Source: Methanolinea sp. (lineage in GTDB: Archaea; Halobacteriota; Methanomicrobia; Methanomicrobiales; Methanospirillaceae). Taken from it: DNA of 64,000 nucleotides. Made by a program: the position numbers and the translations under genes. The stretch is from positions 1,819,636-1,883,635 of the forward strand of contig CP064971.1 of the NCBI GenBank assembly GCA_016699325.1, in the 5' to 3' direction. The notes below the pieces were generated by a model that was not told the DNA's origin, did no database searches, and was given only the letters and a program-made list of their open reading frames with translations. This document shows positions 1-64,000 of the stretch, piece by piece (the stretch's first letter is position 1; every line of letters starts with the position of its first letter).

Positions 1-1091
1 CGGAAGATGAAAAGGACATGGAGTTCCTTGGTGCCCTTGCCTTCACCGATCCCATCAAGCCGTCGACCTTCGGTGCCGTTGAGAAAGCACGGGAACTCGG
101 CGTGGAGCTCAAGATCATCACCGGGGACAGCCCCGAGGTTGCCGGGGCGGTGGGAGTCCGGATAGGGCTCCTGGAGGACCCGGGCCGGGTGATAACCGGC
201 TCGGCCCTTATGGCGTTGCCCCCTGATGAGCGCGAGCTGGCGGTCGCCAGGCACGCGGTCTTTGCCCGCGTCACCCCTGAGCAGAAGTACGAGATTGTCG
301 AGATCCTGCAGATGGAACGCACGGTCGGGTTCCTGGGGGAGGGGATCAACGATGCCCCGGCCCTCAAGCTCGCCGGGGTATCACTCGTGGTGGACAGTGC
401 CGCCGATATCGCCCGCGAGGCTGCCGACATCATCCTCCTGCAAAAGGACCTCGAGGTTATCATCAAGGGGATCCAGAGCGGGCGGGAGGTGTTTGCCAAC
501 ACCGTCAAGTATTTGAAGGCAACGCTTTCCTCGAACTTCGGCAACTTCTACGCCGTGGCTCTCGCCTCGCTCTTCATCACCTTTTTACCGATGCTGCCGA
601 TCCAGATCCTACTGGTCAACCTGCTCTCCGACTTCCCGATGATCTCCATTGCCACCGATACGGTGGATGCGGCGGAATGGGATATGCCTCGCAGGTACGA
701 CCTGAAGGAGATCGTGCTGATCGCCACCCTGCTCGGGGTGGTGAGCACCGTGTTTGACTTTGCATTTTTCACCATCTTCGTCAGAGGAGGGGAATCGGTA
801 TTGCAGACCTGCTGGTTCATGGGAAGCATCCTGACCGAGCTCGTGTTCCTCTTCTCGATCAGGACCCATCTGCCGTTCTTCAGGGCCAGCCGCCCGTCCA
901 CCTATGTCATGGTGCTGACCGCGGTTGCCGCCGCGGTGACCATCCTTTTGCCCTACACGGCCTTCGGACAGGAGGTGTTCCGCTTCGTCCCGCCTCCGCC
1001 CGGCTCGCTTGCCATCATCCTCGGCCTGGTGGCCGCATTCTTCGTCACGGCAGAACTGGTCAAGGTCTCCTACTACCGGTCAACGAGCTGA
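1..1091 (+). CDS. mgtA: Mg2+-type P-type ATPase, C-terminal ~360 aa (5' end outside the window)
   Basis: ORF 18..1091 stays open to the window edge. It has the P-domain hinge motif GEGINDAPALKLAGVSLVV, then TM helices containing PMLPIQILLVNLLSDFP, as in MgtA-family pumps. Confidence 0.85.
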   Translation, partial: EDEKDMEFLGALAFTDPIKPSTFGAVEKARELGVELKIITGDSPEVAGAVGVRIGLLEDPGRVITGSALMALPPDERELAVARHAVFARVTPEQKYEIVEILQMERTVGFLGEGINDAPALKLAGVSLVVDSAADIAREAADIILLQKDLEVIIKGIQSGREVFANTVKYLKATLSSNFGNFYAVALASLFITFLPMLPIQILLVNLLSDFPMISIATDTVDAAEWDMPRRYDLKEIVLIATLLGVVSTVFDFAFFTIFVRGGESVLQTCWFMGSILTELVFLFSIRTHLPFFRASRPSTYVMVLTAVAAAVTILLPYTAFGQEVFRFVPPPPGSLAIILGLVAAFFVTAELVKVSYYRSTS

Positions 1092-1469
1092 TATGCCGTC
1101 CCCGGCCACGCGGGACCCGGGCTCTGCCGGCCCGCAGGTCCCCGGGCAATCCCTTTTCATGGCGGTCTCACCCGGTACCCACCATCATCCCGCCCCGGGG
1201 ACGAGTCACCATTCACGTGTCGTGATGGATGCGGTGTCTCACCCCGGTACCACCACCATCCCGCCCCGGGGAACCTTATCGCGTCAGCCATTCCCCGGTT
1301 TTTTCCAGCCGGAACGGCCGGGTCTCATCGCTGATAGTCCCATTCCTGTCCGGCCAGGTGCTTTGCAAACAATACCCCTTTATTTCCTGTCCGCAGAAGC
1401 TGGTTTCCTGACGGGGGTCTATCAAACAGGGTAACTTAATTTCGTCAACCTCCATTTCCATTCGAGAAC

Positions 1470-1829
1470 ACGGGCAGTCTCCGGGCCACATGAACGTCCT
1501 CCTCGCCGAGGCGGGGATCCCCCGTACGATCACCTGTTCGACCGGGACGAGATCAACCAGGAGTTCCCTGAGACCGACGTGGTCCTCGTCATCGGTGCAA
1601 ACGATGTCGTCAACCCGGCAGCGCACCGGCAGGGCAGCCTGCTCTACGGCATGCCCGTCCCCGATGTCGAGGAGGCAGGAAACGTCATCGTCCTCAAGCG
1701 GGGAAGGGAATGGGCTTTGCCGGTATCGGAAACGACCTGTTCCACCGGGACAATACCAGGATGCTCTATGGCGACGTGAAGGAGTCCTCCGGGACGGTCG
1801 TGCAGGCGATTAAAAGCTGTAGGGGATGA
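1470..1829 (+). pseudogene. pntB: Relic of NAD(P) transhydrogenase beta subunit (last ~110 codons only, at least 2 frameshifts)
   Basis: [48 protein letters not shown] and [29 protein letters not shown] lie in three different frames. No membrane domain lies upstream. Confidence 0.75.
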
Positions 1830-2016
1830 GGGCGAGATGTGGGGAGAGACCGGGATTGCCCGGGAGAAAAAAAAAGAAGGAATGTCCCCGGCCGGAGATG
1901 GGGAAAACGCATCCCTGGACGATGATCGGGGACTTACGATATTTCCCTCACCGCCCAGCCAGCACCTCACTGAGGAGCCGGATCTCCCTGATCTCCGGTG
2001 ACCACCCCCGGTGCCC

Positions 2017-2316
2017 TCACCGCCCGGCCAGCACATCCCTGAGAAGCCAGATCCCCCCGATGATGACTGCCAGGTAATAGACAGCATTTACCAGGGGAAT
2101 AAACTGGTCGGCCACCCACATCCCGATCACGCCCTGGATGCTGAAATAGATCTGGACGGCTGCTATGAACACCAGCAGCAGGACGATCAGGCGAAGCCCG
2201 GTCATGAAATCAATGCCCGTTTCCTTTTTCCCTCTCTCCGGACTTCCGATCATTGATCCTCCTTCCTTATCCCCGGTCGTCCCCGCCGGGCCGGCCCTTT
2301 CATCCATCATCCGCAC
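2017..2316 (-). CDS. Small hydrophobic membrane protein (true start probably an internal Met, e.g. 2205)
   Basis: The ORF contains two predicted TM helices (LRLIVLLLVFIAAVQIYF, VYYLAVIIGGIWLL). I recognise no family. Confidence 0.5.
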   Translation of the reverse strand: MRMMDERAGPAGTTGDKEGGSMIGSPERGKKETGIDFMTGLRLIVLLLVFIAAVQIYFSIQGVIGMWVADQFIPLVNAVYYLAVIIGGIWLLRDVLAGR

Positions 2317-3273
2317 CTCCTCCGTGAGAAGGCGACCGCCCCGCCTCCTGCCAGCGCTGCCACTGCCAGGAGTGCCGAGAAGCCGGGTGTACGGATCCCC
2401 TCCGGGGGGTAGGGTGCGGCATAGGACAATGGTGTACCCTCTTTTGCAACGAACTTTGAGGTCTCGATCTTCTTTACAACAAACTGCTCCCCCCCAGGAA
2501 GGGCGGCCCCGGGCCTGAGCTGGACCGTGCCCTCGCCACGCCTGATGATCGTCCCGTTCTTCCAGACAAGCACTTCTACGATGTAATTATACTGGTCTGG
2601 AACGGCCAGGCGGACGGAAGTGACGACGATCTTCTCCGGATCGACATTCTCGACGTGCACAGTTTGTTTATCGGCAACCAGGTGGGCATCCATCTCTTTT
2701 GCCTTCACTTCGACATCGAACGGGCCGCTCGGACCCGGATCATCGTTCCCAAAGTAGAGGTCGGTTTGAATATCCACGAAGTCACCTCTCACACCCAGTA
2801 CGATGAAGTCTATATCCCCGATTACGAGGCCCGATGACTGGCTGTCCGGGATCATGCGCTCGAGATTGTATACCGTAATTTCCCCCTGCGCCTTTCGCTT
2901 CTCCCCTTCGTAGACCGTGGCTACGAGCCGGTACGACCCCTTTCGCGGGAGATCGATGTTCTGATTGACCGTAACAGCCTCCACCCCAGCCGATACCGCC
3001 AATCGTATCTGTCCGTTCGGTTTCGAGAAGCCCGGTCTCTGTACTGAACGCACGGAGCTGAAGACGCGGGGTGCCGCTCCCGAAGCCCTGGAAGTTCACG
3101 ATCTCTGTCGTGACATTGAGAGTGACGACGGAGGGGTTTACCTGCTGGGCACCCACGTTCATTCCCTGTACTCCTAACAAGCTCTCCTTAAGGCAGCCGC
3201 CGGCAAATACGGCGGAAAAAATGAGCACTCCGAAGAGAAAAGCGGCACCCAGGCCGCAATACGCGGATGTCAT
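2307..3273 (-). CDS. Secreted surface protein with PGF-CTERM archaeosortase signal; frame broken once near 2990-3050
   Basis: The N-terminal signal/TM (ORF 2782..3273, LGAAFLFGVLIFSAVFAGGC) and the body plus C-terminal TPGFSALLAVAALAGGGAVAFSRRR (ORF 2307..3053) sit in two overlapping frames. Confidence 0.6.
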
Positions 3274-3315
3274 GAATGGTTCAACAAAAGTATGTCTTTA
3301 TTCAATTGTGATATA

Positions 3316-4282
3316 TAATCCTGACTTCGCCAGAAGAAGGATGAGAAGGTAGTGTTTATATAATTTCATGCAAAAAAACACAACCTTCTCATTAGGTAAT
3401 ATAGCATTAATCGATAAAATTGATTCGGAGACCAACTTTTTCGCATCAGTTCTTGGCGGAGTTGGTGGTCGAAGCAAGTCATTCATACCATCGGTAAAGC
3501 TTCTCATCAGCAACAAACTCAATCAATCGGTATCGATCAATAAGATTCTGGACTTTACCCCGACGAACTTCTCAAGACACTGGGGTTTGAAGATACAATT
3601 TCAGACCGGAGTTTGTATCGGACTCTGGAACGACTGGGAGAAAGAAAGTCGATTGTTCTTGACCAGTTTCAACGCTGGATCTCCCAGCAGAGCCTCGTGG
3701 ATTAAAACCCAGTTCGTGGACTTCAGTTCGAGTTACTTTGAGGGGACAAAATGTCCGCTGGGGGAGTTAGGGTATTCCCGGGACAATCAGCCAGGGAAAC
3801 TCCAGATCGCATTTGGGATCAGTGTCGGCCTCAATAACATACCGACGATGCTGACCATCCAGAAAGGAAATGTTCAGGATAAAAAGCATATGCAGATGCT
3901 GATCCGGTTATGCTCGAGCGTTCTTCCTGAAGGCAGTCTTCTGGTGTTTGACTGTGGAGGGAATACCTAGGATAACAAACAAAGGATCCGCGATCTGAAG
4001 TTCCATTATTTGACCCTGAAAGCAAAGAAGAAAGGACCATACCGGAACGAGATAGCGATCTACCATGCCAGGAAAGAAAGCCAGGTTTCATTCGTTTCTG
4101 GCAACCGGGTCTATTCATGTGTCAAATATCGGGATGGCGAAGAAGTCCGGTACATATTTTTCTGTGACGACCTGGCCTGTGACCAGTTGACGAAGAAAGC
4201 AAGGAAACTTAAGAAAGACCTGGAGAAGGGAAAGTTCTCACAAAGAAGGTTGAACGCGGAAAAGATCTGGGACCTTTGGTGA
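3316..4282 (+). mobile_element. 3'-truncated copy of an IS4/IS1634-like insertion sequence (same family as 8583..10059)
   Basis: The left end CCTGACTTCGCCAGAAGAAGGATGAGAAGGTAGTGTTTATATAATTTCATG matches the reverse complement of 10001..10059. Homology to the full copy stops near 4270. Confidence 0.8.
3368..4282 (+). pseudogene. DDE transposase, degraded (frameshifts, stop, 3' truncation)
   Basis: ORFs 3368..3970 and 4010..4282 are near-identical to parts of the 332-aa ORF 9008..10006, but are interrupted and end early. Confidence 0.8.
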
Positions 4283-4488
4283 TGCCTCCATGCGATCGCC
4301 TTGGTATGTAAATCTCATAGCGTGAGGAGTGAAGAATCATTCGATAGCGTTTCATTTTAACGAGAAGGATGGATGTACTGGAGGGGGAGAGCGAGGAAGG
4401 CGGCGGTGTGGATGGGGGGTGGTTCAGTAGAAAAGTTCCTTGTTCAATGTCGATTAATTTTATTTTCTCTTGCTGACTGTTTTGTATC

Positions 4489-5082
4489 ATGGGATTCATG
4501 GATGGATATAGAAAAGCAGTTCAATCTTCCCAGGATGAAAAAAGATTGAAGCAAGGGAAATACGTGCCTCCTCGCGATCCGGAGGAGATTGAGCAAAGGC
4601 GTAAATTATTGGATGTCCTCTCCCAAGGCGATCTATCAGTGATTGATCCGGTTCCTTCGGACCGCGTGCCCGTCATCATGAAGAAAAATGAAATTTGCTA
4701 CGCGTGTGTGAACGGTGCACAACTGTGGGAGGACAGAGCGGTGAGAACCACAACAGGAGGCTATGGCGGGCCGAGGATACGGGTCGCGAAGGGTGTTTCT
4801 TTCGGCGTGGGAGGGTTTGGAGCACAGAGTACGAGCCATGAGGTGAGAAAACAAATTGATACCGGTGTGTTTCTCCTCACGAACAAGCGAGTAATTTTTA
4901 CAGGAAAAGGAAAGACCATTGAATTTCCATTGAACAAAATCATCGCGGTTGATTCATTCCCGCTTGAGGGGATCAGAGTGAATCGGTCGAATAAACAAAA
5001 AACAGAATATTATCTGGGTGGCTTTGATGGAGAGACAGTTACTGCTACAATTAAAGGATTAATCAGCCATTTGGAGGAATAG
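4489..5082 (+). CDS. Hypothetical protein with PH/GRAM-like C-terminal domain
   Basis: 197-aa ORF in an AT-rich segment. The pattern IDTGVFLLTNKRVIFTGKGKTIEFPLNKIIAV resembles bacterial PH-like domains (recognised by eye only). Confidence 0.55.
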   Translation: MGFMDGYRKAVQSSQDEKRLKQGKYVPPRDPEEIEQRRKLLDVLSQGDLSVIDPVPSDRVPVIMKKNEICYACVNGAQLWEDRAVRTTTGGYGGPRIRVAKGVSFGVGGFGAQSTSHEVRKQIDTGVFLLTNKRVIFTGKGKTIEFPLNKIIAVDSFPLEGIRVNRSNKQKTEYYLGGFDGETVTATIKGLISHLEE

Positions 5083-5083
5083 G

Positions 5084-5446
5084 TTATCGTTGTTCGCAAA
5101 TCCTTCCATCCCTATCCCTGTCGAGACGATGAACATCACCCTTTCCTATACTTTTACAGTAATTGAAGCATTCATACGCACCTGCTCCATTTGGTAAGGG
5201 GAAGTCACCACAATTATAGACGTCTCGCGAGCAATCGCACACCGGCCCTGATAGTGAAGAGGTAGTTCGTGGAGGAGGCGAGGTTGTAATAATTGTAGTC
5301 GGTGTTGTTGTTTTTGGAGTGGGAGTTGCAGATGTACTCTTTGTGGTGATGGTGGTTTGTGGAGTGCTGGTTTTTTCTTTTGAAGTGCATCCGACAAAGA
5401 GGGACATGAAAATGAAAATGAGGACGATTAAGGGGAAGAGTTTCAT
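5084..5446 (-). CDS. Secreted lipoprotein-like protein with Thr/Pro linker and Excalibur calcium-binding domain
   Basis: Signal peptide with lipobox-like LFVGC, a T/P-rich linker, and C-terminal CGDF...GDVHRLDRDRDGRICE (Excalibur DxDxDGxxCE motif). Confidence 0.75.
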   Translation of the reverse strand: MKLFPLIVLIFIFMSLFVGCTSKEKTSTPQTTITTKSTSATPTPKTTTPTTIITTSPPPRTTSSLSGPVCDCSRDVYNCGDFPLPNGAGAYECFNYCKSIGKGDVHRLDRDRDGRICEQR

Positions 5447-5629
5447 AGATAGAAAATTTTTTACAGAATAATAATTTTATCGATATTTGCAATCTCTTAT
5501 CAATTCAATTTATTCCATTTTACTTTTAGACCTTGAATTTGCCTCCAATAACTGATCCCCCTCAAACTTTATCACCCTCCTCCCCCCACCTCATCGCAGC
5601 CCTTCAATCAAGGGCAGGAGTATCAGCAA

Positions 5630-5830
5630 ATGGCAGACTTTGTGCAGAAGAGCGTGACCAAGACCGCAGTCCGTGTGCTGACCGCACCGATTGCGAACGC
5701 GGCCGCGATCAAGACCATCGCTGACAGCGTTGTCAGCACCAACCCGTTCGAGTGCACCTCGTACGAGGTGAGCGGCGTCACCATGAACCCGGTCATCATC
5801 TCCAAGCAGTCCTACAGCCCCCCTGCACCA
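5630..5830 (+). pseudogene. Truncated paralog of the 167-aa gene of the prim-pol element (40938..41441)
   Basis: MADFVQKSVTKTAVRVLTAPIANAAAIKTIADSVVSTNPFECTSYEVSGV aligns with MGDFVQQSITKTAVRELASPIADIAAFNNLVSGVISGNPWGCTAYDVAGV. The RBS context AAGGGCAGGAG is shared. Similarity is lost after ~60 codons. Confidence 0.55.
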
Positions 5831-6264
5831 CCCTCTTCTTCGTCCGCGATCTCTATCACCTGTGTTGCAGCCATAAGAAAAACGGTGTCTGTTTCGCCTC
5901 ATTGGTTGGTAAGCCATCAGCGGCCTGCTCCGGGCGGGAGGGGGCAGGCCCACAATATTCTCCAATTGTTTCTTTGACGCTTGAAGGATGGGCTCCGCCC
6001 CCCGCCGCGTGGGCGCCGCCTCGGAAGTGTATCGCATCCCGGTGACGCTCGACCAAGCTCCTTTCGCTCCGTCTCCGTCCGCTCCTCCCTCCGGTCCGGT
6101 GCTCCTCCACTCCGCTGCAACTCGCATCGTCTCGCTATTTTCTTGTCGGTCCTGGTCCTGATGACGCCCCCGGCTTCGTCGTGAACTCCTTGCCGGAGGC
6201 TGCACTCTTCCCGCTCCTCGCACCGGCATTCCTCCCAGGCCACAGCCGGCAGGGAGCAGGGGTG

Positions 6265-6894
6265 TCACTGCTCCGGTCCGGACACCAGCAACCGGCCGTC
6301 TCCCTCGTCACGGAGGGATACCACGAGATAATCCCCGGCATGGACACCAAAATCAGCACCCGGTTCGTTCAGGAGAAAACCCCTGAACCTGTTGCCACCC
6401 CCCACCACCTCTTCCAGGCGGACCCAGACCACTTCGGCATGGTCCTGCTCCGGGGAGAGGAGGACTACCGATACGTCATCGAAGTACCCCGGAGCCCGGA
6501 ACTGGTCGAGATCGGTCCTGGTCCGGACCTCGTGGAGGCGTTCCGGTTCGTGGTAGACCCGCCACCGCTGCTCCTCGAGCAGACAGAGCTCGTTTGCTTG
6601 CTGCTCGGAGAGGAGGGTAAACGGCCCGACCTCGCCGGAGCGGAGGATGACGTCCTCCATGGGCACATCCGCGACGATGCAAGGGAGCTGTCCTGTTCCG
6701 GACCGGCACAGGGCAGTGACGCGGAGGCTGACGCCCTCCTCGTGATCCACGTAGAAAAAACCAATACAGCCGTCCGCCTCCGCACTGTCCATTCCCCTGG
6801 CGGCAAGGAGGGCGGAGAGGTGGGCAGTGATCCCCGTATATGCCCACCGGTTGATGATTTCCCGGTCGGAATACCGTGATCTTCCAGGGCTCAT
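6265..6894 (-). CDS. Hypothetical protein
   Basis: 209-aa ORF with plausible globular composition. The C-terminal pattern VWVRLEEV...FRGFLLNEP...GDYLVV recalls DUF2314-type domains (unverified). The + strand ORF 6181..6879 is its shadow. Confidence 0.55.
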   Translation of the reverse strand: MSPGRSRYSDREIINRWAYTGITAHLSALLAARGMDSAEADGCIGFFYVDHEEGVSLRVTALCRSGTGQLPCIVADVPMEDVILRSGEVGPFTLLSEQQANELCLLEEQRWRVYHEPERLHEVRTRTDLDQFRAPGYFDDVSVVLLSPEQDHAEVVWVRLEEVVGGGNRFRGFLLNEPGADFGVHAGDYLVVSLRDEGDGRLLVSGPEQ

Positions 6895-6987
6895 GCTATC
6901 AGGTTTATTCTTCCTGGTTGAATATTCGCATCGGTTAAGGCAATGTATGAAAAAGGCCCGGGTCCCCTGCAGGGGCTCTGGAGTTCC

Positions 6988-7374
6988 CTACCGGTTCAGG
7001 GCCTTCAGGATCGCTGCACGGAGCATCTCTTCCGGTATTGGCGAGAAGAGGTCCCGGTCATCATCGACCAGGGGGCACACGCCCGGCTTCCCGCCGGGGT
7101 CCGGGCATCCCCTGCAGTCGGTTGGGGGGATGGGTAAACCCAGGATCTGCTCCACCGGCACCCCGTTGATGAGCACGGTGTTTGATTCCATAACCCGCTC
7201 GATGGGGAGGACGGTGTTCTGAAGTTCCAGTTCCACGCCGTCAAGCAGGTTCTCTTCTCCCAGTCTGGTAATGACATTCCAGAGGTTTGTCCCGGTATCG
7301 GTGCAGCGGCCGCACGGGGTGTTTCCCAGGTCCAGGTGGCGCCATTCTACCACGAGCCGGTGTGGTCTGTCCAT
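6988..7374 (-). CDS. Cys-containing small protein, DUF2703-like
   Basis: 128-aa ORF. The N-terminus VVEWRHLDLGNTPCGRCTDTGTNL and a second Cys pair CRGCPDPG match my memory of DUF2703 proteins from methanogens (unverified). Confidence 0.6.
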   Translation of the reverse strand: MDRPHRLVVEWRHLDLGNTPCGRCTDTGTNLWNVITRLGEENLLDGVELELQNTVLPIERVMESNTVLINGVPVEQILGLPIPPTDCRGCPDPGGKPGVCPLVDDDRDLFSPIPEEMLRAAILKALNR

Positions 7375-7495
7375 CGGATCACCGGTTGAAAGAGAGGGCG
7401 GTCCGGAAGTATTGTGATGGAGATGCCCCCTGACCTATTTGACGATGGGACTGGCGGTGTCTGTTCATGTCTATCGGCACGGTCATGGACTTATT

Positions 7496-7672
7496 TCACT
7501 TGAAGCAGCCCAGCTGGCAGCTTCGGATCTTCACCCCGTGCGTGTTGCAGTACCGGGCTATTTCCATCTTGGGAATGCCGTACTTTTCTGACATGGCAAA
7601 GGCCTGGGGACACTTTATCTCGTTCCCGATGCCTTCGTTCTCGAATGCCGACCGGATTTTCTGTTCGTCCAT
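7496..7672 (-). CDS. Small (58 aa) Cys-containing protein, below the ORF-track cutoff
   Basis: Hand translation: MDEQKIRSAFENEGIGNEIKCPQAFAMSEKYGIPKMEIARYCNTHGVKIRSCQLGCFK, ATG to TGA with no interruptions. Confidence 0.4.
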   Translation of the reverse strand: MDEQKIRSAFENEGIGNEIKCPQAFAMSEKYGIPKMEIARYCNTHGVKIRSCQLGCFK

Positions 7673-8358
7673 TGTAACCTTATTTTCTTATCAAATGAAG
7701 GGAGATAACCATATCTATCTCGCCCATCACCTGGCCCGTGGGCACCCGGGCTCAACCGGGAATCGATGAATGAACGATGCAATCCTCTCACGAGGAACCG
7801 CGGGAGCGGGATACCGTCCCGGGAGGGAAGGCCTCCTGGTATGTTCCGGCGTTCTGCCTGGCCTGGTCGGCGGGTCAAGACCGCTTACCCGGTCGCCATA
7901 TCGCCTCGAAGCATGAAGGATTAGTGAAGAAACGGTCACCAAAAAAAGAAGGGGTTATCGGTAAGTAAGGAGGCTGGATGGGACTGCCCGGTCCCATCGT
8001 GGTGAATGCAAAGACTGCCGGGAACGTTCAATTCCGGCAAGGAGACCCGCCATGACCCTGGCCATGACGATGGCGGCAACGACCGCATACCGGACAACCT
8101 GCAGCTGTACCACCCCTCGTGCCACCGCGGCAGGGTTCCCGGCGGGTTTCCACATCATTGCCGGTGATGGAGTTCTCTTCAGGGTATTTATTATTTTTGA
8201 TGGTCTGGGTTCAACGGTCCGGAAGAAGGATGAAACCCATGCGGGTTCCCTGCTATAAGGCACCTGTATACAGGATGGGCATGGTGAGGGGGCCATTTTC
8301 ACGATTTAAAAAAAAATGTTTTTTCCCACGGCACCTTTCCGGGGTGCGGCTGCTGGAT

Positions 8359-8398
8359 CCTGACTTCGCCAGAAGAAGGATGAGAAGGCAGTGTTTAT
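8359..8398 (+). repeat. Solo terminal inverted repeat of the IS4/IS1634-like family
   Basis: CCTGACTTCGCCAGAAGAAGGATGAGAAGGCAGTGTTTAT equals the left end of the copy at 3316, in the same orientation. No transposase follows. Confidence 0.7.
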
Positions 8399-8582
8399 TG
8401 CTGAACTGTCCCGTGAAGATGTGTGTGAAGTAATCCGGAGTGCCTTGCGATAAATGCCGCCGGCCCGACGGGGCGCCCCCCGCGGCGGTTCAGTGACTGA
8501 ACGCAATGACTGCCGGAGATAGCGTTTCGAGAGATTATAACCTAACTTCGCCACTTTTCAGTACTTCCATCAAATTTAAACG

Positions 8583-10059
8583 ACTTAACCCAATTCGCCA
8601 GAAGCAATTTACCAGTGATTTGGCGCCTCCAGGCTACCATATCTCTTGATAAAATCTCCAAGAATTGGGCGTATTTCTGGGGAGAAGTTGGAAATGATCT
8701 TGACAGGATACCCAAAAGAAGGGTATATGATCGTAAGTGTCAAATTCGTGAGATAATTTTTGAGGACTTTCAGATTTTTCACGACGGGATCTTTACAGAA
8801 AAGTTGTGTCAAACTCACCAGGACTTTGGTGAGGAAAACGATCAACACGCACCGATCACCGCGTGTTTGGACCAGTGCCGGATCGGCCGGAGCTCGGCTC
8901 CTTCTTTGAGGTCCCGGATGAACTTCTCTGCACGGTCACGATTCTTGTAGGCATTCAGGATGTTTTCGGGATCATCATCGATGGTTGATTCAAGCACGAA
9001 GAAACCTTCAAGACCGGTTACATAGGGGTTGGGGATATCGCCAATGATCTTCTGGAGATGACCACGGGCGATGATCCAACCCTCCAGGAGCGATATACTG
9101 GCCGAGATCTTTTCCGCGTTCAACCTTCTTTGTGAGAACCTTCCCCTTCTCCAGGTCTTTCTCAAGTTTCCTTGCTTTCTTCGTCAACTGGTCACAGGCC
9201 AGGTCGTCACAGAAAAATATGTACCGGACTTCTTCGCCATCCCGATATTTGACACATGAATAGACCCGGTTGCCAGAAACGAATGAAACCTGGCTTTCTT
9301 TCCTGGCATGGTAGATCGTTATCTCGTTCCGGTATGGTCCTTTCTTCTTTGCTTTCAGGGTCAAATAATGGAACTTCAGATCGCGGATCCTTCGTTTGTT
9401 ATCCTGGGTATTCCCTCCACAGTCAAACACCAGAAGACTGCCTTCAGGAAGAACGCTCGAGCATAACCGGATCAGCATCTGCATATGCTTTTTATCCTGA
9501 ACATTTCCTTTCTGGATGGTCAGCATCGTCGGTATGTTATTGAGGCCGACACTGATCCCAAATGCGATCTGGAGTTTCCCTGGCTGATTGTCCCGGGAAT
9601 ACCCTAACTCCCCCAGCGGACATTTTGTCCCCTCAAAGTAACTCGAACTGAAGTCCACGAACTGGGTTGGATCCACGAGGCTCTGCTGGGAGATCCAGCG
9701 TTGAAACTGGTCAAGAACAATCGACTTTCTTTCTCCCAGTCGTTCCAGAGTCCGATACAAACTCCGGTCTGAAATTGTATCTTCAAACCCCAGTGTCTTG
9801 AGAAGTTCGTCGGGGGTAAAGTCCAGAATCTTATTGATCGATACCGATTGATTGAGTTTGTTGCTGATGAGAGCTTTTACGGATGGTATGAATGACTTGC
9901 TTCGACCACCAACTCCGCCAAGAACTGATGCGAAAAAGTTGGTCTCCGAATCAATTTTATCGATTAATGCTATATTACCTAATGAGAAGGCTGTGTTTTT
10001 TTGCATGAAATTATATAAACACTACCTTCTCATCCTTCTTCTGGCGAAGTCAGGTTATA
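8583..10059 (-). mobile_element. IS4/IS1634-like insertion sequence; 5' end at 10059, 3' end approximate
   Basis: There is a perfect terminal repeat at 10020..10059. A degenerate matching repeat (TTCGCCAGAAG) lies near 8590, with another IR-like motif at ~8535, so the lower boundary is uncertain. Confidence 0.7.
8609..10006 (-). pseudogene. DDE transposase split into three frames
   Basis: ORFs 9008..10006 (YSRDNQPGKLQ, LVFDCGGNT motifs), 8842..9165 and 8609..8848 join up as one ~460-aa IS4-superfamily transposase if two frame changes are allowed. Confidence 0.75.
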
Positions 10060-10297
10060 ATCTGTAAGTTCCACTGGAAATATTGCTTAATCTGATGAAT
10101 ATAATTCGGTTGGTTTTCCTATGGGGAGTGTACAGTGACTGTGCAGGATCGGAGTTTTGTTTTTACAGTAAAATCTTTACACTACCGGGAACATATTCTG
10201 CCAGTGGACAGCAAGAGGTGAGGGGAATTGTATATTTCCCGGAAAAATCCCGGGATTGCACTCTCCTTTATCTGATCCAATCCATCCAGGGGATATC

Positions 10298-10561
10298 TTA
10301 GATATCCCGGTAGACTGTCGAACGGTGGCGCACCATGAGGATATTCATCTTCATCGTCTCGTCGTCGAGTTCAAACAGGACACGATAATCCCCGACGCGT
10401 AACGAATAGGTGGGAGTGGACACTGCTTTTAATGGCTTGGCATATGCGCGAGGGTCTCAACACACTATCTGTATCCTCTTCAGAATGCGCTTGATAGTGA
10501 TGTGAGAAAGGTTATCAAGATCCTTATCTGCAACAGGAGTGAATTCAACAGAATACGCCAT
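10298..10561 (-). pseudogene. relE: RelE/ParE-family toxin with in-frame TGA at codon 35 (10457..10459)
   Basis: Hand translation: MAYSVEFTPVADKDLDNLSHITIKRILKRIQIVC*DPRAYAKPLKAVSTPTYSLRVGDYRVLFELDDETMKMNILMVRHRSTVYRDI. Its ATG overlaps the antitoxin stop. Confidence 0.7.
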
Positions 10562-10710
10562 TATTCAATGCCACGCCGGCGTAGAACTTCGTCCAGTGAA
10601 ATACACTGTCCTTTGGCAACCTGTGTGCGGGCAAGTTTCAGATCTCTTACCGTATCAGGACTGAGGGGCTGATCTTCTTCCTCTTTATTCCGCACTTTTT
10701 CAAGAGGCAT
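10561..10710 (-). CDS. Putative antitoxin (49 aa) of the RelE-like toxin
   Basis: Intact small ORF MPLEKVRNKEEEDQPLSPDTVRDLKLARTQVAKGQCISLDEVLRRRGIE. Its stop overlaps the toxin start, the typical type II TA arrangement. Confidence 0.55.
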   Translation of the reverse strand: MPLEKVRNKEEEDQPLSPDTVRDLKLARTQVAKGQCISLDEVLRRRGIE

Positions 10711-11009
10711 ATGAATACAGATATCCCTATATTGAAATAAAGCCTCTCATACCTGTCAATTATGGTAGCGATGAACACTATGTGAGAACATACAAATTTT
10801 TTGTCCGGTAATATGTTCCACTGTCACGACCGGCGATTATCCTCATGGTCTTGGTCCTTTCATTCACTCTGCACCACTACCCTACGTCGCTGTTCCTACA
10901 GTGTTCTTTCATCCCCACTCCTCCTCATTTTCTCCCAATTGCCTCAATAAGGATCTCCAGGGTCACATTCAGTCCCCCTAGTAAAAATTTTGGTAACTGT
11001 TCAGCCTGT

Positions 11010-11510
11010 TCAGTGAGCGGCAGAAGGGATGAAGGGATCTCCCTCAAATGCCTTCACAAGAGAGGTTAGAACAGCTAGATGATCATGTTTCGAATCGTTC
11101 AATCTTACATTCGTCTGAGGATGCTTGATCCGGGCGACAATATGCTTGATTCCATGCTGATCGAGGAACGCCTTGAAAGTATGCTGTGCCACCTCACGCT
11201 CACGTGCAGAAACGAATTGTGTGCCGTGGTCCGTGAGAATCTCCCTGGGGATCCCATACCGTGTAAATCCCATTTCCAGGACAAGAATAGTATTCCGGGT
11301 GGTGGGAGAATCGAAGACACCGTGGCAGGTGACCAGCCGGGATGAGTCATCCATGAATGCTATCAGCCATTTCTTCTGGCCATCGATTGTCACCTCTTTC
11401 CAGTCACCCTGCCAGACACCACCAAGCATTACGACATCACTCCAGGGACCTACGACTACTTCCGGCTCTCGGGGACCTCCCTTCCGACGGCAAGGGTCAT
11501 CACCGTACAA
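11010..11510 (-). pseudogene. Integrase-core (rve) DDE transposase fragment, IS481/IS3-like
   Basis: Motifs WLIAFMDDSSR...ILTDHGTQF...HPQTN. The expected GKIERF continuation is out of frame, and the N-terminus is missing. Confidence 0.75.
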
Positions 11511-11516
11511 CTCCAG

Positions 11517-12209
11517 GTGACCGGGACCACGCAGGGGCCAGAGGACTCCGAGATATCGTTCGTGGTCGAGGGCCTTACCGCCGGGACCATCACCATTGCA
11601 GCCCTCGTCAACGGGACGCAGGCCCTCTACAAGAGCATCCCGATCGGGGTATCAGAATCGTCCTCTGCAGGGGACGGCATGCCTGTAGCCACTACTGCAC
11701 CCCCACCGGAGCAGTGGAACACGTTCACCTCAGCTGACGGCCCGGTCAGCGTCACGGTCTCACACTCGGGACCCATCGGGTTCCTGAAGGTCCCTCCTGT
11801 GGACGTGACTTGGGAGATGCAGGCCATCTCCGGGCCTTACGCCCTGGTGCCCCAGGATACCTCTTTCCTCCCCCCGGGAAGGATCGAGTTCCGCATCCCG
11901 TCCGGGGCTCCGAGGGATGGGCTCGTCATCGCCTCCCTTGACCGCGAAACATGGACCATTCTTTCCTCGACGATTGGAAACACCTCCGTGACGGCTCCCG
12001 TCACCATCAGCGGGACCTATGCCCTGCTGGGGCCGGTCCCGGTCCTGGCAACCACCACGACCACTGCGGTCACACCCATCGCGACCACTTTTGAGGAGAC
12101 TCCCCCATCCCCTCGCCTGCAGCCACCACGAGGGCAGGTATCGGGGGTGCCACGCATATCCTCGCGATTTGTGCCGGGTGTGCAGTCGCGATGCGGGAAC
12201 CGGCAATAG
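11517..12209 (+). pseudogene. C-terminal fragment of a cell-surface protein, 5'-truncated at the rve relic
   Basis: The frame is open upstream of the Met, up to the IS relic. It is Thr-rich, and a hydrophobic tail (AGIGGATHILAICAGCAVAMR) appears only in a different frame at the 3' end. Confidence 0.4.
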
Positions 12210-12255
12210 CGCGTGGGTCTGGAAGGAGCGGTGCACCTCCACCTGCACCCCTCTC

Positions 12256-13101
12256 TCACCCCATCTCGAACGTGGTGACCCCGAAGATCCGGCCGACCGG
12301 AAGCGGAGGGATCTCCTTCGTGTACATCCTGGCGGTGCCAAAGACCTCCTCCATCTCCCGCTCCTGCGCCATGGCCACCGCCTCGCTGTTCGGCTCCGGG
12401 GTGTCGAAGAAAAACAGCTGCCCCCTCATCTCATCCCTCCCGGTCAAATCCTCCAGGATACGCTCGCCGATTTCCGGCGTATCGGCAAAGAGCGGGCCGA
12501 TCTTATACCCCTCGAAGCACCTCCGGATTACCCCGTAGCCCCGCAGTGTTCCTCCCTCCACCAGAGCGGAGGACCACGATCCGGGCATGCGGATCCATCG
12601 CTCCAGGAAGCGCTTCCGTTCCGCGGGGAAATGGAGGGCATCGTACGCAACGAGTGCGGAAAAGGGCACTTCCTGCGCAGAGCAGAGCCCTGCCTGCCTC
12701 CTTCCGTCCGCGATGCCCCGCCACCGGATGTTCCGGTATGCGAAGCGGAACCCCATCCGTGAAGAATACTTTTCCTGCATCTCGTAGACCCCGTCGATGC
12801 CCAGGTTCCGGTCTCCCACGTGGCGGATTGCCGCGGTCGAGAGCTGCCAGCCCACACCCTTCGACCGCATATCCTCCCTGATGACAAAGAAACCCCCAAA
12901 AGAGAACCGGGAGTCGTAATTGGTGACCGCAACAGTCCCGACGATCTCGCCGTCCGCCTCCGCGACAAACCACCCGGCCGGGTCCACCGCGTAGTGGCAC
13001 TCCCCGTCATGCAGCCCCGGGTTCCACCCTTCTCTCCTCGCCCACTCGATAAAGACCGGCACCACCTCCTTTCGCGCCGTCCGGATCACAAGGTCATCCA
13101 T
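12256..13101 (-). CDS. GNAT family N-acetyltransferase (YitH-like two-domain type)
   Basis: Motif GEIVGTVAVTNYDSRFSFGGFFVIREDMRSKGVGWQL (acetyl-CoA binding). The ORF extends to 13245, but MDDLVIRTA at 13101 is the likely start. Confidence 0.8.
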   Translation of the reverse strand: MDDLVIRTARKEVVPVFIEWARREGWNPGLHDGECHYAVDPAGWFVAEADGEIVGTVAVTNYDSRFSFGGFFVIREDMRSKGVGWQLSTAAIRHVGDRNLGIDGVYEMQEKYSSRMGFRFAYRNIRWRGIADGRRQAGLCSAQEVPFSALVAYDALHFPAERKRFLERWIRMPGSWSSALVEGGTLRGYGVIRRCFEGYKIGPLFADTPEIGERILEDLTGRDEMRGQLFFFDTPEPNSEAVAMAQEREMEEVFGTARMYTKEIPPLPVGRIFGVTTFEMG

Positions 13102-13267
13102 ATGAGTGGATAAAGCAGCAATGGACTTATAGTTCAGTGCTGCGGGGAGCAGTTGGGGTATCGGCCCCAACTGCGGGGGTTGTGCGGGGGAGGCGCCGGA
13201 GGAGGGAACCCCCTCCGGGCATTGGTCCCGGTATTCCTTCATCACGAAGTGAACACAACAGCAAGAC

Positions 13268-14567
13268 CTACATTTCGCAGGTCGACCTCACAAAATAATA
13301 TTTTCCGAACGCTGGCCCCATGACATCAAGAATTTGAATCACTTCCTCGTCCAGATTCACGATAAACCGCTGTATCTGCGAATTTAGGGTGACTGTGACT
13401 TCCGCCGGTCTCATGAACAGAGTAAAGATCCATTTCATGGTCGGGTTCTGGATTGGCTTTTTCAGCTGGTTTTTCACCGTTTTCCCTGTCTTTTTGAGTT
13501 GGGACCGGATATGCCACTCGGCTACTGCATAGACGAATAGGCAGAGCACCATAACCATGGAAAGCGCTTCAATCCTGGTCTCTTTCTTCAGGAAAACTTC
13601 GGCAACCCGGAAACTCTTATCCTTCAGAAACCGGAACCCCCGCTCAACCGATTGCTGCCCCTTATAATATTTCAGGATAGTGTCCGGATCCAGGTCAAGA
13701 TCATTTGTTGCCAGGATGAACCGTCCGAGACGTGCTTTCTCCTGCTCGATCACATCCGGAACGATCTCAAGCGGTGAATCGACGAAGAAAACTGTCTCAA
13801 CAGCCTCATCCTTGCCCGGGCGCCCTTTTCTTCCGTTCTTCTTTTTCGTCTTTGAGAATACTTGGACCCTATCAGCGGACAGGTAAGGAAGTACGCATCA
13901 AACCACAACCGTGCAGCCATGCGTGCATCGGGCTCACAGGCAAATTCCTTGGCACAGAGCTTCTTCCATGATTTACGCGCTTTATCCAGCCGCTTGGCCA
14001 GGTTCCTCCCTTACGAATGGTCTCAAGGAGGATCTTCTTGTCTGACTCATTGCCGGAGTACGGCTGAGTGAACAGCGGGATGCCGTGATGGTTGGTTACC
14101 ATCGCAAGGACGAACTGCTTGAGGTCCCAGCGGTGATCTTTATTGTGACCGTAGGTGATCTTGATGGTCCGGAAGTCGTCATCGTCATCGGTGTCATAGT
14201 CACCGTGAACACTGAAACTGGTTGTGTCAGCATGGAGGAGGTGGGTGCCAAACGAGAGTTTTTCCATGACTGCCACTACGATATCATTGAACAGGTCGGT
14301 GCTTCCATACTCGTAGATACGGTCGAGTGTCCGGAGGAGAACATCGTCGTTCAGGTGGTCCGGGGTAACACCAGGGCCGAATAACTGTTCTGTCGAGAGG
14401 TTGGTGAAAAATCGCGAGAAGAAATAGAGCCGGCGTTCATTGAAGCCTAGACCGTTCAGGAGCATGGCCTTGACAATCGCTGAATGGGGGAGGATATGGT
14501 TCCGTGTCTTGGGCAGGGCGTCATCGATTACTGCTGATATTCCGAGTTCATCGATCATGCCGGCCAC
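13268..14567 (-). pseudogene. IS1634-family transposase with internal out-of-frame deletion
   Basis: ORFs 13872..14567 and 13268..13753 are near-identical to the N- and C-terminal parts of the 549-aa ORF 21571..23220. The segment corresponding to about 22196..22485 is missing. Confidence 0.85.
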
Positions 14568-14654
14568 CAGACCGAGATGGGCAATCTGCTAGAACTGAAA
14601 TTCTTCGCCGTGAATTGAGATACAGGCTCCACAGAATATGTATTGCTGCGCTAA

Positions 14655-14767
14655 GATATAACCCTAAGTATTTTATTTCCAGAAATCGTGGGGCCACGTG
14701 CGAAAGGTGGGATATAACCCTAAGTATTTTATTTCCAGAAATCCTGGGGCCACGTGCGAAAGGTGGG
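14655..14767. repeat. Tandem duplication (2 x ~57 bp) of the IS1634-like terminal inverted repeat
   Basis: ATATAACCCTAAGTATTTTATTTCCAGAAATC[G/C]TGGGGCCACGTGCGAAAGGTGGG occurs twice, head to tail. Confidence 0.85.
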
Positions 14768-14993
14768 GCAAGAGGTCAATTTCGGTGTTTTTGGGCATGT
14801 CTGTTTTGGAGACATTGATTATAAAAAAACTATGAAATCTGGTTTAACATATTAATCATCTTATCAATTTGTGATGAACCTTCGATTGCAGCTAATGACA
14901 ATTCATGATTTGTACTAGATTTTACAGGATCGAACAAGTTTTTCGCGGTTTGTAATTCTGTCTTTGCTGAAGACAACTCTCTCATTGAAAAAA

Positions 14994-15856
14994 TTAGAGA
15001 ACTTTAGGCACTATACAACATCTACAACCATATTTATGCGTACATGCCGCATAAGGCAATTCTGGGACCATATCTATATTAAAAGTTTTTCCTGCATGCT
15101 TTTTACAATTTTCGCAAGAATCTGGAGCTGTTACAATTTCAACCGATTTAACACCCGATTTTTTATATCGGTTAATTGAATACAAAAATAAAGCATATAA
15201 CAGTATCATATTAACTGATGTATTCGCATCATACTTCGAAGAAGTGAAAAAGTCCGGTATTATATATTGTTTTGCGGCAGCATTTGTTCCCCAAAGATGT
15301 ATCATGGCTGCAGCAGGACGGAGGATTTCAATTTGTTCTTGAGTATAACCATCGAGAATTTTTGGAGTCTTTGAAAAAATTAAGTTAAGAATGGTCACAT
15401 CGTTGCCCGGATCATGGTTTTTCCAATCACAGTTAATACCCCTTTGAAATACTTGTTCAGCCTCAAAATGCGCCACGGTTCCACTCGCATCGAAAAATTT
15501 ACCTTCCTTTATAAAAGAAAAGACTGTCTTTTCTGTTGCAAGCCTAATTTCCCGTTCTTTTTGAGGTAATCTTCAGCGATTAATTTTCCTTTATCACTAC
15601 AAATGAGAACATTTACATCCGTAACGAGTGATTCAATTGCTTCCCTGTCAGCCTGTATTAATCTATCAATTAGCAAGTTTTTCTTTCCCGTTACTGGCAA
15701 ATTTCTCGTTTTTAATAAAGGTTTTAGGTCAGTGAGTTTGAATTTTGCATCCATTTTTTCTTGAAGATTTGCTACTCGTAACAATCCTTCCTTAAGAAAA
15801 GCCTCTATTGCCTTTTCTAAAGGTTCATTACCTGACCTCCCGAGTTTTAGGCACAT
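14994..15856 (-). CDS. SAP-domain protein with Mu F/SPP1 gp7-like Cys/His C-terminal motif; one frameshift at an A5 run (~15545)
   Basis: ORF 15509..15856 carries a SAP motif (LTDLKPLLKTRNLPVTGKKNLLIDRLIQA). The frame of ORF 14994..15476 stays open upstream (KEREIRLATEKTVFSFIKEGKFF) to the AAAAA run. The C-terminus reads DSCENCKKHAGKTF...CTHKYGCRCC. Confidence 0.5.
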
Positions 15857-15942
15857 GATTCCATCAAATATCGGTCCAATTCTATAATGCGACCCTCAAC
15901 CGCAAGATCTAAATAATATAATGTGCTTATATTATAAGCATA

Positions 15943-17504
15943 TGAAACCCATTCGCCGAATCAAGAAGATCAATGGGATAGAATACTGGTATGAGGATGT
16001 TCCCTACTACGATCCGGTGAAGAAACAAACCCGCCACACCTCACATTATTTAGGGAAAATATCAATGGAGTTCCAGTAAAAGTAAGAACTGAAGGTATTC
16101 CAGGCCCAAGCATCTCTGCAATCCCAAAGGAAGCATTCACTCATGGAAATCTCCTCCCACTTCAGCAAATCATCCAGGACCTGCACATTGATGAATATCT
16201 CTCCACACTTGCCAGCAAGAGTGAGAAAGAGACCATTCTCGCCATAGCCATCAACCGGATCCTACATCCCGTCGCGATGCACCTTGTATCGACCTGGTAC
16301 GAAGAGAGCTCGCTCTTCCTCACCAATCCGAACCTCCATCTGAGCAGCCAATCTATCAGCGAACTTCTTTCCACCATTGGCAACAGCGGTGTTCCCGAGG
16401 AATTCATGCATCTCCTCATTCGAAACCTCGGCACCGATGCAACACTCATCTATGACATCACCAGTCTCTCAAGTTATTCGCAGCTCATATCTCTCCTGGA
16501 ATATGGGGTACAATCGTGATGGCTTGGACCTTCCACAAGTCAATTTCTCCCTTATTCTCGACACGCATCAGGCCATTCCCGTTATGTATGACATCTACCA
16601 GGGGAGCATTGTCGATGTCGTAACCTTAAAAAATACCATCAAGAAAATCGGAGCCATAGGGGTCAACAATTACACATTGGTGCTCGACCGTGGTTTTTTC
16701 AGCCAGGGGAACCTGGAAGAGCTGGTCCAGGAAGGATTCTCATTCGTAATACCTGCGTCCCTCACGCTCAAACAAGTCAAAGAGGTTCTCACCGAGCTTC
16801 AACGTGACCTTGAAAGCCCGCAATACCTGCAGAAATACCAGAAGAATCCGATCTTTGTCAAGCCTATCTCATTCGACGTGCACGGGAATGATATCAAAGC
16901 ATTTTGCTATTATGACATGAAGCGGGAGCAGGATGAACGAAATCTCTTCTATGTTCGCCTCCATGACCTGAAACAGAAACTTGAGCGTCTCAAAATACCA
17001 CGGTGGCGGAAGCCCGATGATATCTTTAAGGAGTGCGCAGGAAAGTTCTCGAATTATTTCTCCTGGCATGTGCAGGGTAACCAGTTTGTGGTCGAAATCC
17101 GGAATAATGCCGTGTCACAGAGGGTTAACAGAATGGGCAAACAGATCATTCTGTCCCATGGACCACTCGATTGGAAGGAGTGTCTCACCGTCTATCGGGA
17201 ACGCGATTATATCGAGAAAACATTCCGAACTTTGAAACAGGATCTCCAGGTTCTCCCTCTGAATGTGAAAAAGGAGTCTACAATGAAGGGGTTTCTTTTT
17301 GTCACATTTATCAGCCTCATTTTGAGGATGAAACTGCTGAAACAGATGAAGGACGCTGGACTCCTGGAAGATTATACCCTCGATGGTCTTCTCCTCGAAC
17401 TTTCCAAGATCAAGAAGATTCGATTGGTGACGGGAGAGACGATTATAACTGAAATTTCAAAGAAACAGAGAACTATCCTGGATGCACTCGGACTATGTGC
17501 TTAA
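15943..17504 (+). pseudogene. IS4-superfamily (IS1634/ISH3-like) DDE transposase with at least 2 frameshifts; element ends not defined
   Basis: MKPIRRIKKINGIEYWYEDVPYYDP starts at 15943. ORFs 16277..16519 and 16377..17504 join at a GGGG run (LLEYG/YNRDGLDLPQVN). The VLDRGFFS motif is present. Confidence 0.7.
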
Positions 17505-18047
17505 ACTACCCGGAAGTCAGGTCATTAAGGACATCTGTCCACGCATCGGATTTTACACAATTATCTTTTACTCGTGGATGAAGGAATTTACTAAGGAGTA
17601 ATAAATGTGCTTTTGAGGATTGCCAATTCTTTTTTTGACTTGATAATAAGTCCCCACCCGCGGTGGAAATAATTTCTTTCCTTTTAATTTCTTTTGTCAA
17701 TTTGGGCTCGGTCCTGTTTCCGATTAATTTATCAAATAGACCCATATTTCCAAGAATATATTTTGGTCTATAAATAAATTCTTAAATCAATTAATCTAGG
17801 ACTTACGCACTTGGCCTCGACCGAAAAAGCTAAGAGCTAAGAAAACCCATTCTGGAATGAATAACCCGGAATGAAGATTGAAGGCACGTGAACCCTCAGA
17901 AATGCACGAGAAACGATTTTGTGAACTTTCTCATAGGAACCTTCCAGACCTGCTCGGTACCGTCCCTAATAAGCTGTAATTAGCCCCCTATCGGGATTAC
18001 CATGGCGGTGGAAGTTACCTAATCACCTATTTATTTAGGTTTATCTT

Positions 18048-19196
18048 TCATTTCCCGTCCTTTCTCATGGCTATGCGTATCACTATTATGCCGAGAGAGA
18101 TTAGGACGACAAATGGCATGAGGGGTACAGGTTTTTCGGATGTCGGATATATGCCTATAGGAGTACCTTCTGACGTCTCATTGTCTGTTGTTGAACAGAA
18201 AGTCTGGCGAGCCAATTCCTGTTGAGATAGAGTGATTGGAACAGAATATTGAATAGATGTCTTCTGGAGTGAAAATAATCCATATCCCTTAAGATTTCCA
18301 TCGGCTGATCTGATCTCGATGGAATAATCACCTTGATCCAGGGTTGTCGTATCGAGGGTGAAGACCCACGGAGTTTTCCCTTTGCTCTCCGGTAAGATGG
18401 CAATAAGGCCGTTGACGCTTCCGGTACCCGATCTTGGTTGCCAGGTACCTCCTGGGAGAAATTGCCCTGGACTTACAGTTAATGTCAGAGTTTCTCCTGA
18501 ATAGTTCGATATTGTACCTTGCAATCGAATTGTGTCATTGGATGCATGGTAGGGAACGGGATCGATTCTTATCGGCAGCTCTTCGATGGTAGTTGCGGTT
18601 TCCGCCGGAAGAAGATAAAAATTCCCGATATCATAAGCCGCTATGTCCCCCGCATAACGTGCGGCCTTACCCGCTTCTATGATATAATGATCGGGGGATA
18701 ACTCTGTTGTATTGATGAGAAAATACCACTTCTGGACCCCATCAATTTGTTTCTGCATCGTGATCGCCTCCCCTGATGTCATATTACAGGGCAGAATCAT
18801 TCCCTTGACCGTATGGGCATGAATACAGACCACCTCCACCCAAATCACCGGATTGCCGGGCATGTCAATTGTTCCAGTGATTATAATAGGATCCCCGGCC
18901 TTCTGTAAACCGATCGGGTCGATGCTGATGGTATATAAATGGGCTTCTTCGTTTGAAGATTTACCTATAGGAGGAGAAGTCGTTGGGGAGCCCTCCAGGT
19001 TCTTTGACGGATCTGTAGGATTTTCCAGAGCATCCGCCCCTCCTATACACATGCTTATGGATATACCGAGAAATAAAACGATGAAAAAATGAACAATATT
19101 ACGATTATCAATAAACTTTGTCCTGATTGTCATTTCACAGGTTGCAGGTTTAGATCCCTTTAAGAAAAAATTGGTTTGATTTAAATTTCGTATCAT
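18048..19196 (-). CDS. Secreted surface protein with N-terminal signal anchor and C-terminal TM anchor
   Basis: 382-aa ORF in the AT-rich island. The likely start is MTIRTKF at 19133. The C-terminus reads PLMPFVVLISLGIIVIRIAMRKDGK. Confidence 0.7.
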   Translation of the reverse strand: MIRNLNQTNFFLKGSKPATCEMTIRTKFIDNRNIVHFFIVLFLGISISMCIGGADALENPTDPSKNLEGSPTTSPPIGKSSNEEAHLYTISIDPIGLQKAGDPIIITGTIDMPGNPVIWVEVVCIHAHTVKGMILPCNMTSGEAITMQKQIDGVQKWYFLINTTELSPDHYIIEAGKAARYAGDIAAYDIGNFYLLPAETATTIEELPIRIDPVPYHASNDTIRLQGTISNYSGETLTLTVSPGQFLPGGTWQPRSGTGSVNGLIAILPESKGKTPWVFTLDTTTLDQGDYSIEIRSADGNLKGYGLFSLQKTSIQYSVPITLSQQELARQTFCSTTDNETSEGTPIGIYPTSEKPVPLMPFVVLISLGIIVIRIAMRKDGK

Positions 19197-19201
19197 TCAG
19201 A

Positions 19202-19957
19202 TCATCCTGAGCAGTAAGCATGGGTATAGATATTACCGTCAGGAGAGGTTAAATCTCCAACCGTACTAACATAGCGCATCGGTTTACCTGGTGGGGGGAG
19301 TTGTTCTGACACCGGGCCACTGTAGTAACCGAACGGTTTATACCAGATATCCTGGTTCCGGATCCACTCTTCCTTAATTGGTGTGGTGCGTGCATTGAAC
19401 GTCGTGGTTTGACCTGTCAGTCCAACTTCTGATGATACTGTCATGGTTTTAATATATTGGCTTGGTGTGGTGTCATAGTAACTTCCATCATACCATCTCG
19501 ATAATCCCGATTCCGGATTGAAATCCTCAATAGATATCCAATACCAACCGGTATCTGGTCCTTTTCCTACAATGAAATGCATCCCGAAATCATGGGGTAG
19601 AGTCCATGGGCCGATAACCCTGTTTACGGGAATTATCGGATTTTCGTTTAAATCATAGTTATAAAAAACAGGATAAACTTCGATTCTATTCGATCCATCG
19701 CTCCCCCAAGGTCTATAAAATGCTACCACTTCCATTGCATCAATTGAATACTCGTCGGCACCAATGCGATTAAGACCAATTTCACGTTCCTCATATATAA
19801 AATGTCCAAAGCCTGTTCTTGTATAACGTGATAGCGTCATTTTTCCTATTTCATAATCAATTTGCCAATTTACTGGTGCTGTATACCTCTGCCGCGAAAT
19901 CCACCATCCACTATCTCCCGTTGTCATTGGGATAGGAGAAATGCTTTCTGACATCAA
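19202..19957 (-). CDS. W/Y-rich hypothetical protein, paralogous to the C-terminal half of 24424..25731
   Basis: Shared blocks: IEVYPVFYNYD..NPIIP vs IKIFPVIYNEDGDKAIFP, and ARTTPIKEEWIRNQD vs ARTSPVREEWCVQNND. Confidence 0.7.
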   Translation of the reverse strand: MMSESISPIPMTTGDSGWWISRQRYTAPVNWQIDYEIGKMTLSRYTRTGFGHFIYEEREIGLNRIGADEYSIDAMEVVAFYRPWGSDGSNRIEVYPVFYNYDLNENPIIPVNRVIGPWTLPHDFGMHFIVGKGPDTGWYWISIEDFNPESGLSRWYDGSYYDTTPSQYIKTMTVSSEVGLTGQTTTFNARTTPIKEEWIRNQDIWYKPFGYYSGPVSEQLPPPGKPMRYVSTVGDLTSPDGNIYTHAYCSG

Positions 19958-19996
19958 GAAGTAGGGGATACAATTGCTCGGTGTTCCCGAAGCCTG

Positions 19997-20581
19997 TCAA
20001 CTATCATTTGCATACCACGCCATGGCGAGGTAACATATCCCGATAATGGGCATGCATACGATCCAATATACCGCCATCAGCCCGAGAGACGAGTCGATTG
20101 TGTTGTGTAGGAAATCTTGTATCAAAATAACCAAGGCAGTTGCGGCGGGAATGCACATTATTGCAGTGAGCGCGATAGATACAGACCGGGCCCGACTGGC
20201 TGCCGGGGTGGCATAGAACAACGCTATGGAACAGGGTGCGAGGAGTAAAATCCCAGCTGCCCAACCAATCCAACCTAACCCTGGAATACCACGCGGAATC
20301 GATCCTCCAATAAGGAAAAGGAACACCCCGAACATGAGAATGGCGAGAAGATCCAAAATGAGTGGGAAGATGAAATATCTTTGTAGCGGTTTTGTGAATC
20401 TCCCTAAGAGTATAAGCAGAGTACCAGCGAATGAAAGGGTGCACATCGTGATCAAGATTGCGGTAAAAAGAAACGGACCGCTATATGGGAATACCAGCAA
20501 CAATGCATAGGTAACTGGCATCCAGAAAAAAACTGCCGATGTAAGCACCAGCGGGTATTTCACAATTTGTAATCTCCCCAT
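19997..20581 (-). CDS. Polytopic membrane protein (about 6 TM helices)
   Basis: 194-aa strongly hydrophobic ORF, tightly packed between neighbouring minus-strand genes. Confidence 0.7.
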   Translation of the reverse strand: MGRLQIVKYPLVLTSAVFFWMPVTYALLLVFPYSGPFLFTAILITMCTLSFAGTLLILLGRFTKPLQRYFIFPLILDLLAILMFGVFLFLIGGSIPRGIPGLGWIGWAAGILLLAPCSIALFYATPAASRARSVSIALTAIMCIPAATALVILIQDFLHNTIDSSLGLMAVYWIVCMPIIGICYLAMAWYANDS

Positions 20582-20602
20582 TGCCTTAAAAAGATTGGGT
20601 GT

Positions 20603-21491
20603 TTATCCTACGAGGTCGCAGAACTCCTCGATATAACCCTGGTCTCCGCCGTAACTATCGGTAACCCGGAGTCTCCAATCGTGAATGTTCTGGAATCCGA
20701 TCGCACCGATGCACAAGGCGAGATTATCAGTGCCGCCACCCTGGTGATCCCAGATCTTTACCTCGGTATAGGTTGGGGACGATTCATCCTTCCAACCAAG
20801 CCAGACCTCAAGATCGCCAATATATGTGTGGGTGATATACGTGCATAAGTACATGTTCTCGCTGCACGCGATGTTGTCAAGATATGCATACGACGTGGTG
20901 TAATCCGAGATTGCGACTCGGTTCTGGCCGATTGTATTTGGAGAATCGTACTTAGTGACGTAGTCGATCATCCCCATATTCATCATCGCCGTTTCCCGTA
21001 GCAGGTCCCTGGTAATAGTAACCATTTCCTGTGTAAGTGCAGGCGAACTTTCCCAGTTCCTGGTATTCATGATGTCGCAAATCCTCGTGAGCTTTTGGTG
21101 GGAATACCAAGCGATGTACTTCGATGCATCTGATGGATCCCCTACGAGATAATAACTGTCGACCCGGAGAGCCGACTCCAGCTCGCTCCAATGTGCTGAT
21201 ACCCACCCTTCATAGGCTGAATGGTGAGCCTGGCCGAATAGCATCGAGGTGTGGAACGGGCAGCCCAGGTCTTCAATATAGTGGAGACTCTTGCCGATAT
21301 CGACGTATGCCCCATCCACATTGTACTGGTTCATCTTTGTCCGCCCCTGGACCTCGAAATACTCACAGGAATCTGGTCCGTAGTTGTCGAATCCCGGGAT
21401 ACCGGGCTCATCAAGCACCCACGAATGGCGGTTCAGGAAAAGCCCAGGAAGAGGAGGCTGGTTTCTGTTTTTATCTGCCCAGCCACTATAA
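20603..21491 (-). pseudogene. Zinc phospholipase C-like protein with C-terminal proprotein-convertase P-domain; 5' part cut off by IS insertion
   Basis: LHYIEDLGCPFHTS is a PLC-type Zn motif. The P-domain-like C-terminus reads THTYIGDLEVWLGW...WRLRVTDSYGGDQGYIEEF. The apparent GTG start lies inside the IS terminal repeat. Confidence 0.65.
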
Positions 21492-23221
21492 CCCACCTTT
21501 CGCACGTGGCCCCACGATTTCTGGAAATAAAATACTTAGAGTTATATCTTAGCACAGCAATACATATTCTGTGGAGCCTGTATCTCAATTCACGGCGAAG
21601 AATTTCAGTTCTAAGCAGATTGCCCATCTAGGTCTTGTGGCCGGCATGATCGATGAACTCGGGATATCAGCAGAAATCGATGACGCCCTGCCCAAGACAC
21701 GGAACCATATCCTCCCCCATTCAGCGATTGTCAAGGCCATGCTCCTGAACGGTCTCGGCTTCAATGAACGCCGGCTCTATTTCTTCTCGCGATTTTTCAC
21801 CAACCTCTCGACAGAACAATTATTCGGCCCTGGTGTTACCCCGGACCACCTGAACGACGATGTTCTCCTCCGGACACTCGACCGTATCTACGAGTATGGA
21901 AGCACCGACCTGTTCAATGATATCGTAGTGGCAGTCATGGAAAAACTCTCGTTTGGCACCCACCTCCTCCATGCTGACACGACCAGTTTCAGTGTTCACG
22001 GTGACTATGACACCGAGGACGATGACGACTTCAGGACCATCAAGATCACCTACGGTCACAATAAAGATCACCGCTGGGACCTCAAGCAGTTCGTCCTTGC
22101 GATGGTAACCAACCAGCACGGCATCCCGCTGTTCACTCAGCCGTACTCCGGCAATGAGTCAGACAAGAAGATCCTCCTTGAGACCATTCGTAAGGTACAG
22201 CAGAACCTGAATCTCGAAGACAAGGCCTACTATATCGCCGACAGTGCGTTCTATACCGCTCCCAACCTGCAGACACTCGGCCAGCATACCTTCTGGATCA
22301 GTCATCCCCCTGCTACCGTCGATGAAGCCAAGTCGCTGCTGTTTGCCGATATTCCCATGGTCCCCGGGAAGGAGGAAGGATACTCGTTTCATGAGCGTCT
22401 CGTTACCTACGCCGGAATTGACCAGAAATGGATCGTGGTACATTCCGAGAAGAGGCGGATGGCAGGTGAGAAGAACTATGTGAGGAACCTGGCCAAGCGG
22501 CTGGATAAAGCGCGTAAATCATGGAAGAAGCTCTGTGCCAAGGAATTTGCCTGTGAGCCCGATGCACGCATGGCTGCACGGTTGTGGTTTGATGCGTACC
22601 CTTACCTGTCCGCTGATAGTGTCCAAGTATTCTCAAAGACGAAAAAGAAGAACGGAAGAAAAGGGCGCCCGGCCAAGGATGAGGCTGTTGAGATAGTTTA
22701 CTTCGTCGATTCGCCGCTTGAGATCGTTCCGGATGTTATCGAGCAGGAGAAAGCACGTCTCGGACGGTTCATCCTGGCAACAAATGATCTTGACCTGGAT
22801 CCGGACACTATCCTGAAATATTATAAGGGGCAGCAATCTGTTGAGCGGGGGTTCCGGTTTCTGAAGGATAAGAGTTTCCGGGTTGCCGAAGTTTTCCTGA
22901 AGAAAGAGACCAGGATTGAGGCGCTTTCCATGGTTATGGTGCTCTGCCTATTCGTCTATGCAGTAGCCGAGTGGCATATCCGGTCTCAACTCAAAAAGAC
23001 AGGGAAAACGGTGAAAAACCAGCTGAAAAAACCAATCCAGAACCCTACCATGAAATGGATCTTTACCCTGTTCATGAGACCGGCGGAAGTCACAGTCACC
23101 CTGAACTCGCAGATACAGCGGTTTATTGTGAATCTGGACGAGGAGGTGATTCAAATTCTTGATGTCATGGGGCCAGCGTTCGGAAAATATTATTTTGTGA
23201 GGTCGACCTGCGAAATGTAGG
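21492..23221 (+). mobile_element. Intact IS1634-like insertion sequence (1730 bp) with 6-bp target duplication CTATAA
   Basis: Imperfect terminal IRs: CCCACCTTTCGCACGTGGCCCCAC and the reverse complement of GTGAGGTCGACCTGCGAAATGTAGG. CTATAA occurs at 21486..21491 and at 23222..23227. Confidence 0.85.
21571..23220 (+). CDS. IS1634-family DDE transposase (549 aa, intact)
   Basis: Uninterrupted ORF. It has a DUF4277-like N-terminus (LGLVAGMIDELGISAEIDDALP), GHNKDHRWDLKQ and the DDE region. A second, defective copy lies at 13268..14567. Confidence 0.9.
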   Translation: MEPVSQFTAKNFSSKQIAHLGLVAGMIDELGISAEIDDALPKTRNHILPHSAIVKAMLLNGLGFNERRLYFFSRFFTNLSTEQLFGPGVTPDHLNDDVLLRTLDRIYEYGSTDLFNDIVVAVMEKLSFGTHLLHADTTSFSVHGDYDTEDDDDFRTIKITYGHNKDHRWDLKQFVLAMVTNQHGIPLFTQPYSGNESDKKILLETIRKVQQNLNLEDKAYYIADSAFYTAPNLQTLGQHTFWISHPPATVDEAKSLLFADIPMVPGKEEGYSFHERLVTYAGIDQKWIVVHSEKRRMAGEKNYVRNLAKRLDKARKSWKKLCAKEFACEPDARMAARLWFDAYPYLSADSVQVFSKTKKKNGRKGRPAKDEAVEIVYFVDSPLEIVPDVIEQEKARLGRFILATNDLDLDPDTILKYYKGQQSVERGFRFLKDKSFRVAEVFLKKETRIEALSMVMVLCLFVYAVAEWHIRSQLKKTGKTVKNQLKKPIQNPTMKWIFTLFMRPAEVTVTLNSQIQRFIVNLDEEVIQILDVMGPAFGKYYFVRSTCEM

Positions 23222-23600
23222 CTATAATCACCGAGTGTGGTGGTGTGTTCATCGGTTACGAAGTTGTGACAATCGGCGGCGATGGTTGACATCTGCCAAT
23301 GTCCATTGGCACCGTACCATAGTATGGCAGGAGTACTATCCTCGGCCTGAACGAGGAATTCACCAATCTGTTGCAGGACCTTTGTCTGTTCCTCCTTGGA
23401 GAGGACCGATATTCCATCGTAGCTTCTTTTTTATCCCGATCATACTGGAGCCTGGTAATTCCAGTCTTTAAAAACGCCAAGTTCCGGAACGGCAGGGACA
23501 GAAAAGCTTGCAGGGAGATGCTCCCCCGCAAGAACAAATTCGTACTCGAATGTATAGGCCGGTCGGAGCAACCCTGACTCCAGGGTATCCCTCCCATAGT
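23222..23600 (-). pseudogene. Probable 5' remnant of the IS-disrupted gene, itself carrying in-frame stops
   Basis: One minus frame reads LAFEYYGRDTLESGLLRPAYTFEYEF...NYQAPV*SG*KRSYDGISVLSKEEQTKVLQQIGEFLVQAEDSTPAILWYGANGHWQMSTIAADCHNFVTDEHTTTLGDYS, running into the IS junction. Confidence 0.3.
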
Positions 23601-23618
23601 ATTCAAACGCCAACTAAT

Positions 23619-24356
23619 TCAGAGATGCGTATAGAGGGGATATAGCGGGGATGTCTGTTTTAGAGAATCCGATGTGACATTAAATGTAACAGGGGGTATA
23701 TAATTGAACCAATTATCCTGGAGAAGCAGTGAATCTTTGTCAATATTGTCGAATGTGATGTCTTGCTGAAGGCTTCCTGTTGATCCATATACAAGCATCC
23801 GAACGGGGAGATATGTATTTCTGTCGATCGCAAGAATAATTGAGCAATTTTGCATCCCCGCGTAATATTCGGAATGGAATTCGATTCCATATGTTTTACC
23901 ATTCTCTTCAACTGTTGAGTTCCTAACCAGAGTATCGATGTTCTTATTCAATAACTCTGATATAACTGCCACAACATCGTAACCATTCATTGGTTTGCTA
24001 AGAAAATCCGTATAAGAATAATATGCCTCATTTTTTACAGGAAGAATATGCCAGTTCATAGTTCCGTTTGTTATAAACACATCGGTAATGTTTCCCTTCA
24101 AATCGCTCCATTCTATATAATACTGGTAAGGTCTTATACAGAACATCCTCAAGCGATATTTTTGATATTCGTTATTCTGAAACACTTTTATTGTCGCGTT
24201 TATTCGATATTCGGACAAATTATCTGAATTTTCCAAAAATCTCGCCGCCACCATTTTTGTAGAGGACTCTTGAACAGGACTGCTGATACATCCACTCAGG
24301 AGTGAAAGGCATATCATGCAGGTGATAGAACCAGTAACGAGTAATATTGTTTTCAT
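23619..24356 (-). CDS. Lipoprotein, LolA-like (lipoprotein-sorting fold) candidate
   Basis: Signal peptide plus lipobox (MKTILLVTGSITCMICLSLLSGC). The pattern LRMFCIRPYQYYIEW...VFITNGTMNWHILPVKNEAYY resembles COG2834/LolA-like proteins. Confidence 0.65.
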   Translation of the reverse strand: MKTILLVTGSITCMICLSLLSGCISSPVQESSTKMVAARFLENSDNLSEYRINATIKVFQNNEYQKYRLRMFCIRPYQYYIEWSDLKGNITDVFITNGTMNWHILPVKNEAYYSYTDFLSKPMNGYDVVAVISELLNKNIDTLVRNSTVEENGKTYGIEFHSEYYAGMQNCSIILAIDRNTYLPVRMLVYGSTGSLQQDITFDNIDKDSLLLQDNWFNYIPPVTFNVTSDSLKQTSPLYPLYTHL

Positions 24357-24423
24357 TTGTTCTCCCCGTCTGTCGGACATCTTCCATTTCTTGAAATCTG
24401 TAAATCCACTCATCGGAAAAAAA

Positions 24424-25731
24424 TTATGTAATTAGACAACTTGGAAATCCATTCCATCCATGATTATCCCAATTATAACCAATCCACACATAGGGTGGCC
24501 AATTTGGTGGATTTGGTGATGTAAATTCGAATGTAGCATTTTGATAGAAACACTCATCCGGATGGAGGAAATATCCGTCATTATTCTGAACACACCATTC
24601 TTCCCTTACTGGAGAGGTGCGAGCATCCATGTATGCGGTTCCATCGTCATCTAATCCAAGTTCAGAGGAACACTCGCTGGTTAACAATGCAGTGCATGGA
24701 TTGTGGTTATCCTGATAATAATAATAGAACCATTGATCATTGTAAGGATCATGAAGCCACATTTGATATAATCCAAGGCTTTGACCAAGGTTTATTTTTA
24801 TATACCATTCGTAATTTCTTGGAAGAAGAACATAGGGGGCCTCTAAATAACATCCTGCTCCCTCGAGATGCTCTGGATTAGATGGTGTCGGCCATGGGAA
24901 AATGGCTTTATCTCCATCTTCATTGTATATTACTGGGAATATTTTAATCGGCGCGCCATCATATGAATCGCTTGAATAACTTGCAACGATTTCGATTACC
25001 ACATCATTATTGTAATAATTTTCAACCTCCTGATAGGCAATGAATCGATCCCCATCAAATGAATACACTTCCGGCCTTATTTTACCCGTTGTGTATGTGA
25101 TATTCGTCCTATTATCAAACGGGTGGAATTGCGCTCTCCATGAACAATTTTGGGGATAGATTACATCATTATAGACCATCTCATTGGAAAACGATTCTGT
25201 ATTGAGATATGAATTCTCTCTTGGACTAATAAATCCAAACACATCTTTCCCGTTTATTGAATTAAAATTTTTATAATACTTAAACTGATCTTTGGGAAAC
25301 ATCAAGCGTATGACGTCAGGATTTGGATTAAAGGAAAAAAACATCTCTTTAGGCATGCGGAATACTACAACCGGCTCATCATCCCTTAATCTTATCTCAA
25401 TGAAACGGCCCATTTGATCAACTGAAAATTGTGAATCAAACGCTATTTTAAGGATTGTTATATTGATAATATCCGGATCACTTTCTCGATTATTCTCATT
25501 TAACCATCTTTCTGAAAATATGATTGTTATAATTTCTGATTCAGGGAGTGGTTCTGCAGGTTCGAGATCCTTCGGGATCTCAAAAATTAAAGATGAATGT
25601 GCATGAGTACTTTCACGGGTATTAGTTTCATTCGGCCTAATAATAGCATCATCCCCGTATGCAGGGAAGATAAATACGCCTAATAATATTAGGATTAAGC
25701 CAATTGATTTCAGGGTTGAATTCTGTTTCAT
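24424..25731 (-). CDS. Secreted W/Y-rich protein (C-terminal half paralogous to 19202..19957)
   Basis: The signal peptide MKQNSTLKSIGLILILLGVFIFPAYG starts at 25731. The ORF track extends to 25809 only because the leader has no stop codon. Confidence 0.7.
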   Translation of the reverse strand: MKQNSTLKSIGLILILLGVFIFPAYGDDAIIRPNETNTRESTHAHSSLIFEIPKDLEPAEPLPESEIITIIFSERWLNENNRESDPDIINITILKIAFDSQFSVDQMGRFIEIRLRDDEPVVVFRMPKEMFFSFNPNPDVIRLMFPKDQFKYYKNFNSINGKDVFGFISPRENSYLNTESFSNEMVYNDVIYPQNCSWRAQFHPFDNRTNITYTTGKIRPEVYSFDGDRFIAYQEVENYYNNDVVIEIVASYSSDSYDGAPIKIFPVIYNEDGDKAIFPWPTPSNPEHLEGAGCYLEAPYVLLPRNYEWYIKINLGQSLGLYQMWLHDPYNDQWFYYYYQDNHNPCTALLTSECSSELGLDDDGTAYMDARTSPVREEWCVQNNDGYFLHPDECFYQNATFEFTSPNPPNWPPYVWIGYNWDNHGWNGFPSCLIT

Positions 25732-25914
25732 GTTTCTTTCCTCCAATTCTCTTGGATTCCAGAAGGCATGACAAAAAAGGCTTTTACTGTGGAAAGCTAA
25801 TTCCATCATGCCTACGGGCTGCGAAGGGGTTCATCTGCATTGGATGTGAGGCGAACCCCCAGCAACACTTCTCAGTTTGCCTGAATGACGAAAAACTTTC
25901 TGGTGCCGCGAATT
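25732..25914 (-). promoter_or_regulatory. Conserved ~185-nt structured 5' leader, copy A (with TATA-like TTTTAAAA just upstream at ~25913-25922)
   Basis: It aligns along its whole length with 57275..57459. Two helices (GGGGUUC/GAACCCC and AGGCAUGA/UCAUGCCU) are preserved while their loops differ. Confidence 0.6.
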
Positions 25915-26073
25915 TTAAAATGAGGGGTTTTAATCGGTTAGTTCGATGAATATTCATCTCGGTGATTAACACGATTTAACATGGAGTTAGGCAGCGTCTC
26001 ATGGACGGCACCGCATGCCGCCCGGCTCGATCCTCCAGGTGCTCTCCAACTACAATCCATCATCCCTGGTCCA

Positions 26074-26355
26074 ATCAGGAGATCCTTCTTTTCACCACGC
26101 CCCCGATAATTCCTCCAATGATGGCTGTCGGAATTGCGATGACAGCAACGATGATGAGGACGATCCCGGCAAGGCCGGAAACGAATCCCGTTGCCTGCGA
26201 TGAGAGCCAGAGCATTGGAACTGCCAGGATGCCGATGCCAAGTATCGCGGTGATCAGTCCCGATACCGCACCGTTCCGTATGCCCCGGGAAGAGAAAAAC
26301 CCCCAAGGAATCCCGCCGCGAGAGGAGCGATTATCTGCAGCGGCAGGGAACCCAT
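26074..26355 (-). CDS. Small Gly/Ile-rich membrane protein, apparently frameshifted near 26285
   Basis: Hand translation: MGSLPLQIIAPLAAGFLGGFSLPG, then, in another frame, IRNGAVSGLITAILGIGILAVPMLWLSSQATGFVSGLAGIVLIIVAVIAIPTAIIGGIIGGVVKRRIS. Confidence 0.35.
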
Positions 26356-26461
26356 CAGGAATGGGTTTAATACGATCCTTCGAAGGATCTTTTCATTGCA
26401 TCACTAAAAGATGGGATAAAAGGAGTGATCCACGTTGCCATTGGTCCCAGCATGAATAGAT

Positions 26462-27580
26462 TTAGAGATCAAGTACATGCCCGAGGATTACGAATCCGCC
26501 ATCCGAAGTCTGTGTGATCGAATCGATCGACGTATGGTCTCCGATATCGAACGAGACATCCCAGGCGACTGAGAGTGTCTCATCTAACCTGACGATGTGT
26601 AGTGGGGAACCCGGATAACCTGTCCGCTGGAGTTCGGTAAACCCGGGGACGGAAAACCCTGCGTACGCATATCCGCCGTCATCTGTCCCGGCCATAACCC
26701 GAGAGACATTTACTGGCCTCTCCCCGACCAGCCTGCCGTCTGAGGCCAACGAGATTTCGGTAGTCTCCGTGCACCACTTTTCATTGGTCTCATTTCCAGA
26801 ATACCAGGTGACGCTATAAATACCGTCGATTGTCCCGGAAGGCGAGAGTCGGAGGGTATACAGTTCTGCAGGTGAACCGGTTGCAAATGTCCTGTTCCAT
26901 AACATGCTTCCTCCGGGGCCAAGCATTGCGGTCCATATCCCGGCGTCACTGGTACCTCCAACAAGGAAACCATCGGGAGATACTGGCACGATCTCATTGA
27001 CATGCTGACCCGGTCCCAAATCTGCTTTCCTGCTGATTTCCCCGTTCTCACCAAGCCAGATGATACTGGCATCCCCTGCTGCAGTATACCCTCCACCCGG
27101 TGCACTGACGACCTTCCACCAGTCGCTGCCACCACCAAGTGAGATGCTCCAGAGAACGCTGCCATTATCATTGACCTGGTAGAGGATTCCTGAATAACTG
27201 GCGACAATAAACCCGCTGTTCATCCCCTCCACAAGCGAGCTGCCGTAATCCGGCGATGTGCCGAGAGTCATATCCGACACAACCTTACCTTCGCTGTCAA
27301 GTGTTAAAATCCGGGGGACTGGCCCCGTTCCAGTACCGGCGATTGCATAACCACCATTATCGATTTGGATCACCGATTGTCCTCTTCCGTTGGGATCGCT
27401 GTCTATTGTCGCTGTCCATTGCATGTTCCCTCTCGCATCGGCCTTGAGGAGCCAGATGTCGAAAGTCACGTCCTTATGGCCATGTTCCAGACATCCTGAA
27501 ATGAAAAGTAGAGGTACCATGCAAAGAAGAACGATGACTATACAGGTTTTTACCTCTTTTCTTCGAAGTTGGCACACCAT
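26462..27580 (-). CDS. Secreted lipoprotein with repeated beta-propeller-type blades
   Basis: Signal plus lipobox (LLFISGC). Blade motifs recur: GGYAIAGTG, GGYTAAGD, DGFLVGGTS, DGGYAYAGFS, DGGFVILGH. Confidence 0.75.
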   Translation of the reverse strand: MVCQLRRKEVKTCIVIVLLCMVPLLFISGCLEHGHKDVTFDIWLLKADARGNMQWTATIDSDPNGRGQSVIQIDNGGYAIAGTGTGPVPRILTLDSEGKVVSDMTLGTSPDYGSSLVEGMNSGFIVASYSGILYQVNDNGSVLWSISLGGGSDWWKVVSAPGGGYTAAGDASIIWLGENGEISRKADLGPGQHVNEIVPVSPDGFLVGGTSDAGIWTAMLGPGGSMLWNRTFATGSPAELYTLRLSPSGTIDGIYSVTWYSGNETNEKWCTETTEISLASDGRLVGERPVNVSRVMAGTDDGGYAYAGFSVPGFTELQRTGYPGSPLHIVRLDETLSVAWDVSFDIGDHTSIDSITQTSDGGFVILGHVLDL

Positions 27581-27846
27581 TTCGATCCCAATCTCCCATC
27601 TGTTTTTTCATTTCTGAAAAAAGAGATTTATTGTTGGATGTTTTGATTTCACACGAATTAGATTAAAATCCAAGTCCTTAAATTTTGGGTTTCACAGCCA
27701 TCCGCAGATCTCACTCCCGGAAGAGAACGGTCAACGGGCACCCTGGCATTACAAAAAAACGCCCGCTGTTTTTTAAGCACAGCACCAGGACCGGCCCCAC
27801 GATCCTGGCGCACCAGCACCCCGGCTGGCGATCATCTGTCCACGGG

Positions 27847-29877
27847 TTATAAGACCCGGTATATTTCGGTATGGCCTGACCGGAACACCGGGGTAAGGCG
27901 GTCACTTCGTGCCAGGTCCCCTAACTTTGACCCGTATCTCATCCGCTCGGTCTCGCCGACAAAGACATACTTCACGTTGTATTTTGCAAAAAGAAAACCG
28001 GTATCCACCTCCCCGGCATATATACGGTCCACGTCCGAGCATCGCTCTTCAACATCCCGCCACTCCCGTCCCCACATTATCTCATGGGTGCGCCACCCTA
28101 TAACGGTAGGAAGCCCGGTGAACGCTCCTATCCGCGACGAGTAGGTATACGAATCGCCGGGAGCTTCAAGCACCACATCTCCGTTCTGTGCAGTCTCCCT
28201 GAGCCAGCAGAGACCTTCGTAGTCATCAGGCTTCTGCTCTTGCAGCCACGCTGCCCCATCGAGCGTGAGCGTTCCAGTTTTACCCATGAAGTCCGCGTTC
28301 GGGATGGCGACCACCGAACAGAGCGGGTGGACCGCAGTCATGGCAATCACCGCCACTGCCACGGCAACCAGGACCCGGTTTTGTATCCGGTAGAGGAAAT
28401 ACACCGATGCAACTGCCCAGAACACCCAGGCCTGCAGATAGAACTTCATCATGGTGTTCAAGCGCTCATACGGCGGGCCATATGGATCGTTGATGTAGAA
28501 GATCTCGCAAAACACGATGAGAAAAAGGGCGATGCATGCAAAAATCGCAGGATATTCCTGGTGGGACCATGCACGGACAAAGAAGGGGATGGCAAAGAGC
28601 GAAAGCATTGCCAGCGGGAAATGGAGTGAGAACGAGATGACACCAGCAACGATGACCGCACCGGCCACGAGTATGTCTTCCCGGGAAAAGGTGTGCGATC
28701 CGACAAGATAGATGCCAGATACAGCGGCAAAACCACCGAAGGTGAGGAGAAAGCCCAGGATCCCTGTCCTCTCCCCGGGATCAAAAACGCATATCCTGCC
28801 CAGGAAAAGGAGTGCCAGGAAGGCACAACCTTCCAGGCCGGCCAGGAGAAGGAATGCCTTCTTTTTTGTTGCGCAATATCCTGTCCAGGCCACCAGGAAC
28901 AGGCAGGCCGGAAGGGTCCAGAGGTTTACGCCGGCAAGAAAGCAGGTGACAAGGATGGCCGTGCAGAACAATGGTTGCGAAAATTTCCTGTACATTGCAA
29001 GGCACAGCCCGGCAAGGGCCAGGATGAAGGGGATCGATATGAAATGGGCGTGCAGGTCTCCCTGGAGGAAGGTGTAGAACGGGTACAGGGTAATTGCATG
29101 GGGAATCACGCACGTTGCCGCTGTAAAATCAAACGAGACGAGCCACTCAGAGAACGTCCCTGCGAAGGCTTGGAACTGCAGGAGATCTGTTCTGCCCAGG
29201 TACGAGAGGAGTTGCACGAACCCGGCGCTGAAACCGGAAATCATGGTGAGGAAGACTGCAAGAAAGCCATACAGCCGCCGTCCGGCCAGGTTGACCCCAA
29301 TGCCGTAGGCGGCCTGCACCGCGATGGCAAAGAGCGCGGCTACGGCGAGGTTATACCCGGTTCCTGCGTCCACCCCTGAGAGCAGTACAGGAATGGCCGC
29401 GGCCAGGTGTCCCAGGTAGTAGTAGGGGAGGCCTGATCCGGCCCACCAGGGGTCAGGAAGGGGGAGGAAACCGGTCCGGCATATCGACTGGAGAAACGCG
29501 GAGTTCATGAAATCTTCAGAGTATCCGTAATAGATCTCGGGTTTGTGCATGAGGAAAAGGGCGGCGAGGATAAATGCCAGGACAAATATCGCCTCCTGCA
29601 CGAACATGTCCCGGGTGGGCCTCCAGTCACGTCGATATTTGCGGATGATGCATACCGCCGTTATACCGAGTGCGAGCAGGCCGGCGTACATGCCTGCCCC
29701 CAGCGGGACCAGGTGGAGGGAGGAGAGCGCCCATGCCACGAGGGTTATACAGACCATCCCGAGCGGGCGGGCGATCGACTGGCCTGCATCCCGGAGTTCC
29801 TGGGCGAGGACTGCTGCCAGTGGAAACGAAAGGATGCCGATTGCCTCGAGTATGATGAAGAACACAAGGAGTTCCAT
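27847..29877 (-). CDS. DUF2298 / Chlor_Arch_YYY large polytopic membrane protein (putative glycosyltransferase-like)
   Basis: 676 aa with many TM helices, the diagnostic GLPYYYLGH motif, and a soluble C-terminal domain. Confidence 0.85.
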   Translation of the reverse strand: MELLVFFIILEAIGILSFPLAAVLAQELRDAGQSIARPLGMVCITLVAWALSSLHLVPLGAGMYAGLLALGITAVCIIRKYRRDWRPTRDMFVQEAIFVLAFILAALFLMHKPEIYYGYSEDFMNSAFLQSICRTGFLPLPDPWWAGSGLPYYYLGHLAAAIPVLLSGVDAGTGYNLAVAALFAIAVQAAYGIGVNLAGRRLYGFLAVFLTMISGFSAGFVQLLSYLGRTDLLQFQAFAGTFSEWLVSFDFTAATCVIPHAITLYPFYTFLQGDLHAHFISIPFILALAGLCLAMYRKFSQPLFCTAILVTCFLAGVNLWTLPACLFLVAWTGYCATKKKAFLLLAGLEGCAFLALLFLGRICVFDPGERTGILGFLLTFGGFAAVSGIYLVGSHTFSREDILVAGAVIVAGVISFSLHFPLAMLSLFAIPFFVRAWSHQEYPAIFACIALFLIVFCEIFYINDPYGPPYERLNTMMKFYLQAWVFWAVASVYFLYRIQNRVLVAVAVAVIAMTAVHPLCSVVAIPNADFMGKTGTLTLDGAAWLQEQKPDDYEGLCWLRETAQNGDVVLEAPGDSYTYSSRIGAFTGLPTVIGWRTHEIMWGREWRDVEERCSDVDRIYAGEVDTGFLFAKYNVKYVFVGETERMRYGSKLGDLARSDRLTPVFRSGHTEIYRVL

Positions 29878-30435
29878 TCAACCAGCTCCTTGCTCCACGG
29901 CCAGAAAGAGGAGGATTGAACCTGCTGGGGACCGGTTCGGTCCGCACCGCCTTGCTCCCCGGCCAGGAGGAGGAGGATGGAGGCACAAGCGGACGTCATC
30001 CGCACCGGGAGGATCGCAGGTGCGATCCCGCTCTCCGGCAGATCCTGCCGGCCTGCCCGTTCGAGACCCGTCTCCCCTGTTTCTATGTTTTGCGGCTTTG
30101 GTCCGTGCAGGTCCGCAGTTCATCAGGTAGCGATGAATCCTGGCACGGGATATAGGTATTCCATTCCGGCCCAGGGCGTTTACTCCTGGCGGGCCTTCCT
30201 GGCCGGTCTTAATCCTTCCTTTCGTGATCGGTCTTTCTGGGGGAGCCTCCATCCTTTCCAGGGAGGTTTTCAGTACCATTTTTGCAGAAATAGCACTGCC
30301 TCTAAAAGAACCTGCATGAGTCATTTGAAGGGAAAAAGGGGAATTGAATGACAAGTGAAGGAGGGTGTGGGGCAGTGTGGATTCCTTTTTTTTAAGAATC
30401 TTTATCCCATTTCACGAGATAGTCCCGTAGCAGTG

Positions 30436-33132
30436 ATGGGATCCTTATTTTTCCAATACTGGGCCAAGGCCAGGGTTGATCCTCCTCAATACCATCTGCT
30501 CCCGTATCATTCCCTTGACGTGGCGGCTGTTGGTTCAGAATACCTCCGGAACGATGGTATTGCGAGATCCAGGATTGCACGGGAACTTGATATCCCCCCA
30601 TCTGATATTCCCGGACTCATTGCATTCTTTCTCGCACTGCATGATTTAGGCAAGTTCGCCGAGTCATTTCAGACCAGGGTACCGGTGGTCTTTTCACTTC
30701 TCCGTGGAAAGGAAACAGGACTATCGGTCCCTGTTCGCCATGATCTCCTTGGCAGGTTTCTTTGGGATTCCGGTGTTGGAGACCATTTTTATAAAAATGA
30801 GATATTACCGTCATCCGGGACCGCCAACCCGGTCTCTGTAAGCCTGGCCCTCAACACCTTGCTGAATGCAGTTTTCGGGCATCATGGTGTCCCCCCTTAT
30901 AGAGAGCTCTTGGTTGCATCTGATGTCTATACCTCGCAGGATGCAGAAGCAGCAAAGGCTTTTGTGACGGAATGCAGTCACATTTTTTTGTCAAATAAGG
31001 ACCACATCCTCTCACTCTCGAAAAAAGAGAGAACAGGTTCTTTACGAGCGTTCTCCTGGCTCCTTGCCGGCCTTGCGGTATTTGCCGATTGGATAGGGTC
31101 GAACGCTCTCATGTTTCCCTACTGTGCCAGCGAGATGCCTCTCCGGGAATACTGGGAAAAGGTTGCCTCTCCAAGGGCTCGATCGGCACTCTCCCATGTG
31201 CGTGTGCTTCCTTTCCCCATATCTTCGAAGCAAGGGATCGATCACCTCTTTCCAGATTTCCGGTCAGGATTGTTCACCCCAAGCGATCTCCAGTGCTATG
31301 CGTCTTCGTGCCAGGCTGGTCCAGGGCCGCACCTTTACATCATCGAGGAGTCTACCGGGAGCGGCAAGACAGAAGCAGCTCTTACTCTTGCCCACCGATT
31401 GATGGCTGAGGGACACGGTCATGGGATTTATTTTGCGTTGCCCACCATGGCAACCTCCAACGCACTCTATGACCGTGTCCAAAAGATCAAAGATAACTTC
31501 TATGCGCCCGGATCGAACCCTCCCATCGTTCTGGCTCACAGCGCCCGCCACCTCGCGGGGTTTTACCTTGAAAGGCCGCCTGTGAATTATCCTGACCGGT
31601 CGAGGGATTCATCTGCCGAAGACCTTTCGCTTTGGCTTACCGACAACCGGAAAAAAGCACTTCTCGCCGCATTGGGTGTCGGGACCATCGACCAGGCCCT
31701 GGTCTCCGTGCTCCCCCGCAGGCACCAGTCGCTCAGGCTTTTCGGGTTATGGCGGAACGTCCTGATTGTTGACGAGGTGCATGCTTACGATCCATATGTA
31801 AACCGACTCCTCAAGTCCCTCATCTGCGATCACGCACGGATTGGAGGCAGTATAATCCTCCTCTCTGCTACCCTCCCTCAGTCCACCAGGGATCAGCTGA
31901 TCGGGGCATTCTGCGAAGGGGCAGGAATCTCGCCAACTGAGGGTAGCCCGAGTCCTTACCCGGTGGTTTTACATGTCTCTCCTTCTGCCAGGGAAGAGCG
32001 GGCTCTAACTCCAAGGCCGGGGACGTCAAGAGAGGTGCAATTGAGATTTTTCGAGAATGAGATGGATGTGGTCGAAGCTCTCCGGGAAACGCTTCAGCGG
32101 GGTGGGTGTGCGTGCTGGATAAGAAACACCGTCTATGACGCCGTCGCTGCATCCCGCTTATTCGGCTGTCTCTCACCTCCTATCCATCCCATGCTGTTCC
32201 ACGCCCGCTTTGTCCTTGGTGACCGGCTCGAACGGGAGAACGATGTTATCAGGCACTTCGGGAAAACGAGCACGCGGGAGGACCGGGCAGGTAGACTGCT
32301 TATTGCCACCCAGGTCGTGGAGCAGTCGCTGGACCTGGACTTCGATTTCATGGTCACAGACCTTGCTCCCATTGATCTCATAATCCAGAGGGCCGGGCGA
32401 CTTCACAGGCACCCCAGGGGGGACAGGGGAGTCCCGGTTCTTGGTATACATGCGCCCGCACATGAGCCAGAGGCAAAGAAAGACTGGTACTCGAAGAAGT
32501 TCCCCAGGGGTTCGTTCGTGTATCCAAGCCATGGAGAGTTATGGCTGACGCAAAAGATCCTCCAAGAGAGAGGGGTGATCAGGACTCCGGATGATGCGAG
32601 GGTGCTCATCGAGGGGGTATACGGGAATGGTGCAAAAACGGCTGTTCCTCCCGAGCTTCTGAAACGGGACCTTCTTGCAGACCAGGAACGGCGTCGGGCT
32701 GAAGGCATTGCTATGCTGAACGTCATCAAATTCGGTCAAGGTTACAAGGACTCGGGGCACAGATGGCCTGATGACGAAGATGTCCCGACAAGGCTGGGAG
32801 AACCTTCGGTGACGCTGCGGGTTGGGGTTATTGATACTGCCAGTAATGTGGCCAGGCCAATTTATTATGCCGGGCAGCATTCATGGGACATGAGCCAGGT
32901 CACTGTGCAGAGGTCAAGACTGGGCAGCGGGATACCTGACTATCAGAGCGATCTCCTCCATCTCGCCAAATCTGCATGTGACTCGATGGCAGACAGAGGA
33001 AGCAATGCGTTACTCGTCCTTCTGCGGCAAGTTACATCGACCTGCTGGGAGAACCATTTCGCCCAGAAAGCAGGCGGCAACCTGTTCGTGAGGTATTCAA
33101 AAGAGAGGGGTTTGGAGATTGAGATAGGTTAA
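30436..33132 (+). CDS. cas3: CRISPR-associated helicase/nuclease Cas3 (HD + DEAH helicase), type I-E
   Basis: HD motifs (LHDLGKF, GHHG), Walker A ESTGSGKTEAAL and DEVH. The likely start is MGSLFFQYWAK at 30436; the ORF track begins at 30355. Confidence 0.9.
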   Translation: MGSLFFQYWAKARVDPPQYHLLPYHSLDVAAVGSEYLRNDGIARSRIARELDIPPSDIPGLIAFFLALHDLGKFAESFQTRVPVVFSLLRGKETGLSVPVRHDLLGRFLWDSGVGDHFYKNEILPSSGTANPVSVSLALNTLLNAVFGHHGVPPYRELLVASDVYTSQDAEAAKAFVTECSHIFLSNKDHILSLSKKERTGSLRAFSWLLAGLAVFADWIGSNALMFPYCASEMPLREYWEKVASPRARSALSHVRVLPFPISSKQGIDHLFPDFRSGLFTPSDLQCYASSCQAGPGPHLYIIEESTGSGKTEAALTLAHRLMAEGHGHGIYFALPTMATSNALYDRVQKIKDNFYAPGSNPPIVLAHSARHLAGFYLERPPVNYPDRSRDSSAEDLSLWLTDNRKKALLAALGVGTIDQALVSVLPRRHQSLRLFGLWRNVLIVDEVHAYDPYVNRLLKSLICDHARIGGSIILLSATLPQSTRDQLIGAFCEGAGISPTEGSPSPYPVVLHVSPSAREERALTPRPGTSREVQLRFFENEMDVVEALRETLQRGGCACWIRNTVYDAVAASRLFGCLSPPIHPMLFHARFVLGDRLERENDVIRHFGKTSTREDRAGRLLIATQVVEQSLDLDFDFMVTDLAPIDLIIQRAGRLHRHPRGDRGVPVLGIHAPAHEPEAKKDWYSKKFPRGSFVYPSHGELWLTQKILQERGVIRTPDDARVLIEGVYGNGAKTAVPPELLKRDLLADQERRRAEGIAMLNVIKFGQGYKDSGHRWPDDEDVPTRLGEPSVTLRVGVIDTASNVARPIYYAGQHSWDMSQVTVQRSRLGSGIPDYQSDLLHLAKSACDSMADRGSNALLVLLRQVTSTCWENHFAQKAGGNLFVRYSKERGLEIEIG

Positions 33133-33222
33133 CCGGGATTTGTCGAAGAGTTAATATTAATTATGAGCTATTTTGATACACCGACGAGGAGGTGAAGTGT
33201 CATACCAGACCATCTGCTCAAT

Positions 33223-34833
33223 TTGATTGAAGATCCATGGATTCCCTGTGTTAAGGATGGGGGAAAGCGGGAGACGCTCACACCATGGCAAATCTTTGGG
33301 AACGGGGGTGAGAATGAAGTACTCTCGCTTGCAACACCAAGGCCCGATTTCCAGGGAGCAGTCATTCAGTTTCTGATAGGGCTTGTACAGACCACGATGG
33401 CTCCACCTGGCGAGGATGAATGGGTCGATGGTCTTCAGTCCCTTCCTGGTGCAAGGGAGGTAAAACAACGGTTCGATGCTGTTTCTCATGCATTTAATCT
33501 TGGGGGGGACGGTCCCCGGTTCATGCAGGACACCAGTTGTGCTGATGTGGGGGAAAGGCCAATCGAGTCTTTAATCATTGGAATGCCTGGTGAGAACACT
33601 TATGAAAAAAACAGGGACTTTTTTTGCAAAAGAAACACCATCAAACAACTTTGCCCTTCCTGCGCCGCAATGGGGCTTATATCGCTTCAGTTAAACGGTC
33701 CGCAAGGTGGACAGGGTCATAGGGCAGGTCTTCGTGGGGGTGGACCACTGACCAGTGTAATACTGGGCAAGTCTCTCCCCGAGCTTATATGGCTGAACGT
33801 CCTTCCCGAAGATGAATTCTTCATTGGTCTTTCCGGCGAGCGTAAGAGTGCAATCAATGATATTTTCCCTTGGATGGGTCCTTTACGAACAAGTGAAGGT
33901 GGAGATGAAGGGCTGTTTACTGGAATTTCAGACGCAAGTCAACTCCAGATGTTTTGGGGAACGGGGCGGCGAATCCTCCTTGGCACGGAACATACAACTC
34001 ATGGAACCTGCGACATATGCGGCGAGGCAACTCCGGCGGGCATAACCTCTTTGAGGACGAAAAATTACGGTATTCGATACGATGATAGCTGGCGGCATGT
34101 TCTCACGCCGTATTACCGGTCCGAGGACACATACCTTCCTGTTCACCTCCATGGTGATGGGATTGCTTACCATCATTGGCTGGGACTGGTCCAGAATGAT
34201 GTAGAACAAGGCGTAGAAGTCGCCCATGTTGTGCGACGGTTTAGAAACATCCAGGCGAACCTTTCCGGTATCCTCCCTGACATTCCTCAACTGTGGGCAT
34301 TTGGATATGATTTTAAAAAGGTTGAAGCCCGGTGCTGGTACGAGAGCTATATGCCCCTGATCCGGGTTGAAAATTCCATCCGGGCTGATTACGAAGTGTA
34401 CATCGCCCAGATCGTTCGTGCTGCAAAATATGTAAACAGAATGGTCAATGGTGCAATCAATGATGCCCTTTACAAATCTGAAAACAAGGGGGCATCATCA
34501 GGCAAGAAAGTAAAACGCGAGAAAAGTCCAAAGGTTCTTTCCATTGTCATGACCAGGTTCTGGTCCGAGACAGAGACCCTGTTTTATTCTACCCTCTCGG
34601 AAGTGAAAAAAGCCTTGGAGAACAACGAACCCGTTGATCCGATCAAGCGCAGGTGGGTGATGGGAGTAAGAGGGGTTGGACTGAACCTCTTTGACTTTTA
34701 TTCACAAGCGCAATATGTCGACGAACACCGGCCGAAAGCAATTATCGGCGCACGCAAAAAGCTTTCAATGACGATATCACCAGGATCACCCAAGCTGATG
34801 CAAATTCTCTCCCTCTCCAAGGAGGCAGGATAA
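33223..34833 (+). CDS. cse1: Cascade large subunit Cse1/CasA (Cas8e)
   Basis: N-terminus LIEDPWIPCVKDGG...LTPWQIF is typical of Cse1. It occupies the first position of the Cascade operon. It has an apparent TTG start behind GGAGGTGA. Confidence 0.85.
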   Translation: MIEDPWIPCVKDGGKRETLTPWQIFGNGGENEVLSLATPRPDFQGAVIQFLIGLVQTTMAPPGEDEWVDGLQSLPGAREVKQRFDAVSHAFNLGGDGPRFMQDTSCADVGERPIESLIIGMPGENTYEKNRDFFCKRNTIKQLCPSCAAMGLISLQLNGPQGGQGHRAGLRGGGPLTSVILGKSLPELIWLNVLPEDEFFIGLSGERKSAINDIFPWMGPLRTSEGGDEGLFTGISDASQLQMFWGTGRRILLGTEHTTHGTCDICGEATPAGITSLRTKNYGIRYDDSWRHVLTPYYRSEDTYLPVHLHGDGIAYHHWLGLVQNDVEQGVEVAHVVRRFRNIQANLSGILPDIPQLWAFGYDFKKVEARCWYESYMPLIRVENSIRADYEVYIAQIVRAAKYVNRMVNGAINDALYKSENKGASSGKKVKREKSPKVLSIVMTRFWSETETLFYSTLSEVKKALENNEPVDPIKRRWVMGVRGVGLNLFDFYSQAQYVDEHRPKAIIGARKKLSMTISPGSPKLMQILSLSKEAG

Positions 34834-35336
34834 TGATGATTAAAGAGAAAGTCTGGCTGAACTTCAACGATCCTCACGTATCAGGTTTTCTCCTGCAATG
34901 GTGGGAAGATCTTGACAAGAGACGCGGAGACCGGGCAGAACTCCGGAGGTGTAAGCTCCCGGAAGAGGTGCTGTTCCTCCCCTCTTACTACCGGCTCCGG
35001 CTCCCTATGATCCAGTACGACGGATTCAACGATACTTCGCTTGGCACTGTGGCCGGGGTTGTCTCCCATGCCAAACGCTCCGACAGCTCTGAACGGTTTG
35101 CTGAGCAGCTTGCAAAAAAGCCACCAGGAGGAGATTCTCCTGTCATGAGCGAACTCCGTTTCCGTAAGTTCCTCTCGATACGGGAGCCAAACGCCCTCTT
35201 CCGGGAAGGGATCAGGGCGGTCCGCCTACTGGATGGTGTTGTGAATATCCCAGACCTTGCCCAGGGACTTTACTGGTGGAAGAATTCCAGGACGAGGCAG
35301 GAATGGGCCCGTTTCTATTATGAAAAAACCGTGTGA
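34833..35336 (+). CDS. cse2: Cascade small subunit Cse2/CasB (Cas11e)
   Basis: 167 aa, start overlaps the cse1 stop by 1 nt, at the position and size expected for Cse2. Confidence 0.8.
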   Translation: MMIKEKVWLNFNDPHVSGFLLQWWEDLDKRRGDRAELRRCKLPEEVLFLPSYYRLRLPMIQYDGFNDTSLGTVAGVVSHAKRSDSSERFAEQLAKKPPGGDSPVMSELRFRKFLSIREPNALFREGIRAVRLLDGVVNIPDLAQGLYWWKNSRTRQEWARFYYEKTV

Positions 35337-35343
35337 TGTGACT

Positions 35344-36480
35344 ATGACTGAATTCATTCAACTGCATGTTCTTGCTTCGTATCCTCCATCGAACCTGAAC
35401 CGTGATGACCTCGGGCGGCCGAAGACTGCCATCATGGGCGGAACCCAGCGCCTGCGTATCTCCTCCCAGAGCCTTAAGCGGGCCTGGAGGCAGTCCGATT
35501 TCTTCCAGGAGGCGCTCTCCGGGCATATCGGGACAAGGACAAGAGAGATGGGGAATAAGATTGTTGAAGCGCTGACAACCGGCAAGACGTTGACGGACAT
35601 ACTCTCAAACCTGGAAAGGGCTCCCAGCAGGACACCGGTCCCGGAGAAGGAGGCTGTGGAATGGACAAAGGCCATTGCCGGGCAATTTGGAAAACTGACA
35701 GAAAGGAAAGGTAAAAAGTCGGATAAGGCTGACCAGACGGAAGAAAAAGATAATGACCCGGTTAAGATCGAACAGATCGCCCATTTCAGCCCACAGGAGA
35801 TTGCAGCGATTGACGCGCTTCTTAATAAGTGTATTGCCAGCGGGAAGGCTCCTGAAAAGGAGGATCTCTTGTTATTGCGAAAGGACCACACTGCAGCTGA
35901 CATCGCGATGTTTGGGAGGATGTTTGCGAAGTCTCCTGTCTATAACACCGAGGCCGCCGTGCAGGTGTCCCACGCTATCACGGTCCATGATGTGGTTGTC
36001 GAGGATGATTATTTCACCGCGGTAGACGACCTGAATGTCCTTGAGACCGATGCTGGATCTGCCCACATCGGGCAGTTCGAGTTTGCCGCAGGGCTCTATT
36101 ACTTCTATATCTGCATCAACCGTGACCTGCTGATCGAGAACCTGATGGGAGATGCGAGCCTTGCATCGCGGGCGATTGGCGCGATCACAGAGGCATGTGC
36201 CAAAGTTGCGCCGGCAGGCAAACAGGCCAGTTTTGCGTCCCGGGCCTATGCGTCGTACATGCTTGCCGAGAGGGGCTCCCAACAACCCCGCTCGCTGGCT
36301 GTTGCATATATCAAACCGGTGAAGGGTGGCGATATTCTCACTGCAGCGATCCGCGGGATTGAAGAGACCCGGAAGAACATTGACAAGGTCTACGGGCCCT
36401 GTTGCAAGGATGCACGCTCGTTCAACACCACGACGGGCGAGGGGTCACTGGCTGAAATCGTTCGCTTTGTGTCGTCGTGA
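35344..36480 (+). CDS. cas7: Cascade backbone subunit Cas7e (CasC/Cse4)
   Basis: MTEFIQLHVLASYPPSNLNRDDLGRPKTAIMGGTQRLRISSQSLKRAWR is the canonical Cas7e N-terminus. The ORF track starts at 35257. Confidence 0.9.
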   Translation: MTEFIQLHVLASYPPSNLNRDDLGRPKTAIMGGTQRLRISSQSLKRAWRQSDFFQEALSGHIGTRTREMGNKIVEALTTGKTLTDILSNLERAPSRTPVPEKEAVEWTKAIAGQFGKLTERKGKKSDKADQTEEKDNDPVKIEQIAHFSPQEIAAIDALLNKCIASGKAPEKEDLLLLRKDHTAADIAMFGRMFAKSPVYNTEAAVQVSHAITVHDVVVEDDYFTAVDDLNVLETDAGSAHIGQFEFAAGLYYFYICINRDLLIENLMGDASLASRAIGAITEACAKVAPAGKQASFASRAYASYMLAERGSQQPRSLAVAYIKPVKGGDILTAAIRGIEETRKNIDKVYGPCCKDARSFNTTTGEGSLAEIVRFVSS

Positions 36481-37229
36481 CTATGACCCGTTATTGCGTA
36501 TTCACGTTGTATGGTCCCATGGCCTCATGGGGGGAGATCGCAGTCGGAGAAGATCGGCGTTCATCAGACCACCCTTCCAAGTCTGCACTGGTTGGCATGA
36601 TTGGTGCCGGGCTGGGGATCAATCGTGACCAGGAGGATATTCATTCCCGCCTTGCACGAACAATAGGGATGGCCAGCCTGGTCCTTTCGGCAGGAAACCC
36701 TGTTGAGGATTTCCATACGATACAGACTCCTCCCCAGGCTGAACTGAAAAAGGGCGCTCATTTCCATACCCGGAAGGACGAACTCTCGATTGGCGCAGAC
36801 GCACTCGAAACCATCATTTCCAGGAGAGAATACCGGTGTGATACCTTTCTTGGGATATGTCTCTGGATGCGTGATGCGGATGGTCCTTTCCGGCTTGAGG
36901 AGATAGCCAATTCGTTGAATGCACCGGCGTTTTTCCTTTACCTTGGGCGGAAATCCTGTCCTCCTGCTCTTCCAGTTTCTGCGCTCGTAGTAGAAGCTGC
37001 TTCCGTCCTTGATGCTTTCAGGGAGGCTGCGAAGAAGAATGTGTGGTTTGCCAAAAGGTTATCGTCCCTGTCAGAAGCCCCCATGTACTGGGACCCGGAT
37101 GGTGTGCCGGGCATCGAGACACTGCACGTGTACCAGCGGAGAGACGAGGTTCTCAGCAGGAAAAGGTGGACGTTCTCGAACCGGTCCGAGCATTATGGTA
37201 TAGCGACGATACCTGGTGCGGGGGGGTGA
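36477..37229 (+). CDS. cas5: Cas5e (CasD)
   Basis: TRYCVFTLYGPMASWGEIAVGEDRRSSDHPSKSALVGMIGAGLGI is the typical Cas5e N-terminus. The start overlaps the cas7 stop. Confidence 0.9.
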   Translation: MTMTRYCVFTLYGPMASWGEIAVGEDRRSSDHPSKSALVGMIGAGLGINRDQEDIHSRLARTIGMASLVLSAGNPVEDFHTIQTPPQAELKKGAHFHTRKDELSIGADALETIISRREYRCDTFLGICLWMRDADGPFRLEEIANSLNAPAFFLYLGRKSCPPALPVSALVVEAASVLDAFREAAKKNVWFAKRLSSLSEAPMYWDPDGVPGIETLHVYQRRDEVLSRKRWTFSNRSEHYGIATIPGAGG

Positions 37230-37232
37230 GCG

Positions 37233-37922
37233 ATGTTCTTCAGCAGGATCCGTATCAGACCGGATGCCACGTATTCTCCGGAGTTCTGGAAGGTTGCCAC
37301 GGGGCCGTACCAGATCCACTCGATGGTGTGGGACTTGTTTGCCGATCCTGAACACCAGGACAGGGACTTTCTATACCGGGTCGATATCGTCAACGGGAGA
37401 CCGGTCGTATACTCGGTCTCGCAACGGAGGCCGGTATACATGGGGAACCTATGGTCGGTGGAGACAAAGGAGTATCACCCTGTCCTCTTTGCCGGGCAGC
37501 GACTTTCGTTTGCTCTGCGGGCAAACCCGGTCAGGACGCGATGGACAGCCCCTGACGGGGAGGGCAGGCGCACCCAGAAGCGCCACGATGTAGTAATGGA
37601 TGTAAAGAGGGCGATGCGCCTGGATAACGGGGCCGTTGGAGCCAGCATGGCGGAACTGGTCCAGAACGAGGGGTTCCGCTGGCTCCAGGAGAGGGGGGCA
37701 AAGAATGGATACAGCGTGGAGAGCCACCAGGTTCTTGCGGGGGCTTACCGGCAGCACTCGTTTCACCAGGGATCAAAAAACCGCCTTGTCTCACTGAGCA
37801 CAATAGATTTCAACGGACTGCTCAATGTGACTGATCCTGACCGGTTCAGAACTGCGCTCATGCATGGTATCGGGCCTGCAAAGGGATTTGGGTGCGGTAT
37901 GATGATGGTGAAGCCGGCATGA
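37233..37922 (+). CDS. cas6e: Cas6e (CasE) pre-crRNA endoribonuclease
   Basis: MFFSRIRIRPD...HSMVWDLFAD...RDFLYRV is the CasE pattern, at the expected position in the operon. Confidence 0.85.
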   Translation: MFFSRIRIRPDATYSPEFWKVATGPYQIHSMVWDLFADPEHQDRDFLYRVDIVNGRPVVYSVSQRRPVYMGNLWSVETKEYHPVLFAGQRLSFALRANPVRTRWTAPDGEGRRTQKRHDVVMDVKRAMRLDNGAVGASMAELVQNEGFRWLQERGAKNGYSVESHQVLAGAYRQHSFHQGSKNRLVSLSTIDFNGLLNVTDPDRFRTALMHGIGPAKGFGCGMMMVKPA

Positions 37923-37929
37923 TGCGGCA

Positions 37930-39131
<1,202 letters not shown>

Positions 39132-39166
39132 AATAGACCTTTTCTTTGTAGTACTTAAGTTGAAGA
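39132..39166 (+). promoter_or_regulatory. Very short AT-rich CRISPR leader between cas2 and the first repeat
   Basis: AAATAGACCTTTTCTTTGTAGTACTTAAGTTGAAGA lies directly upstream of repeat 1. Repeat orientation places transcription on the + strand. Confidence 0.5.
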
Positions 39167-40278
39167 GAGTTCCCCACGCCCGTGGGGATGAACCACTGAC
39201 AAAGTTTGTTTCTGGTTCATGGTCAGCGAGTTCCCCACGCCCGTGGGGATGAACCAGCACCAGGAGAACGTGACCGGATCGTATGATGGAGTTCCCCACG
39301 CCCGTGGGGATGAACCGTTCTGGGTCGTGGGAAGTGCTGCGACAGGTTGGAGTTCCCCACGCCCGTGGGGATGAACCGCCATAGCAGAACACAGTGGATG
39401 GAGCTGGTAAGAGTTCCCCACGCCCGTGGGGATGAACCCATTCTAGGATAAGTTGCACCCATCAAAACCACGAGTTCCCCACGCCCGTGGGGATGAACCG
39501 TAGTCAAGGTTCACCAGCTTCTCTTTCCTCCCGAGTTCCCCACGCCCGTGGGGATGAACCAATGGAACAGATGAACGATCTACTCGGGCTTCCGAGTTCC
39601 CCACGCCCGTGGGGATGAACCACCGGGGCGGAAGTCCTGGACAAAGCACTTGAAGAGTTCCCCACGCCCGTGGGGATGAACCGGGAGCTACCGGGGCATA
39701 CGAAGCATATACCGAGAGTTCCCCACGCCCGTGGGGATGAACCAATTCCGCCGGAGTTCGTATGAGTGCAAAGAAGGAGTTCCCCACGCCCGTGGGGATG
39801 AACCATTCTTGCCCGGAACCGCAACCATTGAGAGCATGAGTTCCCCACGCCCGTGGGGATGAACCGAGCGGGTGAAAAAGATGGGTTTGGGTGCAACAGA
39901 GTTCCCCACGCCCGTGGGGATGAACCTCCTGGATATGTTGATGACTGGAGGATGCTGAAGAGTTCCCCACGCCCGTGGGGATGAACCTTCTACGATTCTT
40001 TCTGGACGTTGTTTCACTTCGAGTTCCCCACGCCCGTGGGGATGAACCAGGATTGTGGATTACTGTGCAGAGAATGATATGGAGTTCCCCACGCCCGTGG
40101 GGATGAACCACACAGCAGATGCACCCTTATAAGATAACGATACGAGTTCCCCACGCCCGTGGGGATGAACCGTCCTTGCAACGACCTTAAGCATCGAGCG
40201 CGGTGAGTTCCCCACGCCCGTGGGGATGAACCATCAAATGCGTCGAATTGATCATCATGTTCTCCGAGTTCCCCACGC
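39167..40278 (+). CRISPR. Type I-E CRISPR array: 18 full repeats, 18 spacers, plus a 19th repeat truncated after 13 nt
   Basis: The repeat GAGTTCCCCACGCCCGTGGGGATGAACC (28 nt plus a variable 29th base; stem CCCCACG/CGTGGGG) starts at 39167 and recurs every 61 bp, with one 62-bp step (40082 to 40144). The last copy at 40266 reads GAGTTCCCCACGC and then unrelated sequence. Confidence 0.97.
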
Positions 40279-40347
40279 AAAAAAACAAGCCTGCCGGGGC
40301 CGAAGAGAGAGAAAAAATGAGCGGAGGGGGGGAAATCTCCCGGCTCC

Positions 40348-40728
40348 TTACCCGGGCCCCCCGGCTCCCGACCCTTTCATCAAGCCGTATTCGATCTCGT
40401 AGTACCCGCCTCCCTGGTCGCTGAACGCCAGGAAGTAGTGGAGGAGCTGCTGCCCCTCGGCCTCCTCAATCTGCCGGAGGAGTGCCGCCTGGTTTGCCGC
40501 ATCGTGGCCGGAAAGGACCCACTTCCTGGTATCGTCCTGCATCTTCCAGGAGCGGGCCGGGACCGGTGCCGGCGGCGTTGTGACCGAATCGTCCTCCGGG
40601 TCATAGAAAGCGATCACCCGGCGGGTCTCCTTCTCTGCATTGACCTTCTGGCGCCGCTGCCAGAAAGCGATGGCAGCCACTGCGACAGCAACCACCATCT
40701 CGATGAGCTGGATCAAATCTTCTTCCAT
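40348..40728 (-). CDS. Hypothetical protein with N-terminal TM helix (element gene)
   Basis: MEEDLIQLIEMVVAVAVAAIAFWQRRQK followed by a soluble domain. The ORF track begins at 40761. Confidence 0.5.
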   Translation of the reverse strand: MEEDLIQLIEMVVAVAVAAIAFWQRRQKVNAEKETRRVIAFYDPEDDSVTTPPAPVPARSWKMQDDTRKWVLSGHDAANQAALLRQIEEAEGQQLLHYFLAFSDQGGGYYEIEYGLMKGSGAGGPG

Positions 40729-40785
40729 GGCCAAAGCACCCCGTGACAGAGGAGGTCGCATGGAGGATGGTGGTGGAGCGGTTTT

Positions 40786-40908
40786 TCACCGCTTCCACCT
40801 GCCCTGGTCCGTCCGGTCGTGCATCCCGACGATGATCCTGATCATGACGAAGAGCATGGTCAGGCTCCCGAGGCAGATGCCGAGGACGAACATGAATCCT
40901 TCATCCAT
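40786..40908 (-). CDS. Possible 40-aa single-TM protein
   Basis: Hand translation: MDEGFMFVLGICLGSLTMLFVMIRIIVGMHDRTDQGRWKR. It is below the ORF-track cutoff. Confidence 0.3.
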   Translation of the reverse strand: MDEGFMFVLGICLGSLTMLFVMIRIIVGMHDRTDQGRWKR

Positions 40909-40937
40909 GACCCCTCCCCCGTCCATCCGATCCTGGT

Positions 40938-41441
40938 TCAGGCGAGCTCGGGCTTCGTGTCAGCCCAGGTCTCGATGGTCGCAAGGATGGCGTCATCGCT
41001 GTACGACGTGACGCGGACCTGCTCACGGCCGAAGGCCACGTAGTAGATCTCACCGTTGGCGTCATGGCACTTGAGCGTCGCCGAGAAGGAATCTTCATCG
41101 GAGACGTGGATGGCGTCGCCGCCGATGGCCGTGGCAAGCGCGGTATCCGCGGCAATTGCCGTTACCGCGGCATTGAAGGCTGCCACGGTGGGTGCACGGG
41201 CAGTGACCGACCCGACGACCTTGGCTTCGGCGTTCTCGTACTCGATCCGGGCGGTGTACCCTTCACGGCTCTTTGCTACCGGTGCCTGCGGGACACCGGC
41301 GACATCGTATGCGGTGCAACCCCATGGATTGCCGGAGATGACCCCGGAGACGAGGTTGTTGAACGCTGCGATGTCTGCAATCGGCGAGGCAAGCTCGCGG
41401 ACTGCGGTTTTGGTGATACTCTGTTGGACAAAGTCTCCCAT
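40938..41441 (-). CDS. Ala-rich 167-aa protein of the element (candidate structural protein); truncated paralog at 5630
   Basis: Clean ORF behind the RBS-like AAGGGCAGGAGAAAAGCC and a TATA-like box. I recognise no family. Confidence 0.7.
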   Translation of the reverse strand: MGDFVQQSITKTAVRELASPIADIAAFNNLVSGVISGNPWGCTAYDVAGVPQAPVAKSREGYTARIEYENAEAKVVGSVTARAPTVAAFNAAVTAIAADTALATAIGGDAIHVSDEDSFSATLKCHDANGEIYYVAFGREQVRVTSYSDDAILATIETWADTKPELA

Positions 41442-41491
41442 GGCTTTTCTCCTGCCCTTTTCAGGGCAACAACCAGGTAAAACATGAAAGG

Positions 41492-41502
41492 ATATATATT
41501 TT
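41492..41502 (-). promoter_or_regulatory. TATA-box-like element upstream of the 167-aa gene
   Basis: AAAATATATAT (minus-strand sense) lies ~50-60 nt upstream of the ATG at 41441, in an otherwise GC-rich spacer. Confidence 0.35.
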
Positions 41503-41811
41503 GACCCGGGGTGTCGATCGGGGGCCGTATCGCGGCCTGTTCCGGAAAAGAAGCGATTCGGTGAGCACCAGGAATCACACCCGTCGACAGAATCCGGGCC
41601 TGGTGGAAGAGACCCCGGGGAACGGTACCGGTAAAATGACGGATCGTGGGGAACGGACCATGCGGTACTTACGACCTGGCCTGGGGGGAGCGTCCTCCCC
41701 GTGCCCGAAGGCCCCTGGACGCCGGGAAGCGTAACCGGGATCCCCGGTCACACCGGGCTGTTCCTCATCGCGGGACAGCCTGTTCCTTGTCGATCAGCAG
41801 TCGCCCCGGTC

Positions 41812-42159
41812 TCACCCCGGTTCCACCTGCGTTCTCCCGACAAAGAGCGGGGCCTTCCGCTGCTTCCCGGCAAGCAGCCTCGTGACCGACTGAAGCGGGG
41901 TGGTGTAATAGAACGGTTCGATGGTGAAGTTCAGCGCTTTCCCCGAGAAAGAACGCCGGACCGTTCCCGCCACCATGCCGGTGGACAGGAGCCGGACCGG
42001 TTGGGGTTCGCCGTTGATGGCCCTGGCAAGGTCCGGGAGCGGGACGCGGAACCCCCGGCTGTCAAGGTCGGACCGGACCACCATGTCCTCTCCCCGGATG
42101 TAAACCCGTCCGACCTTTTCAAACGCCGGTTCGACATGTTCGGTGACCGTCCAGGTCAA
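41812..42159 (-). CDS. Hypothetical protein (element gene)
   Basis: 115-aa ORF whose start overlaps the stop of the helicase gene by 4 nt. Confidence 0.5.
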   Translation of the reverse strand: MTWTVTEHVEPAFEKVGRVYIRGEDMVVRSDLDSRGFRVPLPDLARAINGEPQPVRLLSTGMVAGTVRRSFSGKALNFTIEPFYYTTPLQSVTRLLAGKQRKAPLFVGRTQVEPG

Positions 42160-44063
42160 CCGGCCACCTCCCCGTGATCCTGGATTGCGGCGATCCGCTG
42201 GTAACAGGTCTCGCAGAGTTTTGTCCCGGTACCCCGGTCGATATAGGTGGCCAGGTCAAGGTTACAGACAGTGCACCGGCAGAGGCTGGTGGTGAGCCGT
42301 TCCATCCGGGCAGGGTCGACGGTCCCGGGAAGGATGGTGGCTGACTGCTGGGCTCTCACCTTTGCCCGGTCATAGCAGTTCCTGCAGACCTGGTAGGGCT
42401 GCCAGCAGTCCTTCGGCCGGTTCTTCCGCTCCACGGTCAGCTTCTCGACATAGTGGGTCCAGGGGTGGCCGCACACCCGGCAGAAGGTGTGGTCAGGGAC
42501 CTCCAGGGGCTTGTAGTCCTGGGGCCGGATATGGATCTTTGCTGGAGCAGGCGGCCCGGGTTTCCTGCAGCATTGCAGCAGTCCTTCAGCAGGATCACGG
42601 TTTTCCAGGGGATAGGTCCGGCCCCTGTCCTGGCGCGGATCCTGAAACGGAGGCCCCTCCCTGGTTTTTTCGATCCTGTCCCCCAGCATTTCAGCAATTT
42701 CCCGTTCGCACGGGCCCTGCGTTCCATGACCTCCTGCCGACACGGTGTTCTCTGTATCCTGGGATTTGCTGGGGGATTGATCTGAACTAAGAATAATATC
42801 ATTATTACAGGTATTATTTTCCGGATCAGAGCCCGTAAATTCGTTTTCGAATCGTGCAGCAGTTTGCTGGGGATTGCTGAAGGATTGCTGTGATGCTGAA
42901 GGATGGTCCGGGTCGTCATCCAGCCATACCGATCCCCCCAGGGACCATGACCTGAAGAGCTCGCGGTCGAAGGTATAGGCATTGGTCCGCCTCCGCATCG
43001 AGGACGCCCCGTCTTCGCCATCGGTCACCACCGTCCGGTCGCAGAAGGAGATGGCCGGGCACTTCTCGAGCAGTCCGGAATACATGGTCCCCCTGCTGTC
43101 GTACCCGTGGATAAGCCGGTGCACGCAGCTGTTGCTCCAGCCGGTCTGCTTCTGGAGCTGGGGGATGGTGAACTCCTCCTGGTCGTTTTGGGAGATGATC
43201 CCGATCAGCGCCGATTCCCTCCAGGTGAGCTTGGTCTCCTGTCCCCCGGCAATACCGTTCAGGAGCTGGTAGAGCCGGGCTGCTTCCCGGAAGTCTTCGC
43301 GGGTAGCGGTGAGGCAGCGGGTCCGGCCGCAGGTGGTCTGTTCCCGCTGCATGTACCGCAGCACGGTGTTGGCCTTGATGAGGTCGAGCAGCATCTCAGG
43401 GTTTCTCCGGTTCGCATGGGCCACGAACCGGATGCTGGTCGCAAAGGGGATGATGACGTGGAACATCTGCCTCCCGATGTTCTCCCAGATCGCCTGGCAG
43501 GTCAGGACTTCCGGCCGTTCCTGTCCCTGGTCGTCCGGGGGGGCCTGGTCCCGCTGGAGGACCCGGGCGAGCACGCGGTCGTCCTGTTCGGCGGATTCGT
43601 CGATCCAGCAGGTGAGCATCCGGTTGAAGACCTGGTCGTCCCCTGCTCCTTCCACCTTTGCCACCCACCAGATGCACCGTTCCGGGATGGTGCAGACCTG
43701 CCCTTTCCGGTCCTTGCTGACCGTCCGGTAAAGGAATGGTTCCCGGAAGGAGGTGGTGACGCCTTTCAGGATCTCGGCCATGTCCTCCGAGAGCGTGGTG
43801 TCGTCGAACACGATCGCTGAGCCGGGCTGGAGGTCTTCGATGTAGAAGAGGGCTTTGTTGCTCATCCGCCCGGCCAGGCGGAACCGTGCAGGGACCTGCC
43901 GGAGGAGGGTGGTGAAGGCATGGCTCTTTCCTTTCCCGCTCTCACCGGTCACGGAGACGTGCAGTCCGTTGGTGTTGGTGACCGATCGCGAGGCAAGGGA
44001 CAGGATCATGCATTCGGCCGGGACTTCGTCGCCGACATGGTCGAGGGCAAAGGTCCGGAGCAA
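42156..44063 (-). CDS. P-loop (SF3-like) helicase part of the replicase, with C-terminal zinc ribbons; frame stays open upstream to ~44564
   Basis: Walker A VTGESGKGKSHAF, Walker B-like AIVFDD, and four CxxC pairs at the C-terminus. Upstream, the same frame reads PPHRRSRLLSVPGTLEVVPV...EHCPFSSAHRDG. Confidence 0.8.
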   Translation of the reverse strand: MLRTFALDHVGDEVPAECMILSLASRSVTNTNGLHVSVTGESGKGKSHAFTTLLRQVPARFRLAGRMSNKALFYIEDLQPGSAIVFDDTTLSEDMAEILKGVTTSFREPFLYRTVSKDRKGQVCTIPERCIWWVAKVEGAGDDQVFNRMLTCWIDESAEQDDRVLARVLQRDQAPPDDQGQERPEVLTCQAIWENIGRQMFHVIIPFATSIRFVAHANRRNPEMLLDLIKANTVLRYMQREQTTCGRTRCLTATREDFREAARLYQLLNGIAGGQETKLTWRESALIGIISQNDQEEFTIPQLQKQTGWSNSCVHRLIHGYDSRGTMYSGLLEKCPAISFCDRTVVTDGEDGASSMRRRTNAYTFDRELFRSWSLGGSVWLDDDPDHPSASQQSFSNPQQTAARFENEFTGSDPENNTCNNDIILSSDQSPSKSQDTENTVSAGGHGTQGPCEREIAEMLGDRIEKTREGPPFQDPRQDRGRTYPLENRDPAEGLLQCCRKPGPPAPAKIHIRPQDYKPLEVPDHTFCRVCGHPWTHYVEKLTVERKNRPKDCWQPYQVCRNCYDRAKVRAQQSATILPGTVDPARMERLTTSLCRCTVCNLDLATYIDRGTGTKLCETCYQRIAAIQDHGEVAG

Positions 44064-44503
44064 GAACTGCTTGGGGTCGCCGTGCCGGAGGAGTCCGAGG
44101 GCTTCGTTCTGGCACGGGATCCCGCCAGGGGTGGGGGGTGAGGACGCCGGTGTCCCGGGTTGTTCCTGCTGGTGCTCTGCCGGTGGCGGTCGTGCCTGTT
44201 TCTTCTTCTCTCCTTCGAAGGCCTCCCGGAGCTCGGGCCACCGTTGTGCCCCGGCGCCGCAGGAGGTGTGCTGGCAGCCGGCGTGGATGGCGCCGTTTGG
44301 GAACTGGATGGCAAAGGCTCCGTCCCGGTGGGCGCTGGAGAACGGGCAGTGTTCCAGGGCGTAGATGGTGCCGCCCTGGTAGGGTTTCTCGCGGGTGATC
44401 CCGATCCCGTGGTCTTTTAGCCAGGAGCCGAGGTCCAGGCGGTTGCCGGTCCGGGTGCCGGGTGGTGCGTCCGGGAGGGTGGCGGCCAGTTGTTCGAGGA
44501 GTT

Positions 44504-45190
44504 TTACGGGTACGACCTCCAGGGTCCCGGGGACCGAGAGGAGCCGCGACCGCCGGTGGGGAGGTCGGGGGTGTGGTCTCCTTTCCGGGAGAGAGTGCCG
44601 TAGAGTTTCCAGATCCGGGCGGCGTTGTGGTTCGCGGTATCGATGGTGGTGGTGGCGTCATCGAACATGGCGGCGAGCACTTCGAGGCACTGCCTGACGA
44701 GGTGCCGGGACCGGTCGTCGTTTTTGCAATCGATCCGGTAGAGGAGGTGGGCGCCGTTCCCCGAGTCGGCGATGACCGGGGCCGGCCATCCTTTCGCGGT
44801 CAGCAGGGCGGCCACCCGGGTGGCGGTGCCGATGGCTGCCTGGTGTTCCGGTCCGGTGGACGAGACGCCGGAGGGCCGGACGGGGTCGATGTCGATGGGA
44901 AGCCAGCGTCTCCGCAGGATGTCGGTGTCGGCGGTGGTGGCATCTTTCTTGCCGAGGCGGGTCTTGACCCGGTTCGCCCGGCGGGAGAGGAGGGCCGGGT
45001 TCACCTCGTTCAGGGTGATGTAGATACCCTGGATGCCGGGCAGGCCGTCCAGGGTGTCGACCGCGGTGGCGAGGGTGCCGGGGTCATCGAAGTACCCGCT
45101 GCCGGTTCCGTCTTCGGTGATGACCCGGACCTCTGCTACCTGTCCGGGAGGGCAGAGGAGCGCTGCAGCTTTGCAGGTCTCATGGCTCAT
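44504..45190 (-). CDS. Primase-polymerase (prim-pol) N-terminal domain of the same replicase, separated by a frameshift near 44565
   Basis: Motifs WLPIDIDP and ADSGNGAHLLYRI (prim-pol catalytic signatures). After KGDHTPD the conserved PHRRSRLL continues in the frame of ORF 42156..44063. Confidence 0.8.
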   Translation of the reverse strand: MSHETCKAAALLCPPGQVAEVRVITEDGTGSGYFDDPGTLATAVDTLDGLPGIQGIYITLNEVNPALLSRRANRVKTRLGKKDATTADTDILRRRWLPIDIDPVRPSGVSSTGPEHQAAIGTATRVAALLTAKGWPAPVIADSGNGAHLLYRIDCKNDDRSRHLVRQCLEVLAAMFDDATTTIDTANHNAARIWKLYGTLSRKGDHTPDLPTGGRGSSRSPGPWRSYP

Positions 45191-46197
45191 GGCCGGGCAC
45201 CTCCGGGTTTCTTCCGCCCCGGTGTTTCTCCTGGGAGAGGTCCGGGAGGTGGTATCGTGGCTGGTATTGGACCGTCGTCCTGGTGGTGATCCTGCATCTT
45301 ACGGCCCAACCGTGCTCCGGAAGGTGCCACCGTGGTCGGTATTGAGCTATCGTCCTGGTGGTGGTCCTGCATCTTACGGCCTAACCGTGGTCCGGAAGGT
45401 GCCACCGTGGTCGGTATTGAGCTATCGTCCTGGTGGTGGTACTGCATTTTACGGCCCAACCGTGCTCCTGGGACTGGTCCGGGAGGTGCCATCGTGGTCA
45501 GTATTGAGCTATCGTCCTGGTGATGGTCCTGCATCTTACGGCCCAACCGTGCTCCTAGGATTGGTCCGGGAGGTACCATCGTATCCGGTATTGAGCTATC
45601 GTCCTGGTGATGGCCCTGCATTTTACGGCCCAACCGTGCTCCGGAAAGGGGTCCGGGAGGTGCCATCATATCTGACATTGAGCCGTCGTCCTTGTGAAGA
45701 TCCTGCGTTTTACGGCCCAACCATGCTCCGGAGAGGGGTCCGGAAGGTGCCATTGTATCCGGTGGCTGTCCGTCGTCATGGTGGTGGTCCTGCATCTTAC
45801 GGCCCAACCGTGCTCCGAGGATTGGTCCGGGAGGTGCCATCGTATCTGGTGGTGGCCCGTCGTCCTGGTGATGGCCCTGCATTTTACGGCCCAACCATGC
45901 TCCGAGGACTGGTCCGGGAGGTGCCATCGTATCTGGTGGTGGCCCGTCGTCCTGGTGATGGTCCTCCATCTTACGGCCCAACCGTGCCCCGGGGAGGGGG
46001 GAGGGGTCATCCCCCTGGCCCGACGCCTGGGACCGGCCAGTGATCAGCTCGCAGGACCAGACGGTCTCCTTCCCGAAACGGCGGCTTGTGGCAGCGGCAC
46101 AGTTCCTGCCCTGGCAAAGGACGATGCCATGGGCATCTGACATGAAGGGGCAGATCTTCCGCTCTGACATGCGGCCGTTCTCATGTTCAGTCCACAT
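45187..46197 (-). CDS. Repeat protein: Cys-rich N-terminus plus ~9 tandem 25/29-aa repeats
   Basis: N-terminus CPFMSDAHGIVLCQGRNCAA, then repeats of the form GARLGRKMQDHHQDDGPPPDTMAPPGP. Start and stop overlap both neighbours. Confidence 0.6.
   Translation of the reverse strand: MWTEHENGRMSERKICPFMSDAHGIVLCQGRNCAAATSRRFGKETVWSCELITGRSQASGQGDDPSPLPGARLGRKMEDHHQDDGPPPDTMAPPGPVLGAWLGRKMQGHHQDDGPPPDTMAPPGPILGARLGRKMQDHHHDDGQPPDTMAPSGPLSGAWLGRKTQDLHKDDGSMSDMMAPPGPLSGARLGRKMQGHHQDDSSIPDTMVPPGPILGARLGRKMQDHHQDDSSILTTMAPPGPVPGARLGRKMQYHHQDDSSIPTTVAPSGPRLGRKMQDHHQDDSSIPTTVAPSGARLGRKMQDHHQDDGPIPATIPPPGPLPGETPGRKKPGGARP
45260..46010. repeat. Coding tandem repeat, units of 75 bp (x3) then 87 bp (x6)
   Basis: TTACGGCC recurs at 45299, 45374, 45449, 45536, 45623, 45710, 45797, 45884 and 45971. 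Confidence 0.9.
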
Positions 46198-46570
46198 ACT
46201 GCCCCTCCTCTGCGATCCCGCCCGGGTACACGGTGAAGATATGCCAGCATCCCGACCCGGTATAGACCCACAGCTCGACTTCTATCCCGTCCCACCGGGG
46301 GATGTCCTGGAGGGCCCGGACATCGTCACGCCAGTAGCGCATCACGTCGTCGATCCCGATGACTTCATGCCGGGTCCGTCTCACGTGCACGAGGAGCAGG
46401 TGGCATGTCCGCTCGCACCAGGCGACCAGGTGGATCGAGGTGGAGTAGCGCATGGTGCGGAACACGCTGTATCCCTTCCTGCTGAGGAACAAGCAGGCCT
46501 GCGATTCGGCGGTGCGGCCCCGCTGGGGGTAGGAAGCAGGCGCGGTAAGGGTGCACTTACGCCGTAGCAT
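46187..46570 (-). CDS. Hypothetical protein (element gene), faint PD-(D/E)xK/Hjc-like pattern
   Basis: The likely start is MLRRKCTL at 46570. The segment GYSVFR...IHLVAWCERTCHLLLVHVRRTR resembles a nuclease core, but the acidic residues are not conserved. Confidence 0.4.
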   Translation of the reverse strand: MLRRKCTLTAPASYPQRGRTAESQACLFLSRKGYSVFRTMRYSTSIHLVAWCERTCHLLLVHVRRTRHEVIGIDDVMRYWRDDVRALQDIPRWDGIEVELWVYTGSGCWHIFTVYPGGIAEEGQYVD

Positions 46571-46718
46571 CCGGCACCACTTCCTCACGTTCCGGGTTGG
46601 CTGGGCATTGCGGGTCCGGGCAGAGGCCACCGGCAGGAAGGGTGCAGAAAAACTCGGTCCACCTCCCGTTCTTCCGGTGGGCAAAATGCGGGCACTGCTT
46701 TGCCTTTTTCCGGGCCAT
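46557..46718 (-). CDS. Possible 53-aa zinc-finger protein
   Basis: MARKKAKQCPHFAHRKNGRWTEFFCTLPAGGLCPDPQCP contains a CxH...C...CxxxxC pattern. The ORF track starts further upstream, at 46886. Confidence 0.3.
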   Translation of the reverse strand: MARKKAKQCPHFAHRKNGRWTEFFCTLPAGGLCPDPQCPANPEREEVVPDATA

Positions 46719-47735
46719 CAGGCCACCTCCACGGGTCCGGGAGTGCGAAGGTTTTTTAACTTCCACAAAGAGGAGCTTAGGGGTCCCCTCCCTGTTCGAG
46801 CTGTGGTAGGCGTGAACAACCCGGGGGGGCCCGTTATTCTGCGCATCCTGCTTCCTCCCCGCCGGTGACGGCCTGGTGCTGGTCATGGCCCGGGTGGTTG
46901 TCTGCCAACAGTGCCTCCCGGTCTCTTGCTCGATGCCGGGACGGGGTTTTCTCCTGGTCCCGTAGGATTTTTAGAACTTTTTTGTTCATGCATACTTCCT
47001 GTATGTGACCATGAAGAGGGAAGAGTGGTATTTTGGGTCACATACAAAGGAAAGAAGAATGATCCGGCCCTTTAAATTTTTTGATTGGCGGAGTTCTGCC
47101 AATCCGGGGCCCTGTTTGTCCGAGCAATTACGAACTACCTGGGGGAACCTTTTAAGGAAACGACGGATGGGGTTGGATCCCGGATCGGGGTTTTTTCCAG
47201 GATGTTTTTATGCATCGGTGACAGGAATGTTCACCGCTGGGATTAACACGGTTGTCCAGGGCGCGGGAAGTGGGGGGTGGTGCAGAGCTGTTAATCAATC
47301 ATCCCCTATGCCAGGGAGTGGGCTGTTCTCACCGTATGAACGCTTGTTTGACGGTGTCAAACCCTGCTTTTCGCGGGTCTCTTTTCAACAAGACGCCTTC
47401 TCCCTATAGTTGAACCTGAGACCGGGCAAGTCCCGGTATTTCTTCATCGGGTGGCTCTTCATGATTTTCGAGGAGCATCGTTTTATCTGGGGTGTTTCCC
47501 GGACGAACAGGCCGGCAACCACGAGGAATGGAGAGGATCCCAACCGGAGCCAATATCCCCCTATTCATCGATCCGGGTATCCACGTGAACGTGTAAGAAC
47601 TTTGCAGGCTTAAAAAAGACATGACTTTTCCACTCTCTCTCCACAAGGATTCCTGCCCCTCGCCCCCGCCCCTCTCGCTGCACCGACACCGGTCCCGGGC
47701 CTGCAGGGGTATGGCGCCTCCTTCCCGGACAGGCC

Positions 47736-49349
47736 TCAGCCGCCCCTCAGCCGCTCCCCGAACCAGGGGACAAGATCCTTCTTCCGGGACAACATCCCCG
47801 GGAGATGCACCGGCTGAACGCCGAGCTCAAGGCGGCTTAAAAGGGCGGTGTCCCCGGCGGCAAAGAGATAACTCGCATCGTCCATGGCATTCGTGAACAT
47901 CCCGAGGTAGAGATCGACTCCACGCTGCACCCTCAGCCGGTTGAGATCCCCATGGATCTCCCCTTCATGCTCCCGGACAAAGTCCGGTGACGGGACCATG
48001 ACCTGGGCGATGATGACCTTCTTTCCAAAGATCTCATACTGCTTGGTATCCCTAGTGAGAAGCTCCCCCATGGCGACTCCTGGAAGGTTCATCCCCTGCT
48101 CGAGGAGCTGGATGCCATACCGGAAGGGGTCGATACCGGCGATGGATGCGAGAAAGGTCACCGCATCCCGGTCATGGCCGGTAGTCGTGGACGCCTTCAG
48201 GTTGAGGGTGTCGGAGAGGATCCCGGACAGGAGCATCCCCGCAACAGGCGGCTCCGGTTCCAGCCCGGCCTGGATGAACTTTTCGGCAATGATGGTCGAA
48301 GTGGACCCGACCGGGTCATTCAGGAACTTCACCGGCTTGAGAGTGGAGATGACGGCAAGGCGATGGTGGTCGATGATCTCGAGGATCTCGGCCTGCTCGA
48401 CTCCGTCGACTGCCTGGGACAACTCGTTGTGGTCCAGGAGGATGACTTTCCTCCGGATGTCGGGGACAAGGGTGGTCCTGGTGACGATGCCCCTCAGGGT
48501 GCCGTCCGGCTCCACCACGCAGGCGGCCCTGAACCTGGAACCAAAGACCGTCCTCTTCGCATGCTCGAGGGTGTCTGCAAGGGAGAGCCTGGGGATATCC
48601 GTCTCCATGACCATGCCCGCAGGAAGCAGGAGATCGAGCCTGTTCCCGATGGCGAAGACCTCAAGATCGGTCTCGAGGAGGGAGACCCCCTGTTCCCTGG
48701 CTTTCTCCATCACCCGTTCACCGGCCCGGGCACCGCCGGCAACGATGAGCCCCTTCACCCCGCCTGACAGGAGGGCCAGCTGCACCGCCTCATTGTCACC
48801 GACGATGGCAATGTCATGGTGCCCGGGCCTCTTCCCGGAGATATCCGGGGCATCTATGGCGACAAAGACCCGGCCCCCGATGGCATCGCCCCCTTCCACG
48901 AGGAGCCGTGCAGAGAGGGCGTTTGCAAGGGCCCCGGGAGTGCGGTCCGTGATGGTCCGGTCCCCGGTCTGCGTCCGGCAGACATAGTACCGGGTGAGCC
49001 CGTGCTCGCTGACCATGCCGACAAGCCTCCCGCGTCCATCGGTGACCGGGACATTCCGGATATCATGGGTATCCATGAGCGCCGCGATATCCGCGACCGG
49101 TACGTCGACAGCCACGCTGATCCGGCTGATGGAAAGGTCGGCGACCCGGGGCACGACGTCCTCGACAAGGAGGGGCGGCTCCACGCCAAAGGTTTCCAGC
49201 GCCCAGGTGGTCTCCTGGGAGAGTTCCCCGCAGCGTGCCGGGACATACCTTCCGGGACTTGCATGGTTCAACAGCGCCCCGTAACCGATGACGCTTCCTA
49301 TGCTGTCGGTGTCCGGCTGCCGGTGGCCCAGGACCAGTACCTTTTCCAT
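47736..49349 (-). CDS. ppaC: CBS-domain family II inorganic pyrophosphatase (DHH-CBS-CBS-DHHA2)
   Basis: MEKVLVLGHRQPDTDSIGS is the DHH motif. Two CBS repeats are inserted, followed by DHHRL and the DHHA2 C-terminus. The 164 codons upstream of 49349 in the ORF track look non-coding. Confidence 0.85.
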   Translation of the reverse strand: MEKVLVLGHRQPDTDSIGSVIGYGALLNHASPGRYVPARCGELSQETTWALETFGVEPPLLVEDVVPRVADLSISRISVAVDVPVADIAALMDTHDIRNVPVTDGRGRLVGMVSEHGLTRYYVCRTQTGDRTITDRTPGALANALSARLLVEGGDAIGGRVFVAIDAPDISGKRPGHHDIAIVGDNEAVQLALLSGGVKGLIVAGGARAGERVMEKAREQGVSLLETDLEVFAIGNRLDLLLPAGMVMETDIPRLSLADTLEHAKRTVFGSRFRAACVVEPDGTLRGIVTRTTLVPDIRRKVILLDHNELSQAVDGVEQAEILEIIDHHRLAVISTLKPVKFLNDPVGSTSTIIAEKFIQAGLEPEPPVAGMLLSGILSDTLNLKASTTTGHDRDAVTFLASIAGIDPFRYGIQLLEQGMNLPGVAMGELLTRDTKQYEIFGKKVIIAQVMVPSPDFVREHEGEIHGDLNRLRVQRGVDLYLGMFTNAMDDASYLFAAGDTALLSRLELGVQPVHLPGMLSRKKDLVPWFGERLRGG

Positions 49350-49770
49350 GTCATCTCCCATTTCTTTCCGCATACGTGGCACACCCCACCACATAAGAAC
49401 ATCGGATCCATCGCAGCAGCGGGTGCCTGGGAACACTCCCTGTCCCCGGCGTTCACCGGGCCGGTCGCAGTCACCCGCCCCGTCCAGGGCTGTGCAGCGG
49501 GAAAGGACCCGGTGCAGGACAGAGGAGGCAGGGAGAGAAACAGGCCGGAGCCGGGAGGTGCCCGAACCGAACCGGTCCAGGAAAGGCTTACAGGGACGGC
49601 CAGGGGAAAGAGGACGCTTCAAGGACCCGGGCCTGGTGCCCCCCAAGTGACCGGTGCTTCCCGGACCTGGTGCCCCCCCACTGACCGGTACTTCCCGGGC
49701 CAATGCCGATCCTTCACTTTCGCTCTCCGTGTGGCTGATCCTGTTGAGGCTGGAGACCAGAGTGACGGGT

Positions 49771-49992
49771 ATGAGTGAGGACCCTCCCCCAGTCAGGTGC
49801 CCGGGCTGTGGTTCAGTGTTCACTTCGCCGCTGGGTGACACCGGGATGTGGGAGTGCCACTATCACCTCTGTTGTGCCGTCTTTCCGGTGTGCTCGTCAA
49901 GGGGGCGGTACCAGGTGCCCCTGATAGCGGAAGATAAACCCCCCTACCTTCCCGAAATGAAAGGTGAACAGATCGAAACCTCTATGAAGTAA
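49771..49992 (+). CDS. Possible 73-aa zinc-ribbon protein
   Basis: MSEDPPPVRCPGCGSVF...WECHYHLCC is a Cys/His cluster. There is no other support. Confidence 0.3.
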   Translation: MSEDPPPVRCPGCGSVFTSPLGDTGMWECHYHLCCAVFPVCSSRGRYQVPLIAEDKPPYLPEMKGEQIETSMK

Positions 49993-50142
49993 CCCTCCTA
50001 TTCAAGTCTGTTCTGCAATGGGCATTCGCCCCGTCTTGTGCACCGTGGGAGTCCCTGCAGGGGACGCTTACGAAGACGGAAATCCGTGCAGGACAAACTC
50101 TCCGGGCGAGTTACTGCAATTCTCGCCACCTTGAAGGCCTGG

Positions 50143-50175
50143 TCACCCCGGTATTTGCCCTTTATACCGGGGTGA
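50143..50175. other. Perfect 12-bp hairpin with 9-nt loop, followed by a T6 tract
   Basis: TCACCCCGGTAT-TTGCCCTTT-ATACCGGGGTGA, then ...CAATTTTTTG. Further nested stems lie at 50040-50090. Confidence 0.6.
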
Positions 50176-50645
50176 TAGAGGCGTGACAATTTTTTGACCA
50201 GGTTTCGGGCAGCCATTCCAGGGGTGCAGGGGTAACGAATGAAAAAAAAAGGGCAAACCCGGTTTGATATGATAACCGTGATGTCACCGGAATGGTGGAG
50301 CGTTCCGGGCGGTTCGTTCGATGTCGATCGGATGATTTCCTGCGACAAACGGGCCTGGTTTTCCGGGGAAAGGTCCTGGTGAGAGCCCGATCAAGGGCCT
50401 GTCCGGTACATCGATCCTTTTTAACCAGTGACTCACGCCCGGAGGAGTTTTTCCTTCCGGGATTCGGTACAGAGGGGGAAAAAACCCTCGTTTTGGACAA
50501 TACCCGAAGAAGAATACAATACCCGGGCTTTGCGAGACCCGCTAACCATATCGGGAGACACCCCGGGGGCCTCGGTTCGGGTGCGGGATCTCTTCGAGAG
50601 AATTAGCTATTTATATTCCATACCCCATTTTATTCTCGTGAAGAA

Positions 50646-51809
50646 ATGGCATTTGACGAGGGGGACCCAGCCGAATGGAAACGTCGTGGCGACAGCTACG
50701 TAAAGGCCGGAAAATACGAAGAAGCAATTCAATGTTACCAGTATGCAACCTACCTTGACCCCAGGAATGCTTCGGCCTGGAACAACCTGGGATATGTCTA
50801 TTCAAAGCTGGGACGAACAGACGAGGCAAGGAGAGTACGGGAGAAAATAAACGAGATTAAAAGGCAGGAAATAACGGGAACATCCGGAATCCCGGCACAT
50901 CGGGAAAACGACGCAATATCTTTTAAATCAGACGTCTATTTCGCCTCTCCATGGGACAGGTGGTTTGCGTATATTATTGACACGATCCTGGTGGTTGTCG
51001 TTTTCTTTTTTTTGGTCCTCCTCCTCCAGGCCATCTATCCTCATAACCAGGACTCTTTCATAATTATCCTCCCTGTTGCCATGGTTACATACTGGCTGTA
51101 TTTTGCAGTTCTCGAAGCTGGAGAGAACCAGGCCACCCTGGGCAAACGGGCACTCAGGATATTTGTTACCGATGACCAGGGGAGGAGAATTACCTTTGCC
51201 CGATCTCTTGGGCGGAGTCTCTTGAAGATTGTCGATACCATTACACCCTTCAGTTTACTGACCCTCCTGAACGGGATAGCAATCAACTATACTGCAAAAA
51301 GCAAGGGCCTTCATGACTATATTGCAGGCACACTTGTGCTCACTGAAAAAGAGACCAGTAAAAAGGCTTTTTCCGGGGATACGGGCAACAGGTCGATGAG
51401 TATATGGTTTATTATCATTCTGGTCATTGTTGCCGTAATCGGCCTGATCATCATAAGTGCCGTCCTTGCAGCATTTGTCTTTGGGATGGCCGGATCGACA
51501 TCTTCCTCGGCTATCTCTCCTGAAGCAATTAAATATGTTCCCACCGGGATAAAATGCGGGGAAGGGTATTGCGGAGCCGGGAGCATTTGCTGTAATGGAC
51601 ACTGCTATGAAGAACCTGGCCCTGATTATCAAATCGATTATCAAACGTGCATGATTTATCCAAAAGGGACTGTATTGTGCGGGGAAGAGTATTGCAGAGG
51701 AGAGTGCTGCAACGGGAAATGTTACGAACCCTGTCCACCCAATTATTTCCGTGCAAATGACTGCAATTGCTACGAACAAGGCGGACTGATGTGGGAAGGC
51801 CCAAAATAG
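50646..51809 (+). CDS. TPR-repeat / RDD-family membrane protein with Cys-rich C-terminal tail
   Basis: TPR-like N-terminus (GKYEEAIQCYQYATYLDPRNASAWNNLGYVY), an RDD-type membrane domain (PWDRWFAYIIDTILVV..., ATLGKRALRIFV), then a CxxC-rich tail. Confidence 0.8.
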   Translation: MAFDEGDPAEWKRRGDSYVKAGKYEEAIQCYQYATYLDPRNASAWNNLGYVYSKLGRTDEARRVREKINEIKRQEITGTSGIPAHRENDAISFKSDVYFASPWDRWFAYIIDTILVVVVFFFLVLLLQAIYPHNQDSFIIILPVAMVTYWLYFAVLEAGENQATLGKRALRIFVTDDQGRRITFARSLGRSLLKIVDTITPFSLLTLLNGIAINYTAKSKGLHDYIAGTLVLTEKETSKKAFSGDTGNRSMSIWFIIILVIVAVIGLIIISAVLAAFVFGMAGSTSSSAISPEAIKYVPTGIKCGEGYCGAGSICCNGHCYEEPGPDYQIDYQTCMIYPKGTVLCGEEYCRGECCNGKCYEPCPPNYFRANDCNCYEQGGLMWEGPK

Positions 51810-52092
51810 AGAGGTTCCATAACATATCTTGAAATTCCTTCCCCTCCAGGGGACATTTTGACGGACCCGGGGGAAGTTTCAAGGAACCTGTCCCTTCTTT
51901 TCCAGGAATCTTTCCCCCCGCAACAAAGAGGCCTGTCAGAAAGCCAGCCTGAACATAATTTTTACCCGGGCTCGTGGTTTCCCGGGGATCTGGTAGAAAG
52001 GCCGATTTCCGGAGGGTCTCTTTCATGGTGAGCTGGTAAGGGAGCTATAACTAAATACGTGGAATGAGGAAGTGATAACTGGTGAAACAAGG

Positions 52093-52413
52093 ATGAAGGA
52101 AGAAGTCTTCTTCGGCGAAAGCATGCCAAAGGTAAGAAAAGATTACCCGGACATTTACGATGCGATCGTGCATTTGAACGAGGCTACGTATACCGGGAAA
52201 GTCCTTGACTACAAGACCCAGAAACTGATTGCCGTGGGAATCAACGCAGCTGTCTCTGATGAGAAGGCGACCAAAAAACAGATGATGAGCGCGATGAAGG
52301 AGTTAAATGTCACAAAAGAAGAGATCGTGGACGTTCTGAGAATGGTCCTCCTGACAGCGGGGATGCCACCCTTTGTCAAGGGTATGAGAATTCTCTATGA
52401 ATTGAAAGACTAG
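52093..52413 (+). CDS. Carboxymuconolactone decarboxylase (AhpD-like) family protein
   Basis: YPDIYDAIVHLNEATYTGKVLDYKTQKLIAVGINAAVSDE is typical of the CMD family. The ATG is at 52093. Confidence 0.75.
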   Translation: MKEEVFFGESMPKVRKDYPDIYDAIVHLNEATYTGKVLDYKTQKLIAVGINAAVSDEKATKKQMMSAMKELNVTKEEIVDVLRMVLLTAGMPPFVKGMRILYELKD

Positions 52414-52426
52414 GGTGTGCAGGGTT

Positions 52427-52672
52427 TCAGGGGTCTCTCTCTGTCTTTTTTTTATTCCCATTGCGATAGGTTCGCCTTGATCCTGTTCTCTCGTACCTCC
52501 CGGCCCCGGTCAGCTCATCTGCTTCTCTCTGCATCACCTCGTTCAGAAACCAGGTGATAACATTCCTCATTCCTTCTTCGTTATCGGTAAGGTAATTTAC
52601 TACGAGATCTTTACTATTCATTGCCCTGTATTCCTCCATTGTCAATTTAGAGTGGATACAGGGAATCTTCAA
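52427..52672 (-). pseudogene. N-terminal fragment of an IS256-family (mutator-type) transposase
   Basis: ITWFLNEVMQREADELTGAGRYERTGSRRTYRNG matches the conserved IS256 transposase N-terminal block. Only ~80 codons remain. Confidence 0.65.
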
Positions 52673-52835
52673 TTTTACAGCTTTATATGCACACTACCGG
52701 AGAAACCGAGAGTTCTGTGAAGGTTATAATTCCTAAATCATGCGGAGTTCAGGCTCAATACCGACCGGGTACCATGAGATTGAGTATGGGTTGGTGAAGG
52801 GAGGTGGGAAGGGTTAAATTCCTCTCAAATTGGAT

Positions 52836-53489
52836 TTATATTTTTTTCTGGAATGCCGATTTACAGAATGATGAGATTGGGCACTTTTCACACAACGGTT
52901 CACGCGAAAGACAAATTTTTGATCCGAGGTCGAGTAATGCAAAGTTAAAATCTGCCGGGTTTTCTCTGTCAAGCAGCTCTTCCATTTTCAGGAGGAATTG
53001 TTTCTGTCTTCTTGAACCATCGTTCACCTTAGTTCCAAAAATTCGTCCGGTAATTCTGACTGTATTGGTATCAACCAGAATCTCCGGATGATTCCATGCG
53101 AAACATCGAATGGCAGATGCAATGTAATTCCCAACTCCTGGCAGGGAGAGAAGATCTTGTTTATCTTCAGGAATCCTCCCATTGAAATCCGATTCGATAT
53201 CCTGAGCCATTCGATAGATTAAATCGATTCTCCAGAATAGACCAGCAGATGCAAGTAATTCTTTAATTTCGTCGATATCTGCCTCAACAATAGCTCGAAT
53301 CGTTGGAAAACGTAAGGTAAATTTTTGATAGAGGGGAACAACCTGATCTGCTCTGGTTCTGTGAAGTAAAATTTCTGCAATCAGAATTTTATAGGGATCC
53401 TTCGTTTCTCGCCAGGGATAGTATCGAAAATTATCCTTCCCCCACTGTAGCAATAGTGAGTGTATTTTAGCGAGGCTCTCTCGTTTCAT
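52836..53489 (-). CDS. HhH-GPD base-excision glycosylase with 4Fe-4S loop (MutY/Mig-like, probable T/U:G mismatch glycosylase)
   Basis: YPWRETKDPYKILIAEILLHRT, helix-hairpin-helix LLSLPGVGNYIASAI, catalytic LVDTN, and Cx6Cx2Cx5C (CLSREPLCEKCPISSFC). Confidence 0.85.
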   Translation of the reverse strand: MKRESLAKIHSLLLQWGKDNFRYYPWRETKDPYKILIAEILLHRTRADQVVPLYQKFTLRFPTIRAIVEADIDEIKELLASAGLFWRIDLIYRMAQDIESDFNGRIPEDKQDLLSLPGVGNYIASAIRCFAWNHPEILVDTNTVRITGRIFGTKVNDGSRRQKQFLLKMEELLDRENPADFNFALLDLGSKICLSREPLCEKCPISSFCKSAFQKKI

Positions 53490-53512
53490 ATTTAAGCCGT
53501 TCCCTGATTATT

Positions 53513-54454
53513 TTAATAACAACGGTTTTCAATGATATATTTTAGCGTGGTGGCCATCCTCATTGCCACTACAGGACTGACTGAATCAGCTGCCATCTGA
53601 TATTTCATTCCCATTGCCATGGTGGGGGGGAACAGGTAGGTATCCGGAAATCCCATAATTTCAAGCACTTCTCGAACAGAGAGCACTCTTATGGGAAAAT
53701 TATTTTCCCCAGCATTTGGATGAAGGATGTACGTTTTCATCACATTGCCAAAAGAAGGCGCACATTCATCGTATTTCAATCTGTGCCAGCCATATTTACC
53801 GGTCTTATAGTTTTCGTGATATTTCTCAATTGTTTTCAAATGGGGCCACTCATGATCGGGGAAATCATGCATGGCCATTTTTTCGTATTTCTTAATTGCC
53901 TGCTCTATGCTGAGGGATTGTGACCTTAGAACTTTTAATTTCTCAAAAAAATCATCTGCATCGTTACCGAATTCTCTAAAGCCTGCAGTGAATAAGCGTT
54001 TTCTCTGACTGGCAATTCCAAAATGGCTATAATTAATTCTATGGAAGGATACACTGTATCCCTCTTTTGCAGTTCTCTCGATGAGTCCCTGATAATTGGG
54101 ATCTCCTGAAAGCGGGGGAACGTTTTCCAGAAGAAAAGCCCGTGGTCTGATTTCGTAGATATGATGGAAAAAACGGACCAACAAATTATAATCCGGATGG
54201 TTAATTCCTCTCTTTTTGATATTGATTGACGACCAGGGCCGGCAGGGAGGCCCGCCAATGATGATATCAAAATCGCCTGTTATCTCATCCTCTGCAAGAT
54301 TTTTCTTGAAAAAATTTCCAATTTTATTCAATGAGAAAATTTCACCCGACCTGGGATTGATATCTACACCGGTGACTGAAAACCCTTCATTTCTGAATCC
54401 GAGTGAGAATCCCCCGGCGCCACAGAACAGATCAAGAACTTTTAATTGTGCCAT
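53513..54454 (-). CDS. dcm: DNA (cytosine-5)-methyltransferase
   Basis: Motif I DLFCGAGGFSLGF, motif IV GGPPCRPWS, motif VI LLENV, motif VIII QRKRLF. Confidence 0.92.
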   Translation of the reverse strand: MAQLKVLDLFCGAGGFSLGFRNEGFSVTGVDINPRSGEIFSLNKIGNFFKKNLAEDEITGDFDIIIGGPPCRPWSSINIKKRGINHPDYNLLVRFFHHIYEIRPRAFLLENVPPLSGDPNYQGLIERTAKEGYSVSFHRINYSHFGIASQRKRLFTAGFREFGNDADDFFEKLKVLRSQSLSIEQAIKKYEKMAMHDFPDHEWPHLKTIEKYHENYKTGKYGWHRLKYDECAPSFGNVMKTYILHPNAGENNFPIRVLSVREVLEIMGFPDTYLFPPTMAMGMKYQMAADSVSPVVAMRMATTLKYIIENRCY

Positions 54455-54468
54455 TGTCGTGATTTTCT

Positions 54469-56142
54469 TTAATAAAGATTCTGAAGTGCAGGAACATTTC
54501 CCACAATCACCAGATATGCCCGTGCCCTTGATGTGGCAACGTAAATGAGTTCCCGATCGCCTGTCATATCAGGCGTTGCAGCAATAATTACAACACGTCG
54601 CTCAAGACCTTTAAATCTTCTAATCGTATCGAGAATGAGAAAGTCAAGGTCTATTGCTTCGGCATTTCGGCATTCAACCCCATCCAATCGTGCATCTGGT
54701 GCGAATTCAGCTATTTTCTGTGCAGATGTTACAAGGACCGCAATATCTGATGGCCTGATGCGTTCTTCTGTTAACAGGTGATGTACTCTCTGATTAATGA
54801 TTGATTGAATTTCTGATGCCGAAGAAGCATGGATCCACTCTACCTCAACCCCTTCGGGTCCAATGGGCTCAATAGCAGATCCATTGTAATATTTTTGAAC
54901 TACATTGTGAATGCGACGGGTATTACGCATATTGAGTGATAATCTGAAAGGAGGCTGATTGATTTCAAGGGGCAGAACTGGAACAGTACCATAAACACTC
55001 TGGTTGCTGTCAAAAAAGATACGAAGGAATCCATCGGGATGCAGAGCTTTGTCGAGAGTTGATAACCATTCCGGGGAAAAATCCTGCCCCTCATCGACAA
55101 TTATTACATTGAATCGGTGGTTGTGAAGTATCTGAAGAGCTTTCCCCAGAATGTCAGAATATTTCCGCGCAGATAACTTTTTCTCAGAGATACCCCCCGG
55201 TAATTGAATCCCAGCTTTGTTAGCCATCTGATAACACAGTTCGTGGAATGTGACCACTCTGATATTTTTCCAGGATTCGAGACGATGATGTATATATTCG
55301 GCAAGAGGGTGATTAAAACAGAGAAATAAAATCTTTTCACCAGAACCTGCACGACGAACAGCCTCTTCCATGGCAAGTACTGTTTTTCCAGTCCCCGCTC
55401 CTCCAGAGATTGCTGCACGATGTATATCCTGGATAAATGTGAGTGTATGGAACTGCTGATATGTCAGGGTCTCAATTTGAGCATCATCCGATGCCAGTAT
55501 GTTCCCCAATGGAACATGCAGCTGGAATGGATGTGCCAGTACAGCCTCGAGGGCTCTGATCCCATCCTCCCCAAGAGGTTTTTCCTTCTGGGACAAACCA
55601 TCGATTTCGCCATATCGGTTCATCACCCATTGTCGTAAATCGGTTTCGAACTCATCCAGACAACAGAAGATAGAGCGAGGACTGTCAGGACCCAGATCTT
55701 CTCCGGGACATTCAGAATCTGGAAGAATAACTCCGTGTCTTGCTCTTATTCGTCGTGATTTCCACTTACCCGAGTCTTTCAGTTTTTTCAGGAGATGGTG
55801 TTTGCTTGTCCTCGCCTGACCAACAGGATTCTTAATCTCGTGACGCACGCCCCATCGATCCCGGCTTTTCCATTTATCCAATTTCGGATCATAACTGACT
55901 TCTCCACCCTTTACTTCAATCGCAAGAATACCCAGATTGGGGTGGGCAATCAGGAAATCGCATTCACCATCTTTTTCTTCACCAAAAGGTGTGAGACCCA
56001 GCCACGGACGTGAATAGAAAACGACAAATGAATCCTCAAGCACATCTCGAAGACGATTATAAACCCGACATTCGGCTGACCTGAGGATATTTGAGACAAT
56101 TTCAGCGGGAATCTCGCGGGGCCACATTACCGCCATCATCAA
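54469..56142 (-). CDS. NERD (PD-(D/E)xK nuclease-related) domain fused to SF1 UvrD/AAA_19-type helicase
   Basis: NERD core GECDFLIAHPNLGILAIEVKGG, Walker A GGAGTGKT, Walker B IIVDEGQDF, and C-terminal RFKGLERRVVII and YVATSRARAYLVIV. Confidence 0.85.
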   Translation of the reverse strand: MMMAVMWPREIPAEIVSNILRSAECRVYNRLRDVLEDSFVVFYSRPWLGLTPFGEEKDGECDFLIAHPNLGILAIEVKGGEVSYDPKLDKWKSRDRWGVRHEIKNPVGQARTSKHHLLKKLKDSGKWKSRRIRARHGVILPDSECPGEDLGPDSPRSIFCCLDEFETDLRQWVMNRYGEIDGLSQKEKPLGEDGIRALEAVLAHPFQLHVPLGNILASDDAQIETLTYQQFHTLTFIQDIHRAAISGGAGTGKTVLAMEEAVRRAGSGEKILFLCFNHPLAEYIHHRLESWKNIRVVTFHELCYQMANKAGIQLPGGISEKKLSARKYSDILGKALQILHNHRFNVIIVDEGQDFSPEWLSTLDKALHPDGFLRIFFDSNQSVYGTVPVLPLEINQPPFRLSLNMRNTRRIHNVVQKYYNGSAIEPIGPEGVEVEWIHASSASEIQSIINQRVHHLLTEERIRPSDIAVLVTSAQKIAEFAPDARLDGVECRNAEAIDLDFLILDTIRRFKGLERRVVIIAATPDMTGDRELIYVATSRARAYLVIVGNVPALQNLY

Positions 56143-57274
56143 CCTCTCTCAGCAAATCTGAAAAATATCCCATCCCTCTATCGTCAGGAAGCCCTACCAG
56201 CATTGCCCGATCAAGAAACCGGTTATACTGTTCGCATGACGTTTCAGGCGCCAGACAGCAGGCATGGCATGCAGACCCGGAATAGTGTTCTGGTGGGGCA
56301 ATCACCTGTTCGATACAGAGCGGATCCGAAGAGCACCACTCCATGTCCCGTATAGCAGCTCTTACCGTTGGTGAGATTCTGGCAGCTTCACCCTGACGTT
56401 GAAGACCCCCAAGCGTACCATCAGAATCAGAGGTGGCTGTATATATGAGAACTCCTGCCATATCACCGGAATCATCACTGACATATATCCTCTCTCTGAG
56501 CGATGCGCTTGAGTATCCGCATTCGAGAGTAAGCTGTCGCATAAGTGCATGAGCCCACGTGTGAACAAGGAAGTAACGTGGCGTAAGAAGAGGTGTGGAT
56601 CTGCCCTCAAAGCGTTTGTTCCATTCACGCTGCCAGCGCTCCTGGATTGCCTCTGCACGCAGTCTTATCCTTTCCTGCTGCTCCCAGCATCGGAGAGTGG
56701 TCGGGTTAAACTCCATAAAAATACCCTCTCCACGGACTTCAATTGCAGGTAACCATCGAGTTGCGTTCAATGATAGAGGAACAATGTTTCTATCGTTTTC
56801 ATCTCCACATGGATTTATTCTGGTAAATCCTCTAAGGGTAATAACCTCGTGCAGGCGCACCACTCTGACAATTTTTCTGAAATAAGGTCTTATTTCATCG
56901 GGAACTTCAACATTCCTTATCTCAAAATCGCCATCATCGTCCTGGCCGATATCAAAACCTGCAATAAGGTGCTTGTATTCCTCATACTTGAGGTTCAGCA
57001 TTTCATCTCGATGAAAATCTTCAAGTCGCTCTTCAATCATTCTAGTAAGGGATTCAGGAGTGAGGTTGAGATTCTTCAGGGTCTCTTTCAGACTTCCCCT
57101 GGCCAGAATTCGGATATATTCTGCTCTGTCGTCCGGATCTGTTTTTACCAGTTCATCCCAGTAAACTCCCAGCTCTTTCTCTGATAGTACGACTGCGCTT
57201 GCAGGCACGGCAAAGGCAAGTGCCAGCATCACGAGTGCTACTACCATTATTCCGAACTTCTTTCCTATTTTCAT
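56102..57274 (-). CDS. DUF1998 (MrfA/DrmB-type Zn-binding domain) protein with a signal-peptide-like N-terminus
   Basis: C-terminal half: HTWAHALMRQLTLECGYSSASLRERIY...GVLIYTATSDSDGTLGGL...CHACCLAPETSCEQYNRFLDR. N-terminus: MKIGKKFGIMVVALVMLALAFAVPASA. The stop overlaps the helicase start. Confidence 0.7.
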   Translation of the reverse strand: MKIGKKFGIMVVALVMLALAFAVPASAVVLSEKELGVYWDELVKTDPDDRAEYIRILARGSLKETLKNLNLTPESLTRMIEERLEDFHRDEMLNLKYEEYKHLIAGFDIGQDDDGDFEIRNVEVPDEIRPYFRKIVRVVRLHEVITLRGFTRINPCGDENDRNIVPLSLNATRWLPAIEVRGEGIFMEFNPTTLRCWEQQERIRLRAEAIQERWQREWNKRFEGRSTPLLTPRYFLVHTWAHALMRQLTLECGYSSASLRERIYVSDDSGDMAGVLIYTATSDSDGTLGGLQRQGEAARISPTVRAAIRDMEWCSSDPLCIEQVIAPPEHYSGSACHACCLAPETSCEQYNRFLDRAMLVGLPDDRGMGYFSDLLREVDDGGNVAPRDSR

Positions 57275-57459
57275 GTTTCTTTCCTCCAATTCGCTTGGAT
57301 TCCAGAAGGCATGACAAAAAAGCTTTTAATGTTTTAAGCCAATGTTTATCACGCCTACGGGCTGCAAAGGGGTTCAACATCATTCCAACGAGGTTAGAAC
57401 CCCTCGCAACAAATCTGCAATTCTCAGCAGAGCAGAAAAAACTTCTGAGGTCACGAATT
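57275..57459 (-). promoter_or_regulatory. Conserved ~185-nt structured 5' leader, copy B (TATA-like TTATTTTTAC at ~57460-57470)
   Basis: Homologous to 25732..25914, including the identical CUUCUGGAAUCCAAG.GAAUUGGAGGAAAGAAACAUGAAA at the 3' end. Confidence 0.6.
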
Positions 57460-57779
57460 GTAAAAATAACCCCTTAAATTAGATAGTATCACTTAGTGAT
57501 TAAATTAATATTAATCAAAGAAATTAATTGCTTTTTATGAGTATTTTACTGTGCGATTATCAGGATGAGTGAGGCACCAAAGTTGTATTGATGAGCCTCA
57601 TTTCAGGACAAATTAGGTAGTCCGAAAATAGTATGTTTCATCCGGGAGGGTTAAGAGACGGCCAGAACGGCGATGAAGCGGTGATACTGGTCTCATCTTG
57701 CCGACCCTGGGAACCTGTGGCGCAAAGGGGGCAGGAGCCAAAAACCAAAATAAAAGGTTATTATTGTGGGTGAAGAAAT

Positions 57780-58124
57780 TTACCCCGATTTTGATGTTGT
57801 ATCAGCAAAACAAATATCATAAAGGAATGGAGAGGCGGGATCCGTCTTGTACCATGGGCCACGTTCTTCCCAGATTTTCTGCAGTAGTGTTGATTTATCC
57901 CATATGCTCGGTGCCATATCCTGTCCCTGAGACGGTCCAGGAGTTGGTAAAGGCGGTTGGGCGGGCATAATTGGCAACCCTGACGGTAGTTGAGAAGGCG
58001 CAGTGGTCGGAATGGATTGGCTCTTGTAGGCTGAAATCAGATCAGCTTTACTAATTCCGGCGACGGGTGACCAGACAATAATCAGGATAACAACTAAGCA
58101 TATAATAACGGGCCACATTTTCAT
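57780..58124 (-). CDS. Small secreted or membrane-anchored Pro-rich protein
   Basis: N-terminal TM MKMWPVIICLVVILIIVWSPVAG, then a P/Q/S-rich segment. I recognise no family. Confidence 0.5.
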   Translation of the reverse strand: MKMWPVIICLVVILIIVWSPVAGISKADLISAYKSQSIPTTAPSQLPSGLPIMPAQPPLPTPGPSQGQDMAPSIWDKSTLLQKIWEERGPWYKTDPASPFLYDICFADTTSKSG

Positions 58125-58410
58125 AGCGATTCACGTGAGTAGATAATTTAAACATCTATATAAATTTATATGATGAAATAAGTTGGGAAAAGATTCAAGA
58201 ACTTGTTGCGTGTATATAAGAACAAATATACATAATGTTGTATTAAAAATCTGTCATAACCTGGTGATCAATTGATTAAAGGATTCTAACCACGAGTGAA
58301 AAGTGCTGCTATGGGGATTTAATCAGCGTTTCATATTTTGATAATTATAACAGTCAACAGTGTGTTGTTTTTAAAAAAAGGAACACCCCGTTAAAAAACA
58401 GGGAGAGCCC

Positions 58411-60474
58411 CTACCCCCTCACCACCGGATACAACACCTCCCCGGGAGGAAGCGGGATCGTTGCAATCGTCGTGTTGATATCCCCAAGCGAGTTCGCCTT
58501 GATCTGCTTTGCCGACATCGTGTACAGGACATCACCGATGTACAGCGATCGCTTGACCTCGGAGGCCGAGCTGCCGTAGTAGTAATACCCGGAATCCCCG
58601 GCCCCATGCTGGACGGTGCCACGGAGGCTAAACCCGGTCTGCGGGGACAGCCCGAACACGTATGCCCCGTACCAGACCTGCGGACGGGAGGAGTAATAGT
58701 CCTCCCTGACGACCGGCTCGGCGGTAACAGCCCGTACCGGGATCACCAGGAGGTTCTTTGGCCGGTCAAAGAGGAAGGCGTGGTGGTCTGCCAGCGCCGC
58801 CGAGTCGGAACCGGCATCCCCGATCTGCACCTTGGAAACGAGGGCCGGGTTTGCGACATCCGAGACATCGAAGAGGGCGAGCTTGACCCCGCTCGTGGAG
58901 ACCCCGCCCCATTCACTGGTCGCCGTCTCCTTGCCGATGCCGATGATGTGCGTTGCATCGTAGGGGTGGAGGTAATCAGAGTAGCCGGGGATCTTCAGCT
59001 TGCCGAGGATCTTCGGGTCATGGGGCGAGGATAGATCGATCACGAAGAAGGGATCGATCCGCCTGAAGGTCACCATGTAGAGCCGGTCGCCGATGAACCG
59101 GGTGGCATAGATGGATTCCTGTTCGGCAATATGGGTCAGTCCGCCAACGATCGCCATCTCCGGGGACAGGACATAGACATTGTTGTAGGTGTACTGCCCG
59201 TACCGCGGAGTGTAAACGGTTGAGGTTGTCGCCACCCGGAGGTTTCCCTTGTATTCATCCATCGAGAACTGGTTGTGCAGGGTGCCGGGCACCTCCCCCC
59301 TGGCCAGGTAGGTGATGGCGCCGTTCCGGATACCGATCTTGTGGATGACGGTGGTGGTCTGGTCTGCCTCATGCCGGCGGACCACGTCCTCTTCGGCGGT
59401 CCGGAGCCCCTCGATGATGGACTGCCGTTCGCTCTCGCTGAGAGTGTTGAAATCGGCCGGGATACCGGGCAGGCTTGCAGCAGAACTGCCGGCATCGTTG
59501 ATCATAGGGACAGGCGGCTCGCGGTAGATCACCGGGAAGTGGCGCGGATAGCCCACGTACATCGCATCCCCGGAGACGTAGAGCGTATTCCCGGTGCCGA
59601 GCAGGTAGGTCTGGGCATCCTTCTCCTTCCCGCTCGTGGCATCAAGGACGGTGATGGTGGTGAACGTGTACCATGACTCGGGATGGTCGAAATACCAGAC
59701 ATCCGGCTGGATTACGGTCCGTGACCCCTCGCGGAGAACAGGGACGACGATCGGGCCATCACGGTAATACGGGTTAACCTGCTCCTGGGTGACCAGGTAG
59801 ACGAGCGAGCCGACCATCCGGGCATCGAAATAATCGCCGTCGATCGAGTAGTCTTTCACCACCCGGGGTCTGGCCCGGTCGCTGATATCATAGATGGTCG
59901 CGTGCGTGACCGGTGAGTGCGGACGGTAGTATGGCGGCACTATCCCCGGTTCTGCCAGGGATATGGTGACATCCGGCGTCCCGGTGCTGAAGAGGACCAG
60001 GCGGTCACCCCGGACAAAGATGTCCCGGGGTGTGTCGGCAATCCCGGTGGTGGACACCACCGAGGCGCCCGCTGCAGGGTAGGCGTCGATGATCAACAGG
60101 TTTGAGCCGGAGATGGTGTAGATATACCGGTTGTCGTTCTTGATGATATCCGGCTCATCGACACCGGCAACCTGGACATTGGTCTGCGAGTACGGGACCC
60201 CGCCTGGGCCGCCACCATCCCCCCGTACAGAGGGGGCAGGGATACCGGAGGCCTGTTCGCTGGCCCACGCATTGGTGCTGAATGTTGGCACCAGGGTCCG
60301 GTGGGGAACTGCCTGCACCGACTCCCTGAGGTACTGCTCGATCTCGGCGGTTGAATTGAACTTCTTCAGTCCTGATGATGCGGGAGGTGTGGTTGCCGGG
60401 ACGCTCATGCATCCCGCCGCAAGAACTGCGATGAGGATGAGGAAGCAACCGAGGATGAAACGATTGCGTGACAT
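58411..60474 (-). CDS. Secreted beta-propeller domain protein (COG4880 / Beta_propel family)
   Basis: Signal anchor plus lipobox-like AAGC. NRYIYTISGSNLLIIDAYP, DRLYMVTFRRIDPFFVIDLS and YLHPYD are characteristic of this archaeal/bacterial family. The likely start is at 60474. Confidence 0.8.
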   Translation of the reverse strand: MSRNRFILGCFLILIAVLAAGCMSVPATTPPASSGLKKFNSTAEIEQYLRESVQAVPHRTLVPTFSTNAWASEQASGIPAPSVRGDGGGPGGVPYSQTNVQVAGVDEPDIIKNDNRYIYTISGSNLLIIDAYPAAGASVVSTTGIADTPRDIFVRGDRLVLFSTGTPDVTISLAEPGIVPPYYRPHSPVTHATIYDISDRARPRVVKDYSIDGDYFDARMVGSLVYLVTQEQVNPYYRDGPIVVPVLREGSRTVIQPDVWYFDHPESWYTFTTITVLDATSGKEKDAQTYLLGTGNTLYVSGDAMYVGYPRHFPVIYREPPVPMINDAGSSAASLPGIPADFNTLSESERQSIIEGLRTAEEDVVRRHEADQTTTVIHKIGIRNGAITYLARGEVPGTLHNQFSMDEYKGNLRVATTSTVYTPRYGQYTYNNVYVLSPEMAIVGGLTHIAEQESIYATRFIGDRLYMVTFRRIDPFFVIDLSSPHDPKILGKLKIPGYSDYLHPYDATHIIGIGKETATSEWGGVSTSGVKLALFDVSDVANPALVSKVQIGDAGSDSAALADHHAFLFDRPKNLLVIPVRAVTAEPVVREDYYSSRPQVWYGAYVFGLSPQTGFSLRGTVQHGAGDSGYYYYGSSASEVKRSLYIGDVLYTMSAKQIKANSLGDINTTIATIPLPPGEVLYPVVRG

Positions 60475-60675
60475 ACGCGTAGGTAGGGAGGGGGATATCA
60501 TCAAGCTGGTGTAAACTGCGAAAATTCCCAAAGCCATGGAGAAAGAGATCGATTCCCTGGTTCCGGGCAGGTGCCGGTGACAGTGTATCCAGCCTACTGG
60601 AGAGTGGAAAGAATATGGGCATTTAATACATACCGGTGTAAAAGATCGTTAGATGGAAAAGGGAGATCCCTCACC

Positions 60676-61311
60676 ATGAACACCGAAGAAATTGCAGGAA
60701 CATGCCAAAGGCTCGCATCACAAAAGACCCGTGGTGAGCTGGGCGGCGCGATTGCAGGGATAGTGCTCTCGTACTCCCCCAGGGACCTCCAGCGGATGCG
60801 GTGGAATTTTTCGGGGAAGATCCAGGACATGCCGCCGGAACTGCGGAAAAAACTCGAGGAGACCATCACCGGGCACCTGCAGGGGACCTACCAGGCACTC
60901 CGGCTCATGAACCAGCAGGGGACGTTTTCCTGCATGGATGAACCCCCTGCACAGGGTGCGGGTGCATACTGGAAGATGGTCGAAGCCCGGTGTTCTGCCG
61001 GGGACGCGGAAAAGGTCAGGCTAAGGTTCCTGAAATTTCTGCTCTCGGGGTTCTGCATGTTCGTGCAGCTACTCCCCGGCCACCCGGTCGGCATGCCGTT
61101 TCCCGGAGGAGAGAAAGTCAAGGTCATCGACGGGGTCTACTACTGCCCGGTCAGGGAGAAGGCAAACGATGTCGATTCGGCCCTCTGCCCCTTCTGCCCG
61201 GCCCTCCAGACCCCGGAGATCGGGTACCTGAAACCGCCGGTGGATTCCGGCAGGCACCGGAAGGAGGAGTTCCTCCGCCAGACCTTCGAACGGCACCATT
61301 ACAACGGGTGA
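60676..61311 (+). CDS. Conserved hypothetical Cys-containing protein (possibly DUF2115/UPF0305-like, unverified)
   Basis: Starts MNTEEIAGTCQRL. Motif PGHPVGMPFPGGEKV...YYCPVREKANDVDSALCPFCPA. Confidence 0.6.
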   Translation: MNTEEIAGTCQRLASQKTRGELGGAIAGIVLSYSPRDLQRMRWNFSGKIQDMPPELRKKLEETITGHLQGTYQALRLMNQQGTFSCMDEPPAQGAGAYWKMVEARCSAGDAEKVRLRFLKFLLSGFCMFVQLLPGHPVGMPFPGGEKVKVIDGVYYCPVREKANDVDSALCPFCPALQTPEIGYLKPPVDSGRHRKEEFLRQTFERHHYNG

Positions 61312-61436
61312 ATGGCCAGGGACCTTTTCCGGCAAAAGCGGTACGGGTTTTCCGGGAATCGGGGGCGTTCCTGCAGCGATTACTTTTTAACGAAACCCGC
61401 TAATCAATCATTATCTCAGTATCTGAGGTGTGACAC

Positions 61437-61742
61437 ATGGGTATGTTAAAAGAGTTCATGGACTTCCTCTACGAGTACAAGGTCATAGGGCTTGCAATCG
61501 CCTTCATCATCGGTGTTGCCGCAACGGCGCTGGTCAAGTCCCTGGTTGACAACATCGTGATGCCGGTAATCACCTTCTTTATCCCCGGCGGTGAGTGGCA
61601 GAATGCAACGCTTGTGCTCGGGTCGATTGTCATTTCATGGGGAAAATTCCTTGCCGACCTGATCTACTTTATCATCGTCGCATTTGTCGTCTTTATCGTC
61701 GCCAAGAAGGTGCTTAAGGAAGATAAAGTGACCAAGAAGTAA
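61437..61742 (+). CDS. mscL: Large-conductance mechanosensitive channel
   Basis: MLKEFMDFLYEYKVIGLAIAFIIGVAATALVKSLVDNIVMPVI is the canonical MscL N-terminus. 101 aa with two TM helices. Confidence 0.9.
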   Translation: MGMLKEFMDFLYEYKVIGLAIAFIIGVAATALVKSLVDNIVMPVITFFIPGGEWQNATLVLGSIVISWGKFLADLIYFIIVAFVVFIVAKKVLKEDKVTKK

Positions 61743-61819
61743 CCCCCTTTTTTTTCCTGTCCTTCAAATCCAGGACAAAGAGCCCTGTTATTCACAAATA
61801 CCTCTCACCGGAGGAGAGG

Positions 61820-62612
61820 CCGGTGCTGACCCGGACCCAAGATCCCGGTCTCCTGCTGGAACCGGTATCACTTCTGCGGATGGACGATCGCTTTCATGCT
61901 CCCGTCCCGGTGCCGGGCTGGAACCGGTATTCATTTCTGCGGATGGACGATCGCTTTCATGCTCCCGTCCCGGTGCCGGGCTGGAACCGGTATCACTCCT
62001 GCGGATGGACGATCGCCTTCAGGCTCCGGTCCCGGTGCCTTGCTGGAACCGGTATCATTCCTGCGGATGGACGATTGCCTTCACGCTCCCGCCCCGGTCT
62101 CCTGCTGGAACCGGTGTTACTCCTGCGGATGGACGATCGCCTTCACGCTCCCGTCCCGCTGCCGGGCTGGAACCAGTATCACTCCTGCGGATGGATGATC
62201 GCCTTCGGACTTCCGTCCCGGTGCCGGGCTGGAACCGGTGTTACTCCTGCGGATGGACGATCGCCTTCAGGCTTCCGTCCCGGTGCCGGGCTGGAACCGG
62301 TATCACTCCTGCGGATGGATGATCGCCTTCGGACTTCCGTCCCGGTGCCGGGTTGGAACCGGTATCACTCCTGCGGATGGATGATCGCCTTCACGCTCCC
62401 GCCCCGGTCTCCTGCTGGAACCGGTATCACTCCTGCGGATGGGCGATCGCCTTCATGCTCCTGTCCCGGTCTCCTGCTGGAACCGGTATCACTCCTGCGG
62501 ATGGATGATCGCCTTCACGCTCCCGCCCCGGTCTCCTGCTGGAACCGGTATCACTCCTGCGGATGGACGATCGCCTTCAGGCTCCCGTCCCGGTGCCGGG
62601 CTGTCAGGAGGA
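61820..62612. repeat. Tandem array of 12 x 62-bp units (first unit 63 bp) derived from the 3' end of the adjacent dehydrogenase gene
   Basis: Units start (TCA, the complement of the stop codon) at 61868, 61931, 61993, 62055, 62117, 62179, 62241, 62303, 62365, 62427, 62489 and 62551. The last unit is the real gene end. Confidence 0.95.
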
Positions 62613-63603
62613 ACCCCTTCACCGTTTCCCGTAACGGGAAAACATGGGTGATCATACCGGTCACATTGACCCTGCCATGCTGGATCCATTTCAGGGCGAT
62701 GGCCAGGTCATGGAAATCGGCGGCATAGGAATGGGTGATCGTGACCTCCTTCTGCCACAGGTCCCATACATTGATCCTGGACTGGACTTCAGGGTTGGTG
62801 GGGGCAAAAAAGAGGATCGTCCCCCCTGGTCCGATGGCTTCAAGTGACTGTTCCACGCAGACCGGGACCGGTGCGGTCACGATGACCGTATCTGCACCAG
62901 CCCCGCCGTTCAGTTCCCTGAACCGTGCCGGGACGTCTTCGGAAGCGGGAATGGTTGCATCGGCACCGAATCCCCGGGCGATCTCCAGCCGCTCGGGACT
63001 CGGGTTGGAGACCGCAATAAACCCCGCACCATTCAGCCGGGCGGCCTGGATATGGAGAAGCCCGGTGATACCGGCACCGATGACCAGGACCGATCGGCCA
63101 TCCGAGGTCGGGGCGAACCGCTGTCCCCGCACCACGCAACCCAGGGGTTCGACGAAGGTCCCGGCATCGAAGGAGACCGGGCCGGGAAGCCGCAGCATCC
63201 CCCTGTCCACGTTGATTTCGGGCAGCACAACGTATTCTGCAAACGCCCCGTACCCGTTCTTGAACTTTGTGGTATGCAGGGTCTTGCAGGCGGTCGCATG
63301 CCCGCGGATGCAGGCGTTGCAGGTGTTGCAGGGGACATGGTGAGTCACAACGACCCGGTCTCCCACCCTCCATTCCGGGTCAACCGCGGAGCCGACCTCG
63401 GCGATGGTCCCCGTGCACTCGTGGCCAAACGCCCCGATCCCCCCTGGTCGCCCGGCACGCTTCACCCGGTACCATTCCATCACATCCGACCCGCACACCC
63501 CGCAGGCCATGACCCTGACCCTGACCTCCCGGGGCCCCACGGTGAGATCGTCGACTTCCTCGATGCGGATGTCGCTGTTTGAGTAGTAGACCGCGGCTTT
63601 CAT
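62551..63603 (-). CDS. Zinc-dependent alcohol dehydrogenase family (MDR; threonine/sorbitol dehydrogenase-like)
   Basis: MKAAVYY...VMACGVCGSDV, GHECTGTIAEVG, a structural-Zn Cys cluster CNTCNACIRGHATAC, and the Rossmann motif VIGAGITGL. Confidence 0.9.
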   Translation of the reverse strand: MKAAVYYSNSDIRIEEVDDLTVGPREVRVRVMACGVCGSDVMEWYRVKRAGRPGGIGAFGHECTGTIAEVGSAVDPEWRVGDRVVVTHHVPCNTCNACIRGHATACKTLHTTKFKNGYGAFAEYVVLPEINVDRGMLRLPGPVSFDAGTFVEPLGCVVRGQRFAPTSDGRSVLVIGAGITGLLHIQAARLNGAGFIAVSNPSPERLEIARGFGADATIPASEDVPARFRELNGGAGADTVIVTAPVPVCVEQSLEAIGPGGTILFFAPTNPEVQSRINVWDLWQKEVTITHSYAADFHDLAIALKWIQHGRVNVTGMITHVFPLRETVKGFLLTARHRDGSLKAIVHPQE

Positions 63604-63633
63604 CGCATCACCGGGAAGCGCTGCATCGCAGGT

Positions 63634-64000
63634 TCAGTCAAGCTTCCGGGCACCGGGCAGGCAGGAGCTGTACACCTCAAGGGCTTCCCTTACCGTATGG
63701 TCTTCGTGGACGATTGCCCCAATCGCCCTGATCATGCCCACCGGGTTGTCGTCCTGGAAGATGTTCCGCCCGAAGTCAACCCCTGCCGCACCGGCCTGGA
63801 CCGAGTTGTAGGCCATCTCGAGCGCATCGGGAGGACTCGAATATTTCCCGCCGGCAACGACCACTGCCGTGGGAGCGACCCACTCCACCAGCTTCGGGAA
63901 TTCATCGCAGTAATAGGTCTTGATGATCCGGGCCCCGGCATCCTGGCAGATACGGGAAGCAAGGGCCAGGTAGCGAAGGTCCCGGGCCATGTCCTTTCCC
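63634..64000 (-). CDS. DhnA-type class I aldolase (FbaB / ADH-synthase AroA'-like), C-terminal part; 5' end outside the window
   Basis: IIKTYY...VVVAGG...GAAGVDFGRNIFQDDNPVGMIRAIGAIVHE is the typical C-terminus of this family. The ORF is open to the window edge. Confidence 0.8.
   Translation of the reverse strand, partial: GKDMARDLRYLALASRICQDAGARIIKTYYCDEFPKLVEWVAPTAVVVAGGKYSSPPDALEMAYNSVQAGAAGVDFGRNIFQDDNPVGMIRAIGAIVHEDHTVREALEVYSSCLPGARKLD

What the first reader, a model, noticed from the sequence alone, without database searches (positions are those of the whole stretch)
25732..25914. ~185-nt conserved, apparently structured 5' leader shared by two unrelated AT-rich operons (second copy at 57275..57459)
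- The segments upstream of the ATGs at 25731 and 57274 (both minus strand) align over ~185 nt.
- The alignment runs from a TATA-like box down to an identical CUUCUGGAAUCCAAG.GAAUUGGAGGAAAGAAACAUGAAA. The coding sequences after codon 2 are unrelated.
- In RNA sense, two helices are kept while their loops diverge.
- The first helix is GGGGUUC...GAACCCC, with loops of 20 and 21 nt that differ in sequence.
- The second helix is AGGC(A/G)UGA...UCAUGCCU. Its single arm difference turns an A-U pair into a G-U wobble.
- A small GCC-CGUA-GGC hairpin is also shared.
- This pattern suggests a cis-regulatory RNA or a portable promoter/leader cassette, not random repeat DNA.
Basis: seen in the sequence. 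Interest (0 to 1): 0.62.

Follow-up and report, generated by a model that had tools for sequence, protein, structure and literature searches.

The report
Shared structured mRNA leader in methanogens
The two look-alike segments belong to an undescribed family of promoter plus folded 5' untranslated leader that sits in front of many unrelated secreted-protein genes in Methanolinea-type methanogens, and its two main RNA hairpins are kept by compensatory mutations.

Summary
Both segments (about 25729-25990 and 57272-57533, minus strand) align. A 53-nt block ending in ATGAAA is identical except for one base.

The pair belongs to a family. A covariance model found 16 distinct copies in about 150 kb of related Methanoregulaceae/Methanolinea-type DNA. 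Each full-length copy lies directly upstream of a gene for a protein with a signal peptide, and copies often form tandem leader-gene arrays.

Two long hairpins, P1 and P2, are well supported:
- 85.7% of cells are paired.
- 25 of 38 pairs show compensatory changes.
- No shuffle out of 500 reached the observed values.
- G-U pairs far outnumber A-C, which points to RNA on the sense strand.

There is no Rfam, phage or plasmid match, no IS or MITE ends, and no conserved reading frame.

A TATA-like box lies about 30 nt before P1, so P1 should sit at the mRNA 5' end. Metatranscriptome contigs show that the copy A operon is strongly expressed. Their 5' boundary at 25850-25853 lies inside the P1 loop.

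Copy B is the leader plus a signal peptide fused to a 5'-truncated DUF1998 (DrmB-like) gene, so the module has moved.

Best reading: a co-regulated expression module whose leader stabilises the mRNA and gates its translation. That function is inferred, not shown.

The parts
25945..25958 (-). Copy A: 14-bp perfect palindrome GATGAATATTCATC, followed by GAAC. Probable transcription-factor site.
   Evidence: Read. The same box occurs in 1-3 copies, at the same relative place, upstream of most family members.
25913..25920 (-). Copy A: upstream A/T box TTTTAAAA. It may be a second promoter element or part of the regulatory region.
   Evidence: Similar boxes (TTTAAAT, TTATTTTGAAA) are present in several copies but are absent from copies J, K, D and H.
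25890..25902 (-). Copy A: conserved box CAGAAAGTTTTTC. Proposed BRE/TATA element, centred about 30 nt before P1.
   Evidence: The box lies at -25 to -35 from the first P1 pair in 13 of 16 copies. In L030 a canonical TTTTATAT occupies the same place.
25819..25865 (-). Copy A: helix P1. It has an outer stem UUGCUG/UUCGCAG, an inner stem GGGGUUC/GAACCCC and a 20-nt variable loop containing CCUC and UCCAAU.
   Evidence: Fold. Covariation: 9 of 13 pairs have compensatory changes and 88% of cells are paired. G-U 25 against A-C 7.
25850..25853 (-). Copy A: 5' boundary of the abundant RNA. It lies inside the P1 loop and is either a processing site or a truncated read-out of the true 5' end.
   Evidence: RNA contigs end at 25850 in X25, X26, X31 and X40, and at 25853 in X30. 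Depth is 61-74 downstream in X25/X26 (8-36 in the other three) against 0-3 upstream.
25810..25819 (-). Copy A: GCCCGUAGGC linker, near-invariant in the family (GCCCGWAGGC). It can form a GCC/GGC mini-hairpin or supply the base of P2.
   Evidence: GCCCG-AGGC is invariant in the 8-copy alignment. The 16-copy alignment agrees except for J, K and L028.
25759..25817 (-). Copy A: helix P2. It comprises AGGCAUGAUGGAA/UUUUUUGUCAUGCCU, the tip GCUUU/AAAGC and a 2-bp extension. Its 3' arm carries a U6 run.
   Evidence: Fold. Covariation: 8 of 13 pairs compensatory and 92.7% of cells paired. RNAalifold recovers it independently. G-U 20 against A-C 2.
25762..25766 (-). Copy A: CCUUC at the 3' foot of P2, complementary to the Shine-Dalgarno sequence GGAGG.
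   Evidence: CCUYC or CCCUC follows P2 in every full-length copy. The pairing is inferred, because the Shine-Dalgarno side does not vary and so cannot show covariation.
25740..25756 (-). Copy A: small hairpin P3 (UCCAA/UUGGA), overlapping the Shine-Dalgarno GGAGG at 25740-25744.
   Evidence: It is the weakest helix (69% of cells paired). In copies H, J, K, G and N it is replaced by a different hairpin that covers the Shine-Dalgarno sequence.
24424..25731 (-). Copy A gene: 435-aa protein with a signal peptide and no known domain. It is the first gene of an expressed operon.
   Evidence: One RNA contig runs on into the next gene.
57503..57516 (-). Copy B: degenerate palindromic box GATTAATATTAATT.
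57435..57447 (-). Copy B: box CAGAAGTTTTTTC, proposed BRE/TATA element.
57362..57409 (-). Copy B: helix P1, UUGCGA-GGGGUUC ... GAACCCC-UUUGCAG, with a 21-nt loop.
   Evidence: In one low-depth run an RNA contig ends at 57413, 4 nt before P1. That locus also shows read-through transcripts.
57307..57356 (-). Copy B: helix P2, AGGCGUGAUAAAC.../...UUUUUUGUCAUGCCU.
57283..57299 (-). Copy B: hairpin P3 and the Shine-Dalgarno GGAGG.
56102..57274 (-). Copy B gene: a 27-aa signal peptide fused to the C-terminal ~360-370 residues of a DUF1998 (DrmB-like) protein.
   Evidence: Pfam MZB/DUF1998 domain. Residues 8-377 align with residues 246-615 of ~615-aa homologues at 61% identity.

Best explanation
The two segments are members of a previously undescribed family of expression modules in Methanoregulaceae/Methanolinea-type methanogens.

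Each module has three parts:
- one to three copies of a 14-bp palindrome, probably a transcription-factor site;
- an archaeal promoter, with a BRE/TATA-like box about 30 nt before helix P1;
- a 5' untranslated leader of about 135-140 nt.

The leader folds into a GC-rich hairpin P1 within a few nucleotides of the 5' end and a long hairpin P2. A short element then partly covers a strong Shine-Dalgarno sequence just before ATG AAA.

The module drives genes for unrelated secreted proteins in AT-rich variable islands.

Shown here: the family exists, P1 and P2 are under selection as sense-strand RNA helices, and the leader is co-transcribed with a strongly expressed operon.

Inferred: the 5'-terminal hairpin and P2 protect the mRNA from 5' decay. 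Together with the CCUYC sequence complementary to the Shine-Dalgarno sequence, and possibly a cleavage in the P1 loop, they set how much is translated. The palindrome would place all members under one regulator.

Because the modules are alike, they also serve as recombination points. Payload genes get exchanged there, or, as in copy B, get captured.
For: Family and structure:
- Two copies in the window against 0 expected.
- 16 distinct copies in related loci, at 45-142 bits.
- Structure counts on 16 copies: 85.7% of cells paired, 25 of 38 pairs with changes on both sides, 0 of 500 shuffles as high, and slid controls at 37-48%.
- RNAalifold recovers the P1 inner stem and P2 on its own, with 14 of 21 pairs compensatory.
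- G-U against A-C is 25:7 in P1 and 20:2 in P2.
- Fold z-scores are -3.4, -5.3 and -3.0 for copies A, B and D.

Promoter:
- The conserved box lies at -25 to -35 from P1 in 13 of 16 copies.
- In L030 a canonical TTTTATAT replaces it at the same place.

Expression:
- RNA contigs of depth 61-74 cover the leader and operon of copy A, against 0-4 just upstream.
- The result repeats in four more runs.

Downstream genes:
- Every downstream gene starts with a signal peptide.

Portability:
- Copy B is fused to a truncated DUF1998 gene.
- Copies C and E share only the leader plus 39 residues of signal peptide.
- One strain joins the H coding sequence to a D-like leader.

Precedent:
- Long 5' UTRs of methanogen mRNAs are cleaved, which changes stability and translation (PMC5499594).
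Against: - No experiment or read-level 5'-end map exists. Only assembled RNA contigs were available.
- The abundant RNA of copy A starts at 25850-25853, inside the P1 loop. P1 may therefore be absent from the mature mRNA, which fits a simple 5'-hairpin stabiliser less well than a processing signal.
- One run extends to 25915. The copy C contig ends disagree with each other, 2820 against 2777.
- Predicted Shine-Dalgarno accessibility (0.2-0.56) is not clearly different from shuffled-upstream controls.
- P3 and the P2 tip show little covariation.
- The structure counts were made on an alignment fitted to the model, which favours the structure.
- The palindrome has no identified binding protein.
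Confidence: 0.6

Rival explanations
1. The leader is a riboswitch-like or protein-binding translational switch. The near-invariant GCCCGWAGGC either forms its own GCC/GGC mini-hairpin or supplies the base of P2. When the P2 base opens, GCCUYC is freed to pair with GGAGG and block the ribosome. A ligand, a protein or temperature would choose between the two states.
For: - A 10-nt near-invariant linker lies between two helices that otherwise vary freely.
- CCUYC sits directly 3' of P2 in every full-length copy. Its two variable positions only take bases that still pair with G.
- Hairpins covering the Shine-Dalgarno sequence take different forms in copies H, J, K, G and N.
- RNAalifold on 8 copies picks the CCUYC:GGAGG helix.
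Against: - The switch cannot be tested by covariation, because both partners are fixed.
- Shine-Dalgarno accessibility is no lower than in shuffled controls for most copies.
- The loops and junctions vary, unlike typical ligand pockets.
- No candidate ligand or binding protein is known.
- There is no Rfam match even at a loose threshold.
Confidence: 0.2
2. Conservation is mainly at the DNA level. The block would be an upstream homology region maintained by gene conversion, serving to exchange payload genes among cassettes, with no role for the RNA fold.
For: - Mosaic relationships exist. Copies C and E share the leader and signal peptide only.
- A strain-level joint links the H coding sequence to a D-like leader.
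- Copy B lies at a deletion breakpoint.
- Relatives carry tandem arrays of leader-gene units.
Against: - Gene conversion homogenises sequence and does not produce compensatory double changes. 25 of 38 pairs show such changes.
- The strong excess of G-U over A-C is specific to one strand.
- Loops diverge while stems are kept.
Confidence: 0.12
3. The leader yields a separate stable small RNA, released from the 5' UTR by cleavage or by termination at the U-run, that acts in trans. The mRNA would be secondary.
For: - In X40 an 88-nt leader contig (25763-25850) has depth 36, against 14 for the coding sequence.
- A U6 run lies in the 3' arm of P2.
- RNA 5' ends are sharp at 25850.
Against: - The X40 excess is partly explained by a second, near-identical copy that shares that contig.
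- In X25, X26 and X31 the leader and coding sequence lie on one contig, which carries a single mean depth.
- Copy D lacks the U-run.
Confidence: 0.05
4. The segment is the end of a mobile element (IS or MITE) or an integron-type attC recombination site.
For: - It is repeated and lies in islands that also carry IS copies.
- Hairpins between the genes of an array superficially resemble attC sites.
Against: - No terminal inverted repeats or target duplications flank either copy.
- No reading frame is conserved.
- There is no match in the phage or plasmid collections.
- No gene in the fetched loci has an integrase Pfam hit on record.
- Every element carries its own promoter box, Shine-Dalgarno sequence and start codon.
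- By eye, no RYYYAAC/GTTRRRY core sites are present.
Confidence: 0.03

Closest known systems
5'-terminal stabiliser leaders of mRNAs for abundant exported proteins (E. coli ompA 5' UTR, B. subtilis aprE leader, S-layer gene leaders). Recalled from my own knowledge.
   Same: A long untranslated leader in front of a secreted-protein gene, a stable hairpin within a few nucleotides of the predicted 5' end, a strong Shine-Dalgarno sequence and high transcript abundance.
   Different: This one is archaeal and has no sequence relation to those leaders. It is shared by many unrelated genes rather than belonging to one gene. The abundant RNA appears to start inside the first hairpin. No half-life has been measured.
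Processed long 5' UTRs of methanogen mRNAs (Methanolobus psychrophilus rpsO, rps17e, cpn60; PMC5499594)
   Same: A long structured 5' UTR in a methanogen and a discrete 5' end inside it. The copy A site UUCGC|CUCAC fits 5 of the 6 specified positions of the reported motif UNMND|NUNAY. In that paper, cleavage removes structure and raises stability or translation.
   Different: The reported sites mostly lie 20-30 nt before the start codon, whereas this one lies about 120 nt upstream. Those UTRs are gene-specific and are not a shared family. Processing is inferred here from contig ends only.
Conserved 5' regions of variable surface-protein gene families (Mycoplasma vsp/vlp 5' regions, Borrelia hermsii upstream homology sequence). 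Recalled from my own knowledge.
   Same: A highly conserved block covers the promoter or 5' UTR, the start codon and sometimes the signal peptide, in front of divergent coding regions. The block coincides with recombination breakpoints.
   Different: There are no silent copies and no single expression site, because every copy has its own promoter box. The payloads are unrelated proteins rather than variants of one protein. RNA-level covariation is present.
Mobile promoter elements such as the phage-associated promoter element upstream of lscB/lscC in Pseudomonas syringae (PMC3973379; seen in the search list only, not read)
   Same: An upstream block that carries expression signals and is found in front of more than one gene.
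   Different: The organism is different, the sequences are unrelated, and no structured RNA is claimed there. I did not read the paper beyond its abstract line.

Membership tests
Any Rfam 15 RNA family | Score at or above the family's gathering threshold | tested here: not met
   There were 0 hits in the whole window at the gathering threshold. A loose scan of 25700-25990 gave only three eukaryotic lncRNA noise hits of 11-12 bits.
IS element or MITE terminus | Terminal inverted repeats and flanking target-site duplication | tested here: not met
   The repeat finder on both copies shows no bounding inverted or direct repeats.
IS element or MITE terminus | Similarity to known mobile DNA | tested here: not met
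   No blastn match in 72,556 plasmid records or 50,697 phage records. ISfinder was not available.
Integron attC site | Linked integron integrase, and R''/R' core sites (RYYYAAC ... GTTRRRY) at the hairpin base | tested here: not met
   No gene with an integrase Pfam hit is listed in the fetched loci. The hairpin bases read xGCxG/CxGCx and GGC/GCC. The core-site check was by eye only.
Protein-coding sequence (small ORF, either strand) | A reading frame kept open across members | tested here: not met
   No frame on either strand is free of stops across 11 copies.
Structured cis-acting 5' leader RNA (general kind) | Helices maintained by compensatory substitutions on the transcribed strand | tested here: met
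   25 of 38 pairs are compensatory, 85.7% of cells are paired, and 0 of 500 shuffles reach these values. The de novo RNAalifold structure agrees. G-U exceeds A-C.
Structured cis-acting 5' leader RNA (general kind) | Transcribed as part of the downstream mRNA | tested here: met
   Single RNA contigs span from 25850 through the coding sequence of copy A in several metatranscriptomes. The part 5' of 25850 is seen only at low depth.
5'-terminal stabiliser hairpin (ompA/aprE type) | Hairpin within about 4 nt of the primary 5' end, and longer mRNA half-life because of it | tested here: inconclusive
   The position of the TATA-like box predicts a start 3-5 nt before P1. One copy B contig ends 4 nt before P1. 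The copy A contigs, however, start in the P1 loop. Half-life cannot be tested with these tools.
Riboswitch | Conserved ligand pocket and ligand-dependent alternative pairing | not testable with these tools
   Only a near-invariant 10-nt linker and a plausible alternative pairing were seen. No ligand is known.
Kink-turn (L7Ae-binding) motif in the P2 internal loop | A 3-nt bulge followed by tandem sheared G-A pairs on both strands | tested here: not met
   Neither strand of the loop (CCCGUAGGC / GCCUUCUGG) carries the GA dinucleotides. This was checked by inspecting.

The most novel reading that the evidence does not exclude
The leader is a new class of archaeal riboregulator dedicated to a variable secretome. 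It would be a ligand-, protein- or processing-controlled switch, with GCCCGWAGGC, the P2 base and the CCUYC sequence competing for pairing. One palindrome-binding regulator would act with it to turn a whole array of exchangeable secreted-protein cassettes on and off together. The shared leader would double as the recombination handle that lets new payloads plug in.
Probability: 0.2. Interest if true: 0.8.

Novelty: new member of a known kind. Interest (0 to 1): 0.55.

Why it matters
- Few structured cis-acting RNAs are known in archaea, and almost none outside model species. This is a well-supported new one, found in methanogens that are widespread in anaerobic digesters and expressed there.
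- It marks a set of strongly transcribed secreted proteins of unknown function in fast-changing genomic islands.
- It offers a compact natural promoter-leader-signal-peptide module that could be tested as an expression tool in methanogens.
- It shows how a shared leader can act as a junction for swapping or capturing genes. Copy B records such an event at the breakpoint of a decayed defence operon.

Tried and rejected
The window's own genome and its relatives could not be searched whole, so copy number per genome is only a lower bound. Two copies were seen at 80% likeness or more in DNA runs where this organism is abundant.

Searches that found little or nothing:
- The first genome contigs pattern found nothing. 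It required CTGG, where some relatives have CTCG.
- The metagenome-contig scan returned only another sample of copy A.
- The viral-contig scan found nothing.
- Rfam found nothing.

Mapping the transcription start from RNA contigs:
- Copy A gives a clean boundary at 25850-25853, but one run reaches 25915.
- Copy B is weakly expressed and has read-through transcripts and adapter-bounded fragments.
- Copies C, D and H are confounded by strain mixtures, repeats and read-through.

Other analyses:
- Plain MAFFT misaligned the 3' arm of P2 in the C-type copies and hid P2 from RNAalifold. A covariance-model alignment was needed.
- Shine-Dalgarno accessibility by partition function gave no clear signal.
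- Downstream proteins have no Pfam domain and no PDB relative. AlphaFold2 on a 5-sequence alignment of the copy A protein gave mean pLDDT 29.7, which is unusable, so no fold search was run.

Readings considered and rejected: antisense ORF, MITE or IS end, attC site, kink-turn.

Full report
**Observation**

On the minus strand, the segments upstream of the ATGs at 25731 and 57274 align over about 290 columns at 80% identity. The last 53 nt before and including ATGAAA are identical except for one base. Each of two core patterns occurs exactly twice in the 64-kb window, against none in 100 shuffles.

- GGGGTTC/GAACCCC is present, with loops of 20 and 21 nt that differ in sequence.
- AGGC(A/G)TGA/TCATGCCT is present, with one A-U to G-U change.
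- GCC-CGTA-GGC is shared.
- The two proteins are unrelated.

Both copies head AT-rich segments (GC about 0.38-0.48) in a genome of about 0.6 GC. The similarity extends further upstream than reported, to about 25990 and 57533.

**Tools and organism**

Exact-protein look-ups and run indexing place the window in an organism that is widespread in activated-sludge and anaerobic-digester metagenomes. A pattern scan of species-representative genomes hit one locus in three assemblies. Their labels are Methanoregulaceae archaeon, Methanolinea sp. SDB, and a probably mis-binned Syntrophaceae bin. That locus shares a 6-TM membrane protein gene with the window at 95% nucleotide identity.

**A family, not a pair**

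I used that membrane protein as an anchor and fetched related contigs. A profile search and then a covariance model found further copies.

Homologues of the copy A protein carry the leader too. They include some that NCBI labels Methanoculleus sp.

The final set is 16 distinct copies in about 150 kb. In relatives they form arrays:
- three in 4.5 kb in L014;
- three in L015;
- two in L022;
- two in L027.

Every downstream gene begins with a signal peptide. None of those tested has a Pfam domain except one DUF6345 and the DUF1998 part of copy B.

**Structure**

Single-sequence folds of copies A, B and D are more stable than shuffles, with z-scores of -3.4, -5.3 and -3.0.

The model has these parts:
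- P1: an outer stem of about 6 bp and an inner GGGGUUC/GAACCCC stem, with a variable loop of about 20 nt.
- A near-invariant linker, GCCCGWAGGC.
- P2: a hairpin of 13 bp or more, with a GCUUU/AAAGC tip. Its 3' arm holds a U-run.
- P3: a short hairpin or an equivalent element overlapping the Shine-Dalgarno GGAGG.

Counts on the 16-copy alignment:
- 85.7% of cells are paired.
- 25 of 38 pairs show changes on both sides.
- None of 500 shuffles reaches any of the five measures.
- Slid controls pair at only 37-48%.

P1 has 9 of 13 pairs with compensatory changes and P2 has 8 of 13. The P2 tip and P3 are weak.

The alignment was fitted to the model, which favours it. However, RNAalifold run freely on the 13-copy alignment recovers the P1 inner stem and P2, with 14 of 21 pairs compensatory. 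The first compensatory changes were also visible by eye before any model existed, for example GGCAUGA/UCAUGCC against GGCAAGGAA/UUCCUUGCC.

G-U pairs outnumber A-C by 25:7 in P1 and 20:2 in P2. The helices therefore belong to the sense-strand RNA.

**What it is not**

- There is no Rfam family at the gathering threshold or at a loose threshold.
- No frame is open across copies on either strand.
- There are no terminal inverted repeats or target duplications.
- There is no match in the plasmid or phage collections.
- No gene in the fetched loci has an integrase Pfam hit on record.
- There is no kink-turn signature.

**Promoter and 5' end**

A conserved box, CAGAAAGTWTTTC, lies at -25 to -35 from the first P1 pair in 13 of 16 copies. 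In L030 a canonical TTTTATAT sits in exactly that place. With the usual archaeal spacing of about 26 nt (established knowledge), transcription should start 3-5 nt before P1. That is about 25868-25870 for copy A and 57412-57414 for copy B.

The palindrome is a probable regulator site.

Only assembled RNA contigs were available. For copy A:
- Contigs of depth 61-74 run from the operon up to exactly 25850 in X25 and X26, with 0-4 upstream.
- X31 and X40 also end at 25850, X30 at 25853, X27 at 25837 and X28 at 25778.
- One run (X29) reaches 25915.

The abundant RNA therefore starts in the P1 loop. Because P1 behaves as an RNA helix, the primary transcript must include it. The boundary is then either a cleavage site or the loss of the last 15-20 nt during library construction.

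Cleavage inside long 5' UTRs, with effects on stability and translation, is documented in a methanogen (PMC5499594). The site UUCGC|CUCAC fits 5 of the 6 specified positions of that paper's loose motif.

For copy B, one low-depth contig ends at 57413, which fits the predicted start. That locus also shows read-through. Copies C, D and H were uninformative.

**Portability**

The copy B protein is a 27-residue signal peptide joined to residues ~246-615 of a ~615-aa DUF1998 protein, at 61% identity. The leader sits at the breakpoint.

Copies C and E share the leader and 39 residues of signal peptide, but their mature proteins are unrelated.

In one metatranscriptome the H coding sequence is joined to a D-like leader.

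One copy (L027 2227-2337) keeps P1 but lacks P2.

**Mechanism**

Shown:
- a conserved module with RNA-level selection on P1 and P2;
- co-transcription with an expressed operon;
- exclusive association with signal-peptide genes;
- involvement in gene rearrangements.

Inferred: the leader stabilises the mRNA and sets translation.

CCUYC directly after P2 is complementary to GGAGG in every full-length copy. The linker GCCCGWAGGC could compete with the P2 base, which would give a switch. This cannot be tested by covariation, and predicted Shine-Dalgarno accessibility is not distinctive.

**Verdict**

This is a real, new family of structured 5' leader with its promoter. It is a new member of a known kind of element. 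Its exact function is open.

Noticed in passing
window 56102-57274 (-): The copy B gene is a chimera. Codons 1-27 form a textbook signal peptide (ending ASA) and the rest equals the C-terminal ~60% of DUF1998/DrmB-like proteins. The leader lies exactly at the deletion breakpoint of a decayed DISARM-like operon.
   Followed up: partly
L014 2646-7078; L015 3062-11473; L022 15221-19564; L027 2227-3539: In relatives, leader-gene units stand in arrays 1-4 kb apart. Most are in tandem. In L015 one pair is divergent (G on the minus strand at 10477, F on the plus strand at 11328).
   Followed up: partly
L014 2651 (-) versus L015 3204 (+): Two genes share the leader and the first 39 residues (74% identical). 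After that their mature proteins are unrelated. The L015 protein is instead 43% identical to the product of another leader copy in the same locus (G).
   Followed up: partly
L027 2227-2337 (+): A natural leader variant keeps P1 but lacks the linker, P2 and P3. It runs straight into its own GGAGG and ATG in front of a 150-aa secreted protein.
   Followed up: no
L019 6438-6640 (+): A GC-rich leader copy has a fully compensated P2 (GGCGAAAGAG/CUCUUUUGCC) and a 6-bp hairpin covering the Shine-Dalgarno sequence. It is followed by a 14-codon upstream ORF whose stop codon overlaps the ATG of a DUF6345 gene.
   Followed up: no
L022 19435 (-): One copy has AAG where its near-identical paralogue (L022 15226) has the ATG start. 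The gene was called from an upstream in-frame ATG inside the leader.
   Followed up: no
window 25809; L011 689: A strain polymorphism lies in P2 of copy A. It is A in the window and G in another sample, changing an A-U pair to G-U. This is the same state as in copy B.
   Followed up: no
window 19997-20581 (-); L014 616-1203: A 194-aa six-helix membrane protein with no known family is 95% identical at the DNA level between genomes whose neighbouring secreted-protein genes have been replaced. It served as the anchor for finding leader arrays and may belong to the same system.
   Followed up: partly
L014 6941/4470 joint in run X70: An RNA contig of depth 665 joins the H coding sequence to a D-like leader through 21 other bases. 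This indicates a recombinant leader in another strain.
   Followed up: no
window 25726-25792, run X40: A further expressed copy shares this stretch of the copy A leader with two differences. It continues into a different gene, which starts MKRIKQRIFLAL. It comes from another organism or strain in that sample.
   Followed up: no
window 57780-58124 (-): A small 114-aa secreted, proline-rich protein gene just upstream of copy B has a canonical TTTATATA box about 30 nt before its ATG. It shows what an ordinary short-leader promoter looks like in this genome.
   Followed up: no

What the first reader, a model, noticed from the sequence alone, without database searches (positions are those of the whole stretch)
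40266..40290. CRISPR array ends in a repeat cut cleanly after 13 nt, exactly where a prim-pol element begins
- Repeat 19 reads GAGTTCCCCACGC and then switches abruptly to AAAAAAACAAGCCTGCC. The first minus-strand gene of the ~6.7 kb replicon-like block follows.
- Terminal repeats usually decay by point mutation. A sharp breakpoint instead suggests that integration or deletion removed the older part of the array.
- A mobile element landing in, or deleting part of, the immune memory that could target it would be biologically meaningful.
Basis: partly seen in the sequence, partly recalled or inferred. Interest (0 to 1): 0.6.

Follow-up and report, generated by a model that had tools for sequence, protein, structure and literature searches.

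The report
Half-repeat scar ending a CRISPR array
A methanogen's CRISPR array really does stop in the middle of a repeat, next to a small plasmid-like element, but this is the scar of an old illegitimate DNA joining, a fairly common way for such arrays to end, and the element did not jump into the array.

Summary
A complete type I-E locus (cas3 to cas2, 30436-39131) is followed by 18 perfect 28-nt repeats. A 19th copy keeps only its first 13 nt (40266-40278), broken at the centre of the repeat palindrome. Independent assemblies show the same junction, so it is not an artefact.

The neighbour (about 40279-47279) is a mobile-element copy: an integrase-less prim-pol/MCM-like replicon of the arCOG07809 kind, common in Methanoregulaceae. 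The other repeat half and any further array are absent from the window and the genome. There is no target-site duplication. That rules out a simple insertion.

A 96.5%-identical sister strain carries the same element at the same site with its canonical ~220-nt end arm. Here that arm is replaced by 64 unique nucleotides plus the stub. A third genotype shares the stub, the 64 nt and 226 nt of the first element gene, then diverges to about 60% identity. That marks a homologous-recombination crossover inside the gene.

In my survey, 3 of 30 other I-E arrays end in clean 5' stubs. No spacer matches the element.

Best reading: a one-off non-homologous joining at the edge of a horizontally acquired I-E cassette and a resident element. 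This is an ordinary kind of event and of low interest.

The parts
30436..39131 (+). Complete type I-E cas operon: cas3, cse1, cse2, cas7, cas5, cas6e, cas1, cas2
   Evidence: Pfam hits for every gene. Gene starts follow the calls on identical contigs.
39132..39166 (+). Short AT-rich stretch between the cas2 stop and repeat 1. The leader probably overlaps the cas2 3' end.
   Evidence: Sequence. Spacer 1 is first in every assembly.
39167..40265 (+). CRISPR array: 18 identical 28-nt repeats and 18 spacers
   Evidence: The spacer set is identical in independent assemblies.
40266..40278 (+). Repeat 19, truncated: only the first 13 nt (GAGTTCCCCACGC). The break is at the palindrome centre.
   Evidence: The same stub is present in L133 and L145-L149.
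40279..40342 (.). 64 nt of unique junction sequence. On the minus strand it carries T7 and T6 runs downstream of ORF137, which look like archaeal terminators. It replaces the canonical ~220-nt terminal arm of the element.
   Evidence: Found only in the window and its clones, and in L133. Not homologous to the canonical arm. No stable hairpin.
40348..40761 (-). ORF137, a small membrane protein and the first gene of the element. A recombination crossover lies at about 40512-40571.
40938..41441 (-). 167-aa protein, the most widely conserved small gene of the element family
41812..42159 (-). 115-aa element protein, conserved in relatives
42156..45190 (-). Replicase: AEP prim-pol, Zn-binding part, MCM-like AAA+ ATPase, HTH, C-terminal Zn fingers. 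It is split by one -1 frameshift in a C4 run near 44555.
   Evidence: tblastn against the intact G002 and sister-strain proteins. Folds. The frameshift is present in all clonal assemblies.
45187..46197 (-). Tandem-repeat His/Asp/Pro-rich protein: 336 aa here, 249 aa in the sister strain
46187..46570 (-). 127-aa protein, possibly a PD-(D/E)xK / Holliday-junction-resolvase-like nuclease
   Evidence: Weak YraN hit. arCOG09441 is associated with arCOG07809 in PMC4158269.
46557..47279 (-). Small Cys-rich ORF(s) and the non-coding right arm of the element. Homology with the G002 copy ends at 47279.
47736..49370 (-). DHH/CBS/DRTGG/DHHA2 protein, the chromosomal right flank. It is shared with the sister strain.

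Best explanation
The 13-nt stub is the scar of a single non-homologous (illegitimate) joining. One partner was the middle of an I-E repeat, broken at the tip of its hairpin-forming palindrome. The other was DNA at the edge of a resident integrase-less prim-pol/MCM-like element.

The element was already at this chromosomal site, next to the DHH gene. The I-E cassette (cas3 to array) is the horizontally acquired partner. Its older spacers and native trailer were either left behind when the cassette was joined here or deleted in situ. The same event removed the element's canonical ~220-nt terminal arm.

The junction then became fixed and was inherited. Later the element body was exchanged by homologous recombination with related elements, with a crossover inside ORF137.

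Shown:
- The stub is real and inherited.
- The other repeat half is absent.
- The canonical arm has been lost.
- The locus has a mosaic, recombinant structure.

Inferred:
- The order of events.
- Breakage at the hairpin.
- Whether the lost spacers were deleted here or never arrived.
For: - The stub is sharp and sits at the palindrome centre.
- No second half of the repeat exists in the window or genome. No array remnant lies at 47280-47735.
- The same junction is present in many independent assemblies.
- Sister strain L144: the element and DHH gene are 96.5% identical, but homology stops at 40338-40343. Beyond that point L144 has the canonical structured arm shared with L009, L119 and L124.
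- The 64-nt filler is unique and unrelated to that arm.
- The window equals L133 (100%) left of about 40565 and equals L144 (98-100%) right of about 40512.
- The I-E locus is absent from the 16 other species of the genus. Its GC is below that of the element and the core genes. The nearest Cas1 is only 81% identical.
- The nearest species, G002, has the DUF2298 orthologue with a relic of the same element family in the same orientation 5.7 kb to its right, and no CRISPR between them.
- The element family is old and abundant in this order.
Against: - No genome shows the pre-event state, neither a longer array nor an empty site. The direction and order of events are therefore inferred.
- With three genotypes and two segments, it cannot be decided which one is the recombinant.
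- The sister-strain contig ends in an IS copy 222 nt beyond ORF137, so an array could still lie beyond it.
- The 64 nt could be the cassette's own trailer. In that case the real joint with the element is at about 40343 and the stub predates it.
Confidence: 0.55

Rival explanations
1. This is an ordinary, older 3'-truncated terminal repeat. The stub and the unique 64 nt are the native trailer of the I-E cassette and have nothing to do with the element. The adjacency only reflects both lying in a variable, island-rich region.
For: - 3 of 30 other I-E arrays end in clean 18-nt 5' stubs. One of them (L066) is followed by an ordinary argininosuccinate lyase gene.
- The literature notes 3' truncations of terminal repeats (PMC8047081).
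- Homology of every other element copy to the window stops at 40338-40367, right after the ORF137 stop and not at the stub.
- The 64 nt are unique.
- The window is a mosaic of islands, IS copies and defence genes.
Against: - The 64 nt carry T6 and T7 runs oriented as terminators for ORF137. This is the same layout (stop, short GC-rich stretch, A-run on the plus strand) seen behind ORF137 homologues in L123, L125 and L126. At least part of the 64 nt therefore looks like element sequence.
- The element has lost its canonical arm exactly here.
- All 18 upstream repeats are perfect, which does not suggest an old, decaying array end.
Confidence: 0.27
2. One reading: the element integrated into repeat 19 and split the array. 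The distal half-repeat and the older spacers were then lost by a second deletion.
For: - The stub abuts a genuine mobile-element copy.
- The closest relative of the element, in G002 contig C26, also abuts the trailer end of a different, 92-repeat array.
- MGE insertions into I-E repeats do occur, for example IS21 in L067.
Against: - No second half of the repeat, no duplication and no array remnant exist anywhere.
- The element has no integrase or transposase and no att-like terminal repeats.
- The element end at the junction is itself truncated relative to the sister strain.
- The element occupies the same site in a strain that lacks the junction.
- 79 of 80 further replicase loci have no array abutting the element.
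- This reading needs two events where one is enough.
Confidence: 0.1
3. Assembly or binning artefact: a chimeric join inside a repeat.
For: Repeats often break or mis-join assemblies. The genome is a single-contig MAG-like assembly ending in 100 N.
Against: - The junction is identical in at least 6 independent assemblies from JGI, NCBI and Logan.
- It is also present in a genotype whose element differs downstream.
Confidence: 0.01

Closest known systems
Degenerate or 3'-truncated terminal repeats of CRISPR arrays (Jansen 2002, Horvath 2008 and others, as reviewed in PMC8047081)
   Same: - It is the leader-distal repeat.
- The 5' part is kept and the 3' part lost.
- The dyad symmetry is destroyed.
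- The trailer end is stable across strains.
   Different: - The cut is clean at nt 13, the palindrome centre. It does not show substitutions or a loss of only a few bases.
- Every other repeat is perfect.
- The stub is fused within 64 nt to a truncated mobile-element end.
Insertion-sequence insertions into CRISPR repeats (example found here: IS21 IstA/IstB in the Aquabacterium I-E array, locus L067)
   Same: A repeat is interrupted after about 13-14 nt, and mobile DNA follows directly.
   Different: In L067 both repeat halves flank the IS with an 8-bp duplication, and the array continues. Here there is no second half, no duplication, no continuation and no transposase.
arCOG07809 (Mpal_2033-type) small integrated elements of Methanomicrobia (Makarova et al. 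2014, PMC4158269)
   Same: - The replicase has primase-polymerase, ATPase/helicase, HTH and Zn-finger parts.
- The element is small (about 7 kb).
- It has a possible HJR-like nuclease partner.
- The host order is the same.
- Genomes carry many copies and relics.
   Different: The paper reports integrases and att sites for some members, and this copy has neither. I could not compare directly with Mpal_2033, so membership rests on architecture and taxonomy.
pRN1 / pTN2-type archaeal plasmids with prim-pol-helicase replicases, and Methanothermobacter plasmid pMTBMA4 (source of Pfam PF27228)
   Same: There is an N-terminal AEP prim-pol fused to an NTPase and a wHTH. The replicon is plasmid-sized. 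The Pfam tag MTBMA_p00010_2nd is attached to homologues.
   Different: The NTPase resembles MCM-type AAA+, whereas pRN1 has an SF3 helicase. There is no sequence-level hit to any solved prim-pol. The element was found only integrated, and I found no free circular form.

Membership tests
Type I-E CRISPR-Cas locus | Gene set cas3, cse1, cse2, cas7, cas5, cas6e, cas1, cas2 in one operon | tested here: met
   Pfam Cas3_HD/Cas3-like_C_2, CRISPR_Cse1, CRISPR_Cse2, Cas_CT1975, Cas_Cas5d, CRISPR_assoc (Cas6e), Cas_Cas1, Cas_Cas2CT1978
Type I-E CRISPR-Cas locus | 28-29-nt palindromic repeat of the GxGTTCCCC...GGGGATGAACC type with about 32-33-nt spacers, array downstream of cas2 | tested here: met
   The repeat matches those of 60+ I-E loci fetched through Cas1.
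3'-truncated or degenerate terminal repeat (known array feature) | Last, leader-distal repeat keeps its 5' part and has lost or changed its 3' part | tested here: met
   13 of 28 nt kept and 2 of the next 15 matching. The cas genes and AT-rich leader side are at the other end.
3'-truncated or degenerate terminal repeat (known array feature) | Occurs in other arrays of the same type without an adjacent mobile element | tested here: met
   L034, L066 and L096 have clean 18-nt stubs. L066 is followed by argininosuccinate lyase.
Mobile-element insertion into a CRISPR repeat | Both parts of the split repeat flank the insert, and the array continues beyond it | tested here: not met
   No copy of CCGTGGGGATGAACC (up to 3 mismatches) outside the array in the window. 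In the genome there are only two chance hits inside genes.
Mobile-element insertion into a CRISPR repeat | Target-site duplication, or att-like direct repeats at the two ends of the insert | tested here: not met
   No repeats shared by the two ends of the element in L144 or L009 beyond 8-9-nt chance matches. Positive control: IS21 in L067.
Mobile-element insertion into a CRISPR repeat | The element encodes an integrase or transposase | tested here: not met
   No Pfam, PHROG or NCBIfam integrase or transposase hit on any element ORF.
arCOG07809-type small integrated elements | Replicase with an N-terminal AEP primase-polymerase domain | tested here: met
   Invariant DxD and SGNGxH motifs. A model with pLDDT 92.8 matches LigD PolDom (E 3e-4), Prim-PolC, CAPP prim-pol and PriS.
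arCOG07809-type small integrated elements | P-loop ATPase/helicase, HTH and Zn-finger parts in the same protein | tested here: met
   Walker A GESGKGKS. The central domain resembles MCM AAA+ (E 1e-7). Weak MarR-type HTH. Conserved C-terminal Cys pairs.
arCOG07809-type small integrated elements | Associated PD-(D/E)xK HJR-like nuclease (arCOG09441) | tested here: inconclusive
   The 127-aa ORF gives only weak YraN hits (E 0.0015, far below the cut-off).
arCOG07809-type small integrated elements | Direct sequence relationship to Mpal_2033 / arCOG07809 profile | not testable with these tools
   No arCOG library is available. Homologues carry Pfam PF27228 and come from Methanoregulaceae, including Methanoregula formicica and Methanolinea mesophila.

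The most novel reading that the evidence does not exclude
Copies of this integrase-less element family may serve as portable homology that lets whole CRISPR-Cas cassettes move between strains by homologous recombination, or the family may preferentially settle at the ends of CRISPR loci.

Three CRISPR loci abut members of the family:
- the trailer of the I-E array here;
- the trailer of a 92-repeat array of another type in the nearest species;
- the cas3 side of a related I-E operon in another Methanolinea MAG.

The window itself is a recombinant whose crossover lies inside the first element gene, directly next to the array.
Probability: 0.1. Interest if true: 0.55.

Novelty: new member of a known kind. 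Interest (0 to 1): 0.25.

Why it matters
The locus is a clean, dated example of how a CRISPR array loses or never receives its oldest memory. The cause was one illegitimate joining at the hairpin centre of a repeat, and no gradual decay is visible. It also shows that the DNA next to an array can be swapped by homologous recombination while the scar persists.

For annotation there are two practical lessons. A sharp half-repeat next to mobile DNA does not prove insertion. The test is whether the other half exists. The survey figure (about 10% of I-E arrays end in clean 5' stubs) is a useful baseline.

Nothing here changes the current understanding of CRISPR or of these elements.

Tried and rejected
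1. Missing repeat half elsewhere. Searched the window with up to 3 mismatches and the genome with up to 1 mismatch. Only chance hits inside genes, at C1:594840 and C1:836748.
2. Microhomology idea. MAFFT aligned the stub's CCCCACG with a CCCCACGA...TCGTGGGG hairpin in the canonical arm of L009, L119 and L124. The 69 nt after the stub show no significant similarity to the sequence after that hairpin (z of 1.4 or less, against 12-20 among true homologues). Rejected as coincidence.
3. Spacer-mediated integration or self-targeting. None of the 18 spacers matches the genome or the element. No window spacer and no G002 spacer matches any element copy. Spacers 1 and 18 have no exact match in IMG/VR.
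4. Synteny reconstruction from other species. DHH homologues elsewhere in the genus are only about 50% identical and have no shared neighbours. Only DUF2298 is shared with G002. No empty site could be found.
5. General association of the element family with arrays. 20 + 80 further loci were examined, and only G002:C26 abuts an array.
6. Sister-strain cas locus. Variants of Cas proteins found by cluster look-up belong to the same clone at 99.9% identity. They gave no information on another trailer end.
7. Sequence searches of the replicase against PDB, as a single protein and as a profile: no hit. Local Pfam, PHROGs and NCBIfam: no hit for the replicase.
8. att-like repeats between the element ends: none.
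9. Rfam on the whole window: nothing.

Full report
**What is there.** The window lies in a 1.95-Mb, 55.6% GC single-contig genome. Its relatives are Methanolinea and other Methanoregulaceae. Positions 30436-39131 hold a complete type I-E operon: cas3, cse1, cse2, cas7, cas5, cas6e, cas1, cas2. After 35 AT-rich bases comes an array of 18 identical 28-nt repeats (GAGTTCCCCACGCCCGTGGGGATGAACC) with 33/34-nt spacers.

Exactly one spacer length after repeat 18, at 40266-40278, stand the first 13 nt of the repeat. AAAAAAACAAGCC follows, and only 2 of the next 15 bases match the repeat. The cut falls between C13 and C14, the symmetry centre of the repeat's palindrome. Because the cas genes and the AT-rich leader side are on the left, the stub is at the old (trailer) end.

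**Not an artefact.** The same spacers 14-18, stub and downstream sequence occur in JGI contig Ga0208196_1018686. A 20-kb stretch covering the cas genes, the array, the stub and the element is 99.99-100% identical in JGI 3300010311, JGI 3300009658 and NCBI GCA_035384385.1. Shorter contigs from other samples agree. All of them carry the same 18 spacers, with spacer 1 first. The array is therefore frozen in this clone. One Logan contig has spacers 1, 15-18 and the stub.

**What the neighbour is.** From about 40279 to 47279 all genes are on the minus strand:
- ORF137, a small membrane protein;
- a 167-aa protein;
- a 115-aa protein;
- a replicase;
- a tandem-repeat protein;
- a 127-aa protein with weak YraN (PD-(D/E)xK) similarity;
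- a small Cys-rich ORF.

The replicase is one gene split by a -1 frameshift in a C4 run near 44555. The frameshift is present in every clonal assembly. An intact 1011-aa version exists in a sister strain (P0002).

The replicase's N-terminal 211 residues, modelled at pLDDT 92.8, match AEP/prim-pol folds: LigD polymerase domain E 3e-4, Prim-PolC, CAPP prim-pol and PriS. The DxD and SGNGxH motifs are invariant. The central part resembles MCM-type AAA+ ATPases. Homologues carry Pfam PF27228 'MTBMA_p00010_2nd'. No integrase, transposase or att-like end repeats were found.

The family is very large in Methanomicrobiales:
- DNA relatives in 36 of 41 related genomes, often several per genome;
- at least 1856 protein relatives;
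- 386 matches among species-representative genomes.

Its architecture fits the arCOG07809 (Mpal_2033) small integrated elements described by Makarova et al. 2014 (PMC4158269). 'Prim-pol element' is therefore a fair label.

**Was the array split by the element? No.** A simple insertion leaves the second half of the repeat and the rest of the array at the other end of the insert. The half CCGTGGGGATGAACC is absent from the window outside the array (up to 3 mismatches). In the genome it appears only as two chance hits inside genes. Nothing repeat-like lies between the element's right end (47279) and the DHH gene.

My survey supplied a positive control. In an Aquabacterium I-E array (L067), an IS21 sits in a repeat after 14 nt. 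The remaining repeat, an 8-bp duplication and further repeats lie on the far side.

**How unusual is a clean stub?** I examined 31 other I-E arrays whose last in-phase repeat lies inside loci fetched through Cas1. L067 is the IS case above. Of the remaining 30, three (L034, L066, L096) end in a clean 18-nt 5' prefix. The one in L066 is followed by an ordinary argininosuccinate lyase gene. A review likewise lists substitutions or truncations at the 3' end as typical of terminal repeats (PMC8047081). A sharp 5' stub is thus a minority ending for I-E arrays, but a normal one.

**What strain comparison shows.** Contig JARKUA010000049.1 of GCA_029972775.1 (L144) carries the DHH gene and the same element at 96.5% identity, with an intact replicase. 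Homology to the window stops at 40338-40343, five bases beyond the ORF137 stop. Beyond that point L144 has a ~220-nt structured non-coding arm. That arm is conserved in element copies of other species (L009, L119, L124). After the arm comes a copy of a 1.52-kb IS, where the contig ends. That IS has at least 25 near-identical copies in this genome.

In the window the canonical arm is missing. It is replaced by 64 nt found nowhere else and unrelated to the arm, followed by the stub. On the ORF137 strand the 64 nt carry T6 and T7 runs. Short terminator-like flanks behind ORF137 homologues in L123, L125 and L126 have the same layout. The 64 nt do not fold into a stable hairpin. Both partners of the junction are therefore truncated: the array in mid-repeat, and the element at its end arm.

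**A recombinant locus.** The JGI contig L133 is 100% identical to the window from the array through the stub, the 64 nt and the last 226 nt of ORF137. It then drops to about 55-65% identity, although the genes stay collinear with the same family. Conversely, window versus L144 is 81-98% identical in 40332-40511 and 98-100% from 40512 onward. A homologous-recombination crossover therefore lies at about 40512-40571, inside ORF137. The scar has persisted while the element body was exchanged. Which of the three genotypes is the recombinant cannot be decided from these data.

**Who came first.** Several lines suggest the cassette arrived later than the element:
- The I-E operon has no DNA relative in the 16 other species of the genus.
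- Its GC (0.49-0.56) is below that of the element and of the neighbouring core genes (0.60-0.68).
- Its best Cas1 relative is only 81% identical.
- The element family is old in this lineage.
- The sister strain has the element at this site.
- The nearest species (G002) has the DUF2298 orthologue (74% aa) with a decayed relic of the same element family, in the same orientation, 5.7 kb to its right and no CRISPR between them.

I therefore favour this order: a resident element, with a horizontally acquired I-E cassette joined to its edge by illegitimate recombination in mid-repeat. An in-situ deletion from a longer array into the element arm is an equally mechanical variant that I cannot exclude. 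The rival that the stub and the 64 nt are simply the cassette's own old trailer keeps substantial weight.

**No sign of an immune conflict.** None of the 18 spacers matches the element, the rest of the genome, or any of about 130 related element loci. The 92 spacers of the G002 array do not match them either.

**Adjacency to arrays.** The closest relative of the element (G002 contig C26, 75-83% nt identity) abuts, with its other end, the trailer of a 92-repeat array of a different type. A related I-E operon in a Methanolinea MAG has a family member 1.7 kb upstream of cas3. Against this, 20 + 79 further replicase loci have no array abutting the element. About 6% have any cas gene within 10 kb, which is close to what island clustering would give. 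I keep a targeted or functional association only as a low-probability reading.

**Verdict.** The finding is real and well described. Its biology is ordinary: a breakpoint scar at the trailer end of an acquired I-E array next to a resident, partly decayed plasmid-like element.

Noticed in passing
window 8539-10056: A 1.52-kb IS with a 332-aa transposase ORF (9008-10006, minus strand). It is present in at least 25 copies at 99% identity or more across the 1.95-Mb genome, which indicates a recent IS burst. The same IS truncates the sister-strain contig 222 nt from the element. Solo 40-nt IS-end copies (for example 8359-8398) are also scattered around the genome.
   Followed up: partly
window 30436-33132 (cas3) and the whole array: In NCBI GCA_029548915.1 and JGI 3300010344 the otherwise 99.9%-identical locus has cas3 split into 325 + 265 aa. 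No assembly shows a spacer newer than spacer 1. The I-E system may be inactive or decaying in this clone.
   Followed up: partly
window 44550-44560: The replicase -1 frameshift in a C4 run is fixed in all clonal assemblies. It is therefore a real mutation and not a sequencing error. The 96.5%-identical sister strain has an intact 1011-aa gene.
   Followed up: yes
window 45187-46197: The tandem-repeat protein of the element varies in length: 336 aa here and 249 aa in the sister strain (L144 3877-4626).
   Followed up: partly
L009 (G002:C26) 12484-18620: The closest relative of the element ends 38 nt from the degenerate terminal repeat of a 92-repeat array (repeat GTCGCACCCCGTGCGGGTGCGTGGATTGAAAT, AT-rich leader at the far end). 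That copy also carries a Fic/DOC + HTH gene absent from the window.
   Followed up: partly
window 5542-5794 (ORF 5591-6268, minus strand): A second, diverged fragment of the element's 167-aa gene lies inside the same window. Further partial copies are at genome C1:881163-882618, 768376-768823, 1784457-1784750 and 276106-276341.
   Followed up: no
window 49713-50175: A non-coding stretch upstream of the DHH gene is conserved at 66-75% in many genomes of the genus, often in several copies per genome, and once more in this genome (C1:869330-869551). There is no Rfam match. It could be a small mobile or structured element.
   Followed up: no
L201 (CAYSII010000021.1, Methanolinea MAG) 1-13066: A related I-E operon (65-68% nt identity) has a member of the same element family 1.7 kb upstream of cas3. 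This is a third case of this family next to a CRISPR locus.
   Followed up: partly
L143 (G002:C18) 5842-8840: Next to the DUF2298 orthologue of the nearest species lies a decayed relic of the element family: the 167-aa gene, the 115-aa gene and the replicase C-terminal fragment. It has the same orientation as in the window and is separated from DUF2298 by low-GC cargo in place of a CRISPR locus.
   Followed up: partly
loci L034, L066, L096: Three unrelated bacterial I-E arrays all end in a terminal repeat cut after exactly 18 nt, just before the GGGG of the 3' stem arm. This may reflect a preferred break or retention point.
   Followed up: no

Follow-up and report, generated by a model that had tools for sequence, protein, structure and literature searches.

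Class 2 of the DISARM defence system, which Ofir et al. are said to have defined in 2018, reportedly consists of the genes drmE-drmA-drmB-drmC-drmMII. In canonical DISARM, the slot directly after drmB is held by the PLD nuclease DrmC, a protein that is typical of these systems but reported to be dispensable. The class 2 gene set used here for comparison was also drawn from Bravo et al. 2022 (PMC9142583), who described the Serratia DrmAB structure, and from the YprA preprint. In Serratia DISARM, a pivot arm of DrmA buries approximately 1850 Å2 on the N-terminus of DrmB, and deletion of this pivot arm severely cuts defence (PMC9142583).

The window, that is, the whole 64-kb stretch of DNA that was analysed, contains a block of four genes related to this system (Table 1). 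The preliminary description had reported co-oriented minus-strand genes with two short gaps, and the ORF calls agree: ORFs A and B share 35-41 nt, varying with the start codon taken for ORF B, and gaps of 14 nt and 23 nt separate B from C and C from D. Its domain identifications for all four proteins held in Pfam, NCBIfam and PADLOC profile searches, as did the AT-richness of the block, whose G+C content is 44.3%, compared to 60-65% in the immediate flanks (44-50 kb and 58.5-64 kb). The window is itself a compositional mosaic, with further low-G+C stretches at 14-26 kb. We consider, with a probability of roughly 85%, that the block is what remains of the 3' part of a class-2-like DISARM operon, acquired by horizontal transfer, from which the sensor helicase has been deleted.

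Table 1. Features of the block and its borders in the window
Feature	Position	Strand	Remarks
ORF A	56102..57274	-	390 aa from ATG; 395 aa from upstream TTG
Captured 5' leader	57269..57376	-	Second copy at window 25726-25833, 5' of a secreted-protein gene
33 foreign codons in frame with the drmB fragment (MKIGKKFGIMVVALVMLALAFAVPASAVVLSEK)	57176..57274	-	Similarity to L011 lost 5' of 57175
3' drmB fragment	56102..57175	-	Codons 275-631 of the L011 ortholog; 357 residues
ORF B	54469..56142	-	557 aa from TTG; 555 aa from ATG at 56136
NERD nuclease + SF1 UvrD-type helicase fusion (ORF B)	54469..56142	-	Pfam NERD, UvrD-helicase, AAA_19, UvrD_C_2
ORF C	53513..54454	-	313 aa
DrmMII-type C5-cytosine DNA methyltransferase (ORF C)	53513..54454	-	PF00145 and PADLOC DrmMII
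ORF D	52836..53489	-	217 aa
Mig-like HhH-GPD/[4Fe-4S] DNA glycosylase (ORF D)	52836..53489	-	Pfam HhH-GPD and HHH
IS256-family (Mutator) transposase stub	52427..52672	-	81-aa ORF; PF00872 (Transposase_mut) 1.6e-9

The closest relative of the block is a metagenome contig, L011, to which it aligns by blastn at 90.4% nucleotide identity, without gaps, over 4325 nt (window 57175-52851, L011 8156-12480). L011 carries a seven-gene operon coding for an m5C methyltransferase, a UvrD-like helicase, DrmA, a full-length DrmB, a NERD/SF1 helicase, a second m5C methyltransferase and an HhH-GPD glycosylase; at the more distant loci L001, L003 and L015, UvrD-DrmA-DrmB also lie 5' of the same NERD-helicase, methyltransferase and glycosylase genes. 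Similarity to L011 stops at two sharp breakpoints, at window positions ~57176/57175 (codon 275 of drmB) and ~52851 (the end of ORF D). Using tblastn, no DrmA, UvrD-like helicase or DrmB N-terminal remnant was found in the 64-kb window, the best match of L001 DrmA to the whole window having an E-value of 2.3. At least six contigs that come from independent samples and assemblers show at least 99.98% identity over both junctions, so the chimera is not an assembly artefact. A deletion or recombination event took from the window copy the genes for the first methyltransferase, the UvrD-like helicase and DrmA, together with drmB codons 1-274. What was left of drmB became an in-frame fusion with leader and signal-peptide codons taken from an unrelated gene for a secreted protein, and the 3' end was rearranged beside the IS256 stub. 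This stub, which had already been reported to border the block, matches only positions 16-68 of the 379 of the Transposase_mut profile; it lies ~180 nt past the 3' breakpoint and is the mark of a rearranged boundary. No convincing second IS256 copy was found in the window, where tblastn gave a single further match, a weak one (49523-49612, 40% over 30 aa, E = 0.017).

A survey was made of 80 genomic loci carrying a NERD-helicase of the ORF B type, of which 57 had enough flank to score DrmA. The drmB gene lies directly 5' of the NERD-helicase in 67 of the 80 loci (median gap 12 nt), DrmA is present in 56 of 57, and a UvrD-like helicase is found upstream in 53 of 55. The DUF1998 protein and the NERD-helicase are thus co-conserved, as the preliminary description had envisaged, within DISARM-like operons. 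The only other DrmA-less locus, L049, is plainly a relic, as it keeps just a 58-aa drmB stub. The intact gene order among relatives is [m5C MTase]-UvrD-like helicase-DrmA-DrmB-NERD/SF1 helicase-DrmMII-(Vsr or Mig-like glycosylase), and their DrmA matches a DrmA profile at 6.5e-219 and DISARM_DrmAS of NCBIfam with 949.6 bits, while their DrmB matches DrmB_fam with 538.8 bits. Judged from gene content, this parent cassette is a widespread, class-2-like DISARM variant, with a NERD/SF1 nuclease-helicase in the place of DrmC. No name for it was found in open-access and bioRxiv full text; its components, however, score as DISARM DrmA, DrmB and DrmMII with PADLOC and NCBIfam, and the term 'undescribed' that had been applied to the system is for the most part no longer appropriate.

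The block shares with DISARM class 2 a DrmB-family protein, ORF A, and a DrmMII-type methyltransferase, ORF C, matched over its full length. In the intact relatives, a short-type DrmA (DISARM_DrmAS) and a full-length DrmB are encoded by separate adjacent genes, which is a hallmark of DISARM. In the window, by contrast, DrmA is absent beside drmB, and DrmB has kept DUF1998 and lacks its N-terminal half and OB fold. The parent cassette differs from DISARM by an extra UvrD-like helicase 5' of DrmA, by a T:G-repair enzyme (Vsr or Mig-like) often found beside the methyltransferase, and by a DrmE that is absent or weakly suggested: a 708-aa downstream protein of L001 has a DrmE_C match of 23.5 bits, below the cut-off of 27, and no PADLOC match. 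Nothing similar to this protein was found by tblastn in the 64-kb window. In the intact relatives, the gene directly 3' of drmB is that of the NERD/SF1 helicase, and PLD DrmC was detected neither in the four window proteins (Pfam, PADLOC) nor in the seven relative loci with precomputed Pfam hits, which include L001, L003, L011, L095, L096 and L097.

On the strength of its profile matches, ORF A is a genuine DrmB, of which only the C-terminal 357 residues are present, joined to a foreign leader. It scores 323 bits with DrmB_fam of NCBIfam (cut-off 240), over profile positions 269-603 of 604 only, 8.7e-64 with PADLOC DrmB, and 40.4 bits with Pfam MZB/DUF1998 (PF09369), which bears out the kinship with DISARM DrmB recognised earlier. 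BLASTP aligns it at 61% identity to residues 250-618 of L001 DrmB (residues 258-618 with tblastn). The C-terminal half is kept, including the four-Cys DUF1998/MZB module, while the whole N-terminal half is absent, leaving 390 aa compared to ~600-625 aa in nearly all close DrmB homologs. The L011 DrmB aligns over its full length with Serratia DrmB (7S9V_B, 2.9e-86) and, by analogy with Serratia DISARM, a DrmB cut back to its C-terminal half should be disabled. DISARM sensing has been lost in the window copy, as both DrmA and the part of DrmB wrapped by the DrmA pivot arm are missing.

The 33 codons that replace this half resemble a signal peptide, with a basic n-region, a hydrophobic core (mean Kyte-Doolittle hydropathy 2.62 for residues 8-24) and a PASA motif, and a GGAGG lies 8 nt 5' of the ATG. 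The two copies of the leader are 89% identical over 109 nt, and its 48-nt core, with GGAGG and ATGAAA, has two matches in the window where none is expected. The captured segment comprises a probable promoter, 5'UTR and ribosome-binding site, its promoter function being predicted, and the remaining genes may be transcribed from it.

The four genes had been interpreted as a self-contained, undescribed system, with an effector made up of the short DUF1998 protein and the NERD-helicase, a methyltransferase to label self DNA, and a glycosylase to keep the mutagenic cost down. All four ORFs are indeed intact and tightly packed, dN/dS is low in every gene, DUF1998 fragment included, and DrmB adjoins the NERD-helicase in 67 of 80 loci. 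Moreover, PADLOC also holds a 314-position DrmB model, which the drmB fragment fills from end to end, so half-size DrmB-like proteins may be real in some systems. However, the three 'short' DrmB homologs on long contigs, which were those checked, each still lie beside DrmA; DrmA is kept in 56 of 57 loci, the only other case without it being the relic L049 with its drmB stub; the 90%-identical L011 carries a complete DrmA/DrmB operon; and ORF A consists of a foreign signal peptide followed by drmB codons 275-631, and such a peptide, attached to a DNA-binding module, argues against a cytoplasmic role. Given that DrmA was lost by deletion, that ORF A is chimeric and that L011 has the full operon, we consider the new self-contained system very improbable. 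The lack of DrmA, DrmC and DrmE, taken earlier to define a new four-gene architecture, does not do so, since DrmA has been deleted here from a cassette that retains it nearly everywhere else.

ORF B joins a NERD domain (residues 23-124; 37.6 bits with Pfam NERD, a PD-(D/E)xK nuclease type) to UvrD-type helicase domains (residues 243-547). Its best-scoring defence profile is PADLOC RTasNERD-Hel, that is, the NERD-helicases of defence reverse transcriptases, matched over nearly the whole length (2.5e-59, residues 10-547 to profile positions 4-510 of 519); the block and the operons of its relatives differ from these in having no reverse transcriptase gene. With Nhi/AbiO, ORF B shares the fusion of an N-terminal nuclease and an SF1 helicase in one polypeptide, and about 15% of its surveyed homologs stand as solo genes. 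Only residues 226-450 match PADLOC Nhi, however, and they do so weakly (7e-7), which places ORF B outside the Nhi family, and most of its own family sits in DISARM-like operons. Residues D62, E76-V77-K78, Walker A G247-K253 and D350-E351 are invariant in 26 homologs, and the window copy deviates at 3 of 63 near-invariant columns.

Twelve of the 80 NERD-helicases are solo genes that have no conserved neighbours although their upstream flank is complete, and a thirteenth has a flank too short to judge. The family can thus exist without DrmAB, which leaves some room for a residual trio, where the NERD/SF1 protein would be a solo, Nhi-like effector, the methyltransferase would be kept to shield host DNA from it, and the glycosylase would mend deamination. 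The window NERD-helicase is not degraded and its catalytic residues are invariant, and the link of its best PADLOC match to defence reverse transcriptases suggests a portable effector. The independent relic L049 also keeps the NERD-helicase, a methyltransferase and a T:G-repair enzyme (Vsr). Yet the latter two belong to an adjoining EcoRII-type R-M system, so their retention needs no link with the NERD-helicase, and two relics with 5' loss can be a coincidence. As methylation sensing by the NERD nuclease found no support, and the closest NERD-helicase relatives of the window are all DISARM-linked, we consider a functional trio rather unlikely. A bolder proposal, which we regard as doubtful, is that UvrD-DrmA-DrmB-NERD/SF1-helicase represents a distinct, unnamed DISARM class with a NERD effector, and that NERD-helicase, m5C methyltransferase and T:G repair form a self-sufficient, methylation-gated restriction module that outlives the loss of DrmAB, here and independently in L049. 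If this were true, the NERD nuclease-helicase would supply the nuclease that DISARM has been missing, DrmC being dispensable.

Compared to L011, the block has accumulated 417 substitutions and no frameshift or premature stop. The drmB fragment has a dN/dS of 0.15, similar to the values of the other three genes (0.17, 0.21 and 0.07), and amino-acid changes are not in excess on the window branch. With no such sign of decay, it may be that selection still acts on the drmB fragment, or simply that the gene was truncated recently. One might also suppose that the whole block is dead cargo, an untranscribed foreign fragment being lost, with no functional product: both its ends are truncated, the IS256 stub adjoins it, its G+C content is far from that of the immediate flanks, and the population contigs are clonal, so selection is unreadable from polymorphism. 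This is nevertheless improbable, as 4.3 kb have remained open at 9.6% divergence from L011 with a dN/dS of 0.07-0.21, the methyltransferase, NERD-helicase and glycosylase have all kept their catalytic motifs, and, as a result of the junction, the block is preceded by a duplicated leader whose GGAGG site is strong.

In the intact DISARM-like form, by analogy with the Serratia structure, a DrmA:DrmB helicase complex would load on unmethylated foreign DNA; the NERD/SF1 nuclease-helicase would, from its position and conservation, be the likely effector, the m5C methyltransferase would mark self DNA, and Vsr or the Mig-like glycosylase would, as known for these families, mend T:G mismatches arising from m5C deamination. 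For the remnant in the window, the motifs suggest that an orphan m5C methyltransferase and a T:G-repair glycosylase are probably still working, and that the NERD-helicase possibly still acts alone. ORF C matches DNA_methylase (PF00145) over its full length (1.4e-45) and positions 1-321 of the 323 of PADLOC DrmMII (PDLC02655, 1.9e-101). All its catalytic motifs are present, with FCGAGG, PPC, ENV and QRKR conserved, and window-specific substitutions fall outside them. No cognate restriction endonuclease of a type II R-M system lies beside ORF C: the only other nuclease ORF in the block is the NERD protein, and the sole PADLOC 'REase_II' match is the glycosylase ORF D itself ('nicking endonuclease' model PDLC03398, 1.4e-39).

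ORF D matches the TIGR mutY model at 5e-52, under that model's cut-off, and, in the PDB, MutY catalytic domains at ~1e-41 and Mig.MthI (1KEA) at 1e-38 over its full length (residues 9-210). The alignment with MutY covers the catalytic domain only, the C-terminal 8-oxoG domain being absent from ORF D, and shows that the VDxN Asp and the CX6CX2CX5C loop are retained. The specificity positions A50/Y126/L187 of Mig correspond to V45/S120/Q182 of EcMutY (PMC2714593). At these positions ORF D has Ala (HRTRA), Tyr (GVGNY) and Phe (FNFAL), where BsMutY has Val, Tyr and Glu, so the match to Mig is inexact at the Phe that stands for Leu. ORF D is probably a T:G/U:G mismatch-specific glycosylase. It resembles Mig.MthI, found with M.MthTI on the Methanothermobacter plasmid pFV1, in being a ~220-aa HhH-GPD/[4Fe-4S] glycosylase encoded beside an m5C methyltransferase, in lacking the MutY C-terminal domain, and in its Mig-like specificity residues (PMC2714593). 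It differs by the Phe at the L187 equivalent and by a C-terminal tail rearranged at the 3' breakpoint; the block also differs from the plasmid pair in lacking a cognate restriction endonuclease. Homology to L011 ends ~15 nt before the ORF D stop codon; the protein thus ends in 4 new residues and lacks 14 aa that form part of the tail in the relative. The pairing is also reminiscent of bacterial Dcm-Vsr, as Vsr holds the glycosylase slot in bacterial versions of the parent cassette. Across the 80 loci, an m5C methyltransferase is found in 50, Vsr in 35 and HhH-GPD in 1; the logic proposed earlier, of an m5C methyltransferase paired with a Mig-like T:G glycosylase, is supported by these 35 loci, bacterial cassettes in which Vsr lies beside the methyltransferase.

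The preliminary description had read positions 52836-57274 as a candidate undescribed four-gene defence system. Its descriptive part held on re-examination. Four packed minus-strand genes are present, ORF A and ORF B overlapping by 35-41 nt, depending on the start codon chosen for ORF B, and the others being separated by gaps of 14 nt (ORF B/ORF C) and 23 nt (ORF C/ORF D). All domain names proposed for ORFs A to D and for the bordering IS256 stub were upheld by profile searches, and the block is AT-richer than its immediate flanks (44.3% G+C, compared to 60-65%), within a window that is a G+C mosaic as a whole. No tRNA that could mark an integration site of this low-G+C island was found within the window, flanking repeats in the window were only short and at chance level, and zero Rfam matches to structured RNAs were obtained at 49-59 kb. 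For the two genes of the low-G+C stretch next to the block (50646-52413), no link to it is evident.

Features of the four-gene block and of related sites in the window
Feature	Positions	Strand	Description
Secreted-protein gene	24424..25770	minus	448 aa, in a 38% G+C stretch
Second leader copy	25726-25833		precedes the secreted-protein gene
TPR/RDD gene	50646..51809		TPR + RDD membrane protein, Cys-rich C-terminal tail
CMD-family gene	52072..52413		small protein
IS256/Mutator transposase stub	52427..52672		81 aa, profile positions 16-68 of 379 matched
ORF D	52836..53489	minus	217 aa, HhH-GPD + HhH
ORF C	53513..54454	minus	313 aa, C5-cytosine methyltransferase, full length
ORF B	54469..56142	minus	557 aa, NERD + UvrD-type SF1 helicase
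ORF A	56102..57274	minus	390 aa, MZB/DUF1998
Leader of ORF A	57269-57376		about 110 nt around the ORF A start
Tandem array	61855-62603		62-nt unit, 12.1 copies, 88% matches, inside a minus-strand ORF

The claim of an autonomous system was not confirmed, since the block is a 3' fragment and its intact relatives carry a DrmA/DrmB operon. ORF A scored 323 bits against the NCBIfam DrmB_fam profile (cut-off 240), covering only profile positions 269-603 of 604, and matched the PADLOC DrmB models at 8.7e-64; ORF C matched PADLOC DrmMII over its full length (1.9e-101). By these profile matches, ORFs A and C are DISARM components, ORF A being only half present. Whether a shortened DrmB recurs naturally was considered. 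Nearly all of the best 120 ORF A homologs are about 600-625 aa long (53-64% identity), and the few shorter ones come mostly from short contigs. Of the short homologs found on long contigs, three (P0086, P0088 and P0103) were checked, and a DrmA gene was present 440-640 nt upstream of each. All three being beside DrmA, the short form was rejected; a frameshift or a misplaced start in the gene call is the simplest explanation of their length, rather than a system without DrmA.

Full-length DrmB proteins, 60-64% identical, are found on contigs L001 and L003, where the gene order is (m5C methyltransferase)-UvrD-like helicase (about 629 aa)-DrmA (about 1072 aa)-DrmB (about 620 aa)-NERD/UvrD helicase (about 560 aa), followed by an m5C methyltransferase and an HhH-GPD protein. 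PADLOC matched both methyltransferases of L001 to DrmMII (1.7e-182 for the first, 1.2e-106 for the second), the UvrD helicase to a GajB-like model, DrmA and DrmB to their own models (6.5e-219 and 4e-88) and the NERD-helicase to RTasNERD-Hel (1.8e-59); the 'nicking endonuclease' model that matches ORF D was matched in L001 as well. The closest relative, contig L011, was picked up through its 89%-identical NERD-helicase. It carries seven genes, for a methyltransferase (423 aa), a UvrD helicase (628 aa), DrmA (1058 aa), DrmB (631 aa), the NERD-helicase (555 aa), a second methyltransferase (313 aa) and an HhH-GPD protein (227 aa). Its DrmA reached 949.6 bits against NCBIfam DISARM_DrmAS (cut-off 950). 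Its DrmB scored 538.8 bits in NCBIfam and could be aligned over the entire length with that of Serratia (PDB 7S9V chain B, 2.9e-86).

Alignment with L011 located both ends of the fragment. Window positions 57175-52851 correspond to L011 8156-12480, without gaps over 4325 nt, at 90.4% identity, and the rest of L011 has no further match to the window. The 5' boundary is sharp: identity starts with codon 34 of ORF A (GAG), the counterpart of codon 275 in L011 drmB. ORF A therefore consists of 33 foreign residues joined to DrmB residues 275-631. The foreign part, MKIGKKFGIMVVALVMLALAFAVPASAVVLSEK, is organised like a signal peptide into n-, h- and c-regions (residues 8-24 have a mean hydropathy of 2.62), and its ATG is preceded, at a distance of 8 nt, by a GGAGG. 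The leader is duplicated elsewhere in the window, ahead of a gene for a secreted protein without Pfam match; the two copies share a near-identical 48-nt core that includes the GGAGG and ATGAAA, for which the expected number of chance matches is 0. A deletion or recombination event therefore joined what is left of drmB to the leader and signal-peptide codons of another gene, which belongs to a local paralogous family. The chimeric 'secreted DUF1998 protein' of public annotation is a gene-fusion artefact. On the 3' side, the match to L011 ceases about 15 nt short of the ORF D stop, beyond the final Fe-S cysteine. ORF D ends in four new residues and lacks 14 of those in the tail of the relative, and the IS256 stub follows about 180 nt further on.

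An assembly artefact was ruled out: because independent JGI, ENA and NCBI assemblies, at least 99.98% identical across both junctions, contain the same joins, the junctions are real. A tblastn search of the whole 64-kb window revealed no remnant of drmA, of the genes for the UvrD-like helicase and the first methyltransferase, or of the 5' half of drmB. We conclude that the block is the 3' fragment of a DISARM-like operon that lacks DrmA and the N-terminal half of DrmB. The preliminary description was right that the block has no DrmA; that this defines a new architecture does not follow, as the relatives carry DrmA. Domain content by itself would lead to the block being mis-assigned as a novel four-gene system, when it is a decayed DISARM-type operon.

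To survey the parent cassette, an alignment of the NERD-helicase was scanned against one genome per species, which yielded 213 relatives, and the best 80 loci were classified by tblastn. The suspected adjacency of DUF1998 and NERD-helicase genes proved to be conserved: drmB lies directly upstream in 67 of these 80 loci (median gap 12 nt), with a complete N-terminus in 65. Where the flank was sufficient, DrmA was present in 56 of 57 loci and a UvrD-like helicase upstream in 53 of 55. An m5C methyltransferase was found at most 10 kb away in 50 of the best 80, adjoined by Vsr in 35; a single locus (L015, Methanosarcinales) has an HhH-GPD glycosylase instead. Among the 13 loci without drmB upstream, 12 are solo with full flank, for which no conserved neighbours were found, and one has a flank too short to judge. 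Among the hosts are many Alpha- and Gammaproteobacteria (Pseudomonas, Xanthomonas, Ralstonia, Paracoccus), Desulfobacterota, Gemmatimonadota, Bacteroidota and methanogens. Plasmids carry the cassette too: on Rhizobium rhizogenes plasmid pC5.7d (positions 56091-68631 of the record), UvrD-DrmA-DrmB-NERD has a Vsr gene on one side and an AAA-ATPase/helicase pair on the other, with a VapBC toxin-antitoxin and an integrase alongside. RefSeq product names in this one plasmid record are generic only. A MAG of Candidatus Porisulfidus (L049, 9829-14789) contains a 58-aa drmB 3' stub, directly preceded by housekeeping genes and followed by a NERD-helicase, an HTH-m5C methyltransferase, Vsr and an EcoRII-type endonuclease; this is a second, independent DISARM-like relic. 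In a Rhodobacterales MAG (L030, 6497-11752), a 1751-aa ORF has the NERD-helicase homolog as its C-terminal third, fused to a large N-terminal extension.

Class 2 DISARM comprises DrmE, DrmA, DrmB, DrmC and DrmMII. The cassette resembles it in its short DrmA, separate DrmB and DrmMII. It differs in that a UvrD-like helicase precedes drmA, that a NERD/SF1 helicase always follows drmB, and that the PLD nuclease of class 2 is missing: no PLD/DrmC gene was found in seven relative loci whose called genes have precomputed Pfam matches. DrmE is at best weakly suggested in L001. There, a 708-aa protein beside the cassette (15305-17431) scored 23.5 bits against DrmE_C, below the cut-off of 27, without a PADLOC match; a counterpart adjoins the cassette in L056 (8149-10104), and this protein may be a divergent DrmE. 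A preprint on the YprA family regards the PLD nuclease as typical of DISARM and mentions a DISARM-like clade with 'many uncharacterized DISARM-like classes'; the NERD-linked cassette is not described there, and full-text searches of open-access and bioRxiv papers found none that connects DISARM with a NERD-helicase. The cassette is a widespread DISARM variant, unnamed in this searchable literature, in which a NERD/SF1 nuclease-helicase and a UvrD-like helicase, in place of the PLD nuclease, are firmly linked to DrmA and DrmB. The window copy is a degenerate member of this variant, left by ordinary genome decay.

DrmA and DrmB form a 1:1 complex in which the C-terminal pivot arm of DrmA wraps the DrmB N-terminus, burying about 1850 A2 and adding one strand to the OB fold, and deletion of the arm severely reduces defence (PMC9142583). 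DrmC, which is not co-purified with DrmAB, is dispensable (PMC9142583). In the intact cassette, the NERD/SF1 protein is the likely effector, in the slot held by DrmC in canonical DISARM, and it supplies a testable candidate for the destruction of DNA by DISARM.

ORF D aligned with MutY catalytic domains (about 1e-41) and, over its full length, with Mig.MthI (1KEA, 1e-38); it has no MutY C-terminal domain. At the aligned specificity positions it has Ala for the conserved Val of MutY, Tyr at S120/Y126 and Phe for Gln/Glu (EcMutY Q182). Mig.MthI has A50, Y126 and L187 there, and A50V/L187Q moves it towards A/G (PMC2714593); ORF D differs from it in having Phe for L187. These residues, together with the swap of Vsr for the glycosylase in bacterial cassettes, support ORF D as a predicted T:G/U:G repair enzyme coupled to m5C methylation. 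The cassette presents Vsr and a Mig-like glycosylase as interchangeable partners of its m5C methyltransferase.

The genes for the NERD-helicase, methyltransferase and glycosylase are intact. Not one of 417 substitutions relative to L011 is a frameshift or premature stop, and dN/dS was 0.15 for the drmB fragment, 0.17 for the NERD-helicase, 0.21 for the methyltransferase and 0.07 for the glycosylase. In the NERD-helicase all invariant residues are retained, among them D62, E76-V77-K78, Walker A and DE-Q-D, and 3 of 63 near-invariant columns deviate, as is typical for the family; the seven lineage-specific changes of the methyltransferase all fall outside the FxGxG, PPC, ENV and QxRxR motifs. 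With L001 as out-group, no excess of replacements was seen on the window branch (drmB 8 compared to 5, P = 0.58; NERD-helicase 11 to 13, methyltransferase 7 to 7, glycosylase 3 to 4). Relaxed selection on the drmB fragment was thus rejected, neither dN/dS nor the relative-rate test revealing acceleration. Either the truncation is young compared with the 10% divergence from L011 or constraint on the remnant persists, two situations that give the same outcome in the relative-rate test. The relic would be incapable of DISARM sensing, and the ORF A product, if made, might even be exported. An orphan modification and repair pair probably survives in the methyltransferase and glycosylase, and the NERD-helicase may survive as a solo nuclease-helicase; the captured leader may now drive transcription of all four genes. 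Population polymorphism was uninformative, because the contigs are at least 99.98% identical. Two population contigs (L006 and L009), otherwise identical, align differently at the tandem array, which suggests that its copy number varies in the population.

What the first reader, a model, noticed from the sequence alone, without database searches (positions are those of the whole stretch)
61820..62612. Twelve tandem 62-bp copies of the last 16 codons plus stop of the dehydrogenase gene
- In gene sense, each unit is AGCCCGGCACCGGGACGGGAGCCTGAAGGCGATCGTCCATCCGCAGGAGTGA (ARHRDGSLKAIVHPQE*) plus an 11-nt linker TACCGGTTCC(A).
- The unit nearest the gene is the real C-terminus. Eleven more follow in the convergent spacer toward mscL.
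- A 62-bp period is not a multiple of 3, so the array itself is non-coding.
- The units nevertheless differ in a codon-like way: GGG AGC CTG in some and GGA AGT CCG in others, which is two synonymous changes plus Leu to Pro. Other variants give Val/Met at that position, Ile for Val, and Lys for Glu at the last codon.
- Unequal crossover between units would swap the extreme C-terminus of the enzyme. Alternatively the array is a replication-slippage minisatellite or a terminator stack.
Basis: seen in the sequence. Interest (0 to 1): 0.62.

Follow-up and report, generated by a model that had tools for sequence, protein, structure and literature searches.

The report
Minisatellite grown from a gene's end
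In one widespread strain of an uncultured sewage-digester methanogen, the last 16 codons, the stop codon and 11 following bases of an alcohol-dehydrogenase gene have been copied head-to-tail twelve times behind the gene; this is a real, strain-variable repeat but most likely a harmless by-product of DNA-copying slippage, not a device.

Summary
Positions 61843-62603 hold 12 full units (61-63 nt) plus a 25-nt partial 13th unit. Unit 1 is the true 3' end of a zinc alcohol-dehydrogenase (ADH) gene.

- **Origin.** In 17 ortholog loci from other Methanoregulaceae and Methanomicrobiales MAGs (two pairs share a contig), the same C-terminus (…GSLK[AV]I[VI]HPQE*) occurs once, with nothing repeated downstream. 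The array is therefore a lineage-specific amplification of the gene end.
- **Not an artefact.** Twelve fetched loci from JGI, ENA and NCBI assemblies carry the same units in the same order. In four DNA runs, unit-specific contigs sit at roughly single-copy depth.
- **Variable within the species.** Five contigs from strains 99.1-99.4% identical in the flanks carry only 1.4 copies, in two sequence types.
- **Transcribed.** Four metatranscriptomes contain the array. It has no T-runs, no significant RNA fold and no Rfam match.
- **No sign of selection.** The "codon-like" variation is not significant (9 of 22 variants synonymous against about 28% expected, p=0.13).

Best reading: a locus-specific minisatellite (VNTR). 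It was seeded by an imperfect 15-nt direct repeat 62 nt apart and tolerated because the first copy keeps the intact stop. It is ordinary in kind; methanogens are known to carry such satellites.

The parts
62551..63603 (-). Zinc-type medium-chain alcohol/polyol dehydrogenase gene (350 aa). Its last 16 codons plus stop form unit 1 of the array.
   Evidence: Pfam ADH_N and ADH_zinc_N. NCBIfam hits to threonine, inosose and galactitol-phosphate dehydrogenase models all fall below their cut-offs. PDB relatives are threonine and sorbitol dehydrogenases. The ORF is listed.
61843..62603 (-). The whole tandem array: 12 full units plus a 25-nt partial 13th, period 62, 88% mean identity, 64% G+C.
62551..62602 (-). 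Unit 1, the only translated copy (ARHRDGSLKAIVHPQE*). It is the copy closest to all the others.
   Evidence: The distance matrix shows 2-8 differences from unit 1 to every other unit, while other pairs differ by up to 14.
61868..62550 (-). Units 2-12, non-coding copies. Each is an 11-nt linker TACCGGTTCCA plus a pseudo C-terminus and a stop. Units 2 and 4 are identical, 5 and 7 are near-identical, and so are 11 and 12 (local re-duplications).
61843..61867 (-). Partial 13th unit (TACCGGTTCCAGCAGGAGACCGGGA). Single-copy strains also carry a 25-nt stretch here, so this is the downstream arm of the imperfect direct repeat that probably seeded the array.
   Evidence: alignment with the outgroup spacer.
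61437..61742 (+). Convergent mscL gene (large-conductance mechanosensitive channel).
   Evidence: Pfam MscL.
61748..61755 (+). T8 run directly after the mscL stop, a likely archaeal oligo-T terminator for mscL. Its role is inferred, not shown.
   Evidence: Sequence. RNA contigs that cover mscL end at 61737 and 61783 in two metatranscriptomes.
61823..62728 (+). 301-aa ORF on the opposite strand, made entirely of the repeat and overlapping the ADH end by 178 nt. Public pipelines call it a gene, but it is most likely spurious.
   Evidence: called in JGI and ENA contigs. No NCBIfam family. Among 5.8 billion proteins only its own cluster was found. It cannot exist in single-copy strains.

Best explanation
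This is a locus-specific minisatellite (VNTR) in an uncultured Methanoregulaceae methanogen from anaerobic digesters.

**Proposed origin**
- The ancestral locus had the ADH gene end once.
- About 11 nt after the stop lay a stretch (C-AGC-nnnnn-ACCGGGA) that resembled a 15-nt stretch inside the gene (C-AGC-CCGGC-ACCGGGA) lying 62 nt upstream.
- Slipped-strand mispairing or unequal recombination between these two arms duplicated the 62 nt between them: 16 codons, the stop and an 11-nt linker.
- Further slippage, unequal crossover and gene conversion expanded the array to 12 copies in one now-widespread clonal lineage.

**Why it persists**
- The array is tolerated because the first copy keeps the complete reading frame and its own stop. 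The protein is therefore unchanged and the other copies are untranslated.
- Those copies drift freely away from the constrained unit 1.
- The array is transcribed, most likely as a roughly 0.7-kb extension of the ADH 3' untranslated region. It has no demonstrable function.

**Status of each step**
- Shown: the structure, the single-copy orthologs, the strain polymorphism, independence from assembly, and presence in RNA libraries.
- Inferred: the seeding repeat, the slippage mechanism, neutrality, and the transcript strand.
For: 1. **Derived from the gene end.** In 17 ortholog loci from other MAGs (two pairs share a contig; one has the same mscL synteny) the C-terminus LTARHRDGSLK[AV]I[VI]HPQE* occurs once, with unrelated sequence downstream.
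2. **Real.** The same 12 units in the same order, with 0-3 SNPs, appear in L011-L014, L016-L018, L103, L104 and L106-L108 from JGI, ENA and NCBI assemblies. In DNA runs X1, X2, X10 and X17, unit-specific contigs have depths of 189-244, 95-110, 42-74 and 6-10. The flanks are at 186-238, 136-145, 63-65 and 13-15.
3. **Polymorphic.** L015, L100, L101 (a k=31 Logan contig that runs straight through) and L102 have unit 1 plus the partial TATCGGTTCCAACCCGGCATCGGGA. L099 has unit 1 plus TGCCGATTCCAGCAAGGTACCGGGA. Their flanks are 99.1-99.4% identical to the window.
4. **Seeding repeat.** Every allele keeps the 25-nt partial unit. In the outgroup spacer, …TTTCAGCC… and ACCGG pieces align at or near that place.
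5. **Drift pattern.** Unit 1 is central in the distance matrix. The synonymous fraction is not significantly raised.
6. **No functional signature.** RNA-fold z-scores are -0.05 to -1.6. There is no Rfam hit at E<=1, no terminator-like site and no T or A run of 4 or more.
7. **A general habit of this genome.** The same window has other short tandem duplications at 56-71-nt spacing, one of which again spans a gene's last codons plus stop.
8. **A known kind.** Non-coding satellites with long units have been described in methanogen genomes and attributed to replication anomalies (PMC6749651). Borg elements have tandem repeats that start within ORF ends and are flanked by partial repeats (PMC9879509, section 2.1.3).
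Against: - Units differ by about 12% from one another, while 12-copy strains differ by 0.04% or less and single-copy strains by 0.6-0.9% in the flanks. Either the array is much older than the strain split (and the single-copy alleles are collapses), or the array mutates faster than its surroundings. I could not decide which.
- No intermediate copy numbers were seen. The array is unchanged across indexed runs dated 2016-2025. That is more stable than a freely slipping VNTR would usually be.
- The 3' half of the unit plus the linker varies less than the 5' half (9 of 38 sites against 12 of 24, Fisher p=0.053). The contrast disappears (p=0.22) if the 5-nt patch is counted as one inherited event.
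- The transcript strand is unknown, because only contigs were available.
- The rest of the genome could not be searched for further copies.
Confidence: 0.8

Rival explanations
1. Silent-cassette store. The downstream units would be a reservoir from which unequal crossover or gene conversion replaces the enzyme's last 16 residues, giving C-terminal variants.
For: - Every unit keeps a stop and an otherwise readable pseudo-C-terminus.
- One strain (L099) ends in …KAIIHPQE. The Ile codon ATC is the variant carried by units 2, 4, 5 and 7.
Against: - All 12-copy assemblies have the canonical end.
- The one variant is in a single-copy strain and equals the residue common in orthologs, so a G->A point change suffices.
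- The unit variants include Pro, Lys, Arg, Gly and Asp at positions invariant in orthologs. The synonymous excess is not significant (p=0.13).
- This is a generic zinc-dehydrogenase family protein (domains) with no obvious reason to vary. Single-copy strains also exist.
- Exchange between direct repeats would mostly delete units.
Confidence: 0.04
2. Functional transcribed element. The array would act in RNA, as a 3'UTR stabiliser or destabiliser, a protein or small-RNA sponge, or a buffer against collision of the convergent ADH and mscL transcripts.
For: - Array-specific contigs occur in four metatranscriptomes at about 25-125% of the ADH depth. Two of them have zero depth at 61786-61866, which argues against plain DNA carry-over.
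- The linker and the 3' half of the unit are somewhat less variable than the rest.
Against: - No fold beats shuffled controls and there is no Rfam family.
- There are no oligo-T signals.
- Conspecific strains do without the array and no orthologous locus has it.
- Being transcribed is expected for any DNA inserted upstream of a gene's terminator.
Confidence: 0.08
3. DNA-level protein-binding array, by analogy with plasmid centromeres or iterons (for example the 12 tandem 43-bp sopC repeats of F, recalled from my own knowledge).
For: There are twelve regularly spaced units, each with the short palindromes ACCGGT and CGATCG.
Against: - The unit is demonstrably a copy of a coding end, not a dedicated site.
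- I saw no partition or replication genes in the flanking 4-5 kb. The neighbours are catalase, an aldolase, the ADH, mscL, a DUF2115 protein and a beta-propeller protein.
- The array is absent from sister strains.
- The palindromes are only 6 bp long.
Confidence: 0.03
4. Assembly artefact or mis-assembled collapse or expansion.
For: - Some contigs break inside the array (L016, L018, L106-L108).
- One scaffold has an N-gap between the near-identical units 11 and 12 (L014).
Against: - Twelve fetched loci give the same unit order, across several assembler naming styles: SPAdes-style NODE names, a k141 contig and JGI contigs.
- Unit-specific contigs are at about single-copy depth in four DNA runs from four studies.
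Confidence: 0.01
5. The 301-aa plus-strand ORF across the array is a real repeat protein.
For: It is open across the whole array and has been called as a gene in JGI and ENA contigs, with a faint MDMPI_N hit.
Against: - It has no family hit.
- It has no relatives other than itself among 5.8 billion proteins.
- It overlaps the ADH gene by 178 nt, and it exists only because a 62-nt unit lacking plus-strand stops is repeated.
- It cannot exist in single-copy strains.
Confidence: 0.01

Closest known systems
Prokaryotic minisatellites / VNTR loci, including the non-coding long-unit satellites described in methanogens (Subirana & Messeguer 2019, PMC6749651)
   Same: - It is a head-to-tail array of a 10-100-nt unit at a single locus.
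- The unit length is not a multiple of three, and the array lies in an intergenic spacer.
- Copy number differs between strains.
- The cited work attributes such arrays to replication anomalies and finds them unusually common in some methanogens.
   Different: - The unit is traceable to the last 16 codons plus stop of the adjacent gene.
- The units are rather diverged (88%).
- Only two copy-number states were seen (1.4 and 12.4), and the 12-copy state is stable across many samples.
Tandem repeats of Borg extrachromosomal elements of Methanoperedens (Schoelmerich et al. 2023, PMC9879509)
   Same: - Both are archaeal.
[quoted passage not shown] Here too there is a 25-nt partial unit.
   Different: - Borg repeats occur all over an extrachromosomal element and are described as recently formed, rapidly evolving and adenine-enriched.
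- This array is a single locus in what looks like a chromosomal context (neighbouring genes). It is 64% G+C, imperfect, and apparently stable over years of sampling.
MIRU-VNTR loci of Mycobacterium tuberculosis (Supply et al. 1997; recalled from my own knowledge)
   Same: Both are 40-100-nt intergenic tandem units whose phase relates to the stop codon of the upstream gene, and both are usable as strain markers.
   Different: - MIRUs are a dispersed family present at about 40 loci, and they carry small ORFs coupled to the flanking genes.
- Here the unit was found only at this locus in the 64-kb window and was born locally.
Gene-end minisatellites noted earlier in this scan in bacteria (e1-4094913, e1-3558136, e1-2379481, e1-5147709, e1-4958764)
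   Same: The anatomy is the same: the last codons, the stop and a few following bases are re-copied head-to-tail downstream. The favoured explanation is also the same: slippage that survives where it does no harm.
   Different: - Those cases are in bacteria.
- This case is in an archaeon, it is the sole large array in its window, and its population data span many metagenomes.
- The earlier entries are unverified AI notes. I used them only as leads.

Membership tests
Minisatellite / VNTR | Head-to-tail direct repeats of a roughly 10-100-nt unit, far beyond chance | tested here: met
   TRF gives period 62, 12.1 copies, score 1097. There are 12 core matches against 0 in 100 shuffles.
Minisatellite / VNTR | Copy number varies between strains of one species | tested here: met
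   There are 12.4 copies in the window and 12 other loci. There are 1.4 copies in L015, L099, L100, L101 and L102, at 99.1-99.4% flank identity.
Minisatellite / VNTR | Locus-specific unit, not a dispersed family | tested here: inconclusive
   No other copy exists in the 64-kb window. In other species the core occurs only once, at the orthologous gene end.
MIRU-like dispersed intergenic repeat | The same unit at many loci of the genome | tested here: inconclusive
   None was found elsewhere in the window.
Intrinsic or oligo-T terminator stack | A T-run (archaeal) or a G+C-rich hairpin plus T-run (bacterial) in each unit | tested here: not met
   There is no T or A run of 4 or more in 761 nt, no terminator-like site in the array, and fold z-scores of -0.05 to -1.6.
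Structured RNA family | A match to a curated covariance model, or a fold better than shuffles | tested here: not met
   Rfam gave 0 matches at E<=1. The folds are not better than shuffles.
Diversity-generating retroelement target (variable repeat at a gene's 3' end) | One template/variable repeat pair whose differences fall at template adenines, plus a reverse transcriptase | tested here: not met
   - The structure is twelve tandem direct copies, not one template/variable pair.
- The substitutions are a mix of base changes (G>A, C>T, T>C, C>G, C>A), not confined to adenine positions.
- I did not search the whole window for a reverse transcriptase.
CRISPR array | Conserved repeats separated by unique spacers | tested here: not met
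   The units abut with no spacers. The window's genuine CRISPR array lies at about 39167-40278 with a different repeat.
Silent-cassette or shufflon-type C-terminal variation system | The expressed end is exchanged with stored copies in the population; a recombinase or inverted sites are present | tested here: not met
   All 12-copy assemblies have the same expressed end. All units are direct, not inverted. The flanking genes are catalase, an aldolase, mscL, a DUF2115 protein and a beta-propeller protein, with no recombinase.

The most novel reading that the evidence does not exclude
This methanogen may have a length-biased tandem-duplication process, of which the ADH array is only the most expanded product.

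- Apart from the CRISPR array, the 64-kb window has non-coding tandem duplications at spacings of 56, 62, 62, 69 and 71 nt. Two of them (the ADH array and the 69-nt pair) span a gene's last codons plus stop; the second 62-nt pair lies 6 nt upstream of a gene's start codon.
- The 93 kb of related Methanoregulaceae and Methanomicrobiales loci I fetched show none of this kind.
- A preferred step of about 60-70 nt could reflect a physical ruler. One candidate is the roughly 60 bp wrapped by an archaeal histone tetramer. That link is my own speculation and was not tested.
- On this reading, gene ends would mark where such events are tolerated.
Probability: 0.1. Interest if true: 0.6.

Novelty: new member of a known kind. 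Interest (0 to 1): 0.25.

Why it matters
- **A clean natural example.** It shows how a compact archaeal genome tolerates tandem duplication. A copy that spans the stop codon leaves the protein intact, so gene ends become nurseries for minisatellites.
- **A strain marker.** The 1.4-copy and 12.4-copy states give a ready marker for a methanogen lineage found in many digester and sludge metagenomes. Runs dated 2016-2025 hold the 12-copy stretch, and four of them (2021-2025) were checked directly.
- **An annotation trap.** A 301-aa repeat "protein" on the opposite strand has been called in public assemblies.
- **An open question for long reads.** Units differ by 12% inside an array that is invariant between samples, in a species whose strains differ by under 1%. 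How such arrays age is unresolved.

None of this changes current understanding of gene regulation or of archaeal biology.

Tried and rejected
**Ideas tested and rejected**
- Terminator or RNA-structure idea: folding of two-unit stretches on both strands, a promoter/terminator scan, Rfam and a T/A-run count were all negative.
- Selection on the pseudo-peptides: the synonymous fraction of 9/22 is not significant.
- Nucleotide-level constraint on the gene's 3' end in orthologs: third-position identity in the last 17 codons is 0.23-0.82, against 0.46-0.65 for the rest of the gene, with no consistent excess.
- The 301-aa plus-strand ORF as a gene: no family hit and no relatives.
- Tandem repeats in the related loci I fetched: the only one is a 237-nt coding PKD-type repeat in a surface protein of Methanolinea UBA275, which is unrelated.

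**Searches that found nothing**
- A survey of copy-number alleles with a degenerate junction pattern in metagenome contigs and genome contigs gave 0 hits. Even known carriers were missed, so these collections evidently do not serve this species' locus.
- A search for long-read (Nanopore) runs found none.
- A look-up of the 99-aa protein next to the second gene-end duplication found nothing on record under that start codon.

Full report
**1. What is there**

Tandem Repeats Finder reports one array at 61855-62603 with period 62, 12.1 copies, 88% matches and score 1097. A 22-nt degenerate core of the unit matches 12 times in the window and never in 100 shuffles.

Read on the minus strand, the sense of the neighbouring gene, the array runs from 62603 down to 61843:
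- Unit 1 (62602-62551) is the true end of a 350-aa ORF at 62551..63603. It encodes ARHRDGSLKAIVHPQE followed by TGA.
- Each later unit begins with the 11-nt linker TACCGGTTCCA and repeats the 51 nt.
- Units 2-11 are 62 nt, and unit 12 is 63 nt.
- A 25-nt partial 13th unit (61867-61843) abuts unique sequence.

The gene is a zinc-type medium-chain dehydrogenase with ADH_N and ADH_zinc_N domains. Its hits to threonine, inosose and galactitol-phosphate dehydrogenase models fall below their cut-offs, and its PDB relatives are threonine and sorbitol dehydrogenases. A convergent mscL gene ends at 61742 and is followed by a T8 run.

**2. Where it came from**

A scan of species-representative genomes with the core pattern, and a second scan with the protein, found orthologs in 17 loci from Methanolinea, Methanoregula, Methanoregulaceae, Methanomicrobiaceae and Methanomicrobiales MAGs; two pairs of loci come from the same contig. 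All end in …LTA[RHQE][HP][RKE][DE]GSLK[AV]I[VI]HPQE*. All have this end once, followed by unrelated and often T-rich sequence. One of them (L006) has the same ADH-mscL convergent arrangement. The peptide is therefore ancestral, and the array is a recent, lineage-specific amplification of the gene end.

**3. Real, and variable within the species**

- An exact look-up of the ADH protein and of MscL returned many contigs from JGI, ENA, NCBI and Logan assemblies of digester and sludge metagenomes.
- Twelve fetched loci carry the same units in the same order, with 0-3 SNPs. These are L011-L014, L016-L018, L103, L104 and L106-L108. Some contigs stop inside the array, and one has an N-gap between the near-identical units 11 and 12.
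- In four DNA runs from four studies, contigs that are unique to particular units have about the same depth as the single-copy flanks. The array is therefore not an assembly artefact. The indexed runs that hold the stretch are dated 2016-2025.
- Five contigs carry only unit 1 plus a 25-nt partial unit. In four of them (L015, L100, L101, L102) it is TATCGGTTCCAACCCGGCATCGGGA. One of these, L101, is a k=31 Logan contig that runs straight through the locus. In L099 it is TGCCGATTCCAGCAAGGTACCGGGA.
- Their flanks are 99.1-99.4% identical to the window. The 12-copy contigs are 99.95-100% identical to it.
- No intermediate copy number turned up. The opposite-strand ORF, whose length would report copy number, has only its own cluster in the protein collection.

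**4. How it probably arose**

All alleles of the species keep a partial second unit. Its last 15 nt resemble the stretch in the gene lying 62 nt upstream:
- gene: CAGC-CCGGC-ACCGGGA
- window terminal unit: CAGC-AGGAG-ACCGGGA
- L099: CAGC-AAGGT-ACCGGGA
- L015 type: CAAC-CCGGC-ATCGGGA

In the outgroup L006 spacer, …TTTCAGCC… and ACCGG pieces align at or near that place. At least part of this downstream arm therefore looks like ancestral flank, not a product of duplication. An imperfect direct repeat 62 nt apart is the classical substrate for slipped-strand mispairing or unequal recombination.

Both forms of the 5-nt patch, gene-type CCGGC and flank-type AGGAG, occur inside the array, as does the intermediate AAGGC. 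This is expected if exchanges took place on either side of the patch and later events shuffled the units. Local re-duplication is visible: units 2 and 4 are identical, units 5 and 7 differ at 2 sites, and units 11 and 12 differ at 1 site plus an indel.

Unit 1 sits in the centre of the distance matrix, 2-8 differences from every other unit, while other pairs differ by up to 14. That is the pattern expected if the translated copy is held constant and the untranslated copies drift away from it.

**5. Tests for function**

- *Selection on the pseudo-peptides.* Of 22 distinct variants, 9 are synonymous (counting TGA to TAA), against 27-30% expected. This is not significant (p=0.13). The replacements include Leu->Pro, Glu->Lys, Gly->Arg and Asp->Gly at positions invariant in orthologs.
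- *C-terminal swapping.* No 12-copy assembly has a non-canonical end. The only variant end (Val->Ile) is in the single-copy strain L099 and matches the residue common in orthologs.
- *Terminator or RNA element.* There is no T or A run of 4 or more, no terminator-like site, no fold better than shuffles (z from -0.05 to -1.6) and no Rfam hit.
- *Nucleotide-level constraint on the gene end in orthologs.* None that is consistent.
- *Transcription.* In four metatranscriptomes, unit-specific contigs are present at roughly 25-125% of the ADH depth. Two of these libraries have zero depth at 61786-61866, between the array and mscL, which argues against DNA carry-over. The simplest reading is that the ADH transcript, which has no oligo-T signal near its stop in this species, runs through the array. 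The strand could not be determined, because only contigs were available.
- *The 301-aa plus-strand ORF.* It is called by public pipelines but has no family and no relatives, and it cannot exist in single-copy strains.

**6. Context**

The same window holds other short tandem duplications at similar spacing:
- 48 nt repeated at 69-nt spacing at 1945-2061, which again spans the last codons plus the stop of a small membrane-protein gene;
- 71-nt spacing at 1165-1272, about 75 nt past the stop of a P-type ATPase gene;
- 62-nt spacing at 29883-29981, 6 nt upstream of a gene's start codon;
- 56 nt repeated twice at 14655-14766.

The 93 kb of related Methanoregulaceae and Methanomicrobiales loci I fetched show only one coding PKD-type repeat.

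The literature already describes non-coding long-unit satellites in methanogens and attributes their birth to replication anomalies (PMC6749651). It also describes Borg-element tandem repeats that begin within ORF ends and have flanking partial repeats (PMC9879509). Earlier notes from this scan report similar gene-end minisatellites in several bacteria. I treated those notes as leads only.

**7. What remains unexplained**

- Units differ by about 12%, yet the array is invariant between samples, and strains of the species differ by under 1% in the flanks. Either the array is old and the 1.4-copy alleles are collapses, or the repeat mutates faster than its surroundings.
- The absence of intermediate copy numbers is also unusual for a VNTR.

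**8. Verdict**

This is a new member of a known kind, namely a prokaryotic minisatellite born from a gene end. Interest is modest.

Noticed in passing
window 1945-2061 (minus-strand gene 2017..2316): A second gene-end duplication. The last ~13 codons plus the stop of a 99-aa membrane-protein ORF (…GIWLLRDVLAGR*) recur 69 nt downstream at 85% identity (…IRLLSEVLAGR*). This is the two-copy stage of the same kind of event.
   Followed up: partly
window 29883-29981: A 37-nt stretch is repeated at 62-nt spacing (84% identity). It lies 6 nt upstream of the start codon of the 676-aa membrane-protein gene at 27847..29877 (minus strand) and includes a GGAG-like ribosome-binding stretch. The spacing is the same 62 nt as the ADH array, but the sequence is unrelated.
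   Followed up: partly
window 1165-1272: A 37-nt stretch is repeated at 71-nt spacing (86% identity), in the spacer about 75 nt past the stop of the P-type ATPase gene that ends at 1091.
   Followed up: no
window 14655-14766: A perfect-looking tandem doubling of a 56-nt A+T-rich segment (98% identity).
   Followed up: no
window 45238-45995: A tandem repeat of 75 and 87 nt, open on both strands. It lies inside a 336-aa ORF next to a primase-polymerase-like ORF, in an element beside the CRISPR array. Unlike the ADH array it is in frame and probably coding.
   Followed up: partly
window 39167-40278: A CRISPR array with a 61-nt period and the repeat GAGTTCCCCACGCCCGTGGGGATGAACC, which resembles the E. 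coli type I-E repeat. That is unusual for a methanogen.
   Followed up: no
window 61823-62728 (+), and L011, L017, L103, L104: Public gene callers have deposited a 301-aa "protein" that is only the opposite strand of the array and carries a faint MDMPI_N Pfam hit. This is likely database contamination by a spurious ORF.
   Followed up: yes
ADH stop regions of L004, L020, L022-L027, L029 compared with window 62540-62551: Nine of the ortholog loci have a run of 5-8 T at or within a few bases of the ADH stop, which is typical of archaeal terminators. The window species, in both its single-copy and 12-copy alleles, has none for about 90 nt or more. Its ADH transcript probably always had a long 3' tail.
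   Followed up: partly
L024 3920-4809 (Methanolinea sp. UBA275): The gene downstream of the orthologous ADH is a 712-aa surface protein on the opposite strand, with 237-nt (79-aa) PKD-like tandem repeats. It is unrelated to the array studied here.
   Followed up: yes
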